Below the pieces are notes generated by a model. The model worked only from the letters and a program-made list of their open reading frames with translations, had not been told where the DNA came from and searched no databases. From an uncultured bacterium (lineage in GTDB: Bacteria > Verrucomicrobiota > Verrucomicrobiia > Verrucomicrobiales > DEV007), in NCBI GenBank assembly GCA_963977015.1, contig CAXBMO010000003.1, positions 160,001-224,000 of the forward strand: a DNA stretch of 64,000 nucleotides, given 5' to 3'. A program made the position numbers and the translations under genes. Positions 1-64,000 of the stretch are shown piece after piece. The first letter of the stretch is position 1. Every line of letters starts with the position of its first letter.

Positions 1-1008
1 CGGGATTCCCGGGCCATCATCTTCAACGCTGATTCGCGCCGCTTCATGGTCAACCGACGCCGACAGTCGAATCGTGGGACTTTTGGAACCGTGCTTCATC
101 GCGTTGTCGATCAGGTTTGTAAGAATGGTGAGTAACGCATCCGGGCTCCCAACGATCTCCGACTCGGCCGATGGCGGTAGCACCACTTCCAACGTTGCTT
201 TTGAATCGTCAGAAATGGGCTGCATCACCTCCGCAGCTTCCCGAATCACCTCACTCAGAACCAGCGGGCGTTTCACGAGGAGACTGCCGCCACGTTCGAG
301 CCGATTGATCGTCAAAAAATTATCGACCAATCGCATCAACCTGGAATTTTCGCGGCGGAGCAAATGGTGATATTCATTGCGCTTGGCAACCTGGGCTTCA
401 GGGAGGGTTTCGAGGGAATCGGTGATGGCACGGATGCCGGCGAGAGGAGTCCGGATTTCGTGCGAAAACGTCGAGAGCACGTCACTTCGCAGGTCTTCGA
501 GCCGCAAACTGCGTAGCAAAATCCAGCCACAGGTGCCCGCCATGGTAAGCGTGGTGAGGAGAAGGATGGCAGGAAGTCGCCACACTTCCAATCGGGCGCC
601 GCGCAGTCCCTCGACAAGGTCATCGCTCATCAGGCCGGAGACACGAACCCACCCTTGGATCGATTCCGTGTTGATGGGAACCACGACCTCATCCTCAAGT
701 TGAGGTGGTGGCTGCTTTGATTCCAGCAGTTCGATCACCGGCCTTTCGCCAAACACCTGGCGCAAGTTTTTCTCCAAAACGACGGCTGGTGATTGGGTGC
801 CGCCGGGCTGTGTTTCCAACCGATCGATCGCCCGAATCAAGGCGGATTGGTAAACCTGCCGGACGGCGGTCTCAGCTTCGGTGCGATCGCGAGCCAAAAG
901 CACCATCCGTTCCCTCAGCAACACTGCTGTCGGGATCAATGGGAGAAGCGCCAACAGTGCGAGCATTGCGTGGATCTGGCGACGCTGGAGTTGAACTGGA
1001 CTCGACAC
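1..1008 (-). CDS. Sensor histidine kinase (HisKA + HATPase_c), runs off the left edge
   Basis: Not in the ORF track because its stop lies outside the window. Read manually on the minus strand: two TM segments, H-box 'FSHEIRTPL', N-box 'LTNLIDNAMKH', G1 box 'VEDDGPGIP' at positions 1-27. Start is GTG 1008 or ATG 966. Confidence 0.9.
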   Translation of the reverse strand, partial: MSSPVQLQRRQIHAMLALLALLPLIPTAVLLRERMVLLARDRTEAETAVRQVYQSALIRAIDRLETQPGGTQSPAVVLEKNLRQVFGERPVIELLESKQPPPQLEDEVVVPINTESIQGWVRVSGLMSDDLVEGLRGARLEVWRLPAILLLTTLTMAGTCGWILLRSLRLEDLRSDVLSTFSHEIRTPLAGIRAITDSLETLPEAQVAKRNEYHHLLRRENSRLMRLVDNFLTINRLERGGSLLVKRPLVLSEVIREAAEVMQPISDDSKATLEVVLPPSAESEIVGSPDALLTILTNLIDNAMKHGSKSPTIRLSASVDHEAARISVEDDGPGIP

Positions 1009-1042
1009 ACCTAAATCTGGTTGGCGGAGCGGAGTTTTCAAA

Positions 1043-1744
1043 CTATTCCCCGGCTGGATCGAGGAGTTCGACACCGTCGGGCATGTAGGAATCAATCTCC
1101 AAGGCGTTCTCCGTATCTTCGTCGAGGCGGGGAATGAAGCGCTTTTCACCATCCCGCTTCATTCGCTCCTTGGTTACGCTTCCGTCCACTCGAACGACGA
1201 TTGCCTGCCTTCCGGCCCATGCCCCGCCTTTTTCGCCCACCTTGGAATGATAGAATCCGCTTCCATCGGTGCCATCGACGATCAAGGGCCAAAAGGAACG
1301 CGATGTCGTGAGGAGCCCTGAGATATAGGCAAAGTGATTCTCCCCCGGTTCCAACGCCTGCCCTTCGCTGAACCTGCCATCGGCCCGCTGGCCCCAAGCG
1401 GATGCCGAGACCGCGAAAACGCGCTCGTTGTCGATCAGGTCGGGAATGAGGTGCCGAAAGACATCGTTCGAGCTACTGATGCTCACGCCTTCGGATTCCA
1501 GGATTTCCCGGTTCGGAAAGATTCCTTCGAAATCCTGCGCCCAGGAATTGAGCGCGATTCCGATGCCGCGGGCATGCTGGGCGGCTTGAGTTTGGCGGGC
1601 GGTTTGAATCGCTGACTGGATGCCCGGCAAGGCAGCGGCGCTGAGAATCGCGATGACCGCCATCGTGGCCAGGAGTTCGATGAGCGTGAAGCCGGCCCGG
1701 ACTTCGGGGGATTGATGTGGCCGTGAGGTTTGTGGTCTGTTCAT
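1043..1744 (-). CDS. Prepilin-type N-terminal cleavage/methylation domain protein
   Basis: 'AG|FTLIELLATMAVIAILSAAALP' class III signal with Glu at +5; C-terminal 'VVRVDGSV' typical of PVC pilin-like proteins. Confidence 0.9.
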   Translation of the reverse strand: MNRPQTSRPHQSPEVRAGFTLIELLATMAVIAILSAAALPGIQSAIQTARQTQAAQHARGIGIALNSWAQDFEGIFPNREILESEGVSISSSNDVFRHLIPDLIDNERVFAVSASAWGQRADGRFSEGQALEPGENHFAYISGLLTTSRSFWPLIVDGTDGSGFYHSKVGEKGGAWAGRQAIVVRVDGSVTKERMKRDGEKRFIPRLDEDTENALEIDSYMPDGVELLDPAGE

Positions 1745-1769
1745 GATGGAACCAGAATTCCAGGCGCTC

Positions 1770-1785
1770 GTTACGGCTTCGTTAC
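1770..1785. promoter_or_regulatory. Direct repeat GTTAC-N6-GTTAC (11-bp period), candidate OmpR/PhoB-family binding site
   Basis: gttac at 1770-1774 and 1781-1785, between the divergent prepilin and MFS genes. Confidence 0.35.
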
Positions 1786-1799
1786 CGGGGCGTTTTTAG

Positions 1800-3059
1800 T
1801 TGGCGAAATGGAGGGCGGGAGCATGCCGGTTGCATTTGCCTCACGCCAAGATTACACAACCCGCTTTGACGGCCTCTGAAATCACATCCCGAACCTTTCG
1901 ATGGGAAGCCATGCGTGCCGCTTCATCCGGGATTCTGGAAACCGCGCTTTTGACGTTCGCGTTGCTGATTGCGATCGAGGCGTTTGAGAGTGGCAACACG
2001 ATCAAGGCCTTCCTGCTGGCGAGTCCGCCCATTGGATTAATCGCCACGCTCTTTGTGGTTCCACTCATGCGCCGGCTAAAGCGGACGGTCACGAGAATGG
2101 CGATGGAGATCAATTTGGTGGGCGCATGCGGATTCTTTGTCGCGGCAACCTTTTCGAATTCGATCTGGTGTTATGCCATTGGGCTCAGCCTCGGCTTTGT
2201 CTGTTCGTCGCTCCAAATCCCGCTCCACACGCATTGGCTACGGAGCAATTACCCGGCCAAGGATCGAGGCAGGTTGTTCGGTGGCGCCAGTTTTGTTCGC
2301 GCGGTCTCAAGCATGATTTTCGGATTGCTTGGGGGGTGGATGTTGGAACGAGACTTCACCAGTTACCCTACTCTGATCGCGATTTTCGGCTGCTGCATGT
2401 TGTTCTCTGCCTTTGCGATTTCCCGCCTGCCCGTTCCCTCCTACGCCCCCGCGGCGACTCCCGGATTGTTTCAAGCGATGAAATGGATTCGGATCGACCG
2501 CAGATTCCGCTGGGTCCTCATTTCGGCGATGGCGATGGGCTTCGGAGTTCTCACCTCCGCCGCGTTGCGTGTGGACTATGTCGCCAATCCCGAGTTTGGG
2601 CTCGATTTCAGCGAAACGCGGGTTGCCCTGCTCACCTCAACCCTGCCGGCGTTGATGCGAATCCTGACGACGTTTTTCTGGGGGATCATGTTTGATCGGA
2701 TTAACTTTATTGTTCTCCGCATCGTTCTAAACATCTTCTTCGGTCTGTCCCTGTTTCTCTATTTCTGGACCGAGCAGTTCTGGGTAATCGCCATTGGTGC
2801 CGCCCTGGCCGGAGTGGCGCGGGGCGGAGGTGAGATCGTGTGGAATCTTTGGGTGACCAAACTTGCTCCGGAAGATCACACGGCGGATTACATGTCCGTG
2901 CACACCTTCCTAACTGGGCTGCGGGGATTTATGGCGCCGTTTCTTGGCTTCTCGGTCGTTGCCGCGCTTTCGCTCGACGGCATGATTTTCATGTGCCTCG
3001 GCTTCATCCTGCTTTCAATTCTGATCCTGGTTCCCCTGGCGAGGAATTGGGAGAAGTGA
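1800..3059 (+). CDS. MFS transporter
   Basis: About 12 hydrophobic helices; 'YPAKDRGRLFG' and 'WGIMFDR' MFS-type loops. The true start may be slightly downstream. Confidence 0.85.
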   Translation: MAKWRAGACRLHLPHAKITQPALTASEITSRTFRWEAMRAASSGILETALLTFALLIAIEAFESGNTIKAFLLASPPIGLIATLFVVPLMRRLKRTVTRMAMEINLVGACGFFVAATFSNSIWCYAIGLSLGFVCSSLQIPLHTHWLRSNYPAKDRGRLFGGASFVRAVSSMIFGLLGGWMLERDFTSYPTLIAIFGCCMLFSAFAISRLPVPSYAPAATPGLFQAMKWIRIDRRFRWVLISAMAMGFGVLTSAALRVDYVANPEFGLDFSETRVALLTSTLPALMRILTTFFWGIMFDRINFIVLRIVLNIFFGLSLFLYFWTEQFWVIAIGAALAGVARGGGEIVWNLWVTKLAPEDHTADYMSVHTFLTGLRGFMAPFLGFSVVAALSLDGMIFMCLGFILLSILILVPLARNWEK

Positions 3060-3062
3060 CCA

Positions 3063-5573
3063 TCAGTTGCCATCGAGGATCTTTTTCGCCTCGTCAGGGC
3101 TCAATCCCCCGACCGGAAGCGGATAACCAAGCGTGTCCCCATTGGGCGTGAAGCCATCGCCATCCAGGTCCACGAAAACCGGGTTGTTATAGACACACGG
3201 CTGGATGCTGCGCTGGGGGCTGGTCCCGAAGCCCTTCTCCAAGGTCGAGTTCTCGCCGATGCCGACGACAATGAGGTGAGAATCCTCTTCGAGCTCGATC
3301 TCAAGGGTTTGGTCAAACCGAATCGTCCCATCCTGGAACCAGTCCGGATGGCTCTCCTTCGTGAAATTGAGGGTTGGTTCTTGTCGGCCATTGACGAGGA
3401 CTTGAACCCGATCCACGTCATACCAATCCGCGCACTGGATCTGAACCCCCAGTTTCAATGGCCCCGTTCCCGTGATCGTCTCGCCTGGCAACACGTCCTC
3501 TTCTCCCAAATTGAGTTTCATGAACGGCCCACTGGATAGCATCATGTGCCCAGCGCGGGCATGCTGGACCATTTCCTTCCAGTCGACTTGGGCCGGATCG
3601 TCCGTGGAGCTCGGAAGATAAGTCCGCCAACTTCCAACGCCATTCCCATACACGGTATGAGCGTCAGCCACGGCGACAGCCCACACCTGCGTCCCCTGGT
3701 TCAGTAACTGAAGCCAGACAAATTCGCGGAAGTGGTCGATTCTCGACCCCTTCGCCAAGGGATCGCGCAACCGGAACGGTGCGGTCTGCAGGATATTTGT
3801 CGTGCGATAATTCTGCGTCTCAATACCATCACAAAAGGCCATCAACTGGGAGAATCCACCGTCGGCCACACCGTCTTTGTTTCGGTCGATAAAGTTCTCG
3901 CTCATATCGGGATGATTGATCTGAGTCCAGCGATTGGGATCCCAACCACCCAGATTTCGGAGGCGATGCATATTGACCCGGGGATCGTTTTCCCAAACGG
4001 GTGCCCCACCATCCTGAGTTTTTGGAACGGGCGTCAGCGGAAATGCGTTGATATGCGCGCCCCGTCCCGTCAGCTCGATCCCGGGAATCGTGGAGATGAA
4101 CGGCGCCAATCCAAGCCGGTCGATATGCGGTTTCCAGTCATAGATTCGGTTGTGTTCCGTGGTGGGCGCAAACTCCAGATGTTCGGCGGCCAGATTGATG
4201 ACTCGGTCGTCAATGCCGCAGACGTTGTCGCCGCTGGGGGTCGAGTGGTTGTGAAAGTCAGCGCTCACCCAGCCCTCCGATTGGATTTGCCGATCCAACT
4301 TGGCAACCACATCGACCGTTTCTCCCACACCCAGAGCGATGGATTTCTCGAAGTGACCATATTCGGGGCCACGCGTGACGACGACGCGGTATTCCCCCGG
4401 AGGAAGCTTCACCAGAAAGTTCCCCTTGGCTGAATGCCACTGGTCTGCGCAGCCGGCTGCTCGGATGGTCGGTCCGAGATTGGGATTGGAAGTTCCGTTG
4501 ATCCCATGAAACTGAACTTTTGATGGGATCGCATTCCCCTCATCATCATGAACCTGGAAGTTGACGCCGGAGTAAGGCTTCAATTTCGCAACAACCGGCA
4601 CCGCTGAATCTCCTACGGTTACTTTTGTGGAAACCCCTTCCCGCCCGGGCGCGGAAACGGAAACCGGAAAGTCACCCTTGAGAAAGGGGATCTCCAACGA
4701 TCCATCCGGTTTTGGGTAGGCCGGGATTTTCGTTCGTGAGGTCGTTTCCAAACCAACCACGGCATCGTCCACCGGATGGCCCGCCTCATCCGCGACCAAC
4801 ATGCTGAGATTGCCCCCTTCCTTCCTTTCATTTGCCAAAATCCCAACCGCTTCCGCTGGAGAATAGCCAACCGCCATGAAACGACGAATGGTAAGGGTTT
4901 CGCCGGCTCCAATCGGCAACTTTGCATCCTTGACGCTCTTCTCGGAAGGCTCCAGCCAACCGAAGGCATAACCACACAAATAGGAAGGGTCGACGGAATC
5001 AGCCCAGTGATAAGCACCGAAGATTCCTTGCTTCTCAAATCGCGTCCAATGATCTCTCACCATGACCTCGCTCTCACGGTCCAACTCATTGGTAAAGGTT
5101 GTGGTGATGAAGAGTCCGTTCATGCCGTCACGCACCCGGTATTCGTGCCGAACCGCGACGCCACCATGCTTTGCCGCCGTGATCACCACTTCGACCGCAG
5201 CCTCGTCCTTGTCATTGTCCTCCACGATTTTGACCCAGGATACTTCCCCTCTCAGGTTGCAGGGGCTGAAGACCGTCATCTGATCGTTGTCTTCCCCTCG
5301 AATCGTCAGGTCATAGAGGCAACCGGGAGTCTCTCCGCCCGAACCGAAAAAGGTTCCCATGTTCGCTCGGCGATGCGGAGCATTGTGGGCAATCACTGCT
5401 TCGATGCGGTCCGTCCGGAGAAGGAAGTCTCCCACAATACCGTCCGCCTCGCGGCCTCCCGGCAATTCATCGACGTTTCCGTGATGGATCTCGATCGCTT
5501 CAGCTGCAAAGCCGGCTCCAGTAAAACCAAGCCCAACTATTACCGAACAAATGACAAAGGGGTTTAGAGTCAT
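3063..5573 (-). CDS. CehA/McbA-family (PHP-like) metallohydrolase, exported
   Basis: Signal peptide; 'DFHNHS', 'TEHN', 'INHP' and 'DAH' metal-ligand motifs preceded by beta-sandwich domains ('VTRGPEY'). Confidence 0.85.
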   Translation of the reverse strand: MTLNPFVICSVIVGLGFTGAGFAAEAIEIHHGNVDELPGGREADGIVGDFLLRTDRIEAVIAHNAPHRRANMGTFFGSGGETPGCLYDLTIRGEDNDQMTVFSPCNLRGEVSWVKIVEDNDKDEAAVEVVITAAKHGGVAVRHEYRVRDGMNGLFITTTFTNELDRESEVMVRDHWTRFEKQGIFGAYHWADSVDPSYLCGYAFGWLEPSEKSVKDAKLPIGAGETLTIRRFMAVGYSPAEAVGILANERKEGGNLSMLVADEAGHPVDDAVVGLETTSRTKIPAYPKPDGSLEIPFLKGDFPVSVSAPGREGVSTKVTVGDSAVPVVAKLKPYSGVNFQVHDDEGNAIPSKVQFHGINGTSNPNLGPTIRAAGCADQWHSAKGNFLVKLPPGEYRVVVTRGPEYGHFEKSIALGVGETVDVVAKLDRQIQSEGWVSADFHNHSTPSGDNVCGIDDRVINLAAEHLEFAPTTEHNRIYDWKPHIDRLGLAPFISTIPGIELTGRGAHINAFPLTPVPKTQDGGAPVWENDPRVNMHRLRNLGGWDPNRWTQINHPDMSENFIDRNKDGVADGGFSQLMAFCDGIETQNYRTTNILQTAPFRLRDPLAKGSRIDHFREFVWLQLLNQGTQVWAVAVADAHTVYGNGVGSWRTYLPSSTDDPAQVDWKEMVQHARAGHMMLSSGPFMKLNLGEEDVLPGETITGTGPLKLGVQIQCADWYDVDRVQVLVNGRQEPTLNFTKESHPDWFQDGTIRFDQTLEIELEEDSHLIVVGIGENSTLEKGFGTSPQRSIQPCVYNNPVFVDLDGDGFTPNGDTLGYPLPVGGLSPDEAKKILDGN

Positions 5574-5638
5574 GCCCCAACCCTAGCAATTCGGATGAGG
5601 TTGGGAAGCACGAAATCTGCTATCTCAACCTGGTCGGC

Positions 5639-6907
5639 CTAACTGATGAGACGGGCCTGCAAGGCTTCAACTTCCCGCTCCAGGTCCATCCTTCTCCGTT
5701 CGTAATTGTCCATGAAGATTCGATACTCCCGACTCTCCTCTTCCAGTTGTTCCCTCTCTTCCCGGGTCAGAGCCAAACGGTTTTCAAAGAAGGCAAGCTC
5801 GTCTTTTTTCTTGTTCAGCTTTCGCTCAACTTCCGCCTCAAGACGAACCGCATCATCACAAATCGCCTGCGCCTCTGCGGAACGCGACTGAATTTGCTCC
5901 AGGTTGGTTTGCGCGTCTTCCAGATCACTCTTCAAGGTAGCCAACTGGTTGGTCAATTCTTCGTGGGATCGAATCAGTTCCGGGATCTCGGTTTTGAGTT
6001 GCTTGACGGCATCTTCCTTAACGCTCTTCTCTTTCCCGGCTTCCTCCAACTCGGCCCTTATGACCTTCAGGTTTCCGCTGTTGGTGGCCAGTTCCTTTCG
6101 AACCTCTCCTAACTCCTTCGTTGTGCTTTCCAGCTCCGCCTTGCTTTTCTCGATGCTCTCCTTCACCGTCGAAAGCACTTCTTTCTGTTTGGCGATTTCC
6201 TTCTCGAGAGCGTCGCGTTCACTCGAAACTTCCTTCTTCTTTCGCTCAAATTCTTCCTTCTCCTCCTCCATTTTTGCGGCCTCGCGCTTCCGATCGCTTT
6301 CCAACCTCTCGCGTTCTTCCTCGGTTTTCCGCATCTGTTTCTCTACGTCCCTCCGCTTGGCGGCCATGAGTTCCTCTTCCTTCTTGAGCGATTCCTCTCG
6401 CTTCGCAACCTGTCGCTTGCGGTCATCCAATGCTTTGCTGGCCTTGGCAAATTCCCGCTGTTCCTTGCGAAAGTCTTCGACATCATCTGACGCGGATTCG
6501 TCAGGACTTTTCCCCGAAGGCACGACAACGGCACCAACCAAACCGATTGTGATGCGATCGTTGAGCTTCACGGTTGCCCGGTCAATTCGGATGTCATTGA
6601 CCGAGGTCCCATTGTAAGAATCCAGATCGACGACTTCGAAAGCGGTTTCGCCGAACTTCCGCAGCTCACAATGATGGCCAGAAACGCACTGATCATTGAT
6701 CACCACATCATTGTCGGAAGAGCGCCCCACCGTCATGACGGGTTTTGCCAGCGGACAAATGAACCGGGTTCCATCGAGATTCTCTATCACCAAATCGAAC
6801 GCGCCTGTCTCTGAGGCTTGCAGGCTGGATCGTTCGGAAGTTTGACGTCCTACGGGGACCGTATTCTTACTGGGTGTCATGCGCTTGGTTGTGATCGTGA
6901 ACAACAA
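5639..6907 (-). CDS. FHA domain protein with long C-terminal coiled coil
   Basis: FHA motifs 'VGRSSDNDVVINDQCVSGHHC' and 'DLDSYNGT', then about 280 aa of E/K/R-rich heptads. Start uncertain (ATG 6880 possible). Confidence 0.85.
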   Translation of the reverse strand: MLFTITTKRMTPSKNTVPVGRQTSERSSLQASETGAFDLVIENLDGTRFICPLAKPVMTVGRSSDNDVVINDQCVSGHHCELRKFGETAFEVVDLDSYNGTSVNDIRIDRATVKLNDRITIGLVGAVVVPSGKSPDESASDDVEDFRKEQREFAKASKALDDRKRQVAKREESLKKEEELMAAKRRDVEKQMRKTEEERERLESDRKREAAKMEEEKEEFERKKKEVSSERDALEKEIAKQKEVLSTVKESIEKSKAELESTTKELGEVRKELATNSGNLKVIRAELEEAGKEKSVKEDAVKQLKTEIPELIRSHEELTNQLATLKSDLEDAQTNLEQIQSRSAEAQAICDDAVRLEAEVERKLNKKKDELAFFENRLALTREEREQLEEESREYRIFMDNYERRRMDLEREVEALQARLIS

Positions 6908-7023
6908 TCATACAATCTGATCAGTTACAGATCGAATACCTGATCCTCATACGGCAGGTGAGCTTCCGCAAGCCTGCAAAGCCACTTCCGTAAACTTTTT
7001 CGGGCTAACGCTGTCGCCCAAGC

Positions 7024-8265
7024 TCACTCACGAAATCCCAATCCCTGTGATTCCAGCTTCTGATCCGGATTCATCGGGAAGGGCTTGGACGGGATAGGAG
7101 GTGAACCGACAGACACACTTCCCCCGAATGCCGAGGGATCGACTTCGGCAACTTCAACTGCTGAATCAAGGTTCTCCACGGAGAGTCCCTCAAAGGCCAG
7201 GAAATTGGCGACCTCTTCCTTCTTGGCCTCTCGCAAATATTTGTTCCGCATGACGCCCATCAAGCCGGATTCAAGTTGCACCCAACTCCATTCTTTTCCC
7301 TGTCCGTGAATCCGCCCTACCTTGCCACCATCAACTTCCAGCGGGATCGTGTTGTCAGTTCCTGTTTCAATCAGATGAATAGGGGCCCGATTTCGATTAA
7401 CGGCGAGATATCTTAATTCCGAGTTTGGCTGAGGCCCCTCGTCCTGCATCGCCAAAAGTGAGGGACTACTGGGGAGTGTTTCCGGTTTGGTCGGATCGTT
7501 TGCAGGTTTACGATTCCACCCTCGAAAAAGGCTCCGTAAGCCCACACTCTGTTCTGGCGAATGAGGCTTCTCTTCGGTTTGGTTGGAAGGTTTGCTCGCA
7601 AAGACACGTCCCAGCCATCCTTTGTTTCCAAGAGAGGGGTCCACCACTGGGATTTCTGATCCTAATGGGGCTGACAAGGTTTCCATGGTGTTCTGTGAAT
7701 CCTCCATGGGGCGTTCCCCCAAAACCTGAAGCCATTTCTGTTCCGTTTCAGATCCTGCCAGCATTACCTTTTCCTCCTGTTGATTATTCCGGCGTTCGAT
7801 CCCAATGCGAACCAGGATGTTGCTCAGGATCGCTGCAAAGCGGGATGGTTTCCGGGTTTCCGTCACACCCGGATTGCTCGGAGAAGGAGGCGCGATTGAT
7901 TTCTCGGGCTGAGTTGGGAGCTTTCGAATTTCGGCAAGAGGCTCGCTTTTCGTTTGCTCCAAATTCACAAGGTTATCTTCAGTGGCCTCAATCTCCGTCC
8001 TTTTCTTTCTTACGGAAAAATCAAAAGGAGCCGCGATTCTGCGAAGGAGGTTCCGCGATTTCCCGGGATTTGAAAAATTCGCCTCAACGTTGGGTTCCCG
8101 GGGACTCTCCAGATTCTCAATCAGTCGTTGTTCCGCGTTCTCAATCGCAACCGTATGCTCCCGGTTTCCTCGTTCTGCTGCCTTCATTAGTTCCGCGCTG
8201 AACGACAACACAATGAAGGCGAGAAAAAGCTGGCGGAGAAAAGAAAGAGGCTTGTTCATTAACAA
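7024..8265 (-). CDS. Secreted protein with C-terminal SH3b-like domain (paralogue 1 of 3)
   Basis: Signal peptide, low-complexity middle, domain 'GKVGRIHGQGKEWSWVQLESGLMGVMRNKYL'. Confidence 0.75.
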   Translation of the reverse strand: MLMNKPLSFLRQLFLAFIVLSFSAELMKAAERGNREHTVAIENAEQRLIENLESPREPNVEANFSNPGKSRNLLRRIAAPFDFSVRKKRTEIEATEDNLVNLEQTKSEPLAEIRKLPTQPEKSIAPPSPSNPGVTETRKPSRFAAILSNILVRIGIERRNNQQEEKVMLAGSETEQKWLQVLGERPMEDSQNTMETLSAPLGSEIPVVDPSLGNKGWLGRVFASKPSNQTEEKPHSPEQSVGLRSLFRGWNRKPANDPTKPETLPSSPSLLAMQDEGPQPNSELRYLAVNRNRAPIHLIETGTDNTIPLEVDGGKVGRIHGQGKEWSWVQLESGLMGVMRNKYLREAKKEEVANFLAFEGLSVENLDSAVEVAEVDPSAFGGSVSVGSPPIPSKPFPMNPDQKLESQGLGFRE

Positions 8266-8336
8266 TTGTTAATAGTTAACCTTTGTAAGGGGTTTGTTTC
8301 AACTTGAATTTGTTGGTTTCTCAGTCAGGGAGTCCT

Positions 8337-9551
8337 CTAGTTCAGGGGCTCAGAACTATTGGTCTTCGGCGGAGAAACGGATCCATCAACCGGCAGTTGA
8401 GGTTCTGCGGAAGGCGACATGCTTCCCGACATCGAGCCGCTCAATGGAAGATCACGCACATCCAAATCCAATTCCATGACGCCGATGGCGGATTCGTGCC
8501 CCGGGCCACTACCCTCTGCGCTCTCGATGGCAAGAAACTCCATGACCTCCTCTCTGCTTGCCGGACGCAGGTGCTTATTTCGCATGACCCCCATCAAACC
8601 GGATTCCAGTTGCAGCCACGCCCATTCCTTGCCCTGCTCTTGAACCCGGCCCACTTTTCCTCCGTCCAGCTCAATCAAAAAGGTCTCGCTGGGGTCGATA
8701 TCGAAGACGTGAAATGGCGCTCCGCGTCCCTCAACTGCGCTGAACTCCATTTGTTTTCCGGTCCTGCTTACCTGACGAATGGGACCCGTTGCTTTCTCCT
8801 GCTCCCTTTCCGCAGTTGGATCTGTTTCAGACTTTCGCGAGGTTCGAGCGCGATTGGGATTGCGGGCTAACAGGAGGGCAAGTTTGGGTTCCTTTTCGCC
8901 TGACTTTGCGTTCCCGTTCTCCCCTCTGGCCTTCCGGGAGTCCAGTTTTGCCAAGAGCAAAAATGGCTGCGTGTTTTGGTCGGGTGATTTCTTTGGGACT
9001 GTAACGGGCTGGGGAGTGCTGGGTTTTTGGGGGCTAGTGGCAGGTTTTGGTGTCGGGATCGCCGCCTTGGACGCAATCAGAGTTTGAGGTTCGGTCTGTG
9101 CTTGCCGAAGGAGACGAGCCTTTTCTTCCTGATTTTCTTTTAATACCGCAAGCAGGGTACTACTCGGCGAACGAGCAGATTTGGTGGAGCGGGTTGCGGT
9201 GATGGATCGAAGTCGCTCAACCTCATAAGCAACGTCCATTTTACTGGTTAACTTCCCTTCCACCATTGTGGCGGGAATGAACGGCTTGGCCGGTTCCTGG
9301 TTGGTGAGGATGGCGTCGGCCGGATTAGGGGACGTTGTTGCTGGTGTGCTGTCGCCTTCGTTATCAGATGCGGTGATCTCCAGCGGTAGAATTCGAAAAC
9401 GATCCCGCAAGAAGTTAAGCCCAAGAATCTCACCAAGACTCTTCCGTTCTTGAGCGTTGTCCTCGGAAGTTTCGATCTCCGCACTCCATCCAGAAGCCAT
9501 TGCTGCGAGAGCAATGGCGTAAGCAAGGGTGATGAATTTAAGTTGGTTCAA
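8337..9551 (-). CDS. Secreted protein with C-terminal SH3b-like domain (paralogue 2 of 3)
   Basis: Signal peptide, P/T/K-rich middle, domain 'GKVGRVQEQGKEWAWLQLESGLMGVMRNKHL'. Confidence 0.75.
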   Translation of the reverse strand: MNQLKFITLAYAIALAAMASGWSAEIETSEDNAQERKSLGEILGLNFLRDRFRILPLEITASDNEGDSTPATTSPNPADAILTNQEPAKPFIPATMVEGKLTSKMDVAYEVERLRSITATRSTKSARSPSSTLLAVLKENQEEKARLLRQAQTEPQTLIASKAAIPTPKPATSPQKPSTPQPVTVPKKSPDQNTQPFLLLAKLDSRKARGENGNAKSGEKEPKLALLLARNPNRARTSRKSETDPTAEREQEKATGPIRQVSRTGKQMEFSAVEGRGAPFHVFDIDPSETFLIELDGGKVGRVQEQGKEWAWLQLESGLMGVMRNKHLRPASREEVMEFLAIESAEGSGPGHESAIGVMELDLDVRDLPLSGSMSGSMSPSAEPQLPVDGSVSPPKTNSSEPLN

Positions 9552-9596
9552 AAAAAAGGGGGGGCAAGTGTTTGACCAATCGTGCGCACCGAGATT

Positions 9597-11156
9597 TCAC
9601 TCCAGCGGTTCAGCCGCTTTCTCCGTCACGGGCTGTTCTGATTCTTCGGCGGCGGTGACTTCCATGGGTTCACTGGTCGTTTCGGACAGTGAAGGGAGTA
9701 GTCCTTCGCCCAAAAACATTCCGGCATCCGATACTTCTTCGGGAAGCTCTGGGAGATCGATTTCCACAAATTGCACAGGCTCCCGGCTACCGACCCCGGA
9801 GCCTGATTCCATTGCCAGAAAATTCATGACCTCGCTCTGTCTTGCGGGGCGGAGATGTTTTTTGCGCATGAGTCCCATCAGGCCGTCGTGCATTTCGAGC
9901 CAGGTCCAGTTCTCACCCGATCCGTGGGTGCGGCCCACCGCGCCTTGGCCGAGTTCGACCACAAAGGTATCTTCCGGCCCGCTGTCGATCACATGGAACG
10001 GAGCGCTGGAGACATCGATCGTGAAGTAGTTGGGATCGACTGGTCCGTCCGGAACGACTTGTTCCTTCTTGTCTTCCTCTTCCATGCTTTCATCATCAAT
10101 CGCCGCGACTTCGGTCGGTTCCGGCCGCTGCTGAAAGCTCAGCCACTTCTTCCACTTTCGATTGTCGGCTGGTTCTATCGACGCCAATTCAACAGGCGCC
10201 TCTTCTTCCGTGATCAGCTCTTCGTTCTCTTCGACTTCCGTCTCGGCGCTGGGCGGTTCAAAAAGACTCCTCAATCCTCGAAAAGCATATTTCGGGGACG
10301 AACTGGTTTCGTCTGCTTTTTCCTCTGGTTCTGGATCCTCAGCGGCCTCCGCAGATTCTTCCGTCTCCTTCGGCATCTCTGCCGGTTCCTGATTGTAGGA
10401 GACCAGCAAGGCTTCATTCTTCTTCTCGTCGAGATTTTCTTCGACCGACGCCACGGCTTCAACCTCCGGATTAGCCTTCGCAGCCTGGCCTCTCAATAAA
10501 ACGCCCAGCATTCGGGTCCGTGCCGGTTTCCCGTCCTTTGACGGAATTTCCTCCAGAATCGCAACCATCTCTTCCGCTTCCTGCTCTTCGTTAGGTTCAG
10601 GTGCTTTTTTGGTTCGCCACGGGAATCGAGCTTCGGAGACGGGTTCTTCCCCTTCTTCGGCTGGGCCGACATCGGCCACCGGTTCAGAATCAGGGGTGTT
10701 GTCCAGTCTCTCAACATTGGCTTCCTCACCCTCTTCCGGCTTGCTGGCGCGCCCCAAGGAGAAGCGGATGGTTCGGAGTTGCGGTTTGTCCGCCGTTTCC
10801 TGTTCCCTGGGCTCTCGGCGGGGCGCGGCAGTCTCTTTGGGTTGATTGACCGGCATTGGAGTGCCTGGAGTCCAATTGACAACAGCTCCCGTGGATGTCA
10901 CGAGGCGAAATTGCGGCGGCGGAGGTGCGGCCTGGTTTCGCGATGCCGGGTTTGCCGATACCTGCGGTAGGCTCGCGCTTTCCTGTCTCCCGATCTGAAC
11001 CGCCGCATCCTTCGCGGCTTTAAGTTGCCGGGCGCGCTGCAGCGCTGCCTCCTGTTGGCGACGCTCATACTCTTGCAAACCCGGATTCGATTGGGCGGGC
11101 AGCAGTTCGGCGCTGACCCAAAATAGGCAGCAAAGAAGGAGCAGAACAGGGTTCAT
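9597..11156 (-). CDS. Secreted protein with C-terminal SH3b-like domain (paralogue 3 of 3)
   Basis: Signal peptide, Glu-rich disordered middle, domain 'GAVGRTHGSGENWTWLEMHDGLMGLMRKKHL'. Confidence 0.75.
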   Translation of the reverse strand: MNPVLLLLCCLFWVSAELLPAQSNPGLQEYERRQQEAALQRARQLKAAKDAAVQIGRQESASLPQVSANPASRNQAAPPPPQFRLVTSTGAVVNWTPGTPMPVNQPKETAAPRREPREQETADKPQLRTIRFSLGRASKPEEGEEANVERLDNTPDSEPVADVGPAEEGEEPVSEARFPWRTKKAPEPNEEQEAEEMVAILEEIPSKDGKPARTRMLGVLLRGQAAKANPEVEAVASVEENLDEKKNEALLVSYNQEPAEMPKETEESAEAAEDPEPEEKADETSSSPKYAFRGLRSLFEPPSAETEVEENEELITEEEAPVELASIEPADNRKWKKWLSFQQRPEPTEVAAIDDESMEEEDKKEQVVPDGPVDPNYFTIDVSSAPFHVIDSGPEDTFVVELGQGAVGRTHGSGENWTWLEMHDGLMGLMRKKHLRPARQSEVMNFLAMESGSGVGSREPVQFVEIDLPELPEEVSDAGMFLGEGLLPSLSETTSEPMEVTAAEESEQPVTEKAAEPLE

Positions 11157-11254
11157 CGGTGCAGGCTATACCAAAATTTGACTGGTATCGCCAGTTTGAG
11201 TCGCAATTTTTTTAAAGAAATCAAAAGCGGGAATTTCACCGGCTCCACAGATTT

Positions 11255-12475
11255 CTACATAGCCATCTCGTAAATTCGCTGACAGGAATCCCTATTGATC
11301 TCCACCGGATTGAACTGAGCGGTCCATTGGGCCGCTGCTTCCTCGGCCAGTCCGGAAACGTTCTCTTCGGTAACTCCGAGATCACGGGCGGTTTTGTTCA
11401 AGCCGGACTTTTTGAGCAAGTCGAGGACTCGTTCTTCCAGTTGGGGATGGAGAGACTGATAAATTTTCGCCACCTCAGGGGCTTGTGAATTCCAGCGGAT
11501 CACATGTGGTAGCATCGTTCCCACCGCTTGCCCGTGGATGATTCCAAAATGGGCCGAAAGAGGATTTGCAGTAGAATGGGCGACTCCCAGCATGCTGCTC
11601 TCAATCGCTGTACCGGCGTAAGCGGCACCGAGTTGCATTCTGGCCCGTGCCTCCAAATCGTTGGGATTCGCCAACACTCTTTCAAACCCTTCGTTCAGCA
11701 GGTGGAAGGCAAGTCGGGAATACTGAAGAGAAATGTCGTTCCGCTTTTTGCAGACTGCGGTTTCCACGGCGTGGGCAATTGCGTCGATTCCGGTAAGTGC
11801 GGTGACGCGATTTGGCTGGGTAATGGTGAGTTCAGGATCGAGAATGGCGACCTTCGCGGCAGCTTTTTGATCGCCGCATGCCATTTTCATGTGAGTCGTC
11901 TCATCGGCAATCAAGGCAAAGGACTGGCACTCGGATCCGGTTCCTGAGGTGGTTGGAATCGCGATCATCGGGAGCATGGGTTTGGTGGCCTTTCCAACGC
12001 CCCAATAGTCCTTCATCTCGCCGCCATTGGTTAAGATGAAGTTGCAGCCCTTCGCGGTGTCCATACTGGAACCACCTCCCAATCCCACGATCAAATCCAC
12101 ATCCCCTTCCCTTGCGACACGGACGGCGCGCTCGACGTCCTTGGTGGTTGGGTTCTCCCGGACCTCGTCGAAGACAAGCACTTCGAGACCGGCTTCCTCC
12201 AGGTAGGCGATGGTTCTTGATTCGTGTCCAACAGCCCTCAGGCCCGGGTCGGTTACCAGAAGTGTCCGTTTGCCGCCAAGCTCCTTCGCCTTTACTCCGA
12301 GCTGTGCAAGCGAGCCCGCACCAAAGACGAGTTCGCCGCCAGGCAAATGCCCGAAATGGGCGACTGACCGCTCAACATCAAAATCTCCAACAAGCGCCTC
12401 GATGCTGATTGCCTTCGACTCCGTGGCATTTGGCTCACCACGAGGTCTGAACAAGGCGTTGAAAAGGCGCTTCAA
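11255..12475 (-). CDS. Iron-containing alcohol dehydrogenase
   Basis: 'GLGGGSSMDTAK', 'IPTTSGTGSE', metal ligands in 'DAIAHAVE', 'GVAH' and 'HG'. Confidence 0.92.
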   Translation of the reverse strand: MKRLFNALFRPRGEPNATESKAISIEALVGDFDVERSVAHFGHLPGGELVFGAGSLAQLGVKAKELGGKRTLLVTDPGLRAVGHESRTIAYLEEAGLEVLVFDEVRENPTTKDVERAVRVAREGDVDLIVGLGGGSSMDTAKGCNFILTNGGEMKDYWGVGKATKPMLPMIAIPTTSGTGSECQSFALIADETTHMKMACGDQKAAAKVAILDPELTITQPNRVTALTGIDAIAHAVETAVCKKRNDISLQYSRLAFHLLNEGFERVLANPNDLEARARMQLGAAYAGTAIESSMLGVAHSTANPLSAHFGIIHGQAVGTMLPHVIRWNSQAPEVAKIYQSLHPQLEERVLDLLKKSGLNKTARDLGVTEENVSGLAEEAAAQWTAQFNPVEINRDSCQRIYEMAM

Positions 12476-12480
12476 TGGAA

Positions 12481-13917
12481 TTAGGCGATGTTTTCAATCT
12501 GGAAGGAACGGCGAGCATACAGAAACTCGAACAGATTCCCCTCATGCGGTTGGTCCCATTTGAGGCGATTCGTCGGGACATTGCCCACATTCAGTCGGTC
12601 AATCGTTGGATGGGCAAAGAGCTTGTTGATCCACTCAAGATCCCGAGTGATGGCCGTGCAGACGAGAGATTTTCCAATGTGGCCGATCATTTCTTCCTGT
12701 GGAGCCTCAATCACCGATGCGAAAGGAAACAAGAATTCGCGAATCGCGAGTTCATGGTCCCAGTCTGGAACGCGCACAATCGTGGGGAGAAGGTAATTCA
12801 TGCCATCCCTTTGTTGATAGCGGTCGGTGCCGCGCAATTCGGCGGAAACATCCCGTGCCCCGTCTTTCAAGCCACTCTCCACCGCATCATTGATCCAATC
12901 CGCCATTTTGGGATTCGCAAATCCGCTCAATTTGGCTTCAGGATCGTCTTGCGCCTTGGGCTCGATCGCCAGCAGTTTCTTCGCAACCGCTTCCGCGATT
13001 TCGTCCCCATATTTCGGTGTGACAATGACGGAAACATTGATGCAGCTTCTCCCTGAATTGGCGCTGACGGACTCAACGATGGTATCGACGTATTTTTCCC
13101 AATTCTCGACCTCATCCTCGCCGATCAGGATCTTGGAGTAGCCGGTACCGTGAACCTCGATCCGGGGATCATGCTCGTATTGCAGGACCGTGTCGTCCCC
13201 TCCAAACAGCATCACCCTGCCGGCGCGCCGGATAATCGCTCCGGATCCATCATGTTGGGTGGGGTAAAAGCTAAAGGCTTCCGGAGGTGCTCCGGCTTTC
13301 TTCATCGCCTCGATGATTCGAATCGGGGTCCAGGGTTCCTCTCGTCCCGGCTTGAGAACCACGGGCACTTTCAGCGCAATCGACGGCGCCCAGAGGGCAT
13401 TCACGGCCGGTGAGTTGGAGGGAAGGATCACCCCAAGGCAATCCGTTAACGCGGCGAAACTGACGGGTGCGCCATTCTGTTCGCCATAACCCTTGTCGAG
13501 AATATTAAGATCCAACCCTCTCGTCAGGCCCTTGAGAATGACATCCGTCTGCGCCATGACGCCATGAAGTCGCTTGTGATTCATCCGAATCAGGCTGTGC
13601 GGCAGGCCGCTGGTCATGGCCAATTGCATCACATAGTCCTCAGGACTCTGCATGTCGCCATTGCAGCCGACCGGTAACGTGTCATTCAGAAAGATATCCG
13701 CCGCATTTTTGCAGATCTCGAGTAGTTCGGAGCATTTGAATTGGTTGAGCGCCTTGCGGGCTTCGCCGATTTTCAGGAGATCATGCTTGATCATGTCGGC
13801 GCATGCAAAGCTGACCTCCGCGGCGTCCTTATCACCGGCGACGTTGGTGACAACCTGGGTATCCAGGCTCTTGTAGACGCGCCCTTGACGCAAAATGGGG
13901 ATGTGAGGAACACTCAT
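12481..13917 (-). CDS. ALDH-superfamily protein, EhpG/LuxC-like (probable acyl reductase)
   Basis: 'LPSNSP', 'LKPG', catalytic Cys in 'NSGRSCINVS', 'EFLFP'. The usual 'LELGGK' is replaced by 'EVHGTGYSK'. Confidence 0.8.
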   Translation of the reverse strand: MSVPHIPILRQGRVYKSLDTQVVTNVAGDKDAAEVSFACADMIKHDLLKIGEARKALNQFKCSELLEICKNAADIFLNDTLPVGCNGDMQSPEDYVMQLAMTSGLPHSLIRMNHKRLHGVMAQTDVILKGLTRGLDLNILDKGYGEQNGAPVSFAALTDCLGVILPSNSPAVNALWAPSIALKVPVVLKPGREEPWTPIRIIEAMKKAGAPPEAFSFYPTQHDGSGAIIRRAGRVMLFGGDDTVLQYEHDPRIEVHGTGYSKILIGEDEVENWEKYVDTIVESVSANSGRSCINVSVIVTPKYGDEIAEAVAKKLLAIEPKAQDDPEAKLSGFANPKMADWINDAVESGLKDGARDVSAELRGTDRYQQRDGMNYLLPTIVRVPDWDHELAIREFLFPFASVIEAPQEEMIGHIGKSLVCTAITRDLEWINKLFAHPTIDRLNVGNVPTNRLKWDQPHEGNLFEFLYARRSFQIENIA

Positions 13918-13926
13918 GGCGCCGAC

Positions 13927-15144
13927 TTAGTAAACTCCTTCGATGATCTTCTTCTCAAGGAACCCGAATGGCCTTACGTCGCCAACTCCATCCCAGGCAA
14001 ACTTCGCATGAGGCTTCCGGCGGATTGCTTCATCCCGCTCCAAGAATCGCGGCATGAAGAATTCCTTGGTGAGAGTCGTGAGTTCCACGCGCCCGTATTC
14101 TCCGTAGTCCCGCGTGACTTCCGTTTTCTCGGGATCAACAATTCGCAAAATGGCACGGGGCTGTGGAGCCCAATAGGTGACCGAGTAGTCATTCTGGGGC
14201 AGCTCCTCGGGCACGCTCATCGCGAGCCCCATCAAAGTGTTTCCGTAAGTGGGAACGAACAGGGATTTTCCTTCGAGGACTTCCTCCTGAAGAAAGCGAA
14301 CATATTCCGGCGTCATTGAAGTTCCGCCACAGAAGCACCCCTTGATTCCATGATCGGGGATCGAGATGCGTTCGCCAATCGAGGCGAGCAGCTTCGGGGT
14401 CGTGAAAATGCAGGAAATGTCGCGATGCTTGATGATCTCAACCGCCTGGTTCATGACGTGGGCCTGGTAGCGCTCCACCTCATCCAATTGTTTGCGGCCA
14501 ATGAGTCGCTTCACCCAACGCGGGTCGAGATCGACGTGATAGCAGCTTCCCCCGCGGTAGTTGGCCAGATGCTCCACCGCAAGACGCAGGCGCCGCGGTC
14601 CGGTAGGTCCAACCATGATCCAATTTCCTCCCTTCGGAAAAAACTCGTCACTCAGGTTGTCGCCGAACTGCTCGTAGTCGTGCTTGTAATCGTCCCAACC
14701 GACGCGTTGCTTTGGCAGTCCGGTTGTCCCTCCCGTTTCGAAGACATTGAATGGTCTTCCGCCCATTCCTTTTGGCACGAATCGCTCGTTCTTCTCATCG
14801 CGAAGCCACTCGTCCTGAAAGTGATCGAACTTGATAATATCCTCGTAAGTTTTGATTTCTTCGCGAGGATCCCATCCTGATTTCTGTTTCCATTCCAACC
14901 AAAACGGACAACCGGTTTCATCGGAGAAATGCCAGTTGATCACCTCACGAAGGTGGTCATTCAGTTCGCTCCTGGCTTTGTCCACCGGATCTGACGAGGT
15001 GGATTCTGTGGGATTTGGGGTGTCGATCACAATCGGTGTTTGTTTTTCGTTTTCTGCTTCCGGTTCCGCTCCTGCTGCGGCTGACAATCCGCCTCCGTTG
15101 GGGGCAGCGTCTTCAGTTGATTTCTTTTTGCCGAGACCAAACAT
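13927..15144 (-). CDS. ANL-superfamily adenylating enzyme, EhpF/LuxE/PaaK-like
   Basis: P-loop 'FETGGTTGLPK', 'YGNTLMG' and 'ERD' motifs; short, with no obvious small C-terminal domain. Confidence 0.75.
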   Translation of the reverse strand: MFGLGKKKSTEDAAPNGGGLSAAAGAEPEAENEKQTPIVIDTPNPTESTSSDPVDKARSELNDHLREVINWHFSDETGCPFWLEWKQKSGWDPREEIKTYEDIIKFDHFQDEWLRDEKNERFVPKGMGGRPFNVFETGGTTGLPKQRVGWDDYKHDYEQFGDNLSDEFFPKGGNWIMVGPTGPRRLRLAVEHLANYRGGSCYHVDLDPRWVKRLIGRKQLDEVERYQAHVMNQAVEIIKHRDISCIFTTPKLLASIGERISIPDHGIKGCFCGGTSMTPEYVRFLQEEVLEGKSLFVPTYGNTLMGLAMSVPEELPQNDYSVTYWAPQPRAILRIVDPEKTEVTRDYGEYGRVELTTLTKEFFMPRFLERDEAIRRKPHAKFAWDGVGDVRPFGFLEKKIIEGVY

Positions 15145-15180
15145 GGCTCTAGTTCAATCAATCTCAAATTCGGTGGCCGC

Positions 15181-16758
15181 TTACGGGAAGAACTTGGCCA
15201 CGGTTTCATCACTTGGCGGTTTCGTCGCCAATGATCCAGCAATCATGGCCACGGCTCCGACCAACCACATGATAGCGACGGGTTTGATGCCGCCTCCAAA
15301 GGTGTATTCTCCGCCAAACCCCGAGACGACAAAGAAGATCAGCCAAGTGACAGTGACGGAAATCACGCAGGCGTAGGCACCCGCACGGGTGGCGCGTCTC
15401 CAGTAAAGGGCCGCAATCACCAGAGGGGTCAGCGCTGCGAAGCCCGAGAAACTCCAGATGGCCAGGTCAAAGACGTTCTGAACTTCTCTCAGGGCGAGCG
15501 AGAGAATAAAGGTGATCAGCACAATCCCGACAACAAAGCCTCTGGCGATGAGCAGGATTTGATTGTCGGTGTATTTCCTTTTGGCGTTGTGGAGGACAAT
15601 GTCGTTGGTGAACATCGTGCCCAAACACAGGAATTGGCTATCCAATGATGACATGATTGCTGCCAGGATTCCTGCCGTCACGAGCCCCACAACAATCGGA
15701 TTGGCCACCAAACCCTTGAGGGTCAGACTCAAGACAGCCCCCACGCTCGCATCCGGCAAGCCCTTGAGAAATGCCAATGGAGGCTTCGCAAACGCCTCGT
15801 TTCCTTCGACAAACCCACCGGTCGCCCAAAGCCCGATCAAGACACAGGGCACCCAGACGATCATGATACAAATCGGATGGGCAATGACCGTAAGCTTGAA
15901 TGCCTGGGCGCTTCTTGCCGTGAGCCAGTGCTGGAACAAGTGCGGAAACATTCCAACACTCAGGGGGATAAACATATAGGTCAGAAACATCAGTGGCGGC
16001 ACGCCGACTTCTCGGAGAAAGGTCCCTTCCTTGGTGACCACTTCGATTTCGGATGGCGTTCGCACCAGGTGCGCTGGGTTTGCCTGCTCGATTGCTGCCT
16101 GCAGTCCTCCCAATCCCTTCGAAATCAGCGTGAACGCAAGCACGCCCATGATCATGAAAACGATCGTTTGAAAGGTGTTGGCCCAGGCGGCGGCTCGTGA
16201 ACCACCGGCAAAAATATAGGTCAGAACCACCCCGCAGATCACCAAACCGATGAGCCAAGGTGGCAGTGAGCCGTCAGGCATGCCCATTCCCGGGAACAAG
16301 CCGCGTGATAGCGGTCCCAATACCCGGTAGGAGCCGATGACGCCGATCAGGAGGTAAGGGATGACGAGGAGCACCAAAATCGGAAACAGCAGGTAGCCGA
16401 AGGTGCTTGATTCGAATCTTCCCCTGAAAAACTGGATCTGCGTCACGTAGCCGTGGCGCTTCCCGATTGCCCAGAGTTTGATGCCGATGAAGAAGAAGCA
16501 GGCTGCATGAATCAGGCCGGAGGAGGAGGCCATTAATCCATAGGTGCCGACTCCCCGCTGAAACGCTTTTCCGGTGGAACCAACGAGGGCGAAGGCAGTC
16601 ATGGTCGTCCCGAAAACGGACATCAACAGCATGAACGGGCCGATCGAGTGGCTGGCGACAAAGTAGTCCTTGCTCGTCCCGCGGAAGAACGTTTTGGAGA
16701 AAAGGGCCAGCCCCAGGAGCAGCCCCAGATAAATCGCGATAACGATGATCGATTGCAT
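15181..16758 (-). CDS. Sodium:solute symporter (SSS family)
   Basis: About 13 TM helices; 'DYFVASHSIGP' and 'AAIMSSLDSQ' SSS signatures. Confidence 0.92.
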   Translation of the reverse strand: MQSIIVIAIYLGLLLGLALFSKTFFRGTSKDYFVASHSIGPFMLLMSVFGTTMTAFALVGSTGKAFQRGVGTYGLMASSSGLIHAACFFFIGIKLWAIGKRHGYVTQIQFFRGRFESSTFGYLLFPILVLLVIPYLLIGVIGSYRVLGPLSRGLFPGMGMPDGSLPPWLIGLVICGVVLTYIFAGGSRAAAWANTFQTIVFMIMGVLAFTLISKGLGGLQAAIEQANPAHLVRTPSEIEVVTKEGTFLREVGVPPLMFLTYMFIPLSVGMFPHLFQHWLTARSAQAFKLTVIAHPICIMIVWVPCVLIGLWATGGFVEGNEAFAKPPLAFLKGLPDASVGAVLSLTLKGLVANPIVVGLVTAGILAAIMSSLDSQFLCLGTMFTNDIVLHNAKRKYTDNQILLIARGFVVGIVLITFILSLALREVQNVFDLAIWSFSGFAALTPLVIAALYWRRATRAGAYACVISVTVTWLIFFVVSGFGGEYTFGGGIKPVAIMWLVGAVAMIAGSLATKPPSDETVAKFFP

Positions 16759-16779
16759 AGGTGGATTCGCGATTTGGAA

Positions 16780-16998
16780 TTAAACGTCTTGTCCGTCCGC
16801 CCACTTTTCCAGCCGGGTCGGCCAAGCGAACTTCATGACCAAGGCCCAGAAAACGGCGGCCATGATGGAGTAGGTGGCGTGGTAAAACAGCCCCACCGGC
16901 ATAAAGCCCATGATCAGGTCTGAGTTATCCCAATTCCAGCTATCCTGGTGAAGGACAGCAAAGAGAATAAATACCGCTACAATGATTTTCGTCTTCAT
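16780..16998 (-). CDS. DUF3311-like small membrane protein (SSS partner)
   Basis: 72 aa, two TM segments, 'LHQDSWNW...GFMPVGLFYH...WP'; directly upstream of the SSS gene. Confidence 0.75.
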   Translation of the reverse strand: MKTKIIVAVFILFAVLHQDSWNWDNSDLIMGFMPVGLFYHATYSIMAAVFWALVMKFAWPTRLEKWADGQDV

Positions 16999-17060
16999 GC
17001 GCTAGAAGGAAACGTCCTTCCCGGGGGTTTGGAGAAATCAAGAAAGTGCCGATTGGCGGC

Positions 17061-18641
17061 TTACTCTCCGAAAGCATACAGATGGGTTTGGGTGGTGACG
17101 TACAATACGCCATTCGCAGCCACGGGGCTGGAGTAGATCGGAGCCGGAAAATCGACGGTCATCAGGACTTCCTTGCTCTTCACCTTGCCGTCACCATCCG
17201 CGTCGGCATCCTTCGAAGCTTTGATGACAATCAATTCTCCGTCTTCATTACCAAGGTAAACTTTCCCATCGGCCACGAGACTGGATCCCCAAATGTGGCT
17301 GAGGGTGTCGTGAACCCAATAGAGCTCACCCGTATTGGCATCGAGGCAATGAAGCACGCCGGAATAGTCGGCAATAAAGAGCAGGCCGTCATCGGTCACC
17401 GAAGGTGTTGAAATGGTCCTTTTTATGCCGTCGTAGGTCCAAATTGCACCGGATGGATTCGCAACTTCGCCTTCCGCGTCGGCGCTGATACAGCTCAATA
17501 GGCCAACGCCTTCACCGTGTTCTGGATCCTGTCCGATCGCGGCATAGATTTTTCCGTTGTGATAGACTGGGGTGGCGATGAATTCGCTGGGTCCAGGGTA
17601 GGTGGCATACTTCACCTTCTCGCCGGAGTCGTTGACCCGATACTCTTTCTTATTGCCGTCATAACGAAAGACTTCCGGAAGAATGTCGAAACCCTCTTCA
17701 TCTTTGACGGTTTCAGGTTTGAATCCGTAAACGAAGCCGTCACCGGCGCCAAATAGAACCATTTTTTTGTCCTTGTGCTCAACGTAACCTGGTGAGCCCC
17801 AGTTGCAGTGCATGACGCGTTGGCCAATGCCGGATCCCTCTTCCCCGACGAGCTCTCCAGTTTCCTTGTCCAGCGCCACGAGGCAGGGCGAAAGCGGGGC
17901 TGGAATGTTGATGTGTGACCAATCCACACCGTTCGAAGTCGAGGCGAAGATGTGTTTTCCGTCGGTGGCGACCGAAGAGCTGGTCACGTTGTGGGGAAAA
18001 ACGCCAAGCTCACTGCGGAGGTCGAATCCCCAGATGATGTCAGCATCGTTTTCGCCCTGTTCAACCAGAGCCACATTCGCCTTACCATCCAGCCCCTTCG
18101 CTGCATACTCAGCTTCTTCCGTGAAAGGGCCGGCGTTGCCGTCAGCGAGGCCGTTCATATCAAAACAAAGCACTTCGCCCCGGTTGGTTACCACGTAACC
18201 CTTCCCGTCATCAATGAGCGGGGAGGAACACATGCCCAAAAACTCCCAGTCAGACACCTTGCCTGCTCCAAGCTTCGGTGTTGTGAGTTGCCAGAGGTAA
18301 CCACCGGTCGCCTCGTCGAAACACATGATGACTCCACGATCTCCAATGATTCCAGGATTTCTCGGTTCCTCATTATTGGTCCCGACAAGCACCTTTCCTT
18401 CCCCTATTGTCGGCGTTCCGTAGGTCTGCGATCCGAGTTTCGCCACCCATTTCAGCCCCTTGGCCGACGCGGTGATTTCTTCGAGGGTTTTCCCTTCGCC
18501 GGCATCCATTTCAGCTGGAAGTCCAGTAACCGGGGAAACCATGTTCTTGCTGTTGTCGCGGCCCCACTGTTTCCAGTCGGCATAGGCGGTTGAGGTGATT
18601 GCAACAGCAATTGCTGTTTTCAGAATGGCGGTTTTGTTCAT
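17061..18641 (-). CDS. PQQ-binding-like beta-propeller protein, exported
   Basis: Signal peptide, 'DWKQWGR', repeated 'CxDAxTG..W' and 'SSP' blades. Confidence 0.88.
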   Translation of the reverse strand: MNKTAILKTAIAVAITSTAYADWKQWGRDNSKNMVSPVTGLPAEMDAGEGKTLEEITASAKGLKWVAKLGSQTYGTPTIGEGKVLVGTNNEEPRNPGIIGDRGVIMCFDEATGGYLWQLTTPKLGAGKVSDWEFLGMCSSPLIDDGKGYVVTNRGEVLCFDMNGLADGNAGPFTEEAEYAAKGLDGKANVALVEQGENDADIIWGFDLRSELGVFPHNVTSSSVATDGKHIFASTSNGVDWSHINIPAPLSPCLVALDKETGELVGEEGSGIGQRVMHCNWGSPGYVEHKDKKMVLFGAGDGFVYGFKPETVKDEEGFDILPEVFRYDGNKKEYRVNDSGEKVKYATYPGPSEFIATPVYHNGKIYAAIGQDPEHGEGVGLLSCISADAEGEVANPSGAIWTYDGIKRTISTPSVTDDGLLFIADYSGVLHCLDANTGELYWVHDTLSHIWGSSLVADGKVYLGNEDGELIVIKASKDADADGDGKVKSKEVLMTVDFPAPIYSSPVAANGVLYVTTQTHLYAFGE

Positions 18642-18743
18642 TGGTCGATCTCTGGAAAAGTAGGTTTGGAAAACAAAGTGCCGAAATACTCAAAAAGGGA
18701 TATTTCGGAAGGCCTGCATGGGGCCGTCAATTCAAAGGGGGCT

Positions 18744-21023
18744 CTAGTTTTGGGTGATTTCGATGTTGTCGATGAAAACGCTCTTTTGGCTCTGTGGAGA
18801 GAAGCCGAACAATCCGGGGGCACCCTTCTTGTGGGCCTTCTTGTGCTCGACTTCGATTGTCCAAGTATCAGGCTCGCCCGTTCCCTTTTCCCAAGCTTTT
18901 GCGCGAACCACTCCCGAGCCGTCATCGTTGAGGTCGACCCGCATCTTCAACGTATACCAACTGTTTGCCTTGATCGGGAAACTGACGCTCTGCTTCACTC
19001 GTTCGTGATTTGAGCTCACCTCAAGAAGGTTTGAGTTTCCAATCAAGGAGCAGTTGTAGCGTTGGTTGATTAATCCCACCGTGGATTTCACCCGCCGGTT
19101 TCCATCCGTCATCAAATCGGCCTGGATCGTATAATTGCTGGAGTCAGGGTGTCCGATAAAGCTCTGGCAACGCTGAAAGAGGATGTTGTCCAACGTTTTG
19201 GCCAGGACCTTGTTGCCATCCAAATCGCGAACTTCCCACTTCAAGCGCGCGCCAATCCAAGGCAGTGGTGGAAAGGAGAATTTAAAACCCTCCGCATGGT
19301 CAACCGTGAGATCATAGCTCTCAAAATCCTCCGAAATTGGCAGAGCTTCGATCACTCTTCCACGAACAAAACCCGACTTGCCATCTGCGGTCCCCTTGAA
19401 CATTCCCGCCGATTCCGAAGCGGATTCGGTTGCAACCAAGACACCTTGATCGTCAAAGTCCGCGTCCAGTTTCGCCTTCACCTTCGCAGTAGGCGGAATG
19501 AACTTCTCCCACGTGGCTGAGGAGACTTCCCCGACTGCGTTTCCGTTGGCGTCTACCGACGTAATTAAGAAATCGACTTTGTCGCCGGGTTCGAGCAAGA
19601 CATCCGAAGGCACCGCCCGAATTCCTGTCACGGGTCCCTTCACGATGGGCTCAGACTTGGGAAGGTCTCCCCAGGTGATGCCGTCGTTCTCGAACTTGAA
19701 CGCGTAAAGTTTGCTCATCGTGTGGACATAGACCCAGCCATTGCAAACAGCGGGCGAACCGAGGCAATTCCCTTCCATGGGGATCTTGTGGAGAATCTCC
19801 GGGCCTTCGTCACTTGGGCGAATCACGAAGAGCTTCTCCAGATTCATCGGAACAATCAGGAGACCGTCCACATAGGCCGGTGAAGCATGCAGTTGACCGG
19901 TATCCAGTTTTTCATGCCAAAGAATTTCTCCGGTATCAGCCACCATGCAGAACAATTCTCCTTCGTGCGAAACCTGATAAACGCGATCTCCCACCAGGAC
20001 CGGGGAGCTGGTGAACATTCCGAACGGCTGGCGCCACCGTTCGACACCCTCCTCAATCCGCGGCGCCCCTTTCTGCATGGGGTCAACCACGCCTCCTGAA
20101 TTGGCGTCGTCGCTTGGTAAATTCAGGGCGAACATCCGACCAATCTCCGTGGTATCCAAATTCTCCTTGCCGTGAACTCCAATGAGTTTGTCTCCGTGGA
20201 TGAGAACCGAAGAGTTGATTCCGCCCATCGACATCTGGTAGCGCCACAGAGGTTTTCCGTCAGCCAGATTTACGCAAACCAAGTTACCGCATCCGGTGCC
20301 GGCGTAAAATACCTGGCGCCCGTTGCGAACCGTCACGACCGGCGAAGAAAAACTGGTGTCCTTGAGAAAGGGCGGGCCCACTCCCGGGGTTGAAGACCAA
20401 ACCAATTCCCCGGTGTTCTTATCAAAGCCAAAAAAGCGATCTCGCGCAGGACCGTCCGCTCCCCAGTAACTGGTCACAGCCCGGGTGATGAGCAAATCGT
20501 CGACGATGACGCATGAACCAGCTCTTCCGTTGGGGAACGTCAGTCGCCCAAAGCGCTCCATCATGGAAATCTCCCAGAGAAGGTTTCCATCCCGGTCGTG
20601 ACAATTCAGCAGCCCATAAGTTGTATGGAGAAAAATATTCCCCGTCTCCGGATCCACAACTGGTGCACCGATCGCGTAACGATCGTAAACCGTGTCACTG
20701 ATGAAATCGCTGAAGGTTCGCTCCCAGATCACCTTGCCCGTTAACGGGTCCAAGGCGGACAAAACTTCCTCCAGATCCGGACCTGATCCGCGATAGCCCC
20801 ATGAATACATCTGCCCATCGTGAATGACCGGTGTCCCACGACCTGCAATTTCCCGGGTCCAAGCGGGTTCAGGATTGAATTTTCCGTTTTCATACTGCTC
20901 TAAACTTACCCCCGTTTGAAGAGGGCCACGCCAGTGCAGCCAGTTACCTTTGTGGGGATCCTCCTGAGCAAGCAAAGCAAGTGGGAGGAGAAGGAATGTA
21001 ATGGTCGAGGTTTTGAAGATCAT
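18744..21023 (-). CDS. PQQ-binding-like beta-propeller protein with extra C-terminal beta-sandwich domains, exported
   Basis: Signal peptide, 'NWLHWRGP', Trp-docking blades; C-terminal ConA/laminin-G-like strand pattern ending 'FIDNIEIT'. Confidence 0.85.
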   Translation of the reverse strand: MIFKTSTITFLLLPLALLAQEDPHKGNWLHWRGPLQTGVSLEQYENGKFNPEPAWTREIAGRGTPVIHDGQMYSWGYRGSGPDLEEVLSALDPLTGKVIWERTFSDFISDTVYDRYAIGAPVVDPETGNIFLHTTYGLLNCHDRDGNLLWEISMMERFGRLTFPNGRAGSCVIVDDLLITRAVTSYWGADGPARDRFFGFDKNTGELVWSSTPGVGPPFLKDTSFSSPVVTVRNGRQVFYAGTGCGNLVCVNLADGKPLWRYQMSMGGINSSVLIHGDKLIGVHGKENLDTTEIGRMFALNLPSDDANSGGVVDPMQKGAPRIEEGVERWRQPFGMFTSSPVLVGDRVYQVSHEGELFCMVADTGEILWHEKLDTGQLHASPAYVDGLLIVPMNLEKLFVIRPSDEGPEILHKIPMEGNCLGSPAVCNGWVYVHTMSKLYAFKFENDGITWGDLPKSEPIVKGPVTGIRAVPSDVLLEPGDKVDFLITSVDANGNAVGEVSSATWEKFIPPTAKVKAKLDADFDDQGVLVATESASESAGMFKGTADGKSGFVRGRVIEALPISEDFESYDLTVDHAEGFKFSFPPLPWIGARLKWEVRDLDGNKVLAKTLDNILFQRCQSFIGHPDSSNYTIQADLMTDGNRRVKSTVGLINQRYNCSLIGNSNLLEVSSNHERVKQSVSFPIKANSWYTLKMRVDLNDDGSGVVRAKAWEKGTGEPDTWTIEVEHKKAHKKGAPGLFGFSPQSQKSVFIDNIEITQN

Positions 21024-21094
21024 AGAAAAAGCGATCTGAGCTTGTGGAGGGGTTTTCCAACAGATGGTGGTCAGTTGGACAAAAAATCGTTGCG

Positions 21095-21123
21095 ACGCTA
21101 GTAGGGCCGAATTCTGGATGCAA
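21095..21123 (-). promoter_or_regulatory. Putative sigma70 promoter of the 21023-11255 operon
   Basis: Minus strand TTGCAT (21123-21118), 17-nt spacer, TAGCGT (21100-21095). Confidence 0.45.
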
Positions 21124-21190
21124 GAGCAGATTTATCTTAGCTGCTCAAAGGGGGCTGAATGGGGATTCCCAGCCAAGATGGAAACACCAG

Positions 21191-21883
21191 TTAATAACCG
21201 TGGCGCAAGTGTCGCCAGATCGAAAAGCGCTCACTTCTGCCATCGCTGCCTCGCCGGGTTCCTTGCCAGCTCACGGTATCGTTCGATAATTGCTTTTTCA
21301 GGAACACTTCAGCCGTCCTGGAAGGACCGTCATACTCATCGAAATAGAGTTGGCCGGTGCGTGGGTTGACGCCCTCAAGCATGGCGTAATGATCGGCACC
21401 TTGCCGATTAGGTGGCGCGAAATAGTAGAGGCCAATCACGGTGTTCGAATCCAACCAGCGAAGGGCAACCTTCATCTGATCTCTGCCCGTGTATCCGTGG
21501 TAGAACTGAGCAGGCGAATCAAACTCCATGTAAAATGACGAGATCTCGCGCAGGGCAAAAAACGCATTCAATTCGTATTCCTGTCGCCCCATCCCCAGCG
21601 CCAGACCCTCCCGGAGATCCAGCAGGTCTGCGCCAGCCGGCCCCAGGAATGACTGCACGACTTGGATTCGCCGATCCAGTCGCTCGAGATCCGGGGTATC
21701 GGTTCGGTCATCCCAAAGCGGATCGATCCTCGGTCCATAAAGAAAGCCCTCAAAAAAGTTCGTAAACTCGTTGCGTTCCCTCCCCTCGCCATAACCCATC
21801 GGGCCGGCGTTGCTTTGAAACGGAATCAAGAGGGCCGCAGAAACCGCCCAAACCTGCAATTGAAGTGCTGTTATTGTGTTCAT
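21191..21883 (-). CDS. Hypothetical exported protein
   Basis: 230-aa ORF with a signal-peptide-like N-terminus filling the gap between known genes; beta-rich C-terminus. Confidence 0.6.
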   Translation of the reverse strand: MNTITALQLQVWAVSAALLIPFQSNAGPMGYGEGRERNEFTNFFEGFLYGPRIDPLWDDRTDTPDLERLDRRIQVVQSFLGPAGADLLDLREGLALGMGRQEYELNAFFALREISSFYMEFDSPAQFYHGYTGRDQMKVALRWLDSNTVIGLYYFAPPNRQGADHYAMLEGVNPRTGQLYFDEYDGPSRTAEVFLKKQLSNDTVSWQGTRRGSDGRSERFSIWRHLRHGY

Positions 21884-22049
21884 GGCATCTATTTTTCCTA
21901 AAGGCCAAGTGCACGAAAGGCAACTGATTCAACCTGAACAAAAGGGCTGCATTGTTGGTCTTTCCTTGCTTGTCGTGTCGCATTCATGCCAATTTTCCCT
22001 TCAGAAAGGCTAGATTGACCGCCCCACTTCTCCCAAACTCTTAGTCACG

Positions 22050-23507
22050 ATGAAAGACCCCCAAAAACCCAAAAACACCTTCTGCGGCACTACCCGGCGG
22101 GATTTTTTAAGCTCTGTCGGAGGCGGGTTTACCAGCACTGCGTTGACCGGCATGCTTGCAGCGGACGGCTTTTTCAATTCCGCCACCGGTGCGACGGCGA
22201 ACCCGCTGTCCGCGCGGGCACCCCAGCGCTCCGGCCGTGCAAAATCGGTTATTTTCCTCTTCATGTATGGCGGACCAAGCCACATCGACACTTTTGACTA
22301 CAAGCCTTCGATGTATGGAATGGATGGCAAGACGATCGATGTCAAAACGTTCGGTCGTGGGGGGCGCAAAAACCAAGGGCGAATCGTCGAACCCAAATGG
22401 AAGTTCAAGCAATACGGAGAATGTGGGAAATGGGTGAGTGATCTGTTCCCGAATGTGGGCACCTGCGTCGATGATATCGCGTTCCTGCATTCCATGACCG
22501 CAGACTCTCCGATCCACGGATCAGCCCTTTTGATGATGAATTGTGGTTCCGTCATCAGCGGCAAGCCTTCGCTCGGGAGCTGGGTCAACTATGGACTCGG
22601 CAGTGTAAACGAGAATCTTCCCGGATATGTCGTGATGCTCGATAAGTCGGGTGGGCCGATCTCGGGAGCCAAAAACTGGACCAGCGGCTTCATGCCGGCT
22701 GGCTATCAGGGAACCGTGTTTCGCAGTCAGGGAGATCCCATTCTCAACCTGAAAAATGTGAAGGGAATGGCCGATCAGGAACAGCGGATCCTTATCGATT
22801 CCTTGAACCAGTTGAACAACGACCATCTGCAGAAGCGCTACGACAACACCAACCTCTCGGCGAGGATCTCCAGCTACGAATTGGCTTATCGAATGCAGGC
22901 GACGGCTCCCGAGGCGATTGATCTCGAGCAGGAAACCGAGGAAACCCAAAATCTTTACGGGTTGAACCATCCGAAAACCGAAGACTTTGGCAAGAAGTGC
23001 CTGATGGCGCGGCGTTTGGTTGAGCGCGGAGTCCGCTTCATCCAGCTTTATTCAGGCGGCGCTCACAATGACCACAACTGGGATGCGCACGGCGACCTCG
23101 AGAACAATCACAATCATCACGCCGGTGCGACCGACAAACCGATCGCCGGTCTGCTCAAGGACTTAAAGCGTCGCGGATTGCTGGAAGATACTCTCGTGGT
23201 ATGGGGCGGAGAATTCGGCCGCCAACCAACGGCCGAGTACGCCAAGGGCACGGGACGCGACCATAACAGTTACGGATTTACCATGTGGATGGCTGGAGGT
23301 GGCGTCAAAGGTGGTGTTAGTGTTGGGAAGACGGATGAACTTGGAAGCGCAGCGGTAGAGAACCGTTATCACGTCCGGAATCTGCATGCCACGATCCTCG
23401 ATCTTCTCGGTTTTGATCCCAATCATCTCACCTTTTTCCATGGGGGCCTCGATCACCGTTTGGTCGGAGTCGAAGGCGGTGAGTCGATTCCTGAGGTCAT
23501 CGCCTAG
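22050..23507 (+). CDS. DUF1501 domain protein (Tat-exported)
   Basis: 'TRRDFL' Tat motif; 'AKSVIFLFMYGGPSHIDTFDYKP', 'WDAH', 'GEFGR' and 'GRDH'. Confidence 0.92.
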   Translation: MKDPQKPKNTFCGTTRRDFLSSVGGGFTSTALTGMLAADGFFNSATGATANPLSARAPQRSGRAKSVIFLFMYGGPSHIDTFDYKPSMYGMDGKTIDVKTFGRGGRKNQGRIVEPKWKFKQYGECGKWVSDLFPNVGTCVDDIAFLHSMTADSPIHGSALLMMNCGSVISGKPSLGSWVNYGLGSVNENLPGYVVMLDKSGGPISGAKNWTSGFMPAGYQGTVFRSQGDPILNLKNVKGMADQEQRILIDSLNQLNNDHLQKRYDNTNLSARISSYELAYRMQATAPEAIDLEQETEETQNLYGLNHPKTEDFGKKCLMARRLVERGVRFIQLYSGGAHNDHNWDAHGDLENNHNHHAGATDKPIAGLLKDLKRRGLLEDTLVVWGGEFGRQPTAEYAKGTGRDHNSYGFTMWMAGGGVKGGVSVGKTDELGSAAVENRYHVRNLHATILDLLGFDPNHLTFFHGGLDHRLVGVEGGESIPEVIA

Positions 23508-23704
23508 CTGGAGGCGTTTCAAAAAGAGGCGCAACTCGCGCGTCCGTCATCATCTTGAACCGCTCCCTAACCCTGCCAACAAGGCTTGGGCTCGTTTTGG
23601 GTGGATTTCGCCTTGGTCCGCCATGGTTAGGATAAATTTTGAGCTAATCGTAATAAAGCCTCTCTCACAGCTTCGAGAATTCTCAATTTGGTGTCGCAAA
23701 AGGG

Positions 23705-23733
23705 TTGACGCTGGTTTTTGAGAATGTTTCAAT
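23705..23733 (+). promoter_or_regulatory. Putative sigma70 promoter for the TolC-family gene
   Basis: TTGACG, 17-nt spacer, TTCAAT with an upstream TG; the -10 match is imperfect. Confidence 0.35.
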
Positions 23734-23838
23734 CCGGCCTCTTCTTGAACCGAAGAGGAGAAGCACACTCACACACTCGCGAAAGGTCACCCTACCTTTC
23801 GCTGCCGCCGTAACGGGGGCACAATTCAACACATCGAC

Positions 23839-25893
23839 ATGGAAAATATGATCAAACGCAACCTTTTGGTGCGAGCGAGCGTCGCTACAGTTCTAGCGAT
23901 CTCCGTTCCTCTAGGAACTCAAGCCGAAGAAAAGCGAGGCCTCGGAAAACTGTTCGGCAAAAAGAAGGCGGAGACCGTGATTCAGGCCGACTCCAGCCCG
24001 GGCGCGACAGTTGCCCAAGTCGAATCCACTCTGGTTTCCGGGGGCACTGAAGCCGTTTCAGCAACGGAAAGGTATCCGGCGCTTCTTACCAAGGACTACC
24101 GCGAAACGCGGGCTGAGCGTGATTTGAACGAGCATATTGATCAGATTTACGCGGAGTACGAAGTATCTGTGCAGAACCTTACCGCGGCGGATCTTCAGCT
24201 TTCCTCTCTGCGATCACTTCCTCCGGTCCCTTCGGATTTCAACGCCCCTTGGAGTTCCAACATTCGACGCCCAATCTACGACGACCGCCAACTTCGTCAG
24301 GACTTGGTTCAGGTTTATGGGACTGCGCTTCAGCACTCCAACTCCGTCAAAGTGTTTAGTGAGCTTCCATTGATTCGGGAGACCGCAATCCAGGAAGCGA
24401 TGGGTGATTACGATTTCCGTGCGTTTGGTGAACTCCAAATCAGTCACAAGGACGAGCCTACCAGTAGCGAGTTGACGACGGGATTCACGGGCCGGTTCCT
24501 CGAGGATCTTGGTCAATTGGATTACGGGATCAAGAAACGGATCGCAACGGGCGGCGAGATTACCTTGTCGAATCGGATCAGCACGCTCGACAGCAACTCC
24601 ACCTTCCTTGACCCCAACCCGCAAACTGCGAGTGAGGTCGTTCTGAGTGTCGTTCAGCCGTTGGGTCGTGGAGCTGGAATCGCCTACAACCGGGCAAGAA
24701 TTAAGGTGGCAAAGCTGGATTCTGAGCTCGCTGCTGCGGAATACCTCCGTTCGTTGGAGTCCCACCTTCTCGAGGTAAATCGCGCCTACTGGCAAGTTTA
24801 TCTCGCCCGGGCCGCTTTTCTCCAGAAGAAGTCGTTGGTCAATGAAACCAGCGGAATCGTGAATGACCTGAGTGAGCGTGGCGATGTCGACACCGGAGCG
24901 ACCAAGAGTGCGCTTTTGAGGGCTCAAAGTTCGTTGGCACAGCGTCAAGCCTCCTTGATCCGGGGTGAAATGGCAGTGCGGAACTCCGAAGAGCGACTGC
25001 GAGCCCTTGTGAATGATCCCAAATTCCAAATGGGCAGTGGGGGTGAATTTATTCCATTGACTCGTCCGATCGTAAGTCGGCCGGTCAGTGACATTCAAGC
25101 CACCGCAAGAGCCGCTCTCTATCACCGGGCCGAAGTGGTGCAGGGATTCAACCAATTGCGGGCTGCCGGAATCCGCCTGGATATCCAGAAGAACGAAATG
25201 AAGCCTCAACTCAACGTGATCGCTGAAGTTCGGAAATCAGGAAACGATGCATTCCGTGATTTGGGAGGAGCATACACAGACAGCTTCCAGCACGGGACCG
25301 GTTGGTTGGCTGGAATGACCTTCGAATCGAGCTTGGAAAAGAATCTCGAAGTCGCACGGTTCAAGCGACGCGAATACGAACTTCGCCAGCAAACGCACCA
25401 GTTGCGCAGCACGATCGATCAAATTCTTTTGGAATCCGTTGTCAGCTATCGGGAGTTGATGACCGCTTACCGCGACATGCAAGGTCGTTGGCAGGCGGTT
25501 CGAGCCAGTCGCGAGGAAGTGCGTGAGTTGAAAGAGCGCTTGGATGTTGATACCGATGATCAAAATACGGTCGGGAACCAACTGCAGCTCATTCTCGATG
25601 CCATCGAGCGTAACCAGGTGGCTGAGGAGTCGTTCCTCGTCAGTATCGTGGCTTACAACACCGCATTTGCTTCGGTCGAAAGGGCCAAGGGAACGCTTCT
25701 TGAATATTACGATATCGACATTGCTCGTCAGCAAACGGATAGCTGGAAGCGTCATCGTCAGGTGCTCGAGCAGATCAAGGCTGGCATGGGTTCCGCCGAT
25801 CACGATGTGGCAGTCGAAGGCGGAGAAGACGCCAGTTGGACTCGCCACCGTCAGGCGCTTGAGCAGCTCAAGAAAGAGCGCGGCATCCAATAG
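23839..25893 (+). CDS. TolC-family outer membrane protein
   Basis: Signal peptide; two OEP repeats ('VVQPLGRGAG', 'VNRAYW', 'MKPQLNV'). Confidence 0.88.
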   Translation: MENMIKRNLLVRASVATVLAISVPLGTQAEEKRGLGKLFGKKKAETVIQADSSPGATVAQVESTLVSGGTEAVSATERYPALLTKDYRETRAERDLNEHIDQIYAEYEVSVQNLTAADLQLSSLRSLPPVPSDFNAPWSSNIRRPIYDDRQLRQDLVQVYGTALQHSNSVKVFSELPLIRETAIQEAMGDYDFRAFGELQISHKDEPTSSELTTGFTGRFLEDLGQLDYGIKKRIATGGEITLSNRISTLDSNSTFLDPNPQTASEVVLSVVQPLGRGAGIAYNRARIKVAKLDSELAAAEYLRSLESHLLEVNRAYWQVYLARAAFLQKKSLVNETSGIVNDLSERGDVDTGATKSALLRAQSSLAQRQASLIRGEMAVRNSEERLRALVNDPKFQMGSGGEFIPLTRPIVSRPVSDIQATARAALYHRAEVVQGFNQLRAAGIRLDIQKNEMKPQLNVIAEVRKSGNDAFRDLGGAYTDSFQHGTGWLAGMTFESSLEKNLEVARFKRREYELRQQTHQLRSTIDQILLESVVSYRELMTAYRDMQGRWQAVRASREEVRELKERLDVDTDDQNTVGNQLQLILDAIERNQVAEESFLVSIVAYNTAFASVERAKGTLLEYYDIDIARQQTDSWKRHRQVLEQIKAGMGSADHDVAVEGGEDASWTRHRQALEQLKKERGIQ

Positions 25894-25936
25894 TCTGGCG
25901 ATTAGGGCCATCCGGCTCAACTCAATTCTTTCAAGC

Positions 25937-25968
25937 AAAGAGGCCCCGAAAAACGGGGCCTCTTTTTT
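25937..25968. terminator. Rho-independent terminator (probably bidirectional)
   Basis: aaagaggccccg-aaaaa-cggggcctcttt followed by ttt, between convergent genes. Confidence 0.85.
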
Positions 25969-26065
25969 ATTCTCGAATGATTGGCGACGGGTGTTTTAGT
26001 CAGACACGACGATGCCCATTTCTCGCGTCGTGTTTGGCGGGACGGGAGGCGCTTTCGGGCCGCCC

Positions 26066-27121
26066 CTAGGATTCCTTGTGGTAGTAAACCTTCACAAATT
26101 GCATGTGCTTGTCGTCATCGAACCCGCGCTCCATGAACTTCTCCGATTGATCAATGAATCCCGAAGAAAAGCGAAGATCGACCCCAACATCCAATTTCAT
26201 CCGGCCTTTGAGGCGTTTCTTGGCCTTGGTGGCCTCCTTTTTGGACACATCAAAACTGCTATCGAGCGTATGGCCGCTCTCCTCCTCGTATTCGTTCTTG
26301 AATGAGGTGAACTGTTCGATCAGTCCCGGGTCTTCAAGTGCTTCATTCTGAAACTTATCGAGATTGAAATTGTCGGTTTCCGTCAGATACGACAAGGCCT
26401 TGTTGGCAACCTCAATCCTTTCTTCCTGCCGAGTTTCTTCAGGCAAGCCTTCTTCGGCAAAGGCCACGCAAAGTTCCGAGTAGCGTCGTGTGAGGTAGTC
26501 TTCATTCTTGACCGGCATCGCACCAACGAAGTCACGATTCCAGAAATTGGTCTCTCCGCCCGCCTTGTCGAAAAGATAGACGTGAAAGCCGTGCTCCCGC
26601 TCGCAGTTGATGATCAGACACCCTTTATCGATTTTGTCAGGATAAATTCCCTGTTGGGTGGTCAGCTTCAAATCGCCCTCGTGAACCGCAACCTGAAGAA
26701 ACGGCACTTTGCTCTCTGACTTGATGATACTAAGCGCCTGAAGACTGTCGCCGCCCACCGTGATGTTGTCGATCAGGGCCACGCAAAGATCCCCCGGTTT
26801 GATATTCGGGTGGTTCGATTTGGCGTACAAATGCTTCGCAATGAGTGCGCCGTTTTCCAGGAGTGTGTCGTTGTTATCAAAAATTGCCGTTGCGTAGGCA
26901 AAGAGCTCGTTTTGGCGCAGATCCCCATGGTGGGTGAGTTGATGTAACTCCAACGAACGAAACGACTTCAAGAAACAATGCGTGAGCAGTTCAGCCTCTG
27001 AATCGTTGAATTTGCACAACGTTTTCGAGGTTTGTAGCGGCTCTTCCCGGAGCGAGTTTCCGACTTTCGCCAGCGTCATCATTCCGAGCGCGGCTTCCTT
27101 AAAATTAACCTTCTGAGACAT
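26066..27121 (-). CDS. Nucleoid-associated protein (YejK/NdpA-like, 37-kDa family)
   Basis: 'LAKVGN', 'HLYAKSNHPNIKPGDL', 'IIKSESK', 'KIDKGCLI'. Start placed at ATG 27121. Confidence 0.8.
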   Translation of the reverse strand: MSQKVNFKEAALGMMTLAKVGNSLREEPLQTSKTLCKFNDSEAELLTHCFLKSFRSLELHQLTHHGDLRQNELFAYATAIFDNNDTLLENGALIAKHLYAKSNHPNIKPGDLCVALIDNITVGGDSLQALSIIKSESKVPFLQVAVHEGDLKLTTQQGIYPDKIDKGCLIINCEREHGFHVYLFDKAGGETNFWNRDFVGAMPVKNEDYLTRRYSELCVAFAEEGLPEETRQEERIEVANKALSYLTETDNFNLDKFQNEALEDPGLIEQFTSFKNEYEEESGHTLDSSFDVSKKEATKAKKRLKGRMKLDVGVDLRFSSGFIDQSEKFMERGFDDDKHMQFVKVYYHKES

Positions 27122-27286
27122 AGACTGCGGCTGTAATCCAAGCGGTTGGCGCAATCAAGCCTAACAACTCAACAACTTGTCTTTATGCGCGCCATCTTCC
27201 AGCCAGGAATCCGACTTGTGAAGCGGAAATTGCGGGTCTAGCATCAACCGATCTTCCTTTGATATCGTGACGCCGACGCAAGTTCT

Positions 27287-28681
27287 ATGACCGATCAGCA
27301 ATCCACGGGAGCCATCGTAATTGGTGGCGGATTGACGGGCCTCTACGCCGGCCTAACTCTTGCTCGGGCGGGAACCCGGGTGACCATTCTGGAAGCCGAA
27401 GAAGACCTAGGTGGGAGGATTCGGGGGCACCGGGTTGGTCAAAACACGCTCACGCTTGGCACCCAGTTACTGCAATCCTTTGATCGGGTGATTTTTGACG
27501 ATGTGACCAGCCTGCTGACGCAACGGGCGGAGGTTGAGCCCAGCGAGAGCATCTTGTGGGGCGGTCAGCGATTCGCCTATCCCCTATCTCTCGATAATTT
27601 TTTCAAAGGCCTTTCGTTCGCGGAAAAGGTTGGAGGGGCGTTGGGGAAAAGTGGGGCGACGCTCGGTCAAAAGGTATCCAAAAAGCCACCAATTGATGCA
27701 GAACATGCCCTGGCCAGACTCTATGGAAGTGCGCTGACCAGGCGCTGCTTCTCGAATTGGCTCGATGTGTTTTTTGGCAGACCGGGCAAGGAGCTTTCTC
27801 CGGAAATCATTTCTCTTCTCCTCCCGCAACTGCCTCACACTTCCAATTTCGCGGATTCCGTTGAATCTCTGGGATTGAAGGCGTTCGATTCGGATCTTCT
27901 GGACCGTGAAGTGCCTGAACATTCGGTTTACTTTCCGACAAGTTCAGGGGTGCTTGCGACCGCTCTGGCTGCCGCGATTCAGCGCGCGGGAGGCCGGATT
28001 ATTTGCAACGCGGAAGTTGTGGGGCTGGATGTTGAAGACGGTGAAATTCGTTCCGTTCAGTGTCGCGACAAGATGTCGGGATCCGAAGAACCGACGATTC
28101 ATCAACTCCCCTGCGAAGGAGTCATTTCAACCATCTCGGTCCGGAAACTGGTAAAGGCTTTCAACACACATGCACCGGCCCAGATCCATGCGTCATCGCT
28201 TCATCTACAGCATCGAGGGCACGTCTGCTTTGCCCTTGTATTAAGCAGATCGAACTGTTTGGAGGAAATCTCTCTTCAGGTCCGAGATCAGCCATTTTTT
28301 CGGATTTCCGAGCCCAAAAATGCGGGGCAACAGGTCGCTCCGGTTGATCAGACCATTCTTTTGGTCGAGGCGGCTACAGAGCCAAATTCATCGTTCTGGA
28401 ATGGAGATGAGCAGGCGTGGTCTGAGATTCTCGATGCACTCGAACATCTGGGGATTTGCAAACGAGCAGAAGTTGTCTCCCGGCACCACCTTTCGGATCC
28501 GATGGGCATTCCGATTTACCGTTTAGAGTTCGAAGAGCATCGGGATCGGCTCTTCAGCTACTTTGCCCGTTTTCCGAACCTGCAGTGCGCCGGGCCTGGT
28601 GGCACGTTTTCCATGATGCGGCCCGACCAGGCGATGAAGTCGGGGGCTCGCGGGGCAGAGCTTCTCTGTGAGGTTCTTTAG
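27287..28681 (+). CDS. FAD-dependent oxidoreductase (HemY/UGM-like amine-oxidase fold)
   Basis: 'IIGGGLTGL'-type Rossmann motif and 'LEAEEDLGGR'. Substrate unknown. Confidence 0.8.
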   Translation: MTDQQSTGAIVIGGGLTGLYAGLTLARAGTRVTILEAEEDLGGRIRGHRVGQNTLTLGTQLLQSFDRVIFDDVTSLLTQRAEVEPSESILWGGQRFAYPLSLDNFFKGLSFAEKVGGALGKSGATLGQKVSKKPPIDAEHALARLYGSALTRRCFSNWLDVFFGRPGKELSPEIISLLLPQLPHTSNFADSVESLGLKAFDSDLLDREVPEHSVYFPTSSGVLATALAAAIQRAGGRIICNAEVVGLDVEDGEIRSVQCRDKMSGSEEPTIHQLPCEGVISTISVRKLVKAFNTHAPAQIHASSLHLQHRGHVCFALVLSRSNCLEEISLQVRDQPFFRISEPKNAGQQVAPVDQTILLVEAATEPNSSFWNGDEQAWSEILDALEHLGICKRAEVVSRHHLSDPMGIPIYRLEFEEHRDRLFSYFARFPNLQCAGPGGTFSMMRPDQAMKSGARGAELLCEVL

Positions 28682-28722
28682 AAGGCTATTGCCATTCGCG
28701 TGCGAGAGGAGCATGATGAGAT

Positions 28723-29709
28723 ATGCGCTCTGTAGTATTGCTACTGTTGTTCCAGATCTCGGTCTGTGTGGGCGAGGAGCTTGCGCGTCAGGAATTTCCC
28801 ACCAATTACGCTCCCGCCCCGGACATCCGGGCGGCACTTGAAGAGGTGCTTTCACCGGAGGGGCGCTTTGTGGTGCTGGGCAATAAGGGCAAAGTCCTGG
28901 TGATTGATCGTGCAGCTCATCTGAAAGCTGCTTCGGAGGCTCTCTCCGCGATGGATTCCCCAAACCCTGAGGTTCAACTTAGTCTGGGAGTCAGGACCGG
29001 TGGCCAGCGCCGTCCCTCGGGCAACACGAATGTTCTGGGGCCAGTCCAATCACGCTCAAGTTTTCCGTTTCCGACTGAATTCGATCCACCACGTATTCTG
29101 GTTGGTCCAAATGGAACCTATGCGGTGATTCCCGCGCATCCCAAGAATTTTCAACGGCGCAACCTTGGGGTGACGATGGAGACTGATGCAACCATCAACC
29201 CGGACGGGAGCATCAACCTTTCCATCAATCGGGAGGATGTAGAGTTCCAGGGCTTCATCAACTACGGCTCGCCCATTCTCTCTTTGGGGAACGCCGCTTC
29301 GATGCCGATTCTCAATCAAACCGGCAATCCGATGTTTTTTGCCCCCTTCATCACGGAGAACAAGATTTTGGTGCCCATTTTTGAAACGACCCGCATCGCA
29401 ACCTCAGTCGTCGTTTATCCTCAGCTTCAGGATGACTTCGTTCGTTTGCATCTTCTCCCGGAGCTAAGCGTAAGTGAGGAGGAGATGGGATGGAAGAATC
29501 GTCGAATCCAGCTTCGAGAATTTCGGACGGTCATTGACCTCCAAAATGGCAAGGTCGCGACACTTTCCGGCTTTACCGGCGCGCCCAAGGATTTTGGAGA
29601 GCATTTTTTCAGCACGGCGAATGAGGCTGATGGGGCTACACAAATCGTCCTGAAGGCACAGGTTCGTCCAGCAAAGAGTCCGGAGAAGAGGGAACAACTC
29701 AAGGATTGA
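28723..29709 (+). CDS. Short secretin-like protein (N3-type domain + secretin beta region)
   Basis: Signal peptide; 'APDIRAALEEVLSPEGRF..LVID' N-domain; 'RNLGVTME..VEFQGFINYGSPI..PIFETTRIATSV'. Confidence 0.6.
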   Translation: MRSVVLLLLFQISVCVGEELARQEFPTNYAPAPDIRAALEEVLSPEGRFVVLGNKGKVLVIDRAAHLKAASEALSAMDSPNPEVQLSLGVRTGGQRRPSGNTNVLGPVQSRSSFPFPTEFDPPRILVGPNGTYAVIPAHPKNFQRRNLGVTMETDATINPDGSINLSINREDVEFQGFINYGSPILSLGNAASMPILNQTGNPMFFAPFITENKILVPIFETTRIATSVVVYPQLQDDFVRLHLLPELSVSEEEMGWKNRRIQLREFRTVIDLQNGKVATLSGFTGAPKDFGEHFFSTANEADGATQIVLKAQVRPAKSPEKREQLKD

Positions 29710-31852
29710 TCGGAGCGCCGATCCCGGCCAGCCAAACCAGAAGCTGCACGACCAGGTAGCAGACTCCAATCGAGACAAGGAACCCGATCCAGTCTTTCGG
29801 TCTTGGCTTGGTAAACTCCCAGTCGGTTCCGGGGAATAATCGCTGGCTCTCAAAACGGCCGGGTTGAGAGTAGGATTTCTCCAGGTTTCGCAGATCTACG
29901 TTTGGATCACGGTTCACTTCGGTTTTCATCTTCGCGAAATAGCGGTTCAGGGCCTTTTGGTCGTCACGGGGCGTGCAGAGGCTCGCAATCAACAGGATCA
30001 GAAATGGCAGAACCAGTCGGAGCGGAAGCCGCAAAGTCTCCAATGTCGCCTTTGAGGCGCCGGAGAGGTCGAATCCCAACCCATAGTAGAGCAGGAAATC
30101 CACATTGAGAGCGCCTCTTCCGCTTTTGGCGCTGACATCCTCCTGAATCGTCGTGGTGGTGTTTCCCTCAACGGCTTCCGAAACGGTTTTCAGCTTTGTT
30201 TCACCCACGCGTTGAATTCCTCCCTTCCAGAAAATGGAGGCACCTCCGGTCCTGGTTACAACTTCTATCAACTCTCCCAAGTTGGCGGCGGGTGGTTCCG
30301 GAATTCGAGTAAGGAAGGTGGGTTCACTTTTGGCTTCGGGAGATTCTGACACCCCCAACCATGCCTCATGACGTGCGACATCGGCAGCCGTGGCTGGTCT
30401 TTTTGTTGTTTTGGTTACGAGGTGAGTTGTGGCGGTTAACTCAGGATTGGTCCTCATTCCCGGGACGATCTGGGGGAGTAGCGGAGGTAGCACGAAAAAG
30501 AGGAAAAAGGTTATCGAGATGGTAATCCATACTGCGGTCCGGTTCGCGCGCCGCCAATACATCCCCACCCAGAATGGAGCGGCGAAAAGGATCGGCAGTT
30601 CGACCGCTAATTTGAACTGCCCAAATACATCGGACATCGTTAGTGCGATCACCGCCGCCCCGACAATGATGAGCAGGCCTGTCAATCTGGCGAGGAGAAG
30701 GTACTGCCGTTCGCTCGCGTTCGGGTTGATGTAAGGCGCATAAAAATTGCGAACGACCAAGGCCGAAGTCACGATCATGTAAGTATCGGCGGAGCTCATC
30801 ATCGCGGCCATCAGGCACGCCAGCATCAATCCAACAAGCCCAAGGTTCAGCGGTCCAAGAATCTCCCGGGCGGCAACGCCCCACACCCGATCCGGATCGA
30901 GTGCAATCTCAGCATTTCCGGCCAGGAGCGCCAGGGCAATCAAGGCGGTGATGGCCCAGCCAACCGTGCAAAGACGCTTTAAAAAATTTCCGGTCACCAA
31001 GCCGATCCGGGCTTCATCCTCGCTCTTTGCAGATCCGCCGCCCGTTGCGATGAAATGCGGGTTCACGACGATTCCGATCAACACGAGCAGGGTAAGTGAA
31101 ACAATATACTGAATCGGGAACTCCCCGGCGCTGGGGCCGCCAAACAGGCTGAAGTAGTCGGACGAGACCCGTTGATGCATGATCCCGAAACCGTCCATGA
31201 TCGACTGCGTCGCAGGATCTCCAAACTCTTTGACCAATGCCCATAGGCCGAATGGAATCAGGATAATGGAGAGAATGATGATAAAAATGCCCTGGATCAG
31301 GTCAGTCCAATACGCGGCGGTCAGCCCTCCCAACACTCCGTAGACAATCACAATCAAGGAGATCGTCGGCACGAGGATGAACTTCAATTCCAGCCCCCAA
31401 AGTTGGTCGATCCCCATGAGCGGAACTGCGAATTTGGCGATCGCGCTGAGCATCGTTGAGAGATAGAACATGTAAAAGACGATCGCGAAGAGGGTGAACG
31501 CGAAGCCCAGGCCCTTGGATTGATAGCGCTCCACAAACCAATCCCCGAGCGTGAGGTGGCGCATTCGTCGATACCAAACCGCCGTGATCCAATAGATTGG
31601 AGTCACAAAAAGCCACATGAGGGCCGACCACACACCGCTGAGTCCACTGGTCCATACCGTTCTCCCGACGGTGACGGGTTCATGAGCCCCGGTCCCGGCG
31701 CCAAACGCTGCAAAGGTCTGCAACAGCTTACCAAAGCCGCGTCCGCCCATGAAGTAGTCCTCCTGCTTCTTCACTTTTCGCATCGCCCATAAACCGATTG
31801 CGACCATGGTGATGAAGTAGGTAACGAGAACGAAGTAATCGATGGGGGTCAT
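29699..31852 (-). CDS. Sodium:solute symporter family protein with large loop insertion
   Basis: 'EDYFMGGRGFGK', 'GGLTAAYWTDLIQG', 'AAMMSSAD'. Confidence 0.9.
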   Translation of the reverse strand: MTPIDYFVLVTYFITMVAIGLWAMRKVKKQEDYFMGGRGFGKLLQTFAAFGAGTGAHEPVTVGRTVWTSGLSGVWSALMWLFVTPIYWITAVWYRRMRHLTLGDWFVERYQSKGLGFAFTLFAIVFYMFYLSTMLSAIAKFAVPLMGIDQLWGLELKFILVPTISLIVIVYGVLGGLTAAYWTDLIQGIFIIILSIILIPFGLWALVKEFGDPATQSIMDGFGIMHQRVSSDYFSLFGGPSAGEFPIQYIVSLTLLVLIGIVVNPHFIATGGGSAKSEDEARIGLVTGNFLKRLCTVGWAITALIALALLAGNAEIALDPDRVWGVAAREILGPLNLGLVGLMLACLMAAMMSSADTYMIVTSALVVRNFYAPYINPNASERQYLLLARLTGLLIIVGAAVIALTMSDVFGQFKLAVELPILFAAPFWVGMYWRRANRTAVWITISITFFLFFVLPPLLPQIVPGMRTNPELTATTHLVTKTTKRPATAADVARHEAWLGVSESPEAKSEPTFLTRIPEPPAANLGELIEVVTRTGGASIFWKGGIQRVGETKLKTVSEAVEGNTTTTIQEDVSAKSGRGALNVDFLLYYGLGFDLSGASKATLETLRLPLRLVLPFLILLIASLCTPRDDQKALNRYFAKMKTEVNRDPNVDLRNLEKSYSQPGRFESQRLFPGTDWEFTKPRPKDWIGFLVSIGVCYLVVQLLVWLAGIGAPINP

Positions 31853-32006
31853 GGGCGGGGTTCAGGAACTGGAACGACCCTAGAAGTTTTCGAATCCGGC
31901 AACAAGGATGTTTTCTGCCCGGCAGAATTCGCAAAATTGATAAAGAGTTCTTCAAGCTCTCGCAAAATTGACATTATCTGCTTCCAAAGTAATTTATGAC
32001 TTTGTC

Positions 32007-32966
32007 ATGAGCACTAACCGCCCCATCAAGCTCTTTATTGGTTCATCAACGGAATACTTGGACGTCGCCGAGACCGTCAAAGCCAAACTTTCCCAACAGC
32101 CGTGGATTTCGCCGCAATTGTGGACGGAGGTATTCCCTCCCGGGGCAACTGTTATTGAAGGGCTCGAAGATGTTCTCCGCGAATTTCGCTATGCCGCGTT
32201 CCTGATCGGCGATGAAGACAAGGCCTTGATTCGACGCAAGCGGGAGTCTGTAACCCGCGACAACGTCTGGTTTGAAGCTGGACTGTTTGTGGGGCGAAGA
32301 GGGCGCCAGAACACCTTTCTTTTTTATCCCTTCGACCGGAAGCCAAAAATGCCGTCAGACCTGGAAGGATTGGTGCTGTGTCCTTTTGAAAAGGGCAAAG
32401 GAAAGCAGGCCCTACCCGACGTGGAGAGGGCGTGCCAGGAGGTTGTTACCTCCATCCAAAGGAAGGAGCAAAATCCTCGTGTCGCCCTGAACGAAGCGGT
32501 GGAAATGCTGGAAGAGGCCCGAAGATTGGCGGCCGCTCCGAACCGTGACGTGAACAAGAAGTTTGCGCGTCTGCTGGCTGAGGCCTTGGATTGCATCGAG
32601 CGGCATGGTCAGGATTGCGTTGACGCGCTCGAGACGCATTTCGATCAATTGGTCAATTCGGCGCTCGACGTGGTCGAGGAGAATCCGAATTTCGCGCCCT
32701 TGATCGCCTCAGAAGAGAGTCTCGAGGACTTTGCCAATGACTTTTACAGGCTCCTGCAGAGGACCAAACAGTTGGCGAAGTTTGACGACATCTTCCTGCC
32801 TCCCTTTCTTCCCGCAATTACCCGATTCGCCTATCCTCCGGCCATCGAAGCAATGACCCATCAACTTCGTTCGCTTTCCGACTCGCCCTTTCCGAAAGAA
32901 GTGCGCGAACACGCGGCCGATCTTCTTGCTCAGACTCACCAGCGCTGGCTTGCAACTCTTCCATGA
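32007..32966 (+). CDS. TIR-like domain (Cap12/Pycsar-effector type) fused to an unknown helical domain
   Basis: 'KLFIGSSTE', 'TRDNVWFEAGLFVG' and 'PSDLEG'. Start placed at ATG 32007. Confidence 0.82.
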   Translation: MSTNRPIKLFIGSSTEYLDVAETVKAKLSQQPWISPQLWTEVFPPGATVIEGLEDVLREFRYAAFLIGDEDKALIRRKRESVTRDNVWFEAGLFVGRRGRQNTFLFYPFDRKPKMPSDLEGLVLCPFEKGKGKQALPDVERACQEVVTSIQRKEQNPRVALNEAVEMLEEARRLAAAPNRDVNKKFARLLAEALDCIERHGQDCVDALETHFDQLVNSALDVVEENPNFAPLIASEESLEDFANDFYRLLQRTKQLAKFDDIFLPPFLPAITRFAYPPAIEAMTHQLRSLSDSPFPKEVREHAADLLAQTHQRWLATLP

Positions 32967-33197
32967 GCTTTTGAAGCCGAATCCGAAACTTCTCCGCCGC
33001 TGACTCGGTGAGAACCCGGTCCGGTAATCCGTGGAAAATATCGTCGAGGAGCTGGCTGAGGTAAACCATGGTTCGAATCATATCCTTCCCGGTTTATAAT
33101 TTCAATAACTAAAAAGGTGGAAAATGCCTTAGTTTCTACTATTTCTGATTATTCAGCTCCAAAAATAAGAATTTTCTTATCGCCCCGAGCGAATCCT

Positions 33198-34436
33198 TCA
33201 GCTTTCTCGTGCCAGAAGGGCGGCAAAAGCTCCATCAAATCCATCTCTCCAGGGGAGAACCGCCTCCATTGAAATCAACGCGAACTGCGGATTCTTGAGA
33301 AGGAATTGCTCGACCACCCCTTCATTCTCTTCGCGGTCAATACTGCAGGTGCTGTAGATGAATTTTCCTCCGAGTGCGATGGCTGAGGAGACCGAGGATA
33401 GTATGTCGAACTGCAATTTCGCAAGTTCCTCAAAGTCCCGTTTTCCCAAACGCCAGCGCACATCGATTCGGCGTCGAATGACACCGGTATTGCTGCAGGG
33501 AACATCGACAAGTGCTTTTGAAAATTGCCCCAACTCCTCTCGTTGGGCATCGTTCAGTTCCAACCAATTGATCGTCGCGGTTTTCGAGCTCTGGACGCCA
33601 AGACGTTTCAAATTCTCTGACATTCTCTCGACTCTCCTGGGCGAAGAGTCTGCGGCCAGAATGCTTCCCTGATCTTTCATCCGGCAGGCAATCGCGAACG
33701 TCTTCCCTCCCGGCGCAGCGCAGGCGTCGAGAACCCGATCGCCCGCTTGCGGGTCGAGCATTCGAATCGCCAGCGCGGTGGAAGGATCCTGTGCGTAGAC
33801 TTGCCCTTCCTGAATTGCCTTCTTGGGCAAGGCGCCATGCGCGCAGAGATAATCAGGATCACTCGGCACAGGGGAAACGTCCTGAAGGGCCTGGGTTTCC
33901 TTTCGAAGCGTATTGATCCGCAAGTAAACGGGAGATGGCCGCTGATTCCATTCCCCCAGCGCGATTGCATCGTACTCTCCAAAGTCCCTTTTCCACCGCT
34001 TCCACAGAAACTCGGGAATCGACAGGCGAATCGCCGGCGGCAGCGAGCCGACTCGCTTCTCGATTTCCTCTTTCTCCGCCAACGCCCGCCGAAGGACGGC
34101 ATTAACCACGCCTTTTGCCCAACCATTTGCCAATTTCACGGTTTCATTGACCGCGGCATGAGCGGGACTCTCCATGAAGAGAACCTCCGCGATCCCCAAT
34201 CTCAGCACTCGTTTCGTTTTCGGATCCAGTTTTCCGTCCGTCAACTCTTTGACCAAGTGATCGAGGAGCGTTCGGTTCCGGATCACCGTGTAGACAAGTT
34301 GTTGGAGCAAGGGGCGGTCATTCTGACTCAATACCTGCTTGCGCACCCGCTCTTCAATCAGATCAGCAGCATACGTATCGCCCTGTTCCCATTCTCGAAG
34401 CAGTTCGAGCGCTACTCGTCGGGCAGGTCGACTCAT
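33198..34436 (-). CDS. rsmB: 16S rRNA m5C967 methyltransferase RsmB/Sun
   Basis: NusB-like N-terminus ('HAAVNETVKL'), 'LDACAAPGGKT', 'DVPCSNTG', 'YSTCS'. Start ATG 34436 overlaps the upstream stop (ATGA). Confidence 0.9.
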   Translation of the reverse strand: MSRPARRVALELLREWEQGDTYAADLIEERVRKQVLSQNDRPLLQQLVYTVIRNRTLLDHLVKELTDGKLDPKTKRVLRLGIAEVLFMESPAHAAVNETVKLANGWAKGVVNAVLRRALAEKEEIEKRVGSLPPAIRLSIPEFLWKRWKRDFGEYDAIALGEWNQRPSPVYLRINTLRKETQALQDVSPVPSDPDYLCAHGALPKKAIQEGQVYAQDPSTALAIRMLDPQAGDRVLDACAAPGGKTFAIACRMKDQGSILAADSSPRRVERMSENLKRLGVQSSKTATINWLELNDAQREELGQFSKALVDVPCSNTGVIRRRIDVRWRLGKRDFEELAKLQFDILSSVSSAIALGGKFIYSTCSIDREENEGVVEQFLLKNPQFALISMEAVLPWRDGFDGAFAALLARES

Positions 34437-35587
34437 TGGGAGGCCTTGGCTTTCGCTTTCCGCAATCTGGTGAAGGCAAAGAAGATAAGGATCAGAGCAA
34501 CAATCCCCAAGGGGATGCTCAACAAGGGGCGATAAACAACCCAGGCAATTGCGATAACCATGAGCGAAATCGCCGCCGTGAGAATTCCCGCAATAAACCC
34601 GGTTCCGGCACCCACCACATTCCCAATGAGAGGAACCACATCGGCAAGAACCGAAAGCGGGCGCAGGATCGTCGCCAAGCCGATAAACATCACCAGCCAT
34701 CCAACGAATCTCAATATCCAGGTGAAAAGCTTGTTCTTCTCCTGCTCTATCTGAACCACGCCTTCCTTCCCCAGCTCTCCCATCGCCAGTAGTCCGAAGC
34801 TCTTTCCGTTTTTGGCCAGGTAACGCTCAAAAGTCTTGCCCTTTTGATTGGCAATCACGCTGACCACCCCGGGCTCTACCAGTCTGAAGGTCACCTGGAA
34901 GTCACCAATCTGGGGACTGCTGTGATCCCCGCGATAGTAGGAATTACCGACGACAGCGAACTGCGAACGCTTTGCTTCCGGTAGGTTCTGGAAAGTCTCG
35001 TCGTTGAGCGTGATGGTCTCAGATCGATTCATCTGATTGATGAGAAACGGGGGGAGCTTGAAATTGCCAAGCGTGACATTTTTGGCGACCAGGGTGGACT
35101 CTTCAAAGGGGAATCGCGGGTTGATATACCCTTCTTCCTTGAATCGATTGGAATCGATCCACCGGTTGGCCCAAATCTTTTCGTAGTCGTAGGTTGTGAC
35201 CGTTTCCTCACCCCCTCCCAACTTTTTCCGTGTCTCGGTCACCTTCTTCTCCTGCCATTGCAGCATCTGAACATCCCGCGTCAGCTTGATCGCATTGGCG
35301 GTGATTCCAAACTCCGCGTCCGCGAGAATCTCGTCGGTCGTTGCCAATCCCGTGGTATGGACGGGAAGTCCTTCATATTCCGAGCCGGGATTGTCTGCAT
35401 CAACCGTTACAACCTCCTTAAGAAGCTGATTCAAGCCGGCGATCGTTTCCGCTGATCGCTTCTCATTGATCCACAAGACTGGAAAACCAATGATGAAGAG
35501 AATGATACCAATCACTACGCCCTTGATCGATTGACCAAGTCGACCAAACCAACTGGTGCTGGAAGTTTCGCGAGTCGCCATCGTCAT
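34433..35587 (-). CDS. TMEM43 (DUF1625) family membrane protein
   Basis: N-terminal TM 'LWINE', 'LTRDVQMLQWQE', 'PQIGDF', and three C-terminal TMs ('TWILR', 'IAIAWVVYRP'). Confidence 0.85.
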   Translation of the reverse strand: MTMATRETSSTSWFGRLGQSIKGVVIGIILFIIGFPVLWINEKRSAETIAGLNQLLKEVVTVDADNPGSEYEGLPVHTTGLATTDEILADAEFGITANAIKLTRDVQMLQWQEKKVTETRKKLGGGEETVTTYDYEKIWANRWIDSNRFKEEGYINPRFPFEESTLVAKNVTLGNFKLPPFLINQMNRSETITLNDETFQNLPEAKRSQFAVVGNSYYRGDHSSPQIGDFQVTFRLVEPGVVSVIANQKGKTFERYLAKNGKSFGLLAMGELGKEGVVQIEQEKNKLFTWILRFVGWLVMFIGLATILRPLSVLADVVPLIGNVVGAGTGFIAGILTAAISLMVIAIAWVVYRPLLSIPLGIVALILIFFAFTRLRKAKAKASQ

Positions 35588-35636
35588 CCCATTGCATCAG
35601 AATCGCCCCTTCACAAGTTGCCATTCTGTTAGGATT

Positions 35637-36395
35637 CTATTCGGGGCGGGGAAACATTTCTTGGTGGAGCTTGTAAATCCGGATCAGTTCCTGGATCGGG
35701 TGCTCATGATCATCAACTCGGATGTCTCGGAATCGATCATTCAACCCCGCGTAGCCCCACCCATCTTTTACGACGAGCAGACATGCCGACTGTTTTCCTC
35801 GCCTGTCGCCTCCGGCGTTCTGCCCAGCTTCAAGAGCGGCAAGTAATCTCGCCCCCAGCGCTCCCTTGCTCTTCAGGAACGCTTCCTCCATCGCTGTAAT
35901 CACAGATTCGCCTGCCAGGAGATTCCCTTGGATTGCATAGCCCTCACCCACCAGATGAAGGGCTGCATCATCGCAGGCTAGCCCCGTATAAGCCGCAGAC
36001 CGGCCTTTTGCTGACACAATGCCGAGTTGCCGCATCTCCTTATGGGGATCTGCGTCTGTCATGATTTTAACGACCTCCTCCGGATCCGTTCCCAGGCGCA
36101 GCAACTGCAATGCGATTGGCCCATATCTCACATTTGCGAGGGATTGAGTCGCGACGGCTCCAACTCCTGCCTCCGCCCACGGGACGATGGCTCCAACTCC
36201 AACGATTTTCGACTGCACCGCAATTCCCAACTCCCCGGTTTCCGGGTCCAGGGCAACTATCGAAAAGGTGTTTGCTCGATTCGGAGTCGAAATATCGCCG
36301 GCCTGACCCAGACCACAAAGACTCAAGATCAAAGCGGCGCTTCCCAGCAATCGCTTCGCACGGAATATCCGATGATGGTGGTGATGAAACCTCAA
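35637..36395 (-). CDS. DUF1028 family (Ntn-hydrolase-like) protein, exported
   Basis: 'TFSIVALDPETGELGIAVQS', 'GAVATQ', 'QGNLL', 'GGDRRGKQSA', 'DIRVDDH'. Confidence 0.9.
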   Translation of the reverse strand: MRFHHHHHRIFRAKRLLGSAALILSLCGLGQAGDISTPNRANTFSIVALDPETGELGIAVQSKIVGVGAIVPWAEAGVGAVATQSLANVRYGPIALQLLRLGTDPEEVVKIMTDADPHKEMRQLGIVSAKGRSAAYTGLACDDAALHLVGEGYAIQGNLLAGESVITAMEEAFLKSKGALGARLLAALEAGQNAGGDRRGKQSACLLVVKDGWGYAGLNDRFRDIRVDDHEHPIQELIRIYKLHQEMFPRPE

Positions 36396-36405
36396 TGAAG
36401 GGAAC

Positions 36406-37083
36406 CTATGGCCTGAAGGTGCGGATGGATCCGTTAAAGGGATCTATCTGAACTGAAAAATAATTATAGATTTCAGTGGTCTGAGCACTTTCCGGGCGCT
36501 CTTCAATCATCGTAATATACCAATTTTTACTCTGCACATTGTCCGAGTTGCTATTGGCCATGTTGAGGTTCGTAGAGCCATCTGGATGAAAGCGGAAGGA
36601 TCGATAGGACACTTCTTGGATTCCGCCGCCAAACCTGTTCAGATCACTCACGGTGGTCTCAGTTCCTCTCTCCAGTATCGAGGAGAGATTGCACCCTTTT
36701 GAGCTGCTCGTTGCGAAGATCAATGGATCATTCAAGGTATAAATTTCCGAAATGGGAACCAACTCGCCCTCCGGGCTGTATTGAAAAAATTGCATCGCGC
36801 GAAACTCTTTAGTCGGTTGAGCATTGTCCAGGTCTTGAAATTTATAGAACCTGACTTCAACATCCGAGTTGGTCGACAAGGCCTTTTGCTGGGCAAGGGT
36901 CAGCCAGTTTCTGAACATATCGCCTTGTGTCGCCAACTCGCTGGAGCGCATCAGGCTGAAGATGTTGGGAGCAGCCATCGCCAACAGAAAAGCGATGACG
37001 CTGATAACAACCATCAGCTCCGCCAAGGAGAAACCGTTAATCCTCTTCGAGCTGGGCTGAGGGCTTGATTTTTGAACATTCAT
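36406..37083 (-). CDS. Verru_Chthon cassette protein D (pilin-like)
   Basis: 'NG|FSLAELM', 'VEVRFY', 'FRFHPDGSTNL', 'VQIDPFNG'. Confidence 0.85.
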   Translation of the reverse strand: MNVQKSSPQPSSKRINGFSLAELMVVISVIAFLLAMAAPNIFSLMRSSELATQGDMFRNWLTLAQQKALSTNSDVEVRFYKFQDLDNAQPTKEFRAMQFFQYSPEGELVPISEIYTLNDPLIFATSSSKGCNLSSILERGTETTVSDLNRFGGGIQEVSYRSFRFHPDGSTNLNMANSNSDNVQSKNWYITMIEERPESAQTTEIYNYFSVQIDPFNGSIRTFRP

Positions 37084-37102
37084 CAGAAAAACGTCGTGGG
37101 TT

Positions 37103-38197
37103 TTAGGAATTGGAAGGAATCGGGGTCATCCACTTCGCGCCTTGAATCGCAACCGTGGTACTAAATACTTTGTAGCGGATTCGCATTCCTTCTGAAGATG
37201 TCGTTGCAGAAGTTTCTTCGAGAGCTTCGATCAGATCATCGATATCATCTTCGTATTGGGAAGAGTCTTTCATCCAGTTTCCCGACATGCCCAGTCGGTC
37301 AAAGAAGGGGCTGTCCCCATATTTTTCCTCGAGCCGTATCGCAGAAGTCTCGTCGATCGCCACCATCGTTACTCTAACCAATGGGGGAAGCTGATGCTTT
37401 AACAAGGAAGAGTTAGGGTCTTGGGACGCATCGCCCAAGGGGTATTGCGAATCGTATTTGTAGTTCTTGGAAAGGATGGCCTCATCCCGGCCGCCACCCC
37501 CATCAATCTCAGCGATCGCCTTTCGGGGCATGAAGACAAGGGTAAGAATGTTTTCGGCGAGGGGACGAGAATATTCTTCAAGATCGTGTTCCCACCAGTC
37601 TGTGAAAAACTTTCCCGTTCCAGTGTCCACGTTTTCCGCATGATTGACGTAAACGCGGTTTTCTTCCGACGGGGGGAGATACTCCATCAGTCGATACCGT
37701 TTGCGTTCCGGGGCTTCGACAAAACAAGGCCGGAAGGGTTCGTCGCTATTGAAGATCACATAGTAGCCGCGGGCATTCATCAAATTGGACAGTTGTCCAT
37801 ACTCCGAGCGATGACTAACTCCAAGCGGGGCTTGGAAAAACAGCGCATGCCCAGGCCGGTCTCCGCTTACTCCGGATAAATCATCAGAATAGGTGATTTG
37901 GAAATTGAGTTCTGACTTCACCTCAAACTCCGTCGGCGTGATGTTGTCCTCGTCAGTTTCCTCTTGTTCCACGTAGGTGTTCAGTGTGGCCTGACCCAAA
38001 TTCTTGGTGATGATATCAAAGGCCACTCGAGCCTCACGAAACTGGGAGACCCTTCCCTGAGCCAGTTCCCAACTCCGTTGGGTTTGATCGAGAATTCCAA
38101 CAAACATCAGCATGATCGCCGACAGAATTGTCATGGAAACCATCAGCTCAATTAAAGAAAAAGCCTGAGATTTGAGGGCGGGTTTTGGATTCTTCAT
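37103..38197 (-). CDS. Verru_Chthon cassette protein C (pilin-like)
   Basis: 'QA|FSLIELM', 'QATLNTY', 'FFQAPLG', 'QLPPLVRVTMVAIDE'. Confidence 0.85.
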   Translation of the reverse strand: MKNPKPALKSQAFSLIELMVSMTILSAIMLMFVGILDQTQRSWELAQGRVSQFREARVAFDIITKNLGQATLNTYVEQEETDEDNITPTEFEVKSELNFQITYSDDLSGVSGDRPGHALFFQAPLGVSHRSEYGQLSNLMNARGYYVIFNSDEPFRPCFVEAPERKRYRLMEYLPPSEENRVYVNHAENVDTGTGKFFTDWWEHDLEEYSRPLAENILTLVFMPRKAIAEIDGGGGRDEAILSKNYKYDSQYPLGDASQDPNSSLLKHQLPPLVRVTMVAIDETSAIRLEEKYGDSPFFDRLGMSGNWMKDSSQYEDDIDDLIEALEETSATTSSEGMRIRYKVFSTTVAIQGAKWMTPIPSNS

Positions 38198-38229
38198 CTG
38201 CTTTGAAACTTTGATGATCGAGAAAGGGA

Positions 38230-38877
38230 TTAGGTGCCCGTCGCCATTGCGCGGTCGATCAGGCGGGTAATTCGGGCTTGATAAGTATGAATGTTCCTCC
38301 AGTTCACTTCATCGTCGAAATGTGCATCCCAGCTGCCTGCATCGGTGGATTCTTCATCAATGAATGAAGAGAGGATCTCCACGATCACCAGTTGTAGCTC
38401 ATCCTGGTCCTTATCCGTCGCATCAAAGGTTGAATATGACGTGCCTCCCATTCGCTTTGGAAGTTGCGTCGGGGCCGAGCCGAAACCGGAACCTCCACCG
38501 CCGGGCTGCTCGGTCTTCGAGCTTCTCGGGACAATGATCCGGGCCACGTAATTCATCGTGTAACGGTCAGGATCGTCCTTGATCAGCTCTGAAATGTCGA
38601 TTCCCTGATCGTCGAAGAAGCGGATTCGGTTTTCGTTGCTGTTGTACTCAAATCTCTTATCCCAATCGGTTAGCGATATCTCCGATATAATTTGCTGGTG
38701 AATTCGGGCTTCGATTGCGAGATCACCAGCTCTTTTCAAAGTCCGGATGCCCTGTGGGAGCATGCCCATTAACGCAACCAATGCAATCGATGCGATTCCG
38801 ACGGCCAGCGTCACCTCGATCAGTGTAAAAGCTTCTCGAAGCCCTTTTTTTCGCTTAAATGTCGAACGTTTATTCAT
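38230..38877 (-). CDS. Verru_Chthon cassette protein B (pilin-like)
   Basis: 'EA|FTLIEVTLAVGI..LMGMLPQG' and 'FFDDQG'. Confidence 0.85.
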   Translation of the reverse strand: MNKRSTFKRKKGLREAFTLIEVTLAVGIASIALVALMGMLPQGIRTLKRAGDLAIEARIHQQIISEISLTDWDKRFEYNSNENRIRFFDDQGIDISELIKDDPDRYTMNYVARIIVPRSSKTEQPGGGGSGFGSAPTQLPKRMGGTSYSTFDATDKDQDELQLVIVEILSSFIDEESTDAGSWDAHFDDEVNWRNIHTYQARITRLIDRAMATGT

Positions 38878-39015
38878 GGAATGGAAAGAGAATTGTCACT
38901 AACGGGCATGCGAGAAGCGTGGCCTCTCAATGAATATACTTTGTATGCTGTTGCATTTACAAAGACAATACAAGCCCAAAAATAGCTCCCCTGAAGAAAA
39001 TTCTTCCTGAGGTGG

Positions 39016-40071
39016 TTACGCTTCGGAAAGTCTTTCCTCCAAGCGATCAAACTTCTTCGAGCGGTTGGCGTAGCTTGGATAACGCTCGCCACCTTCCTTT
39101 GGTCGAAAGCGAAAATGCTTGTACATCCAAAGGTAGTGCTCCGGGCGTTGGTTAATAATCCGTTCCACGGAATCCCAACATTGCTGCGCGATTTCCTGTT
39201 CCGATTGCTCCGGTTTGAAGCGAATCATTTTTTCCGACATCGCGAAATAGGAGCCATCCCGCATGGGCATACAAGCCCCGGTCATGACAGGAAGGCCGGT
39301 CCGCTTGCTCAAAAACGCCCCCAGGACGGTGACGCTGACCTTCATTCCGAACATCTTGATAATCGTCGCAGTATCGCCCGGCGGGACGGTAAGGTCGGGC
39401 AAAAATGCCGAAATCCCCCCTTTCTTCAAGACTCGTAACAGCTTCAGCATGGCCCTTTCCTGAGGGATCAATTGATGCCCCAAAAACTCCCGATTCTTTT
39501 TGAAGATGCCGGTCAGCCTCGGATTTTTGAAATCCTGGGCGATCGCCGTGTATTGGAGCCCATGCAGTCCCAGTCCGGCGGCCATCCACTCAAAATTTCC
39601 ATAGTGAGGAGTCATTAGGATGCCGCCGGTTTTGGAGAGTTCCCGAACCTCATCCAAGGTTGGATAAGTAATCAATTGCGCCCCGATCTCCGAATTCAGC
39701 CGCCTTGTCCAAAACTGATCGAGATAGGTCTGGGCCCAGCTCCGGTAACATTTCAGAACGATCTGTTCGATCTCATCCTCAGTCCATCGTCCGGGAAACG
39801 CCGCTTCCAGATTCTCAAAAGCAGTTCGACGACCGTCCCGATGGACATAGAACCCGAGCAGGCCAAGCCCGGAGGCAATTTTCCGGAGAATCCAGCGAGG
39901 GGTCAATGGGATCAGCCAAAACGTTGTCGCCAGAGCCAGCCATTCAAAAAAATAACGGATTCTTTTCGCGAGGCTGGGCATAGGTGGGGAATTCATAGCC
40001 ATATTTTGGAAACGGACCACCAGAAACTGCTTCGACGAGGGAGGCTTGGTGGTCCAAATGGGCTCTTCCAA
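39016..40071 (-). CDS. Lipid A late acyltransferase (LpxL/HtrB family)
   Basis: 'NLEAAFP', 'PHYGNFE', 'FLPD', 'PEHYLWMYKHFR'. The true start is probably near 40002. Confidence 0.85.
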   Translation of the reverse strand: MEEPIWTTKPPSSKQFLVVRFQNMAMNSPPMPSLAKRIRYFFEWLALATTFWLIPLTPRWILRKIASGLGLLGFYVHRDGRRTAFENLEAAFPGRWTEDEIEQIVLKCYRSWAQTYLDQFWTRRLNSEIGAQLITYPTLDEVRELSKTGGILMTPHYGNFEWMAAGLGLHGLQYTAIAQDFKNPRLTGIFKKNREFLGHQLIPQERAMLKLLRVLKKGGISAFLPDLTVPPGDTATIIKMFGMKVSVTVLGAFLSKRTGLPVMTGACMPMRDGSYFAMSEKMIRFKPEQSEQEIAQQCWDSVERIINQRPEHYLWMYKHFRFRPKEGGERYPSYANRSKKFDRLEERLSEA

Positions 40072-40224
40072 CCCCCGCCATCATAAAAATGGAGGGAGGT
40101 TCTCAACGGGTAATTCTTAGTCGGTGAAAGAATGTAACGCGAAAGTGTATTTTTCGTTTGTCATCACGACTCGCTTGGTTAAGTCTACTGCCCCTCGCTG
40201 AGCAAGGATTTGCTCGGTAAGGAT

Positions 40225-40297
<73 letters not shown>

Positions 40298-40324
40298 CTT
40301 TTCGTTTTCCGATTTCAACGGGCT

Positions 40325-41638
40325 CTACACGGGGTATTCCCAGTCGCCGCGATACTCCCGCCGGAGCAGGGCGCTCGCTTCAGTATCCCCGGGGATTTCT
40401 TCTTTTTCTCCGTCCCATTCGATGCTCCGGCCCAGTTTCCAACTGAGCATCCCCAAGAGGCTCAGGTTCGTGGAAAGGTGGCCGATCTCCACGTCGGCAA
40501 CGGGTTTTGAGCCAGTCTCAATCGCATCCAGGAAATCGCGCCACAAGGGTGGCACGTTGTGTCCGTCTTTTTCGTTGTCGAACACCGGAGCTTCGTGAAT
40601 CTCAGTTTCCCCTTTTTTTGCCGGGTAAAAGGTCCAGCCATCGCGCCATCCCATATGGAACGTGCCCTTGCTTCCATAGAAATAGCAGCCGTAGCGAGAC
40701 TTTTCGCTTCCGCTCCCGGCAAATCGGCGGTGTTCCCAAGTTGCCGTAAAGTTCTCAAACTCGTAGGTGGCGACCTGATGGTCTGGGGCATCTGTCGTTT
40801 GCTCCGTCTCCGACAGGATTGCCGGGCCCATAATTGGGCGCCCGCCTGCCGAGAAGACTCGCTTTGGCCATTTCTCCTCGCTCCACCACAGCAGTTGATC
40901 CAGCCAGTGCACTCCCCAATCCCCGAGTGTGCCGTTGGCAAAATCCAGATAATTTCGAAATCGCCCAGGGTGAATGTTGTTGCAGTAGGGCCGGAGTGGA
41001 GCCGGGCCGCAATACAGATCCCAATCGAGATTTTTTGGCGGTTCACTGTTCGGAGTCGGCGTTTCCTTCCCTCCTCCACCCGTCACAAACATCTTCACCA
41101 TTCCAATGTCTCCCACCCTACCGCTCTTGAGGAACTCCATTCCGCTCACGTGGTGGGGACCGATGCGTCGATGCAACCCCACCTGAACCACTCGATCCGC
41201 TTCTCGTGCCGCATTCACCATGGCCCGGCTTTCTTTAACGGTGTGCCCCGTCGGCTTTTCCACAAACACATGTGCGCCCGCCTCAACCGCGGCGATGGTT
41301 TGCAGTGCATGCCAATGATCCGGCGTCGCGATAATCGCGATTTCGACCTTTTCATTTTCGAGCAACTCTCGATAATCAGTGTAGATGGCTGGGGTTTTCC
41401 CGGTTAGATCTCCAATCTCTTCCGCGCCAATTTCGAGACGGTCCGAGTCCACGTCACAGAGGGCGACCACTTCCGACTTTCCGGCGGCGATGGCTTCCTG
41501 AAGAATATTCATTCCCCACCACCCGGATCCAATCAGGGCAGTCCGGTATTTCTTGTCGTTTTTGGAATCGGCGTGGATAAACGGAGCGGAAGCTACCGAG
41601 CCGGCAGCTGTGGCGAGAAAAGAGCGGCGTGGGGTCAT
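40325..41638 (-). CDS. Gfo/Idh/MocA oxidoreductase (Tat-exported)
   Basis: 'PRRSFL' Tat motif; 'LIGSGWWG', 'ATPDHWH', 'VEKP', 'DWGVH'. Confidence 0.92.
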   Translation of the reverse strand: MTPRRSFLATAAGSVASAPFIHADSKNDKKYRTALIGSGWWGMNILQEAIAAGKSEVVALCDVDSDRLEIGAEEIGDLTGKTPAIYTDYRELLENEKVEIAIIATPDHWHALQTIAAVEAGAHVFVEKPTGHTVKESRAMVNAAREADRVVQVGLHRRIGPHHVSGMEFLKSGRVGDIGMVKMFVTGGGGKETPTPNSEPPKNLDWDLYCGPAPLRPYCNNIHPGRFRNYLDFANGTLGDWGVHWLDQLLWWSEEKWPKRVFSAGGRPIMGPAILSETEQTTDAPDHQVATYEFENFTATWEHRRFAGSGSEKSRYGCYFYGSKGTFHMGWRDGWTFYPAKKGETEIHEAPVFDNEKDGHNVPPLWRDFLDAIETGSKPVADVEIGHLSTNLSLLGMLSWKLGRSIEWDGEKEEIPGDTEASALLRREYRGDWEYPV

Positions 41639-41642
41639 TGGC

Positions 41643-41683
41643 GTAAGTCTGAAGTTTTCAGTTTCAAGTTGCAAGTTCCAGTT
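41643..41683. repeat. Imperfect heptamer tandem repeat (nnnAGTT, about 6 units)
   Basis: gtaagtc tgaagtt ttcagtt tcaagtt gcaagtt ccagtt. Confidence 0.6.
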
Positions 41684-41698
41684 GGATTCTGGACCGGA

Positions 41699-42388
41699 AT
41701 GCGCATTTCGGAGATTTTCTACTCAATTCAAGGTGAAGGACAACTCATCGGGGTCCCTTCGATTTTTATCAGGACTTCAGGATGCAATCTCCGATGTGCG
41801 TGGTGCGACACCATGTACTCATCGTGGTCGCCGGAAGGGAAAACCTGCTCGATTCCGACAATTCTCGATCAAATTAGCGACTTCCCCACCCACCATGTGG
41901 TATTGACAGGTGGCGAGCCCATGATCGCGAAGGGGATTCATCAACTGGCGAAGGATCTCCGCGACAAGGGTTATCACATCACCATTGAAACTGCGGGAAC
42001 CATCGCGCCGGAAGGCATCGCCTGCGATCTGGCGTCAATCAGTCCTAAACTGAGCCACTCGACTCCAACTGCGGACCAAATCGATCCATCGTGGGTCAAG
42101 AAACACGACGAGCGCCGCCTTCAGCCAATGATTCTGCGTTCCTGGATTGAACAGGGAGACTATCAGCTCAAGTTCGTGACCGATGGGGATGATTTGGTGG
42201 AGATTGGTGACCTTCTCTCTCAGCTTGGAGAGATTCCTGCTGAAAAAGTTCTCTTGATGCCAGAGGGAATCACTCCCGAGCAGCTGCAAAGCCGGATTCC
42301 AGGCGTCATCGCGGCGTGCAAGGAGCGTGGATTCCGTTTTTGTCCGCGACTTCACATTGATCTCTTCGGGAACACGCCCGGTACGTGA
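41699..42388 (+). CDS. queE: 7-carboxy-7-deazaguanine synthase (radical SAM)
   Basis: 'ISEIFYSIQGEG', 'FIRTSGCNLRCAWCDT', 'TGGEP', 'ISPKL', 'RLH'. Confidence 0.95.
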   Translation: MRISEIFYSIQGEGQLIGVPSIFIRTSGCNLRCAWCDTMYSSWSPEGKTCSIPTILDQISDFPTHHVVLTGGEPMIAKGIHQLAKDLRDKGYHITIETAGTIAPEGIACDLASISPKLSHSTPTADQIDPSWVKKHDERRLQPMILRSWIEQGDYQLKFVTDGDDLVEIGDLLSQLGEIPAEKVLLMPEGITPEQLQSRIPGVIAACKERGFRFCPRLHIDLFGNTPGT

Positions 42389-42484
42389 CGAGACGGTAGA
42401 ACCATGCGATAATTGATGATATTGCGGAATCCCTTCGTCCAAACCCGCACAACTCAAGACACTTCACGTCAACTGCGTTTAACT

Positions 42485-44029
42485 ATGCCCCCAAAGAGCT
42501 GCTCCTACAGCATCCTGATTCTCTTCCTTTCGATTCCTGCGTCATTCGCCCAGGCCGCCGATTCCTCACCCGGAGTGCTCTCTGAACTTGAGATCAAGCC
42601 CGTTCTGATCTGGATCGTGTCGGCGATCGCCCTGATCTTGTCGATCGCAGCGTTTTTTGTGCCGCCCGCTCGTCGGGCCATGGTCAGCACCATTGTTTTG
42701 GCCACGTTGGCTGGAGTCGGAATCTGGAAAAATTGGCACGTCGGGGTCTTCGACCTGCTTTCCGGAGCGGCGACGCTCTCGGCCAATGCCGACGTCATCA
42801 AGGGACTGATTCTCGCCGGTGCTATGATTCTGGCGATTTTGTTCCTGCTCACCGCCTATCTGTTGGTCTTAACGTGGGGGCGAGGTGGATACGTATTGAT
42901 GGGGGTTGTTTCGATTTTCGGGGTGTGGGGGATCCTTGCGCATACCGAAATTCTTCCCAACACGATGATCTGGGAGGCGCTTCCCAACCAGATGGGCAGC
43001 GTCGGATTTCTACTCTCGGTTGGTTCCACTCTTGGTTTCGTATTGAGCGGGTTGGTGATTGCCTTTGGCGGTGGTGGAAAGAGTGGTAAGACGAGCGACG
43101 GCGATGAGAAGTCGACCGAAACGGAGCCCGAAGTCGCGAAAGCACCGGAACCGCCCGCTTCAAAGCCACTCCCGAAAGAGGTTCCCGCTCCTTCGTTCGC
43201 CGCGAACGAGATTCCCAAGCCCATCCCGGCGTCACCGTCTCCAACTGCCATTCCCGCTCCCGGTGTGAAGCCTGTCTCGGTCGCCACGCCAGCTCCAACG
43301 CCCCCGAAAACGGTTGAGCAGCCTCCAAAACCCGCCGCGATCCCGGCACCAACGACTCCACGGCCGTTGTCTCCCCAGAAGCCTGCGGCAGTTCCAGCAC
43401 CAGCCGTTGCGGCGAAAGTCTCCGAGCCTCCGAAGACGAGCGTTTCCACACCGATTTCAAAGCCGACTCCGGTGCCCCAACCTGCGGCCACTCCCAAGCC
43501 TGGATTCGGCGTGGTCTCGGCCAAGCCTGTTCTCGCTGTTTCTCCGGGCCTGAATTCATCCACTGTAGAACCTCGAAAAACTCCATTGAAGGTCGAGACT
43601 TCTACGGAAGTGAAGCGCGCGGAGCAGGTTGCTTTGCCGGCACCGGCTCCACCGAAACCGTCAGTTCCTGTTTCCGTCTTACCGAAGGCGCCACAAAAGC
43701 CAGCTCAACCGCCAGAAGCGGCTGAAGCAGCACCGAAAGTGTCGACACCGCCGTCGCGACCGGTCCTGAGCAATCAAACTCACGAGAACATCGATCACCT
43801 GCGCAAACACCAGCAAGACCGAATTCGCTCAAAGACCGCTGGCAAGGGACTCCCCACCATTAGTCCTGCGGAACTCAAGGCCGGTGTCTCCAAGCCCTCT
43901 GTGACCGTCACCGCGAAAGCGAAATCCAATTCCGAAGTAGCTCCAGAATTGGAGCGTTCGACCAACGTAAACTCAGGCCAGGAGAGCATCTCCTGGAAAA
44001 TGAAGAACGGTGTCTGGTCCCGCGGCTAG
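42485..44029 (+). CDS. Membrane protein with long Pro/Ala/Lys-rich C-terminal tail
   Basis: Signal-like segment plus about 5 TM helices, then about 300 aa of low-complexity PAK-rich sequence. Confidence 0.7.
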   Translation: MPPKSCSYSILILFLSIPASFAQAADSSPGVLSELEIKPVLIWIVSAIALILSIAAFFVPPARRAMVSTIVLATLAGVGIWKNWHVGVFDLLSGAATLSANADVIKGLILAGAMILAILFLLTAYLLVLTWGRGGYVLMGVVSIFGVWGILAHTEILPNTMIWEALPNQMGSVGFLLSVGSTLGFVLSGLVIAFGGGGKSGKTSDGDEKSTETEPEVAKAPEPPASKPLPKEVPAPSFAANEIPKPIPASPSPTAIPAPGVKPVSVATPAPTPPKTVEQPPKPAAIPAPTTPRPLSPQKPAAVPAPAVAAKVSEPPKTSVSTPISKPTPVPQPAATPKPGFGVVSAKPVLAVSPGLNSSTVEPRKTPLKVETSTEVKRAEQVALPAPAPPKPSVPVSVLPKAPQKPAQPPEAAEAAPKVSTPPSRPVLSNQTHENIDHLRKHQQDRIRSKTAGKGLPTISPAELKAGVSKPSVTVTAKAKSNSEVAPELERSTNVNSGQESISWKMKNGVWSRG

Positions 44030-44448
44030 GCCTGGGAGACCACAACGGTGAGCTGAGGCTCTTTGGACCAAGGGCCTTCGACGCTCGTTGAGGCGGAGAG
44101 ATTGCCCGACGTGCGGATATCGTGATCAAAAATCCCGTTCGAGCGCCAACGCCAAACTACGGAGAGATACCCGAGATCAGAGATGAATTCGGTCTTCCCA
44201 ATCGCGGTTTTCCCGATTGGGGCTCCAACCATGCTCCATTCGGACTTGGCAGCCGGGCCGGTGATAACACCCTTTTCCGGAGGTTGTGGGCTGGCGGGCA
44301 AAGGCGACCATGGCCCCTGCGTGACAAGAGACTTCACCACCCTGAAGTCCTGATTGGTGTCATTCTGAAGCTGAACCTTCACTTTTCTTGCTTCGGCGGA
44401 AGCAGGAGCGGCGGGAGAAGATGGCTTGGCTTCTTTCTGATCTAGCAT
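44026..44448 (-). CDS. Small beta-rich protein, possibly aegerolysin/Cry34-like
   Basis: TATAGT 6 nt before the ATG supports a real gene. 'ARKVKVQLQNDTNQDFRVV..GPW..P' resembles aegerolysin N-termini. The fold call is tentative. Confidence 0.55.
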   Translation of the reverse strand: MLDQKEAKPSSPAAPASAEARKVKVQLQNDTNQDFRVVKSLVTQGPWSPLPASPQPPEKGVITGPAAKSEWSMVGAPIGKTAIGKTEFISDLGYLSVVWRWRSNGIFDHDIRTSGNLSASTSVEGPWSKEPQLTVVVSQA

Positions 44449-44580
44449 AGGCCGACTATATCAGCCAGGATGGCTAATGCTCAACCAGCAACTTTGCCTT
44501 CTTGCAAAAAAGATTCGCTGATTTGCAATCCTTCTCGCCTTGAAAGCCATAAGTCGCTCCTGGTGTGGGAGCAATGACGC

Positions 44581-46551
44581 TTAGATTACCCGATCGTTGC
44601 CGCCATCCACCGGGATTTGCGCCCCTGTAGTTCGGGCGAACAGCGGTCCGGCCATTGCGGAGACCATCGCTCCAACTTCCCGGCTTTTGATCTCCGTTTT
44701 CATGAGGTTGCGACGCTTGTATTCCTCGACGGTTAACCCGTAGCGCTCGGCAGATCGCGCAAGCTTCTCAGGTGTCCAAAGCTTCGTGTCGAACACGGCA
44801 TCCGGATGAATGATGTTACAACGAACCCCTTCGGGTCCCAGTTCCAAAGCAGCGACGCGACAAAGCTGCGTCAGCGCAGCTTTTGCGCAGGAATAGCTGG
44901 CGGCGCCCGGTCCGGGAGCCATCACGTTTCGTGATCCCACAATGACAATCGCACCGTCGATCCCCTGCTTCAGGTAAGGAATCGTGTATTTCAAAAGTTT
45001 CTGATGGCTCGTAAGGTTCACGGCCATCGATTTTTCCCAATTCTCTTGTTCCAACGCGTCCAGATATTGACCGGCGGTAAAAATGCCGGCGTTGCTCACC
45101 ACGATATCGATTCCGCCGAATCGCCGAACCGTCTCTTCAATGGCGGCGACGACTTGCTGATCATCCGTCAGGTTCACGACTTTGCCGATTCCTCCCAATC
45201 TGGCCATTCCTTCCTCGATTTCCGGGTTCAAGTCGAGGCCGACCACCTTTGCGCCGGCCTCAGCCAGGGCTTCGGCGCAAGCGTAGCCGATCCCGGCCGC
45301 TGATCCGGTCACCAAGGCAACCTTGCCCTGATGGGTTGGAGCGGAACCACCCTTCTTCAGTTTCGCCTGCTCAAGATCCCAATATTCGACATCAAAAATT
45401 TCTTTCTCGCCAAGCGCTTCCCAGCCTCCTGTCGCTTCGCCCAACTGCACCGTTTCCCACGTGGCTTCCGCGATATCCCGAATAATCCCGGCTTCTTTCT
45501 CGGTCGCCCCAAAGGCAATCACGCCATTGTTCTTCCAGATCGCGAACCTCGGGGAAGGGTCCAACATGGTTTCACCGTCCTGGTTCCGGTCAAAATACTC
45601 TATGTAGGCCTCGGCAAACGCGTTCAAGTCGTTCTCGATGTCGTCGCCGATCACTGCCGGAATTCGCTTGGTCCGAATGCTGTGATCCGGTGTGAGCGGG
45701 CCGCGCGTTCCAATCTCAGCAACGTCATCACGCGATGCGTAACCAGCTGCGGATTCGCCGGAGTCAAGCTTCGCAATCACCGGCACTCCCCGCCGCTTTG
45801 ATACGCCCTTGCGAATTTCGGCAAGTTTCAGAAGATCAGAGTCCGCTTTGGCGGTCGCCAAGGGATTTGGCCCAGCCAATTCCGCCAGAAAGGATTCAGC
45901 CTTGGAAACCAGCTTGATCATCAATTCATAGCTCTTGCGGGCATCATCATCGAAGGTGAAAATGCCGTGGTTCATGAGGATCAGCCCCTGAACGCCTTCG
46001 GAAGCCAAATCGCGATCGCGAATCAAATCATAGACGGTCTTCGCCAAGTCGAACCCAGGCATGACGTAAGGAACGATGATCACGGATTCACCGAAGACCT
46101 TCTTTACGCGATCTTCGCCGTCTTTGTGATTGGTTAACGCGACGATCGCGTTCGAATGGGTGTGGTCGACGAATTTGAAGGGAATCACCGCGTGAAGAAT
46201 CGCTTCGATCGAAGGATTGGGAGCTTCCGGATCAAGCATGGCCGAGCGCTGCTGCCGAACCATCTCGGCATCATCCAATGCATCCAGTTTGGCCATCTTC
46301 AGAAGTGCCTCCATCTTGACGGGGGCGAACCCGGCTGCCTCGATTGTCCCTAAATCCCAACCGCTGCCCTTCACGTAAAGCACGTCCACTTCATCTCCGA
46401 AGAAATCCGTTTCCGTCACTTTTACCGAGGTATTCCCCCCACCATGGAGGACCAAGGCTTCGTTGCGACCAAGCAGGCGGGAGGTGTAAACCCGCTTGTC
46501 GAGATCAGTCTTGTAATCAGTTGCTTCAGAGTCGGACCAGAGAGATTCCAT
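44581..46551 (-). CDS. Bifunctional class II aldolase/short-chain dehydrogenase (RhaEW/YuxG-like)
   Basis: 'LVLHGGGNTSVK', 'VKGSGWDL', 'PSIE', 'VDHTH', 'NHGIF'; SDR motifs 'TGSAAGIG' and 'YSCAK'. Confidence 0.9.
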   Translation of the reverse strand: MESLWSDSEATDYKTDLDKRVYTSRLLGRNEALVLHGGGNTSVKVTETDFFGDEVDVLYVKGSGWDLGTIEAAGFAPVKMEALLKMAKLDALDDAEMVRQQRSAMLDPEAPNPSIEAILHAVIPFKFVDHTHSNAIVALTNHKDGEDRVKKVFGESVIIVPYVMPGFDLAKTVYDLIRDRDLASEGVQGLILMNHGIFTFDDDARKSYELMIKLVSKAESFLAELAGPNPLATAKADSDLLKLAEIRKGVSKRRGVPVIAKLDSGESAAGYASRDDVAEIGTRGPLTPDHSIRTKRIPAVIGDDIENDLNAFAEAYIEYFDRNQDGETMLDPSPRFAIWKNNGVIAFGATEKEAGIIRDIAEATWETVQLGEATGGWEALGEKEIFDVEYWDLEQAKLKKGGSAPTHQGKVALVTGSAAGIGYACAEALAEAGAKVVGLDLNPEIEEGMARLGGIGKVVNLTDDQQVVAAIEETVRRFGGIDIVVSNAGIFTAGQYLDALEQENWEKSMAVNLTSHQKLLKYTIPYLKQGIDGAIVIVGSRNVMAPGPGAASYSCAKAALTQLCRVAALELGPEGVRCNIIHPDAVFDTKLWTPEKLARSAERYGLTVEEYKRRNLMKTEIKSREVGAMVSAMAGPLFARTTGAQIPVDGGNDRVI

Positions 46552-46646
46552 AGGCCGATGATGTTTGGCCATTTGATGCTGATTGGCCAGCGAAATTTGC
46601 GTTCGTTGTCGCTGCCAGGATCGGTCAAAAAGGGTTTAACCGCACG

Positions 46647-47330
46647 CTAGGGCTTGGAAATCGCCGTTCCACGAATCGGCTCGAGCGGATCAGTGTCCAT
46701 CTGACCGGGGATCGGCATCAGGTAGCTGCGCACGCCTTTCCACTTGAATTCGTTGATTCGCTTCATCAAAAATGAGGCGGGAGGTTCCCGAAATACGTAG
46801 GGTTGATATTGCTTCAGCGCTTCGATATCCAGAGATTGGAGCCATAGGCGGGCCGCCCGGTAATCCTTCCCCTGGTAGGTGACTTTCACGAGGAATCGGT
46901 CCTCGAAGAGGACTCGCACCGTCTCGTTGACGCCATCCAACTCATCAATCAGGATCGCCGGATTGGAGCGCCAATGCCCCGGGCGCAGTTCTTCGCTGCG
47001 AAGATCTTCCTTCTTCAGCTTAAACATCGCCGTCAACGTTGGATCGTTGCATGTATCGCGAATCTCAACCCGCACTCTGGTTGGTTCAACGCCCTCGAGA
47101 CCAGTCTTGAGCGCCTCGGCAAACACCCGGATCGCCTTGGAGGTAACGATTCCGCTGTATTCGTGCGCAGCTTCCGAGCGCTCCAGTTCCCAGCCTTTTG
47201 GAGCTGATGGCAAAACATCGAGAAGCACCTGGGGCTCCGCCGGCAAATGTCGAATCACTTGCGGCTCCGGGAGCGCGAACGCGGACGAGAACCCGAGGAA
47301 GGAAAAAAGGAACCAGAATACAATTCGCAT
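46647..47330 (-). CDS. Hypothetical exported protein
   Basis: Signal peptide 'SSAFA|'; 13 nt downstream of the cassette A-like gene. Confidence 0.7.
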   Translation of the reverse strand: MRIVFWFLFSFLGFSSAFALPEPQVIRHLPAEPQVLLDVLPSAPKGWELERSEAAHEYSGIVTSKAIRVFAEALKTGLEGVEPTRVRVEIRDTCNDPTLTAMFKLKKEDLRSEELRPGHWRSNPAILIDELDGVNETVRVLFEDRFLVKVTYQGKDYRAARLWLQSLDIEALKQYQPYVFREPPASFLMKRINEFKWKGVRSYLMPIPGQMDTDPLEPIRGTAISKP

Positions 47331-47343
47331 GGCGTGGGTTGGT

Positions 47344-50300
47344 TTAACTATCCAAGTAACGAAAAAAGATGACGCGATATTTCATCACGGGATCGGCGGG
47401 GTTGTTGGCCTCGCGCAGGGTGGTCTTCTTGTAAGGAAGGGTCGCCAGCGCCTCCTCACCCTCCAGCGTAACGGCGGTCGGTCCATCGATCTCGGCAAAT
47501 TTCCCTTCATCGCCATCCAGCGCAGGCGTCAAGGTCGGAGCGGCTCCAGGCATGGCTCGACCCGAAATCCGTCCCTTAAGCCCCCCGACCGGATCGGCGG
47601 TCTTGTTCCAAATGGCAAAATTGTCGACCCCACCATTTCCGACGACTCCGTCATTTCCGGGCCAGACATAGCGCTCGACCACCGCATAAAACCTGCGCTC
47701 GCCCATCACCGAATCCCCCGTTTGGAACTGGTCATAGACAGGCGTCGAAAGGAGGTTTGTCAGGATGTGTCCGGGGGCTTTGTGGACGACTTGCGCAACG
47801 CCCCAAACCCCAAACGTGTTGGTTTTGGTGGTCAGGATGCCCGCCAGGTTACGGGTCAGCTTTTCGCGCTCCCACGCATTCTCTCCCTCGTCCCAAATTT
47901 TTGCCAACTCCCCCACATACTGAAAGACCTGTTCCTTGTCCTGATGGTCGAGAATCTCTTGGGCGATCTCTGCTTCCTCGCCTTCGTCAGCCATGAACCG
48001 AAATACCGCTTCCAGCGGCTTGGTTCGATCCGGAGCATCGAAGTAGCTGCTTTGCGGATAGACGCGGCAATTGAGATTCACCTTCCCGGCCGTTGAATTC
48101 ATGAAGCCGATGCTGCCCCATTCGTTGGGGAGATTGCGACCGTCCCACCACGATTGGCGCTCGCGACGGTAGTTGATTGCAAAGAGGTCCAGAAGCGCCC
48201 ATTCGGGAAAATCCCCATCCTCTTCCAACGAGAGCGTCTGCCAGGGGATGCCGGATTGGATTCCCGTGTGGATGAGCGAAAAATAACCAACAGAAGGCAG
48301 GCGGGAATGCTCCCAATCATGAACGAAAAGATTCCGCCCCCCGTCTGTATCCAATTCAGGATCGGAGGATGCAATGGACAAATTGAACCCGGAAACCTCC
48401 GTGTCTGAACCGCCCAATTGGAGATACCGCAACTTGCTCTCCTGATCCGCGTCAGGAGCATATTCAAAATTCGGCTCCCCAATCGAGTCGAGGCCATCAG
48501 CCACTTCTTTCCAGTCCTCCTTCCAGAAGGCGACGCGAGGATCTTCGACTTCCCAACTGACAACGTATTCCTCATCGAGGTTGTCGATCTCAAACTCCTT
48601 CTCCAGATAGTTCTCGCTCGGCTCCTCTTCACCGTCAGCCACAAATCTCGGCATCGGAACCAACTGCTTCACGCGTGGCCCGCGGATGGTTCGAAAGATC
48701 TGCCCCTCTTCTCCCTCCACTGCTCCCGTGATGCCCAACCCAAGGCGGACTTTCAAATGAAACTTGAGGCCATTCTGCGCCTCGTCCCGATCCACCACAA
48801 CCACCTCGCCTCCATACATTTCGTGGAGATCACTGGTGAGATAGTGCGAACGTGAAGCTGCGACTGCATAATCCAACTCCTGATCGTTGCCGTGTCCAAT
48901 CGGGCCCGGCATCGCACTCCACATGGAGAGGTTCCGGTCGTCCCAACTCGGCTGATCCAGGATCTTGTGCCGGTCCTCTTCCGGGTCCGCCAGGGAGCCG
49001 AGGCCGAAACTGAGAAAATCGACTTTAACAGGAAAGGCGTTCGGGCTCAGGCGCGGGCCAAACGGATGCATGAAAAGCTCGACTTCATATCGAATCCGGA
49101 ACATGAAACGCGTTGATTTGCCATTTTCCTCGGGAGGAATCTCGACGGGCTTGATGTAGAATTTGATCTCGTTGAGATGAGGCCCGGGCGTTTGGGGGAG
49201 CAATGGCAGATCGTCAGGACCCGGATTTTCAATCACCTCAAAATCATCGTCCAAATACCACAGATCCAATTCCGGGATCCTGGGCTGCGCTTCGGGTTCC
49301 AGATCCTTCGGTTTGAGTAAAAACTGTCGGCCTCCATCCTCGTAACGTTTCGTGCTGACTTCATAGGCGTCAGCGGCCTCATGAGTGTGCCGATTCATCG
49401 AGGTCACGTAATTGTGATAACTCCCGGTGAATCCGTTTCCACCAATCGGGCCGGTGCCAAGCCGTGACATCAGGGCCAGATTGAGCGCAATCTGCTTCGT
49501 CTCCAGCTTCACGAGGTCGTCATCGGTCAATCCGGGGCGCTCATTGCGTTTCGTCGCGGCGGCGATGTTTTTCGCGATTTCCTGCTCCGCAAAGCTCGCC
49601 CCTCCTTCGCTCTGCGAACCCTCCGCCATTTTCGGCCATGGCCGGTTCAGGTATTGGTAGATCATTTTGGCGCCGGCCAGTTTGGCCACGTTCGCGGCGT
49701 CCGCCTCCTTTTCAGTTCGGCGATATTCCCTTTCCATATCATTCCCCACCACGATGTAATTCCCTTCCTGCTCCTTGGTGTAGATCATTCCGCTCTCTCC
49801 GGTCAGAGTCTGAAGCCGGGGCTGATGATTGACGTAAAATGGAGTCTGATAGGACGGCCCTGTTTCCAACGAGTCGAAGAGGAAGACAGGGATGAGGCGC
49901 GGCTCGCCAAAAACATTGAATTCCGGTGACCGATTGTAGAACGTGAAGTTCCACTGCTGTTCGCGATACCACTCGATCGCCGCATCCTCCTCAAGTTTCA
50001 CATAGCGCAAAATGGAGTCCGGATAGCGATGGAATCCCCGGAATCGGGAGTGCCTCAAGAGCGCAGGTTTGTCCAGATGTTCAGGATCCTCGAAGAGCAC
50101 CTCCAGATTAACCGACGAGGGATGCCCCAAGGAATAGCCCATTCTCAATTCCTGACCTTCTTCTTCCATCGCGAAGCGCGGCGTCAGGACCCCGGAATTC
50201 ATCGCCTCCCGCCAGTTGATTTCGGATTCCTGTGGGTTCGGCTTTCCCAGTGCCGTGCTAACATTGATCTTGGTCGATTCGTCATCGATCCAGAACGCAT

Positions 50301-50820
50301 AACGCCCAATCATGCGATTCTTGGGGCCAGCCTTCTCTGAAGGATCCCGCAGGACTGAAATCCAGGAGACCCGCATCTCGGGGCGATCGCCACCGTCTGG
50401 ATCTGTCGCGATCGGGCCATGGGAGTGTCCTGGAATTGGACGATTCAAATCGGCTGAGGACTCGTCATCACCATTTTGAGCGGCTCCGCTATGCAACGGA
50501 ATGTGAGTCAATTTGCCGGTTTGCGAATCGATCAGCGTGAGACGGCCTGGGTTGGTGATCCAATCGGCCGGTGGATCCTCGCCCGCCGGAGTGTTGAGCG
50601 GCGCGGGATCCGGGATATTGGAGCGAAGCGTTTCGATCGCATGAGAGAGCGCTCCATCCGCGAGCAGTTGGGCGCGATAGGTTTTTTCGACCGCGTCGGA
50701 AACCCGCAATTCGGTCGACATATTCGAGGCAAACCCCAGGACGAGAATCGCGAGGAGCGCAATCGCCACGAGAACCATCAGAATGGCGATGCCACGTTGA
50801 TTCTGGAGTTGGAAAGTCAC
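47344..50820 (-). CDS. Verru_Chthon cassette protein A-like (large PilX/GspK-type)
   Basis: 'RG|IAILMVL' with no Glu at +5; 'GRYAFWIDDESTKINVSTA', 'STAGKVNLN', 'LTTKTNTF'. Confidence 0.82.
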   Translation of the reverse strand: MTFQLQNQRGIAILMVLVAIALLAILVLGFASNMSTELRVSDAVEKTYRAQLLADGALSHAIETLRSNIPDPAPLNTPAGEDPPADWITNPGRLTLIDSQTGKLTHIPLHSGAAQNGDDESSADLNRPIPGHSHGPIATDPDGGDRPEMRVSWISVLRDPSEKAGPKNRMIGRYAFWIDDESTKINVSTALGKPNPQESEINWREAMNSGVLTPRFAMEEEGQELRMGYSLGHPSSVNLEVLFEDPEHLDKPALLRHSRFRGFHRYPDSILRYVKLEEDAAIEWYREQQWNFTFYNRSPEFNVFGEPRLIPVFLFDSLETGPSYQTPFYVNHQPRLQTLTGESGMIYTKEQEGNYIVVGNDMEREYRRTEKEADAANVAKLAGAKMIYQYLNRPWPKMAEGSQSEGGASFAEQEIAKNIAAATKRNERPGLTDDDLVKLETKQIALNLALMSRLGTGPIGGNGFTGSYHNYVTSMNRHTHEAADAYEVSTKRYEDGGRQFLLKPKDLEPEAQPRIPELDLWYLDDDFEVIENPGPDDLPLLPQTPGPHLNEIKFYIKPVEIPPEENGKSTRFMFRIRYEVELFMHPFGPRLSPNAFPVKVDFLSFGLGSLADPEEDRHKILDQPSWDDRNLSMWSAMPGPIGHGNDQELDYAVAASRSHYLTSDLHEMYGGEVVVVDRDEAQNGLKFHLKVRLGLGITGAVEGEEGQIFRTIRGPRVKQLVPMPRFVADGEEEPSENYLEKEFEIDNLDEEYVVSWEVEDPRVAFWKEDWKEVADGLDSIGEPNFEYAPDADQESKLRYLQLGGSDTEVSGFNLSIASSDPELDTDGGRNLFVHDWEHSRLPSVGYFSLIHTGIQSGIPWQTLSLEEDGDFPEWALLDLFAINYRRERQSWWDGRNLPNEWGSIGFMNSTAGKVNLNCRVYPQSSYFDAPDRTKPLEAVFRFMADEGEEAEIAQEILDHQDKEQVFQYVGELAKIWDEGENAWEREKLTRNLAGILTTKTNTFGVWGVAQVVHKAPGHILTNLLSTPVYDQFQTGDSVMGERRFYAVVERYVWPGNDGVVGNGGVDNFAIWNKTADPVGGLKGRISGRAMPGAAPTLTPALDGDEGKFAEIDGPTAVTLEGEEALATLPYKKTTLREANNPADPVMKYRVIFFRYLDS

Positions 50821-50823
50821 GCG

Positions 50824-51867
50824 CTAGCTGCCGTTGGCCAGTTTGACCCGGGTGCTGAAAGTTCGAGAGGTGCGAATGCCCAATTCCTCCAGTTTTTCTT
50901 TCAGCAATTGAATCGAGGCTTCCACATCCAGCGTTCCCTGATCCTCGTTCAACAGCGTTTCCATCGTGGGAAGTGGGGTATCCGGAAAGCGATCCCTGGC
51001 TTGCTGAATGGCAATCGAATCCACCGTCAAAATCGTGATTTCAACGGCGCTGGGGAGCCTGTCCCCCTTGGTCATCGACTCCGTTTCCCGGTAATACAAA
51101 AAGGTCGGTTCGTCTTCCAGGCCCAACGGGGCACTGGTCGCCATTTGAAACATGGCCGCGGAATTGAAAGCCATCCCCATGGGGCCTCCGTCTCCCGCTT
51201 CGCAGCTGGGATGAACTTCCGACTCGGACACCCAGGGGATTTCGTTATCCATGCTGTCCAAACTCTGAAACCACAGCCCAAGCACGCCTTCCGCCACGGT
51301 TGAGACCACCGCCTCTTCGTTGTCGGGATCGGAATCATCAAAGGCAGGTTCCTCCAAATCACTCAGTAAACCTCCGCCTCCGGTTGCGCAGGTCGGTTCC
51401 TCGCTGGCGGATTCACTCGCGGCAACTTGTTGGGATGAAACGAAGGCCGAACCCGTGGGACTCGTAAAGAGGCGCTTCAGCCGGAAGAAGCTGCGGTCCT
51501 CGATGCGCTCCAGATAATAGCCGACTCGACGCAGCTGCCCGTCGCTCCCGAGAGGTGCCAACCAGAAGGCGGCCATTGAGCTCGACGGCACTTGTGGGAT
51601 CTCGGCATTGACGCTTCCACGCAAGGTTGCGCCATTCATGATCTGAAATTGTTGCCGCGGCCCAACAATGGGACTGGCCATTTCGCGCGCGATCAAGTCC
51701 AGCGACGTTCTTCCGGCCTGACTCGCTTCGACCATCTCCTCCCCTCTCACCCAATTGTTGCTGGCAGTTCCCAAAATCCCGCTCAACATAAGCGCCATTC
51801 CGCTGAGAATCGTGAGAGACACGATCACTTCGATCAGCGTGTATCCAAATTGAGGTGGTTTTTTCAA
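50824..51867 (-). CDS. Pilin-like protein (cassette C / GspJ-like)
   Basis: 'FG|YTLIEVIV', 'FWLAPLG', 'VGYYL', 'LPSAVEIT'. Confidence 0.8.
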   Translation of the reverse strand: MKKPPQFGYTLIEVIVSLTILSGMALMLSGILGTASNNWVRGEEMVEASQAGRTSLDLIAREMASPIVGPRQQFQIMNGATLRGSVNAEIPQVPSSSMAAFWLAPLGSDGQLRRVGYYLERIEDRSFFRLKRLFTSPTGSAFVSSQQVAASESASEEPTCATGGGGLLSDLEEPAFDDSDPDNEEAVVSTVAEGVLGLWFQSLDSMDNEIPWVSESEVHPSCEAGDGGPMGMAFNSAAMFQMATSAPLGLEDEPTFLYYRETESMTKGDRLPSAVEITILTVDSIAIQQARDRFPDTPLPTMETLLNEDQGTLDVEASIQLLKEKLEELGIRTSRTFSTRVKLANGS

Positions 51868-51882
51868 GGTGATTGTTTGGGG

Positions 51883-52443
51883 CTAAAACTCGATTACGGG
51901 TTCAAATTCCGGATCAACTTCACGCCAACTCATTCCCGTCAACGTGTTCACAAAATAGGTCATCGAATCGCGATTCTGGGTCTCTTCACTGACCTCTCCC
52001 TCTTCGTTCACCGGCCAACTCAATTCGATGATGGCAGCGAGGAGTCCCGAGGCGTGTTTATTGAGGGGAAGTGGGTGATCCCCGTGCCGATCAACCACCT
52101 GACTGGAATCCGGCCTCGCCAACCGAACGTCGACACGATAGACCTTTCGGCGTTCCTTCAGCTGGCGATCGGATTCCTGAGGGGGCGATTCGGGAATGAA
52201 TCGGCCCTCTTCGTCATAAAACAACGGAGACCGGCTGATCACTCCTTCCGTCATGGTCGAGCCCTCAATGCGATGATGCACATCGGCGATCAATCCTCCC
52301 AGAATCGTGCGTCGGGTTGAATCGCTGGCCGCTTTGACCCCCATCGCCATCACCCCTACAAACCCGAGGATCACGGTGGCAACCAAGGTGATTGCAACGG
52401 TAATCTCGATGAGCGAAAAGGCCGATTGGCGGTGATGCTTCAT
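51883..52443 (-). CDS. Pilin-like protein (cassette B / PilV-GspI-like)
   Basis: 'SA|FSLIEITV', 'FYDEEG', 'IELSWP'; ATGA overlap with the upstream gene. Confidence 0.8.
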   Translation of the reverse strand: MKHHRQSAFSLIEITVAITLVATVILGFVGVMAMGVKAASDSTRRTILGGLIADVHHRIEGSTMTEGVISRSPLFYDEEGRFIPESPPQESDRQLKERRKVYRVDVRLARPDSSQVVDRHGDHPLPLNKHASGLLAAIIELSWPVNEEGEVSEETQNRDSMTYFVNTLTGMSWREVDPEFEPVIEF

Positions 52444-53156
52444 GGCCGGTAGATTCGAACGTTGCCCGTGAGATTCGCGATATTGATCTGAGACCAGTTG
52501 GCGACGACGTCGCTGCCGGTTTCAACCTTCGGAGCGGTCCTCACCACATTCCCTGACGGCGCCAAATAACCTTCCACCACTACGACAATGCTTTGGTTGC
52601 TTTCACCCGAAGGGATTCGGGCACTTCCCGTCGGCAAAAATTCGATATGACGGTAGGGAACCTCTTTTCCCGCTTTCTCCACGGTTTTTGCCGTCCCTTC
52701 CGGTTTCAGCACATAGTCGCCGCGAATGGTGGTGCCGTCGTTCTGCGCATAGGACGAACTTCGCACGTAATCGGGAAATGAGGGTTCGAGGATCACGCCT
52801 TCCGGCAAATCCCGCCACCCGGTCAGTGGCTTGTAAATTGGACCGTCGGAGTCTTCGAGACTCCAGATGGAGAAGGACCGCAGTGCCTCACCGGAGTCCG
52901 CCACCGCGTCGCTTTCGTCCGTTACAAACCGAATCTGCGTGATTGTTTGATGTCGAACCGCCTCGGCTCGCGCCATAATCAGATAATTGGCGAGTTCCCG
53001 CGTTGCGGAATTGAGAGTCTGCGAGCCCAGGACCCGTTCTGTCACCGTTCCCAACGCAATCATCGCCAGCAGGATGACTCCCACCACCATGATGAGCTCC
53101 GGAAGGGAGTAGCCAGCTTCCCTTCTGGGGGGAATCCGAAAGTTTCTGTGACGCAT
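52440..53156 (-). CDS. Pilin-like protein (cassette D / GspH-FimT-like)
   Basis: 'AG|YSLPELIM', 'ARAEAV', 'IEFLPTG', 'LTGNVRIYRP'. Confidence 0.8.
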   Translation of the reverse strand: MRHRNFRIPPRREAGYSLPELIMVVGVILLAMIALGTVTERVLGSQTLNSATRELANYLIMARAEAVRHQTITQIRFVTDESDAVADSGEALRSFSIWSLEDSDGPIYKPLTGWRDLPEGVILEPSFPDYVRSSSYAQNDGTTIRGDYVLKPEGTAKTVEKAGKEVPYRHIEFLPTGSARIPSGESNQSIVVVVEGYLAPSGNVVRTAPKVETGSDVVANWSQINIANLTGNVRIYRP

Positions 53157-53215
53157 GGCAGGCCATCGTAACAGAATGGTAGTTACATGGTATTCAAAAA
53201 GAAGATTTTTTCGCC

Positions 53216-54010
53216 CTATTGAATCTTCAATGCCTGCTCTACCGGGCTGTCGTCATGAACCACAGCCTGAAGGCGTTTTGTGATCAATTCCGGGTTGGGG
53301 TGCTGCCACACGTTTCTACCCACAGCAATTCCCGATGCTCCGGCATCCATCGCATTCCTGACCATGCCCAAAAGAGCGGAATCATCTCCCATGGCAGCTC
53401 CGCCCAGAACAATCAGCGGCACAAAGCAGCCTTCCACGATTGCTCGAAATTCATCGACCGAAGCTCCCGTGGGGTACGCTGTTTTTACGACGGTTGCCCC
53501 AAGCTCCGCGGCCTGCCGAACCGCAAACCCCACTTTTGCAGCCGTGTATTCTTCAGGAAGTCCGAGACCAACGGGAAGCGTTTCGATGATGGTTGGCATA
53601 CCGGCGGGGAGACATTCTGCAATCGTCTCCGCGCATTCCCTGGCGATCTCCGTTTCGTGACTGTGTCCCGGATAGAGCATCTGCATCACGGCGTGGGCGC
53701 CAACTTCTTCCGCCTCCTCGATTCCATAGACCTTGAAGGCTCCTTCCACAGTGTCGGGCTTGTAGACGTCCGTTCGCAGGCAGAGTCCGGTTCCTTCCAG
53801 TTCCTGTTTATAACGGACCGCCGCTCCCAAATTCAACACGAACCCATCGACGTTCGGTTTGACCGATAAAATCAGTTCACCCATTTTCTCAAGACCCTGA
53901 ACCGGAATCGCCGTTCCATGATCCAGAGGGAGAATGACGGTCTTCCCGTCTGATTGAAATAGATTGGTCAACAGGTCCTTTTTCATAACTTCCGCTAACA
54001 TCACCACCAT
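53216..54010 (-). CDS. DhnA/LsrF-type class I aldolase
   Basis: 'ILPLDHG', Schiff-base Lys in 'ELGATVVKTAYP', 'LGG', 'GRNVWQ'. Confidence 0.88.
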   Translation of the reverse strand: MVVMLAEVMKKDLLTNLFQSDGKTVILPLDHGTAIPVQGLEKMGELILSVKPNVDGFVLNLGAAVRYKQELEGTGLCLRTDVYKPDTVEGAFKVYGIEEAEEVGAHAVMQMLYPGHSHETEIARECAETIAECLPAGMPTIIETLPVGLGLPEEYTAAKVGFAVRQAAELGATVVKTAYPTGASVDEFRAIVEGCFVPLIVLGGAAMGDDSALLGMVRNAMDAGASGIAVGRNVWQHPNPELITKRLQAVVHDDSPVEQALKIQ

Positions 54011-54028
54011 GGTGAGGCAAGGCCCAAC

Positions 54029-54760
54029 TTATTCACTCTCGAGGATCAAGCCCTCTTGGTAGAGATCCTTGTTGCTGGCTTGATATTCTGCCTTCAGTCG
54101 GACCTTGAAATCATAAAGGTCGACCAGCTTCCAGCCCGTAAACTGCCATTGCCCCACGTTTCCGTCGTGCTCAATCCCGACCAGCAGGTGGTGCGCGTCT
54201 TCCACAACTTTGCTGGTGGTGGTGCGGGGCGTGTAATAAAAGGTTCTGAGGGAACTGTTTACCGATCCACGATTTAGCAATTTGGGATCCAGATAGACCA
54301 CTCGCCCCGACGAAAGATGGACGATCCGGAGGTCGGGATATCCTGACGCCTGCGTCTTCCCTTCCCGCGTTTTGGGCGTTTCACAGGAAAAACCGGACAG
54401 TTCATCCAGACGCTTTTGAAGGGACGTTTCAAAATGCCGGCTGACCTCGTTGATGCGCGACTCTTTCCGGGCCGGGCTTGATGCCAAATTCAGTTCGCTG
54501 ATTGCTCCTCGAATCGCTGTGGTAATCGCTTCAAGAATCTCGCGATCCACCTCTTCATCCGGATCCACCTGGAGCACTTGTTTTCCGGTAACCGCCTCAA
54601 TCACTTCGCGAAAAGGAACATCGACACTGCTGGAATGCTCCAAGACCTTTTCGATCACACTCTCCAAATCACCGTTCCCCTGACCGAAACCAACAGCCAG
54701 CAGTCCGGCCCAAATCGACCAGGCTATCCACCAATGCCGAACTGACCGAACGTCACTCAT
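54029..54760 (-). CDS. PD-(D/E)XK nuclease-fold protein with N-terminal signal-like peptide
   Basis: 'RINEV...E', 'SGYPDL' and 'YLDPK' motifs; hydrophobic N-terminus 'WWIAWSIWAGLLAVGFG'. Confidence 0.6.
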   Translation of the reverse strand: MSDVRSVRHWWIAWSIWAGLLAVGFGQGNGDLESVIEKVLEHSSSVDVPFREVIEAVTGKQVLQVDPDEEVDREILEAITTAIRGAISELNLASSPARKESRINEVSRHFETSLQKRLDELSGFSCETPKTREGKTQASGYPDLRIVHLSSGRVVYLDPKLLNRGSVNSSLRTFYYTPRTTTSKVVEDAHHLLVGIEHDGNVGQWQFTGWKLVDLYDFKVRLKAEYQASNKDLYQEGLILESE

Positions 54761-54769
54761 GGTTACCGA

Positions 54770-55660
54770 TTAATGAGCGACCGGGTGCCATGCGGTCTTG
54801 AACTCCACCGTATCCAAAATCCGATAGGGATCTTCAGCCGCTCCTTTTGACCATTCTGACGAAGAAATCGGCCACGATACGGTCCTTTTGATATTCGTGG
54901 CTCGTCCTTCGGCGAGAATTTCCCGGATCCCGGCGTCCCCGGTTCCATCCACGATCGCATTTACATCCATGTGTTCCGCCAAAACGGGAGCCAACTCATT
55001 TCTGAGACCCGTCAACAAATTGACGACTCCACCGGGAAGGTCGCTCGTCGCCAAGACCTCTCCGAAGCTGATCGAACTGAGGGGATGTTTTTCGGAGCAC
55101 AAGGCGATGACGGTGTTTCCGGAAACGATGGCGGCTGAAACCATGGTCACCAATCCAAGCAATCCAGGTTCATCCGGACAGACCAAGCCCACGACACCAG
55201 TTGGCTCAATACTGGTGGTGTTCCAATGCGGCGACGAAGCGGGATTCACCGTGCCGAAAACGGCGCTGACCTTGTCGCTCCAACCGGCATAATAAACAAG
55301 CCGATCAACACAGTTGACGACCTCGCGAGCCGCCTGGTCGCGGGTTAGTCCCGCATTCCGCAGTTCTTCCCGGAAGGTTTCTTCCCGGCTTTCGAGCATT
55401 TCGGCAATCCGATACAGAATTTGGCCACGGAGATAGGCGGAGGCTCCCTGCCATCCGTCCTGCGCTTTCCGCGCAGCGCGCACGGCTTCCCGAAGGTCTT
55501 TTCGCGATGCTTGACAGTAATTGGCCACGTGAATTGGACTGGAGTTTCCGCTTTGCTTGGTGGCGACAAGGTAACGACCGCTTTCTGTTCGAGGGAATTT
55601 TCCGCCGATAAACAATTTGTAGGTCTTCAGCACCTTCAGGCGCCCCGATTCATTTGCCAT
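54770..55660 (-). CDS. Short ALDH-family protein (NAD-binding half, no catalytic domain)
   Basis: 'KTYKLFIGGKFPRTESGR', 'EPTGVVG', 'LPGGVVNLLTG'; about 296 aa with no catalytic Cys loop. Confidence 0.85.
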   Translation of the reverse strand: MANESGRLKVLKTYKLFIGGKFPRTESGRYLVATKQSGNSSPIHVANYCQASRKDLREAVRAARKAQDGWQGASAYLRGQILYRIAEMLESREETFREELRNAGLTRDQAAREVVNCVDRLVYYAGWSDKVSAVFGTVNPASSPHWNTTSIEPTGVVGLVCPDEPGLLGLVTMVSAAIVSGNTVIALCSEKHPLSSISFGEVLATSDLPGGVVNLLTGLRNELAPVLAEHMDVNAIVDGTGDAGIREILAEGRATNIKRTVSWPISSSEWSKGAAEDPYRILDTVEFKTAWHPVAH

Positions 55661-55813
55661 TTGCCCGAACACTAATGCAACTCCTCACGTCGTAAACCCC
55701 GAGTTTATGGCAGTATCGAATTCTAACTTTGACATGGCATTAGCTGCCGTAGTAAAGGGAGCTTTCCAGCGTTCCGCCAAAACCCATTAGCCTCAACCAA
55801 CGTCATTTTTCAG

Positions 55814-57970
55814 GTGCGACACGTCAAACTCTTCCTCATCGCCGCTGCCGGACTTCTCTTGAGTCCCGAGGCGTGGACCTATCCCCTTTCTGAAGAGCAA
55901 CTGGCTCGCCTTCAGGACTACATTCCAAACACGTTGGCGAAATTGCAGCGTCAGGCCCCCGTGCATATCGCCCTGCTTGGAGACGAAGTCAGTCGAGCGA
56001 GCACTCGGGACGGGATCAACCAGAACGTCCTTCTTTCTCTTCATGGCCATTTCCTGAAGGGACTCGAAAAGGAATTCTATTACACCGGGAGCGTCCGTCT
56101 GATCAATCCGATTGACGGGAATCCGGAAAAGTTAAAAGACCATCAGGGTGAGGAGCTGACGTTTGAACATTTCACCTCGGAAGGAGCCACCAGCCTCAAC
56201 AGTTTGCAATGGCTCACAACCACCGCGTTCTCCTATCAGCCGGATTTGGTTCTGATTAACTTTGGAATCAATGACGCCCTTACCAACCTCACCGTCGATA
56301 CGTTTGAAAGATCCCTTCATGAAGCGATCGCGATCTGTCGGCAGAACGGGGCGGAAGTGCTCGTGATTGGCCCGACCCTGATGCGTCTGGAGAAGCGACC
56401 TTCGCGCTGGGGGCTCACCAGGCTTTATGCAAGCGCCGCAAAAAGAGTCGCGAATGAGAATCATGTCATGTTTTTGGATCCGGGGGACTCTCTCGGTGAC
56501 ACGAGGGCGGCACCAAGTCGCGACGATCCCGCAGAAAACTCGGCCTATGTGACGGAATCGCTTGATATGGAACTTTTCGATTACGGTCCCGACATCGAAG
56601 AAATCAAACTCATCAATGCTGCGGCCCACCAAAAAGCCGGGCGAGGGATTTTTGAGCAGTTTCTCAACGGTGCTCCAACCTCAGATTATTTGACCGAGGG
56701 CACGGCGATCCAGGCTTCACCCAACGTCATCAAGCTGCGACTGCGAATTACCAACGAGGGAGAAGAAACCAAGCTGGGCGCGCTTACTCCGCTCGATATT
56801 GGCCAAGCCTGGCAGCCGATTGAGGAACACTTTCAAATCGAAATACCACCCGGCCAATCGCAGGAGATTGTCGCTTCTTATGAGCGCCAGACCGGGCTGT
56901 TGGATGGGCAAAAATCCGAAGTTCTTCCCCAGCGTGGAAATGGAAAGTCCTTCGCGGCTTCATTTTTTCTCAGTGATCTGGACAGGACTCGCCTTGTCAC
57001 GATCGAAGCGCCTCTCACTCCAATCTCGGTCGTTTGGGATTTGGCTCCACGGCAATCCAAAGGCTCAAGTTTCCCCCTGAAATTTCGGATCAACAACCCG
57101 TCCGATAAGGAGATGACGGGTTCTTATGAGCTCAGTTATTCCAAGCAGCGGGCACGGGGAACGTTCCAGCTCGGGCCGGGTGAAGCCAAGGATTTTTCCG
57201 CCCAATGCGGCCTTCCCCGAGATTCAACCGTGGCGCGTTCTCTTGAGACGGTGTTGCTGAAAATTGAGAGCGGTCCCCACTCCTTCACTTTTGAGCGTGA
57301 ACTCGAGGCGACTCGGAATCTTTCCCTGGCCCAGCCGATTGATCTAAGCCGCCTTGATGAGTATGTGGCAGGAAATTCTGGGCCGATCACGAGAGACAAG
57401 CCAACGGTCAGTCTCAAAACGGACGCACAGCCGGATCGGATCTCCTTCAGTTTCGACATCAAAGGACCTCGATTGGAGAATTCTGATGGGGCGGCATCCA
57501 TTCTTCTCGAGTTGGGGCTCGATGCGCGATCAAAGGACCAGATTCACACGTTGGGATTTATCGAGCCGATGCGGTTCCATTTCTTTCCCGCCCGGGAATC
57601 AGGAATTCTTGAGACCATTCCAGTGGCTGCCTTTGGAAGCGGATATGGGAAGACCGTCGATCCTCGTTTTGTCGAATCGAGCTTTATCAAGAACCCGGGG
57701 AGCGAACATTCCTATACGCTAAAGGTGACCATACCCCGCTCCTTTCTTTACCTTCACGAATGGAAGCTTGGCAGCCCCATGTGTCAGATTGGCCTATCGG
57801 CCGATCTCCGCTTTTTGCGTGCCAATACCGAGACCGGGGAATTCGAATACCCCAGAAACGAAACTTGGGTGCTGAATGGCGTTAATTCCCACAAGACGGA
57901 TCCCCGCTCGTTGGTCACCATGGAGCTGCGGACGCGCCAGCCTGTCGGATGGATGGTGACGCTGAAGTGA
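55814..57970 (+). CDS. Exported SGNH/GDSL-fold protein with degenerate active site plus beta-sandwich domains
   Basis: Block III 'PDLVLINFGIND' intact; block I is 'GDEV'; block V lacks DxxH. Confidence 0.75.
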   Translation: MRHVKLFLIAAAGLLLSPEAWTYPLSEEQLARLQDYIPNTLAKLQRQAPVHIALLGDEVSRASTRDGINQNVLLSLHGHFLKGLEKEFYYTGSVRLINPIDGNPEKLKDHQGEELTFEHFTSEGATSLNSLQWLTTTAFSYQPDLVLINFGINDALTNLTVDTFERSLHEAIAICRQNGAEVLVIGPTLMRLEKRPSRWGLTRLYASAAKRVANENHVMFLDPGDSLGDTRAAPSRDDPAENSAYVTESLDMELFDYGPDIEEIKLINAAAHQKAGRGIFEQFLNGAPTSDYLTEGTAIQASPNVIKLRLRITNEGEETKLGALTPLDIGQAWQPIEEHFQIEIPPGQSQEIVASYERQTGLLDGQKSEVLPQRGNGKSFAASFFLSDLDRTRLVTIEAPLTPISVVWDLAPRQSKGSSFPLKFRINNPSDKEMTGSYELSYSKQRARGTFQLGPGEAKDFSAQCGLPRDSTVARSLETVLLKIESGPHSFTFERELEATRNLSLAQPIDLSRLDEYVAGNSGPITRDKPTVSLKTDAQPDRISFSFDIKGPRLENSDGAASILLELGLDARSKDQIHTLGFIEPMRFHFFPARESGILETIPVAAFGSGYGKTVDPRFVESSFIKNPGSEHSYTLKVTIPRSFLYLHEWKLGSPMCQIGLSADLRFLRANTETGEFEYPRNETWVLNGVNSHKTDPRSLVTMELRTRQPVGWMVTLK

Positions 57971-57972
57971 AT

Positions 57973-59154
57973 TCAAGCATAGGCAGGTGCCTGCCTGACA
58001 CCTTCGGCGACTCGCTGCATCGAATTCGCGCGATGGACCCAGACGCTTTGCATCATCCCGGTTAGGAACATGCAAATCACCAGAAATGTACCGCCGTAGC
58101 TGATGAATGGCAGCGGGATGCCCGTGATCGGCATAATCAGGACATTCATCCCCACATGTTGGAAGATGTGCGCAAAGAAGAGCCCCACAACGCCAACGCA
58201 AATGAGTCGCCCAACCGGGTCCCTGCTGTAGAATCCGATAAACAAGCCCTGAAGGAGCATCAATGCATAACCCGCCAGGAGCAGAATACTCCCCCGGAAG
58301 CCGTGTTCTTCCGCCAATACGGCGAACACAAAGTCGTTGTGTGCCGTTCGTTTCGGGATGAAACCCAGATTATTGATCGTTTTCGGGTTCATGTAACCTC
58401 GTCCATCAAACCCACCAGAACCAACGGCCTTGATGATGTAGCTCGCGGCATAAGCGCTTCCCTGCGTGTCCACTTCCTTACCGGTAAGCATGTCGACAAA
58501 GACTGTAATCCGCTCCTTCTGATGGGGTTTCAGACCAAAGAAAAAGGCCCAGGGAATGAGCATCAAAGCAACCAATGCCACGGTAATGATGTAACGGAAC
58601 GGAATGCTGCCAACGAGCAACATGGCAGCGGCGATCGGCAACCAGACCATGGCGGACCCAAAGTCTCCCTGAAGTAGAACCAAGCCAAACGGGACGATGC
58701 AGACAACGCCCGCGATTCCCAAGCGTAGGAAATGGTTCCGGAAAACCGGGTGAAATTTATGGAGATGCCCCAAAATCAAAGCCGACATGATAATACCCCC
58801 GGCGACCGCAATCTGGGAAGGCTGAAAGGTAAACCCGCCAATTGAGAGCCAACTGTGGTGGCCATGGACATCGTCACCGGAAATAAGCGCCAAGGCGGAT
58901 AAGCCCAAGCCGATGAAATAGAGCGGAACGCCCCCCCAGTAAACCCACCGGTAGTCGATCAAGCTGGCCCCAAAAAAGATGATGGTTCCGACCGCAATCC
59001 ACATGACCTGCTTGTTCCAGGAAGAATCCAATCCGATATCTCCCTTCGTCCATGTTGCTGAGTGGATGCAGAAGATCCCGAAAATGAGCAGCGCAAACAT
59101 GTTCAACACCAGAATCCAGTTTAGTCCGATGAATTTGCGAAGGAGAGGAGTCAT
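57973..59154 (-). CDS. rodA: SEDS peptidoglycan glycosyltransferase RodA
   Basis: 'FQPSQ', 'QGDFGSA', 'AVGSGG..G.G', 'HNDFVF..LAEE.GF', 'MPITGIPLPFISYGG'. Confidence 0.88.
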   Translation of the reverse strand: MTPLLRKFIGLNWILVLNMFALLIFGIFCIHSATWTKGDIGLDSSWNKQVMWIAVGTIIFFGASLIDYRWVYWGGVPLYFIGLGLSALALISGDDVHGHHSWLSIGGFTFQPSQIAVAGGIIMSALILGHLHKFHPVFRNHFLRLGIAGVVCIVPFGLVLLQGDFGSAMVWLPIAAAMLLVGSIPFRYIITVALVALMLIPWAFFFGLKPHQKERITVFVDMLTGKEVDTQGSAYAASYIIKAVGSGGFDGRGYMNPKTINNLGFIPKRTAHNDFVFAVLAEEHGFRGSILLLAGYALMLLQGLFIGFYSRDPVGRLICVGVVGLFFAHIFQHVGMNVLIMPITGIPLPFISYGGTFLVICMFLTGMMQSVWVHRANSMQRVAEGVRQAPAYA

Positions 59155-59202
59155 GGCTTAACAGGTCAAAATTCGACCCATTTCGAAGAAATTCCAATCG
59201 TT

Positions 59203-59988
59203 TTAGCCAACGCCGCTCAAGGAAAGCAGTTGGCGGGTGTATTCGTGCTGAGGGTGGTGAAACAAAACATCAGGAGCCCCGGATTCCAAAAACTGTCCCC
59301 GGCTCATGACGTGGATGTAATCGCTCATGTGATCGACCGCTGCATAATCCCTCGCAAGATAGAGGAGAGTCACCCGCCAATGGAGTTGAACGTCTTTCAG
59401 TGTGTCCAGAATTCGCGCCTGGCTGATCGTGTCGAGATATCGGGTTGGGTCGTCACAGATCAGCATTCGCGGTTGAGCCGCCAGGGCCCGGGCGATACAG
59501 ACGCGCTGACGGTCAAAAAGATTGAGTTCGCTCGGGTAACGTTTCAAAATTGATCCGTCCAAGCCGACGGAGTCCATCAAATAGATCATCCGATCGTGTT
59601 TCTCCTTTCGCCCGAGTTCGCGTTGGTGGAGGCGGAGAACCTCCAGGAACAATCGCCGAACCGTCCAGCCGGGACGAAAGGCATCATCCGGATCGCTGTA
59701 GATCATCTGGATGTCGCCGCGGAGATGCCGAAACCGACGTTCCCTCATCTTCAAGATGAGGCGATCGTTAAAATACACGGCGCCGTCCGTGGGCCGAAAT
59801 ATCTTCAGGATCGTCAGGGCCAGGGTGGTCTTACCGCAACCGGTTTCGCCGGCAATCCCCACCGTCTTTCCCTCTTCCACTTCAAAACTCACGTCTTTGA
59901 CGACGGGATTTTCCATCGTCTGACGAGAAAATAGACCGCCACTTTGATGGTGATGCACCGTAAGGCCCTCGACGCGAAGCAATGCCAT
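59203..59988 (-). CDS. OppF/DppF-like ABC ATP-binding protein with degenerate motifs
   Basis: Walker A 'GETGCGKT' and C-terminal 'PQHEYTRQLL' present; signature, Walker B and H-loop are substituted. Confidence 0.85.
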   Translation of the reverse strand: MALLRVEGLTVHHHQSGGLFSRQTMENPVVKDVSFEVEEGKTVGIAGETGCGKTTLALTILKIFRPTDGAVYFNDRLILKMRERRFRHLRGDIQMIYSDPDDAFRPGWTVRRLFLEVLRLHQRELGRKEKHDRMIYLMDSVGLDGSILKRYPSELNLFDRQRVCIARALAAQPRMLICDDPTRYLDTISQARILDTLKDVQLHWRVTLLYLARDYAAVDHMSDYIHVMSRGQFLESGAPDVLFHHPQHEYTRQLLSLSGVG

Positions 59989-59989
59989 T

Positions 59990-60769
59990 TTATCCTAAAA
60001 ATCCCGTTAATGGGCTGGTTGGTGACGCCTTCCCCAGTTGCTCCCCCAATCCGACCTCGAAAGCCTCTCGGCCGGCTTCGACCGCTTTCGCAAAGGCCTT
60101 TGCCATTCTTCCTGGATCACTGGCGATCGAAATCGCGGTGTTCACCAAGACGGCGTCGGCGCCCATTTCCATCGCTTCCGCCGCGTGACTGGGGGCGCCA
60201 ATTCCGGCGTCCACCACCACAGGAACGGTGGCTTGCTCCAAAATGATTTCAATCTGTCGGCGCGTTTCAATTCCCCGGTTCGACCCAATCGGAGAACCCA
60301 GCGGCATCACGGTGGCAACCCCCACTTCCTGCAATCGTTTCGCCAAGACAGGATCCGCATTGATGTACGGCAAAACCGTAAACCCTTCGTTCACCAAAAT
60401 TTCCGCCGCCTTCAGGGTCTCAATTGGATCAGGTAAAAGATAAACTGGGTCCGGATGGATTTCCAACTTCACCCATTTTGGCAGTCCTGCGGTTGCGGCC
60501 AGCCTGGTAATGCGAACGGCCTCTTCCGCGTTCATCGCTCCGCTGGTGTTCGGCAGAATCAAAAACTTTTCCGGATCCAAATAGTCCAGAATATTGGCAA
60601 ATGGATCGGCCTCCTCCTTCAAGTTCGCGCGCCGTAAAGCCACGGTCACGATTTCGCATCCACTGACATTCAGAGCATCACGCATCGCTTCATTCGACGC
60701 GAACTTTCCAGTCCCGAGAAAAAGTCGAGACTGAAAACTGCGATCGCCAATTTTGAGAGGTGAGGACAT
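59990..60769 (-). CDS. thiG: Thiazole synthase
   Basis: '[10 protein letters not shown]', 'LPNTSGA', 'WVKLEI', 'MPLGSPIGS', 'DAGIG'. Start placed at ATG 60769. Confidence 0.96.
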
Positions 60770-60786
60770 GGGCCGCGACACTAGCA

Positions 60787-61539
60787 CTAAATTCCGACTC
60801 TTCTGAATAACTTGTTCAACGGAAGCTGAATCCCGAGATAAAATTCACCAAAATCGGAATAAACGGCATTGATGGGATTGGATCGCATTTGGTAAACGAT
60901 GTCCTTAATCTGACAGGTGTCTTGAGCGAAAAGACTCACCGCCCGTTCCGCATCATCCAGCCCAACCGAGGTCGTCACCAATTGCTGAACACGGCCTTCG
61001 TAGCTCTCCTCAATTGGCTCACAGTCCTGAATCAGCTTTCGTCGTTGATCAAAGGACAATTCATACCAGTTCTGGCCGGGTTCCCGACGATTCATGATGT
61101 TGTAAAACGCCAGGATTGGCCAATCCGGCAAACGCGGATACAGCGAATCCTTTACTCCAACTGACTGCTTTGACGTCGTGTATTCACTGATTTCCGTCAT
61201 CGAGAGGTAGCTGTAGACCGGATTAAGCATATCCGGCCCCAACGATTGGGAAATCCGCTTCTCGAACATGTTCAAGTCGTGCAGGTCCGGCGTCACGAGG
61301 ATAAACCCGATGTCAGCCTTCGGCGACACGATGCTAAAAGTCAGAAACTGCGTGTTCGGGTGGGTGCGAATCTCCTGAGCCAATTCCGTAAGGTTCGTTT
61401 TGGCCTCCAAACGATCCTGATCACTAATCTCAGCCCAATGGGCGTGATCAATCTGGTAAAAGAGATGCAAAAAATGCCATCCTTCGTCAGGAATAAGTTT
61501 CTCTTCCGGGGCTGGAAATGGATCGACGTCTGGACTCAT
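60787..61539 (-). CDS. Chlorite dismutase / coproheme decarboxylase (ChdC/HemQ) family protein, atypical
   Basis: '[10 protein letters not shown]', 'KADIGF', 'SYLSMTE.SEY', 'NWY.L', 'SVGLDD', 'KDIVYQMR', 'FGEFY.G'. The proximal His is absent. Start uncertain (61593 or 61539). Confidence 0.8.
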
Positions 61540-61693
61540 GGATGGGAATCGGCTAGGGCAGAACTTTCCGTAACCATGGTTGGATTCCCCCAAAGATCAA
61601 CCTTTGGCCGAGCTGTCAAGCCAATCAAAAAAAACCATTGCGCTGAAGGGCAAAAGCATTAACGTCCGCCGCTAATCAACTCACCTTTTTAGA

Positions 61694-61927
61694 ATGGCCG
61701 ATACCGAGAACAAGCAGCCCGAAAACGTCACCGGAGAATACTACGTCGATGATCAATGCATTGATTGCGATCTTTGCCGTGAAACCGCTCCTGATAATTT
61801 CAAGCGCAGCGACGATGCTGGTTATTCGTACGTTTACAAGCAGCCGGAGAATGACGAGGAGCGCGCTCTTTGTGAGGAAGCCCTGGAAGGTTGCCCCGTG
61901 GAAGCGATTGGCGACGACGGCGAATAG
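61694..61927 (+). CDS. Monocluster ferredoxin
   Basis: 'CIDCDLC...CPVEAIG'; 77 aa, acidic. Confidence 0.92.
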   Translation: MADTENKQPENVTGEYYVDDQCIDCDLCRETAPDNFKRSDDAGYSYVYKQPENDEERALCEEALEGCPVEAIGDDGE

Positions 61928-61982
61928 GGACTCCGGTTCACGATTTCCTTGCGGCGCTTTGCTGGGGTGTTAGTGGTTACCC

Positions 61983-62375
61983 ATGGACCCTTCACGCCGA
62001 CGCGAGTTTCAAGCCAAGTGGCAAGCTTGGCAGGAACAATGTGATTCCCGTTGGCGAGGTCGCCGGGAAGCCTTGGAAGGCCGGCCTGCGAAAGATGCGA
62101 GCCAGGACCTGGAAAAGGTCCTTTCCAAATTGGGAATCCAGGAGCGACTCCTTGAAGATCAGATGATCGAAGCCTGGGGTGAGGTCGTTGGGCCTGCTGT
62201 CGCTCACAATACTCGCCCCGTGCAGATCAAACGGGGAGAGTTGGTGGTTGCCGTCACCCAACCTGCGCTAAAATATGATTTGGAGAGATTTCATCGCGGG
62301 GAGATTCTGCGGCGACTCCAAGAGCAATTCGGTACCGCAACCATTCGGAGTTTGAGATTTCGCGTCGGAAACTGA
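61983..62375 (+). CDS. DUF721/DciA-family protein
   Basis: 'W.EVVGP.VA.NTRP..I.RG.L.V.V' and C-terminal 'IRSLRFRVG'. Confidence 0.8.
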   Translation: MDPSRRREFQAKWQAWQEQCDSRWRGRREALEGRPAKDASQDLEKVLSKLGIQERLLEDQMIEAWGEVVGPAVAHNTRPVQIKRGELVVAVTQPALKYDLERFHRGEILRRLQEQFGTATIRSLRFRVGN

Positions 62376-62384
62376 CTTCGCAGA

Positions 62385-63431
62385 ATGTACCGGAATATCA
62401 TCTTCGACTGGTCCGGAACGCTTTGTAATGATCTGCCACCGGTCATTGACACCATCAATCGGATCCTGACGCACCATCAAGTCCAAGAAATTGATGAAGC
62501 GACCTTCCGGGAGGAATTCAAGCTTCCGTTCGGCGATTTCTACCAAAAATGGATTCCCGGAGCTTCCCACAAAGAACTGGAAACACTCTATGTCGACTAC
62601 TTCCCATTGTCGGAGAAAAAGGCGGAACCCATCCCCCATGCTCGCGAGTTCGTTGCTGCGATGCATGCGAACGGTAACCGCCTCTTTATCCTCAGCGCCG
62701 TAACGGCATCCCATTTTCACGAACAAGCGGAGTTGCTGAAGTTCGGCAATTGGTTTGAGGAGCTCTACCTCGAAGTTCGGGACAAACGGCAACGGATCCA
62801 TCACATCCTCGAGACCAAGGGTCTCGATCCTGCCGAGACCTGCTTCATCGGGGATATGTGCCACGACGTCGACACCGCCAATCATGCGGGAATCACTTCC
62901 ATCGCAGTTTTGACCGGATACGACTCAGCTCGAAAATTGGCCGAAAGCGAACCTGATGTCATGGTTGCGCATTTGAACCAACTTCATGATTGGTTCCGCC
63001 GCTCTGATGTGTTTCAACAAGTGCCCGTCTCCACGGTTGGAGCATTGATTTTCGACTCTAAGAACAGGGTCCTGATGCTTCGGTCCCAAAAGTGGCAGAA
63101 CAAATGGGGAATCCCCGGTGGCAAGATTCGTCGCGGAGAGACCAGTTGGGATGCTGTTCACCGGGAAGTGCGTGAGGAAACTGGCATCGATCTGGAATCG
63201 GTTGAATTTCTGCGCACGGACGACTGGATTGATCCGCCGGAGTTCAAGCATCCGGCGCACTTTCTGTTACTTTCCTACACCGGTCGATCCGAGACGACGG
63301 AGGTGAAACTCAACGAAGTGGCGCAAGACTTTGTGTGGCTGGAGCCCGCTGCTGCCCGAGAACTCGACCTCAACACACCGAGTCGTTCGATACTGGAAGA
63401 TTGGTTGGATCGGCAGACTTCCGGGGCCTAA
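62385..63431 (+). CDS. HAD phosphatase-Nudix hydrolase fusion
   Basis: HAD motifs 'FDWSGT' and 'IGDMCHD'; Nudix box 'GGKIRRGETSWDAVHREVREETGI'. Confidence 0.88.
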   Translation: MYRNIIFDWSGTLCNDLPPVIDTINRILTHHQVQEIDEATFREEFKLPFGDFYQKWIPGASHKELETLYVDYFPLSEKKAEPIPHAREFVAAMHANGNRLFILSAVTASHFHEQAELLKFGNWFEELYLEVRDKRQRIHHILETKGLDPAETCFIGDMCHDVDTANHAGITSIAVLTGYDSARKLAESEPDVMVAHLNQLHDWFRRSDVFQQVPVSTVGALIFDSKNRVLMLRSQKWQNKWGIPGGKIRRGETSWDAVHREVREETGIDLESVEFLRTDDWIDPPEFKHPAHFLLLSYTGRSETTEVKLNEVAQDFVWLEPAAARELDLNTPSRSILEDWLDRQTSGA

Positions 63432-63437
63432 CGACCG

Positions 63438-64000
63438 CTAGTTTTGGACTCCGGGAATCATTCCCTCGAGACCGGGAATGGATGGCGCATTGCTGCTGGT
63501 TGCTTCCCCACCCTCTTCTTCCTCGGGATCCTTCATCAGCTCAGAACGATTCTTGTTGATGCTGTCGGCAACAAATCCTCTCACCTTGTAAACGTGACCA
63601 ACGAGTGATTTCTCAAGCTTGAGTTTCTCTGTCCATTTCGTTTTCTGCTCCTGGAATTCCTTTTCTGCAGCCTCCTTATCCTCATCGCTTTCCCCTTCGA
63701 CAGCGGTGCGCTCTTTGGGGAGATCTGCTTCCACGCTTCCCAGCGCCAGCAAATACTCATTCTCATCGTTCTTCTCGCTCAGTTTCACCGAGTACTTGAA
63801 TCCCTCGAACGTCTCCACCTTGAACTCGACGTGGTTCGGCGCCTTCGCTTCGTCACCGATCAGAACATCCTCAAAACTGGGACTGGAAAACGCATTCTTC
63901 ATGCTGCTCACTTTGGTGGAATCAATTTCCTCGCCTTCCTTGGCACCCTCCAACGTGAAGTCACCTTTTTCGTCGGTTCGAACCAACTTCCATCCCTCCT
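63438..64000 (-). CDS. DUF4340-like protein, C-terminal part (start outside the window)
   Basis: Frame is open to the right edge ('EGWKLVR...'); 'VETFEGFKY', 'GHVYKV', 'K.RSEL'. Family call is tentative. Confidence 0.6.
   Translation of the reverse strand, partial: EGWKLVRTDEKGDFTLEGAKEGEEIDSTKVSSMKNAFSSPSFEDVLIGDEAKAPNHVEFKVETFEGFKYSVKLSEKNDENEYLLALGSVEADLPKERTAVEGESDEDKEAAEKEFQEQKTKWTEKLKLEKSLVGHVYKVRGFVADSINKNRSELMKDPEEEEGGEATSSNAPSIPGLEGMIPGVQN

Follow-up and report, generated by a model that had tools for sequence, protein, structure and literature searches.

The locus described here lies within a window of 64,000 nucleotides, i.e., the whole stretch of verrucomicrobial DNA that was analysed, and comprises seven genes together with a string that had been named as their promoter (Table 1). 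Domains were called by Pfam and NCBIfam profile searches, and these returned the families PQQ_2, DUF3311, SSF, AMP-binding, Aldedh and Fe-ADH. An earlier interpretation made from the letters of the DNA, in the following called the sequence-only reading, had described seven co-oriented genes with gaps of 5-102 nt. This operon observation was confirmed: all genes are on the minus strand, and the recomputed intergenic gaps are 102, 62, 21, 36, 9 and 5 nt from the gene of the 759-aa propeller to that of the iron-containing alcohol dehydrogenase (Fe-ADH). The promoter TTGCAT-N17-TAGCGT that was proposed in front of them is present as a string and fails as promoter evidence, as only 6 of its 12 positions agree with the TTGACA/TATAAT consensus and it is not among the sites picked by a promoter scan of positions 9400-22100, which found 3 promoter-like sites compared to 5.1 expected from shuffled sequences. 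The promoter/terminator scan also showed no terminator-like site directly 3' of the Fe-ADH gene on the minus strand and nothing above the shuffles. No phz or luciferase Pfam family occurs among the 50 scanned ORFs of at least 100 aa, in agreement with the earlier statement that phz and luxAB genes are absent from the window.

Table 1. Features of the operon, in the order of the minus strand, and the match or observation on which each designation is based.
Feature	Position	Strand	Basis
TTGCAT-N17-TAGCGT string	21095..21123	-	named in the sequence-only reading
759-aa exported propeller protein	18744..21023	-	PQQ_2 90.8 bits (Pfam), N-terminal signal-like sequence
526-aa exported PQQ-repeat beta-propeller (prop526)	17061..18641	-	PQQ_2 71.3 bits
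72-aa DUF3311-like small membrane protein, SSS companion	16780..16998	-	PF11755 E 8.7e-07
Sodium:solute symporter (SSS) family transporter	15181..16758	-	PF00474 107.9 bits
EhpF-like ANL adenylating enzyme	13927..15144	-	PDB EhpF 3hgu/3l2k, E 3.8e-47
EhpG-like ALDH superfamily member	12481..13917	-	Pantoea EhpG, E 4e-34
Iron-containing (group III) alcohol dehydrogenase (Fe-ADH)	11255..12475	-	PF00465 175 bits

The EhpF-like protein is a true homologue of EhpF, as had been supposed, and its carboxylate adenylation activity is putative. Its residues 59-405 align to residues 21-369 of the solved EhpF, so that the homology runs end to end, and both proteins carry the same C-terminal IEGVY; entry 3l2k contains EhpF with phenazine-1,6-dicarboxylate. 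The ANL P-loop FETGGTTGLPKQR, already recognised in the sequence-only reading, is invariant in 16 homologues. Identity amounts to about 32% with Pantoea EhpF (tblastn) and to 61-83% among 15 aligned homologues; a low-complexity N-terminal extension of 55 residues is common only to close relatives. The AMP-binding Pfam match is partial (29.7 bits, cut-off 29.9), and an ANL C-terminal domain, which in ANL enzymes is responsible for thioester formation, was not detected by Pfam. Elsewhere EhpF-like domains are fused to a class-III aminotransferase (P0161) or to a Zn-ADH (P0223), which fits an aldehyde as the product. As to the names of relatives, a protein atlas lists only 'AMP-binding' or 'hypothetical', JGI sources use 'PaaK-like', and some homologues on Streptomyces plasmids are called 'arylcarboxylate reductase', a name behind which no NCBIfam model stands and for which a literature search found nothing. 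Literature searches combining dihydroxynaphthoate or griseoluteic acid with reductase also found nothing, and a looser search gave nothing relevant; among the matches listed for EhpF the protein is mentioned only in passing, and among those listed for EhpG nothing relevant was found.

The ALDH-like protein encoded directly downstream is closer to Pantoea EhpG (25% identity over 440 residues, i.e., residues 37-476, 121 bits) than to any solved ALDH (at most 57 bits), supporting the kinship to EhpG that had been proposed. The predicted structure (pLDDT 89.7) shows a full ALDH fold with TM scores of 0.73-0.79 in a structure search. Alignment to ALDH 2d4e confirmed what had been read from the motifs: Cys292 in NSGRSC aligns with the catalytic cysteine, and His256 in EVHGTG takes the place of the catalytic glutamate of ELGG. 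Moreover, the oxyanion residue Asn168 is kept, and H256, C292 and N168 are invariant in 27 sequences. The position of the hydrolytic glutamate is occupied by glutamine in EhpG and by tyrosine in a haloarchaeal homologue. As this glutamate is absent, the protein would be expected to run as a thioester reductase; His256 might still act as a base for hydrolysis. Membership of the pair in the LuxE/LuxC families was not borne out, as the models PF04443 and PF05893 matched neither protein with E values of 10 or below. The genome to which the window belongs has no match to the LuxE model at E up to 1, and its only LuxC match sits on another contig; LuxC is not among the top Foldseek matches of the ALDH-like model.

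Several observations connect the two proteins to each other. In 30 relatives with a completeness of 90% or more and a contamination of no more than 5%, the EhpF-like and the ALDH-like protein are without exception co-present (22 genomes) or co-absent (8 genomes). A complex of both was predicted with ipSAE values of 0.75, 0.78 and 0.79, compared to 0.00 for the best of three controls; at least 71% of the contacts are common to the runs and the partners have pLDDT values of at least 90. Of 157 solved complexes 116 attain this ipSAE mark, as do 2 of 215 mismatched pairs, counts that hold only roughly here because own alignments were used. The score could also stem from a solved complex of the LuxC-LuxE type that the model remembers. 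The confident interface on the ALDH-like protein consists of residues 17-19, 37-48, 230 and 246; Cys292 is located outside of it, and therefore the model shows no channelling. On the EhpF-like protein the predicted interface includes residues 278-289. AMP-binding/ALDH pairs also adjoin in the ehp cluster of Pantoea and in clusters of Streptomyces goshikiensis and Burkholderia ubonensis, the latter two being located beside chorismate-pathway genes.

These data bear on a route via CoA, in which the EhpF-like enzyme would act as an acid-CoA ligase and the ALDH-like enzyme as a reversed CoA-acylating dehydrogenase, as in SauT/SauS, with no direct acyl transfer between them. Such a route has a catabolic precedent in the sulfoacetate pathway (SauU, SauT, SauS), which joins import, activation and reduction, and it agrees with the 'PaaK-like' label of the homologues and with the NCBIfam model that the ALDH-like protein matches best, a CoA-acylating methylmalonate-semialdehyde dehydrogenase, although at 43.2 bits this match stays far below the cut-off of 448.5. 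However, the EhpF-like protein ends where the 369-aa EhpF ends, with no C-terminal ANL domain detected, and the confidently predicted complex likewise speaks against this route. For the sulfoacetate version the next enzyme would be missing, as the best Xsc score in the genome is 326.9 bits at a cut-off of 676.4, and the idea of a sulfoacetate pathway was rejected. Overall, we consider the CoA route improbable.

The SSS protein covers positions 1-404 of the 406 positions of the PF00474 profile and reaches no NCBIfam equivalog cut-off (PutP, PanF, MctP). It is likely a carboxylate importer and shares 27% identity with the SSS beside a haloarchaeal EhpF-like/ALDH pair; SSS, EhpF-like and ALDH genes also occur together on a Halalkalicoccus plasmid. 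Its 72-aa companion scores 29.3 bits against the PF11755 (DUF3311) cut-off of 30. The sequence-only reading had noted that DUF3311-type proteins accompany SSS transporters, and a homologue of the 72-aa protein precedes the SSS in all 29 SSS-bearing loci. For Sinorhizobium fredii, co-regulation of a DUF3311 gene with the pyruvate symporter MctP under pyruvate use is described (PMC9100948). In seven loci the EhpF-like gene is directly preceded by an MFS transporter in the position of the SSS, i.e., the transporter slot is filled either by SSS and DUF3311 or by an MFS protein. The Fe-ADH at the other end of the operon additionally matches ADH_Fe_C with 102.9 bits and reaches no NCBIfam equivalog, the best being ErcA with 267 bits against 550. 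Its best PDB matches are NAD(P) methanol dehydrogenase, 1,3-propanediol oxidoreductase and FucO.

Synteny was scored over 80 loci from genome contigs, with the informative loci as denominators. In 46 of 75 loci the EhpF-like gene is followed by the ALDH gene; the Fe-ADH gene is located downstream in 35 of 66 (missing in 31) and the SSS gene upstream in 29 of 73 (missing in 44), and 38 of 53 loci have both propeller genes directly upstream in the same orientation. A MarR regulator is encoded divergently in 12 of the loci. All five scored products (both propellers, SSS, ALDH and Fe-ADH) are present in 13 of the 45 fully informative loci and at least one of them in 39, the EhpF-like gene being alone in the remaining 6, i.e., the module is often incomplete in cis. 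Stand-alone EhpF-like genes and unlinked ALDH genes showed no further conserved partner in their neighbourhoods except for the Fe-ADH, which stays beside the ALDH in 4 of 8 unlinked-ALDH loci. The sequence-only reading had made its case dependent on synteny elsewhere, and the order of two propellers, DUF3311 and SSS, EhpF-like protein, ALDH and Fe-ADH recurs across orders of Verrucomicrobiota and in Chthonomonadaceae. The same gene order is found in many free-living Verrucomicrobia and in some Armatimonadota, cultured carriers including strains of Prosthecobacter, Chthoniobacter and Pedosphaera, and its identical recurrence in other orders and another phylum places the arrangement far beyond chance. 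A scan of 185,579 species genomes gave matches in at least 598 of them.

The two exported propellers are generic PQQ-repeat/BamB-like folds and not PQQ dehydrogenases. In the 759-aa protein (model pLDDT 87.6) the PQQ-repeat beta-propeller spans about residues 30-460 and is followed by a small beta domain (465-557) and, at the C-terminus, by a beta-sandwich (560-759). The best Foldseek matches of this protein are tetrathionate hydrolase, BamB, designed Cake proteins and PQQ-ADH with TMq values of 0.35-0.39, and the PDB sequence matches of prop526 are designed propellers and BamB only, so that no specific enzyme emerged from the fold searches. The C-terminal beta-sandwich is well conserved and has no Pfam family; of 25 members, 3 show a weak match to Polysacc_lyase (best E 0.005). 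A PQQ-dependent alcohol/glucose dehydrogenase was rejected for both propellers (TIGR03075, 38.1 and 25.8 bits, cut-off 480), as was a full-length quinoprotein match, PF01011 covering one repeat, i.e., 40 of 595 positions.

The propellers might have a separate function, in envelope biology as for BamB or in another uptake task, and only travel with the reductase genes. The generic nature of their matches would agree with this, as would the 15 of 53 informative loci that have no propellers upstream and the haloarchaeal and actinomycete EhpF-like/ALDH pairs, which have none nearby. Furthermore, one relative with a 96% complete genome keeps a prop526 homologue (57% identical) without an EhpF-like or ALDH-like match, which shows that the propeller can exist without the reductase. 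Against this, 38 loci from several orders and Chthonomonadaceae carry both genes directly upstream in the same orientation. Moreover, among 41 relatives, 33 of which carry a prop526 homologue, the two families without this homologue also lack the reductase. A separate function of the propellers appears rather unlikely to us.

Taken together, with a confidence that just tips in its favour, we read the operon as one that takes up a carboxylate and reduces it, independently of phosphopantetheine, to an aldehyde and subsequently to an alcohol. Starting from the homologies, motifs, synteny, co-occurrence, predicted complex and fusions, one may envisage the following import, chemical steps in this direction and contribution of the propellers. 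The propellers would act first, outside the cytoplasm, in binding or release of the substrate, and the DUF3311/SSS pair, or an MFS transporter in other lineages, would import the acid. The EhpF-like enzyme, with its ANL N-terminal domain and P-loop and lacking a thioester-forming C-terminal domain, would form the acyl-adenylate. The acyl group would then be passed to Cys292 of the bound EhpG-like ALDH, the resulting thioester would be reduced with NAD(P)H and the aldehyde released, and the Fe-ADH would convert the aldehyde to the alcohol. Points against this reading are that spending ATP on the reduction of an imported acid brings no evident benefit and that the module is often incomplete in cis. 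The interpretation given in the sequence-only reading is partly supported.

The same set of enzymes could in principle work in the oxidative direction, a possibility for which the sequence-only reading had allowed. The Fe-ADH would oxidise an alcohol and the ALDH-like enzyme would oxidise the aldehyde to the Cys-bound thioester; the EhpF-like enzyme would run backwards, using the acyl-enzyme with AMP and then PPi to yield free acid and ATP, and the transporter would export the acid. The relatives of the Fe-ADH include methanol and 1,3-propanediol dehydrogenases able to oxidise alcohols, the ALDH lacks the hydrolytic glutamate so that its thioester would need an acceptor other than water, and AMP-forming acyl-CoA synthetases are reportedly reversed in some syntrophs. 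However, reduction of aryl acids is the chemistry proposed for the biosynthetic clusters of the EhpF/EhpG type, the relatives of the SSS and of the AAHS-like MFS transporters are acid importers, and the aminotransferase fusion fits an aldehyde made from an acid; the direction is decided by no feature of the sequence. We give the oxidative direction as a whole little credence, and prefer the reductive one.

For the substrate the hints are split. Analogy with the EhpF-type gene clusters, MarR regulators and the AAHS-like MFS transporters hints at aromatic acids, whereas the relatives of the Fe-ADH and the MctP-type SSS/DUF3311 pairs hint at a small functionalised aliphatic acid. More tentatively, and with rather more doubt than belief, the operon might represent a pathway widespread in free-living Verrucomicrobiota, in some Armatimonadota and perhaps in Planctomycetota, in which exported propellers capture or release a carboxylate outside the cell, a swappable importer takes it up and a carrier-free two-protein reductase forms the alcohol together with the Fe-ADH. 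If true, reductases of the EhpF/EhpG type would for the first time be assigned a physiological, non-antibiotic role, and they would form a compact new class of biocatalysts for reducing carboxylates. This reduction is difficult on thermodynamic grounds, and the enzymes known for it are the large carrier-dependent CARs, the tungsten AORs and the Lux system. With a self-contained EhpF/EhpG-type pair, acids could be turned into aldehydes and alcohols by a small system that needs no carrier. Moreover, the conserved uptake operon points to an unrecognised use of organic acids by abundant soil and water bacteria, and the identity of the substrate would assign a function to part of the exported PQQ-repeat propellers, which are very numerous in these phyla.

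Compared to known systems, the operon resembles several of them in parts. As in S. fredii (PMC9100948), an SSS gene lies beside a DUF3311-like gene; the SSS as an orthologue of MctP was rejected, with 39.5 bits against the cut-off of 625. With SauU/SauT/SauS the proposed pathway shares acid import, ATP activation and reduction to the aldehyde. The Sau route, however, proceeds via a CoA thioester and ends at Xsc, whereas the ANL enzyme of the operon lacks the thioester-forming domain and its genome an Xsc above the cut-off. The proposed net reaction from acid, ATP and NAD(P)H to aldehyde equals that of the A-T-R carboxylic acid reductases such as Nocardia CAR and fungal ATRR, and in ATRR a second reduction yields the alcohol. 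Unlike these, the operon has two separate proteins and a reductase of the ALDH fold. An A-T-R enzyme was rejected for the locus, as Pfam showed no PP-binding carrier and no SDR-type reductase domain in the seven proteins. In LuxE/LuxC a short ANL-type activator passes the acyl group to a cysteine of an ALDH-superfamily reductase within a complex, which is the logic also proposed for the operon; the likeness is mechanistic only. The closest counterpart is EhpF/EhpG from the D-alanylgriseoluteic acid phenazine cluster of Pantoea agglomerans, for which Bera et al. in 2010 reportedly put forward the reductase role as a proposal. In both systems the two genes are adjacent and nearly abut, and the ALDH partner keeps the cysteine and has lost the glutamate, at identities of only about 32% (EhpF-like) and 25% (ALDH). 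The verrucomicrobial EhpF-like clade differs from Pantoea EhpF in being very conserved (61-83% identity), and instead of phenazine genes its operon carries a transporter, an Fe-ADH and exported propellers.

Acid activation and reduction of the EhpF/EhpG type, tied to transport, was the core of the sequence-only reading of this operon and is supported by homologies, motifs, gene linkage, a predicted complex and natural fusions. The seven open reading frames, assigned to families by scans with Pfam and NCBIfam profiles, run head to tail on one strand with gaps of 102, 62, 21, 36, 9 and 5 nt, confirming the co-orientation and the spacing of 5–102 nt noted before. The string TTGCAT-N17-TAGCGT, formerly taken as the promoter, shares 6 of 12 positions with the sigma-70 consensus; it is not among the three promoter-like sites found in the operon region, compared to 5.1 in shuffled sequences, and is given no weight.

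Coordinates and profile matches of the operon and of further features (window positions unless a locus in another genome is named)
Feature	Position	Strand	Profile match
Seven-gene operon	11255-21023	minus	
Two PQQ-repeat propellers		minus	PQQ_2, 90.8 and 71.3 bits
72-aa DUF3311-like protein		minus	29.3 bits, below cut-off 30
SSS transporter	15181-16758	minus	107.9 bits
EhpF-like ANL protein	13927-15144	minus	weak AMP-binding match, 29.7 bits, below cut-off 29.9
ALDH-superfamily protein	12481-13917	minus	76.4 bits
Fe-ADH	11255-12475	minus	175 bits
TTGCAT-N17-TAGCGT string	21123..21095		
Pro/Glu-rich proteins	8337-9551; 9597-11156	minus	no Pfam family
Aldolase gene run	44581-55672	minus	
Second SSS-family protein and its neighbor	29699-32966		
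SSS gene, locus L031	6468-7958		
Small propeller and HemN-like gene, locus L064	11653-14135		
EhpF-like gene, locus L111	7944-9026		

The only PDB match of the 405-aa ANL protein is EhpF (3hgu/3l2k; E 3.8e-47, residues 59–405 vs 21–369), with which it has a C-terminal IEGVY in common. Its P-loop FETGGTTGLPKQR is kept and invariant in 16 aligned homologues, and the ANL C-terminal domain is absent because the protein ends where EhpF ends. Residues 1–55 form a low-complexity N-terminal extension with a putative start codon, common to the closest relatives only; most homologues have 351–354 aa. The 478-aa ALDH-like protein shows a complete ALDH fold in its model (pLDDT 89.7; TM 0.73–0.79 to canonical ALDHs at 14–18% identity). 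Aligned to the ALDH 2d4e, it retains the catalytic Cys within NSGRSC as well as the Asn of PxN, and a His occupies the site of the hydrolytic Glu of ELGG; all of 27 orthologues carry H256, C292 and N168, bearing out the earlier observation of a retained Cys and a lost Glu. Its best relative, at 25% identity over residues 37–476 (121 bits, E 4e-34), is the ALDH encoded beside ehpF on a plasmid of Pantoea agglomerans; that ALDH carries Gln at the Glu position and has the C-terminal PH(E/D)G..EFL motif in common; no solved ALDH scored above 57 bits. Both genes are single-copy in the window's genome.

Several lines of evidence connect the two enzymes. Of 41 close relatives, 31 carry the EhpF-like gene and 32 the ALDH-like gene, and among the 30 genomes with completeness of 90% or more and contamination of 5% or less, 22 have both and 8 neither, with no exceptions, even where the genes lie far apart. 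AMP-binding and ALDH genes are adjacent in the Pantoea ehp cluster and in plasmid clusters of Streptomyces goshikiensis and Burkholderia ubonensis, the latter two next to DAHP synthase and aminodeoxychorismate- or anthranilate-synthase-family genes, and a Halalkalicoccus plasmid has the order SSS, EhpF-like, ALDH. Moreover, complex prediction with EhpF-like residues 55–405 and the ALDH-like protein gave ipSAE values of 0.75, 0.78 and 0.79 (best of three controls 0.00; contact agreement at least 71%, partner pLDDT at least 90). Among solved complexes 116 of 157 attained this ipSAE mark, and among mismatched pairs 2 of 215, a calibration that is only rough here because our own alignments were the input. 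The confident contacts involve the family-specific N-terminal arm of the ALDH (17–19, 37–48), not Cys292. The modelling supports a putative binding of the two proteins. Furthermore, a library of 1.84 billion proteins holds, with E at or below 1e-30, 216 clusters of the EhpF-like family, and three much longer proteins among the best 150 of these matches were scanned: P0161 (824 aa) fuses a class-III aminotransferase and P0223 (725 aa) a Zn-dependent ADH to an EhpF-like domain, both partners being aldehyde-using, and the third had no Pfam match.

Scanning genomes, with each species represented once, gave at least 598 confirmed relatives, and synteny was counted in the best 80 loci, using only those long enough to tell; their record titles name Verrucomicrobiales, Opitutales/Opitutaceae, Chthoniobacterales, Limisphaerales/Pedosphaera, Chthonomonadaceae, Armatimonadia and one Omnitrophota MAG. 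An ALDH gene follows 3' of the EhpF-like gene in 46/75 loci, Fe-ADH lies downstream in 35/66, both propellers upstream in 38/53 and SSS upstream in 29/73, accompanied by the DUF3311 gene in all 29. At 45 fully informative loci, everything scored is present in 13, at least one partner in 39 and none in 6. The gene order recurs across Verrucomicrobiota orders and in Chthonomonadaceae, contrary to the lack of synteny elsewhere that had been named as refuting the reading. In seven loci an MFS transporter, weakly matching aromatic-acid/H+ and sialate/H+ symporter families, occupies the SSS slot immediately 5' of the EhpF-like gene; a slot filled by one or the other transporter speaks for a role of transport in the function. 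At L031, a locus of the same genus, flanking genes are 90–92% identical to those of the window, SSS 54% and DUF3311 68%, and more distant loci have SSS proteins 72–80% identical; two SSS subtypes seem to be swapped within the slot. Upstream, a divergent MarR gene occurs at 12 and an ECF sigma factor at 7 loci. The distribution is patchy: among genomes no less than 90% complete and sampled evenly from the phylum, 5 of 301 carry the EhpF-like gene, and in the phylum to which a Chthonomonadaceae genome belongs, 13 of 121 do. The 62–68% identity of the EhpF-like protein across the two phyla fits strong constraint, operon transfer, or both.

We infer every chemical step of the following route from carboxylate to alcohol. 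The acid would be imported and adenylated by the EhpF-like enzyme, its acyl group would be handed to the bound ALDH-like protein at Cys292, a hydride from NAD(P)H would then release the aldehyde, and Fe-ADH would reduce it to the alcohol. It is possible that the same enzymes work in the ATP-yielding oxidative direction. The substrate hints are in conflict. By analogy, EhpF-type clusters, MarR, the AAHS-like MFS and the name 'arylcarboxylate reductase' suggest an aromatic acid, and the kinship of Fe-ADH with enzymes for methanol, 1,3-propanediol, lactaldehyde, sulfoacetaldehyde and choline and the MctP-type SSS/DUF3311 pairs suggest a small functionalised aliphatic acid. A sulfoacetate route was rejected, Xsc having no match over cut-off in the window's genome. 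The name 'arylcarboxylate reductase' has no NCBIfam model behind it and was not found in the literature searched; the Streptomyces homologues so named lie among mqn-like genes. One of them, at L111 on a Streptomyces angustmyceticus plasmid, has futalosine-pathway-like neighbors (1,4-dihydroxy-6-naphthoate synthase, MqnE, MqnC) and no annotated ALDH gene within the 17 kb shown.

Both propellers begin with signal-like sequences and are generic. Sequence and fold searches returned BamB, designed propellers, tetrathionate hydrolase and, weakly, PQQ dehydrogenases, and both remain far under the quinoprotein model cut-offs. The C-terminal beta-sandwich of the 759-aa propeller is well conserved and without family, and one 96%-complete relative has a homologue of the 526-aa propeller and lacks the reductase genes. 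At L064, L018, L073, L076, L087, L095 and L110 Fe-ADH is followed by a third, smaller PQQ_2 propeller (~380–440 aa) and, next in line, a HemN-like radical SAM gene, neither of which follows it in the window; at other loci a small propeller lies 5' of the 759-aa propeller gene.

Immediately 3' of Fe-ADH the window encodes two low-complexity, Pro/Glu-rich proteins (gaps 98 and 45 nt) with about 65 conserved C-terminal residues in common (FHV.D..P..TF..EL..G.VGR...G..W.WL....GLMG.MR.KHLRPA...EVM.FLA.ES). The aldolase gene run holds a 663-aa class II aldolase-SDR fusion, a DeoC/LacD aldolase, several large ORFs without family and a 300-aa ORF matching only ALDH profile positions 20–232 next to a 243-aa family-less ORF; this run, scanned for its longer ORFs, might serve to handle sugars or aldehydes, its ALDH being either split or divergent. 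The neighbor of the second SSS-family protein (717 aa) carries a TIR effector domain of the CAP12/Pycsar type.

The curated families, names and literature searched held no description of the seven-gene operon, and homologues are recorded as 'hypothetical', 'AMP-binding' or 'PaaK-like'. The 50 ORFs of 100 aa or more in the window include no member of a phz or luciferase family, in line with the absence of phz and luxAB reported before. The proposed kinship with both EhpF/EhpG and LuxE/LuxC held for the former (E 3.8e-47 and E 4e-34) and not for the latter, whose models matched neither protein. The EhpF match and the Pantoea ALDH match, together with the missing LuxE/LuxC matches, therefore make the pair one of the EhpF/EhpG kind, whose reductase role was reportedly itself a proposal in the 2010 EhpF structure paper; its likeness to LuxE/LuxC is confined to the proposed mechanism.
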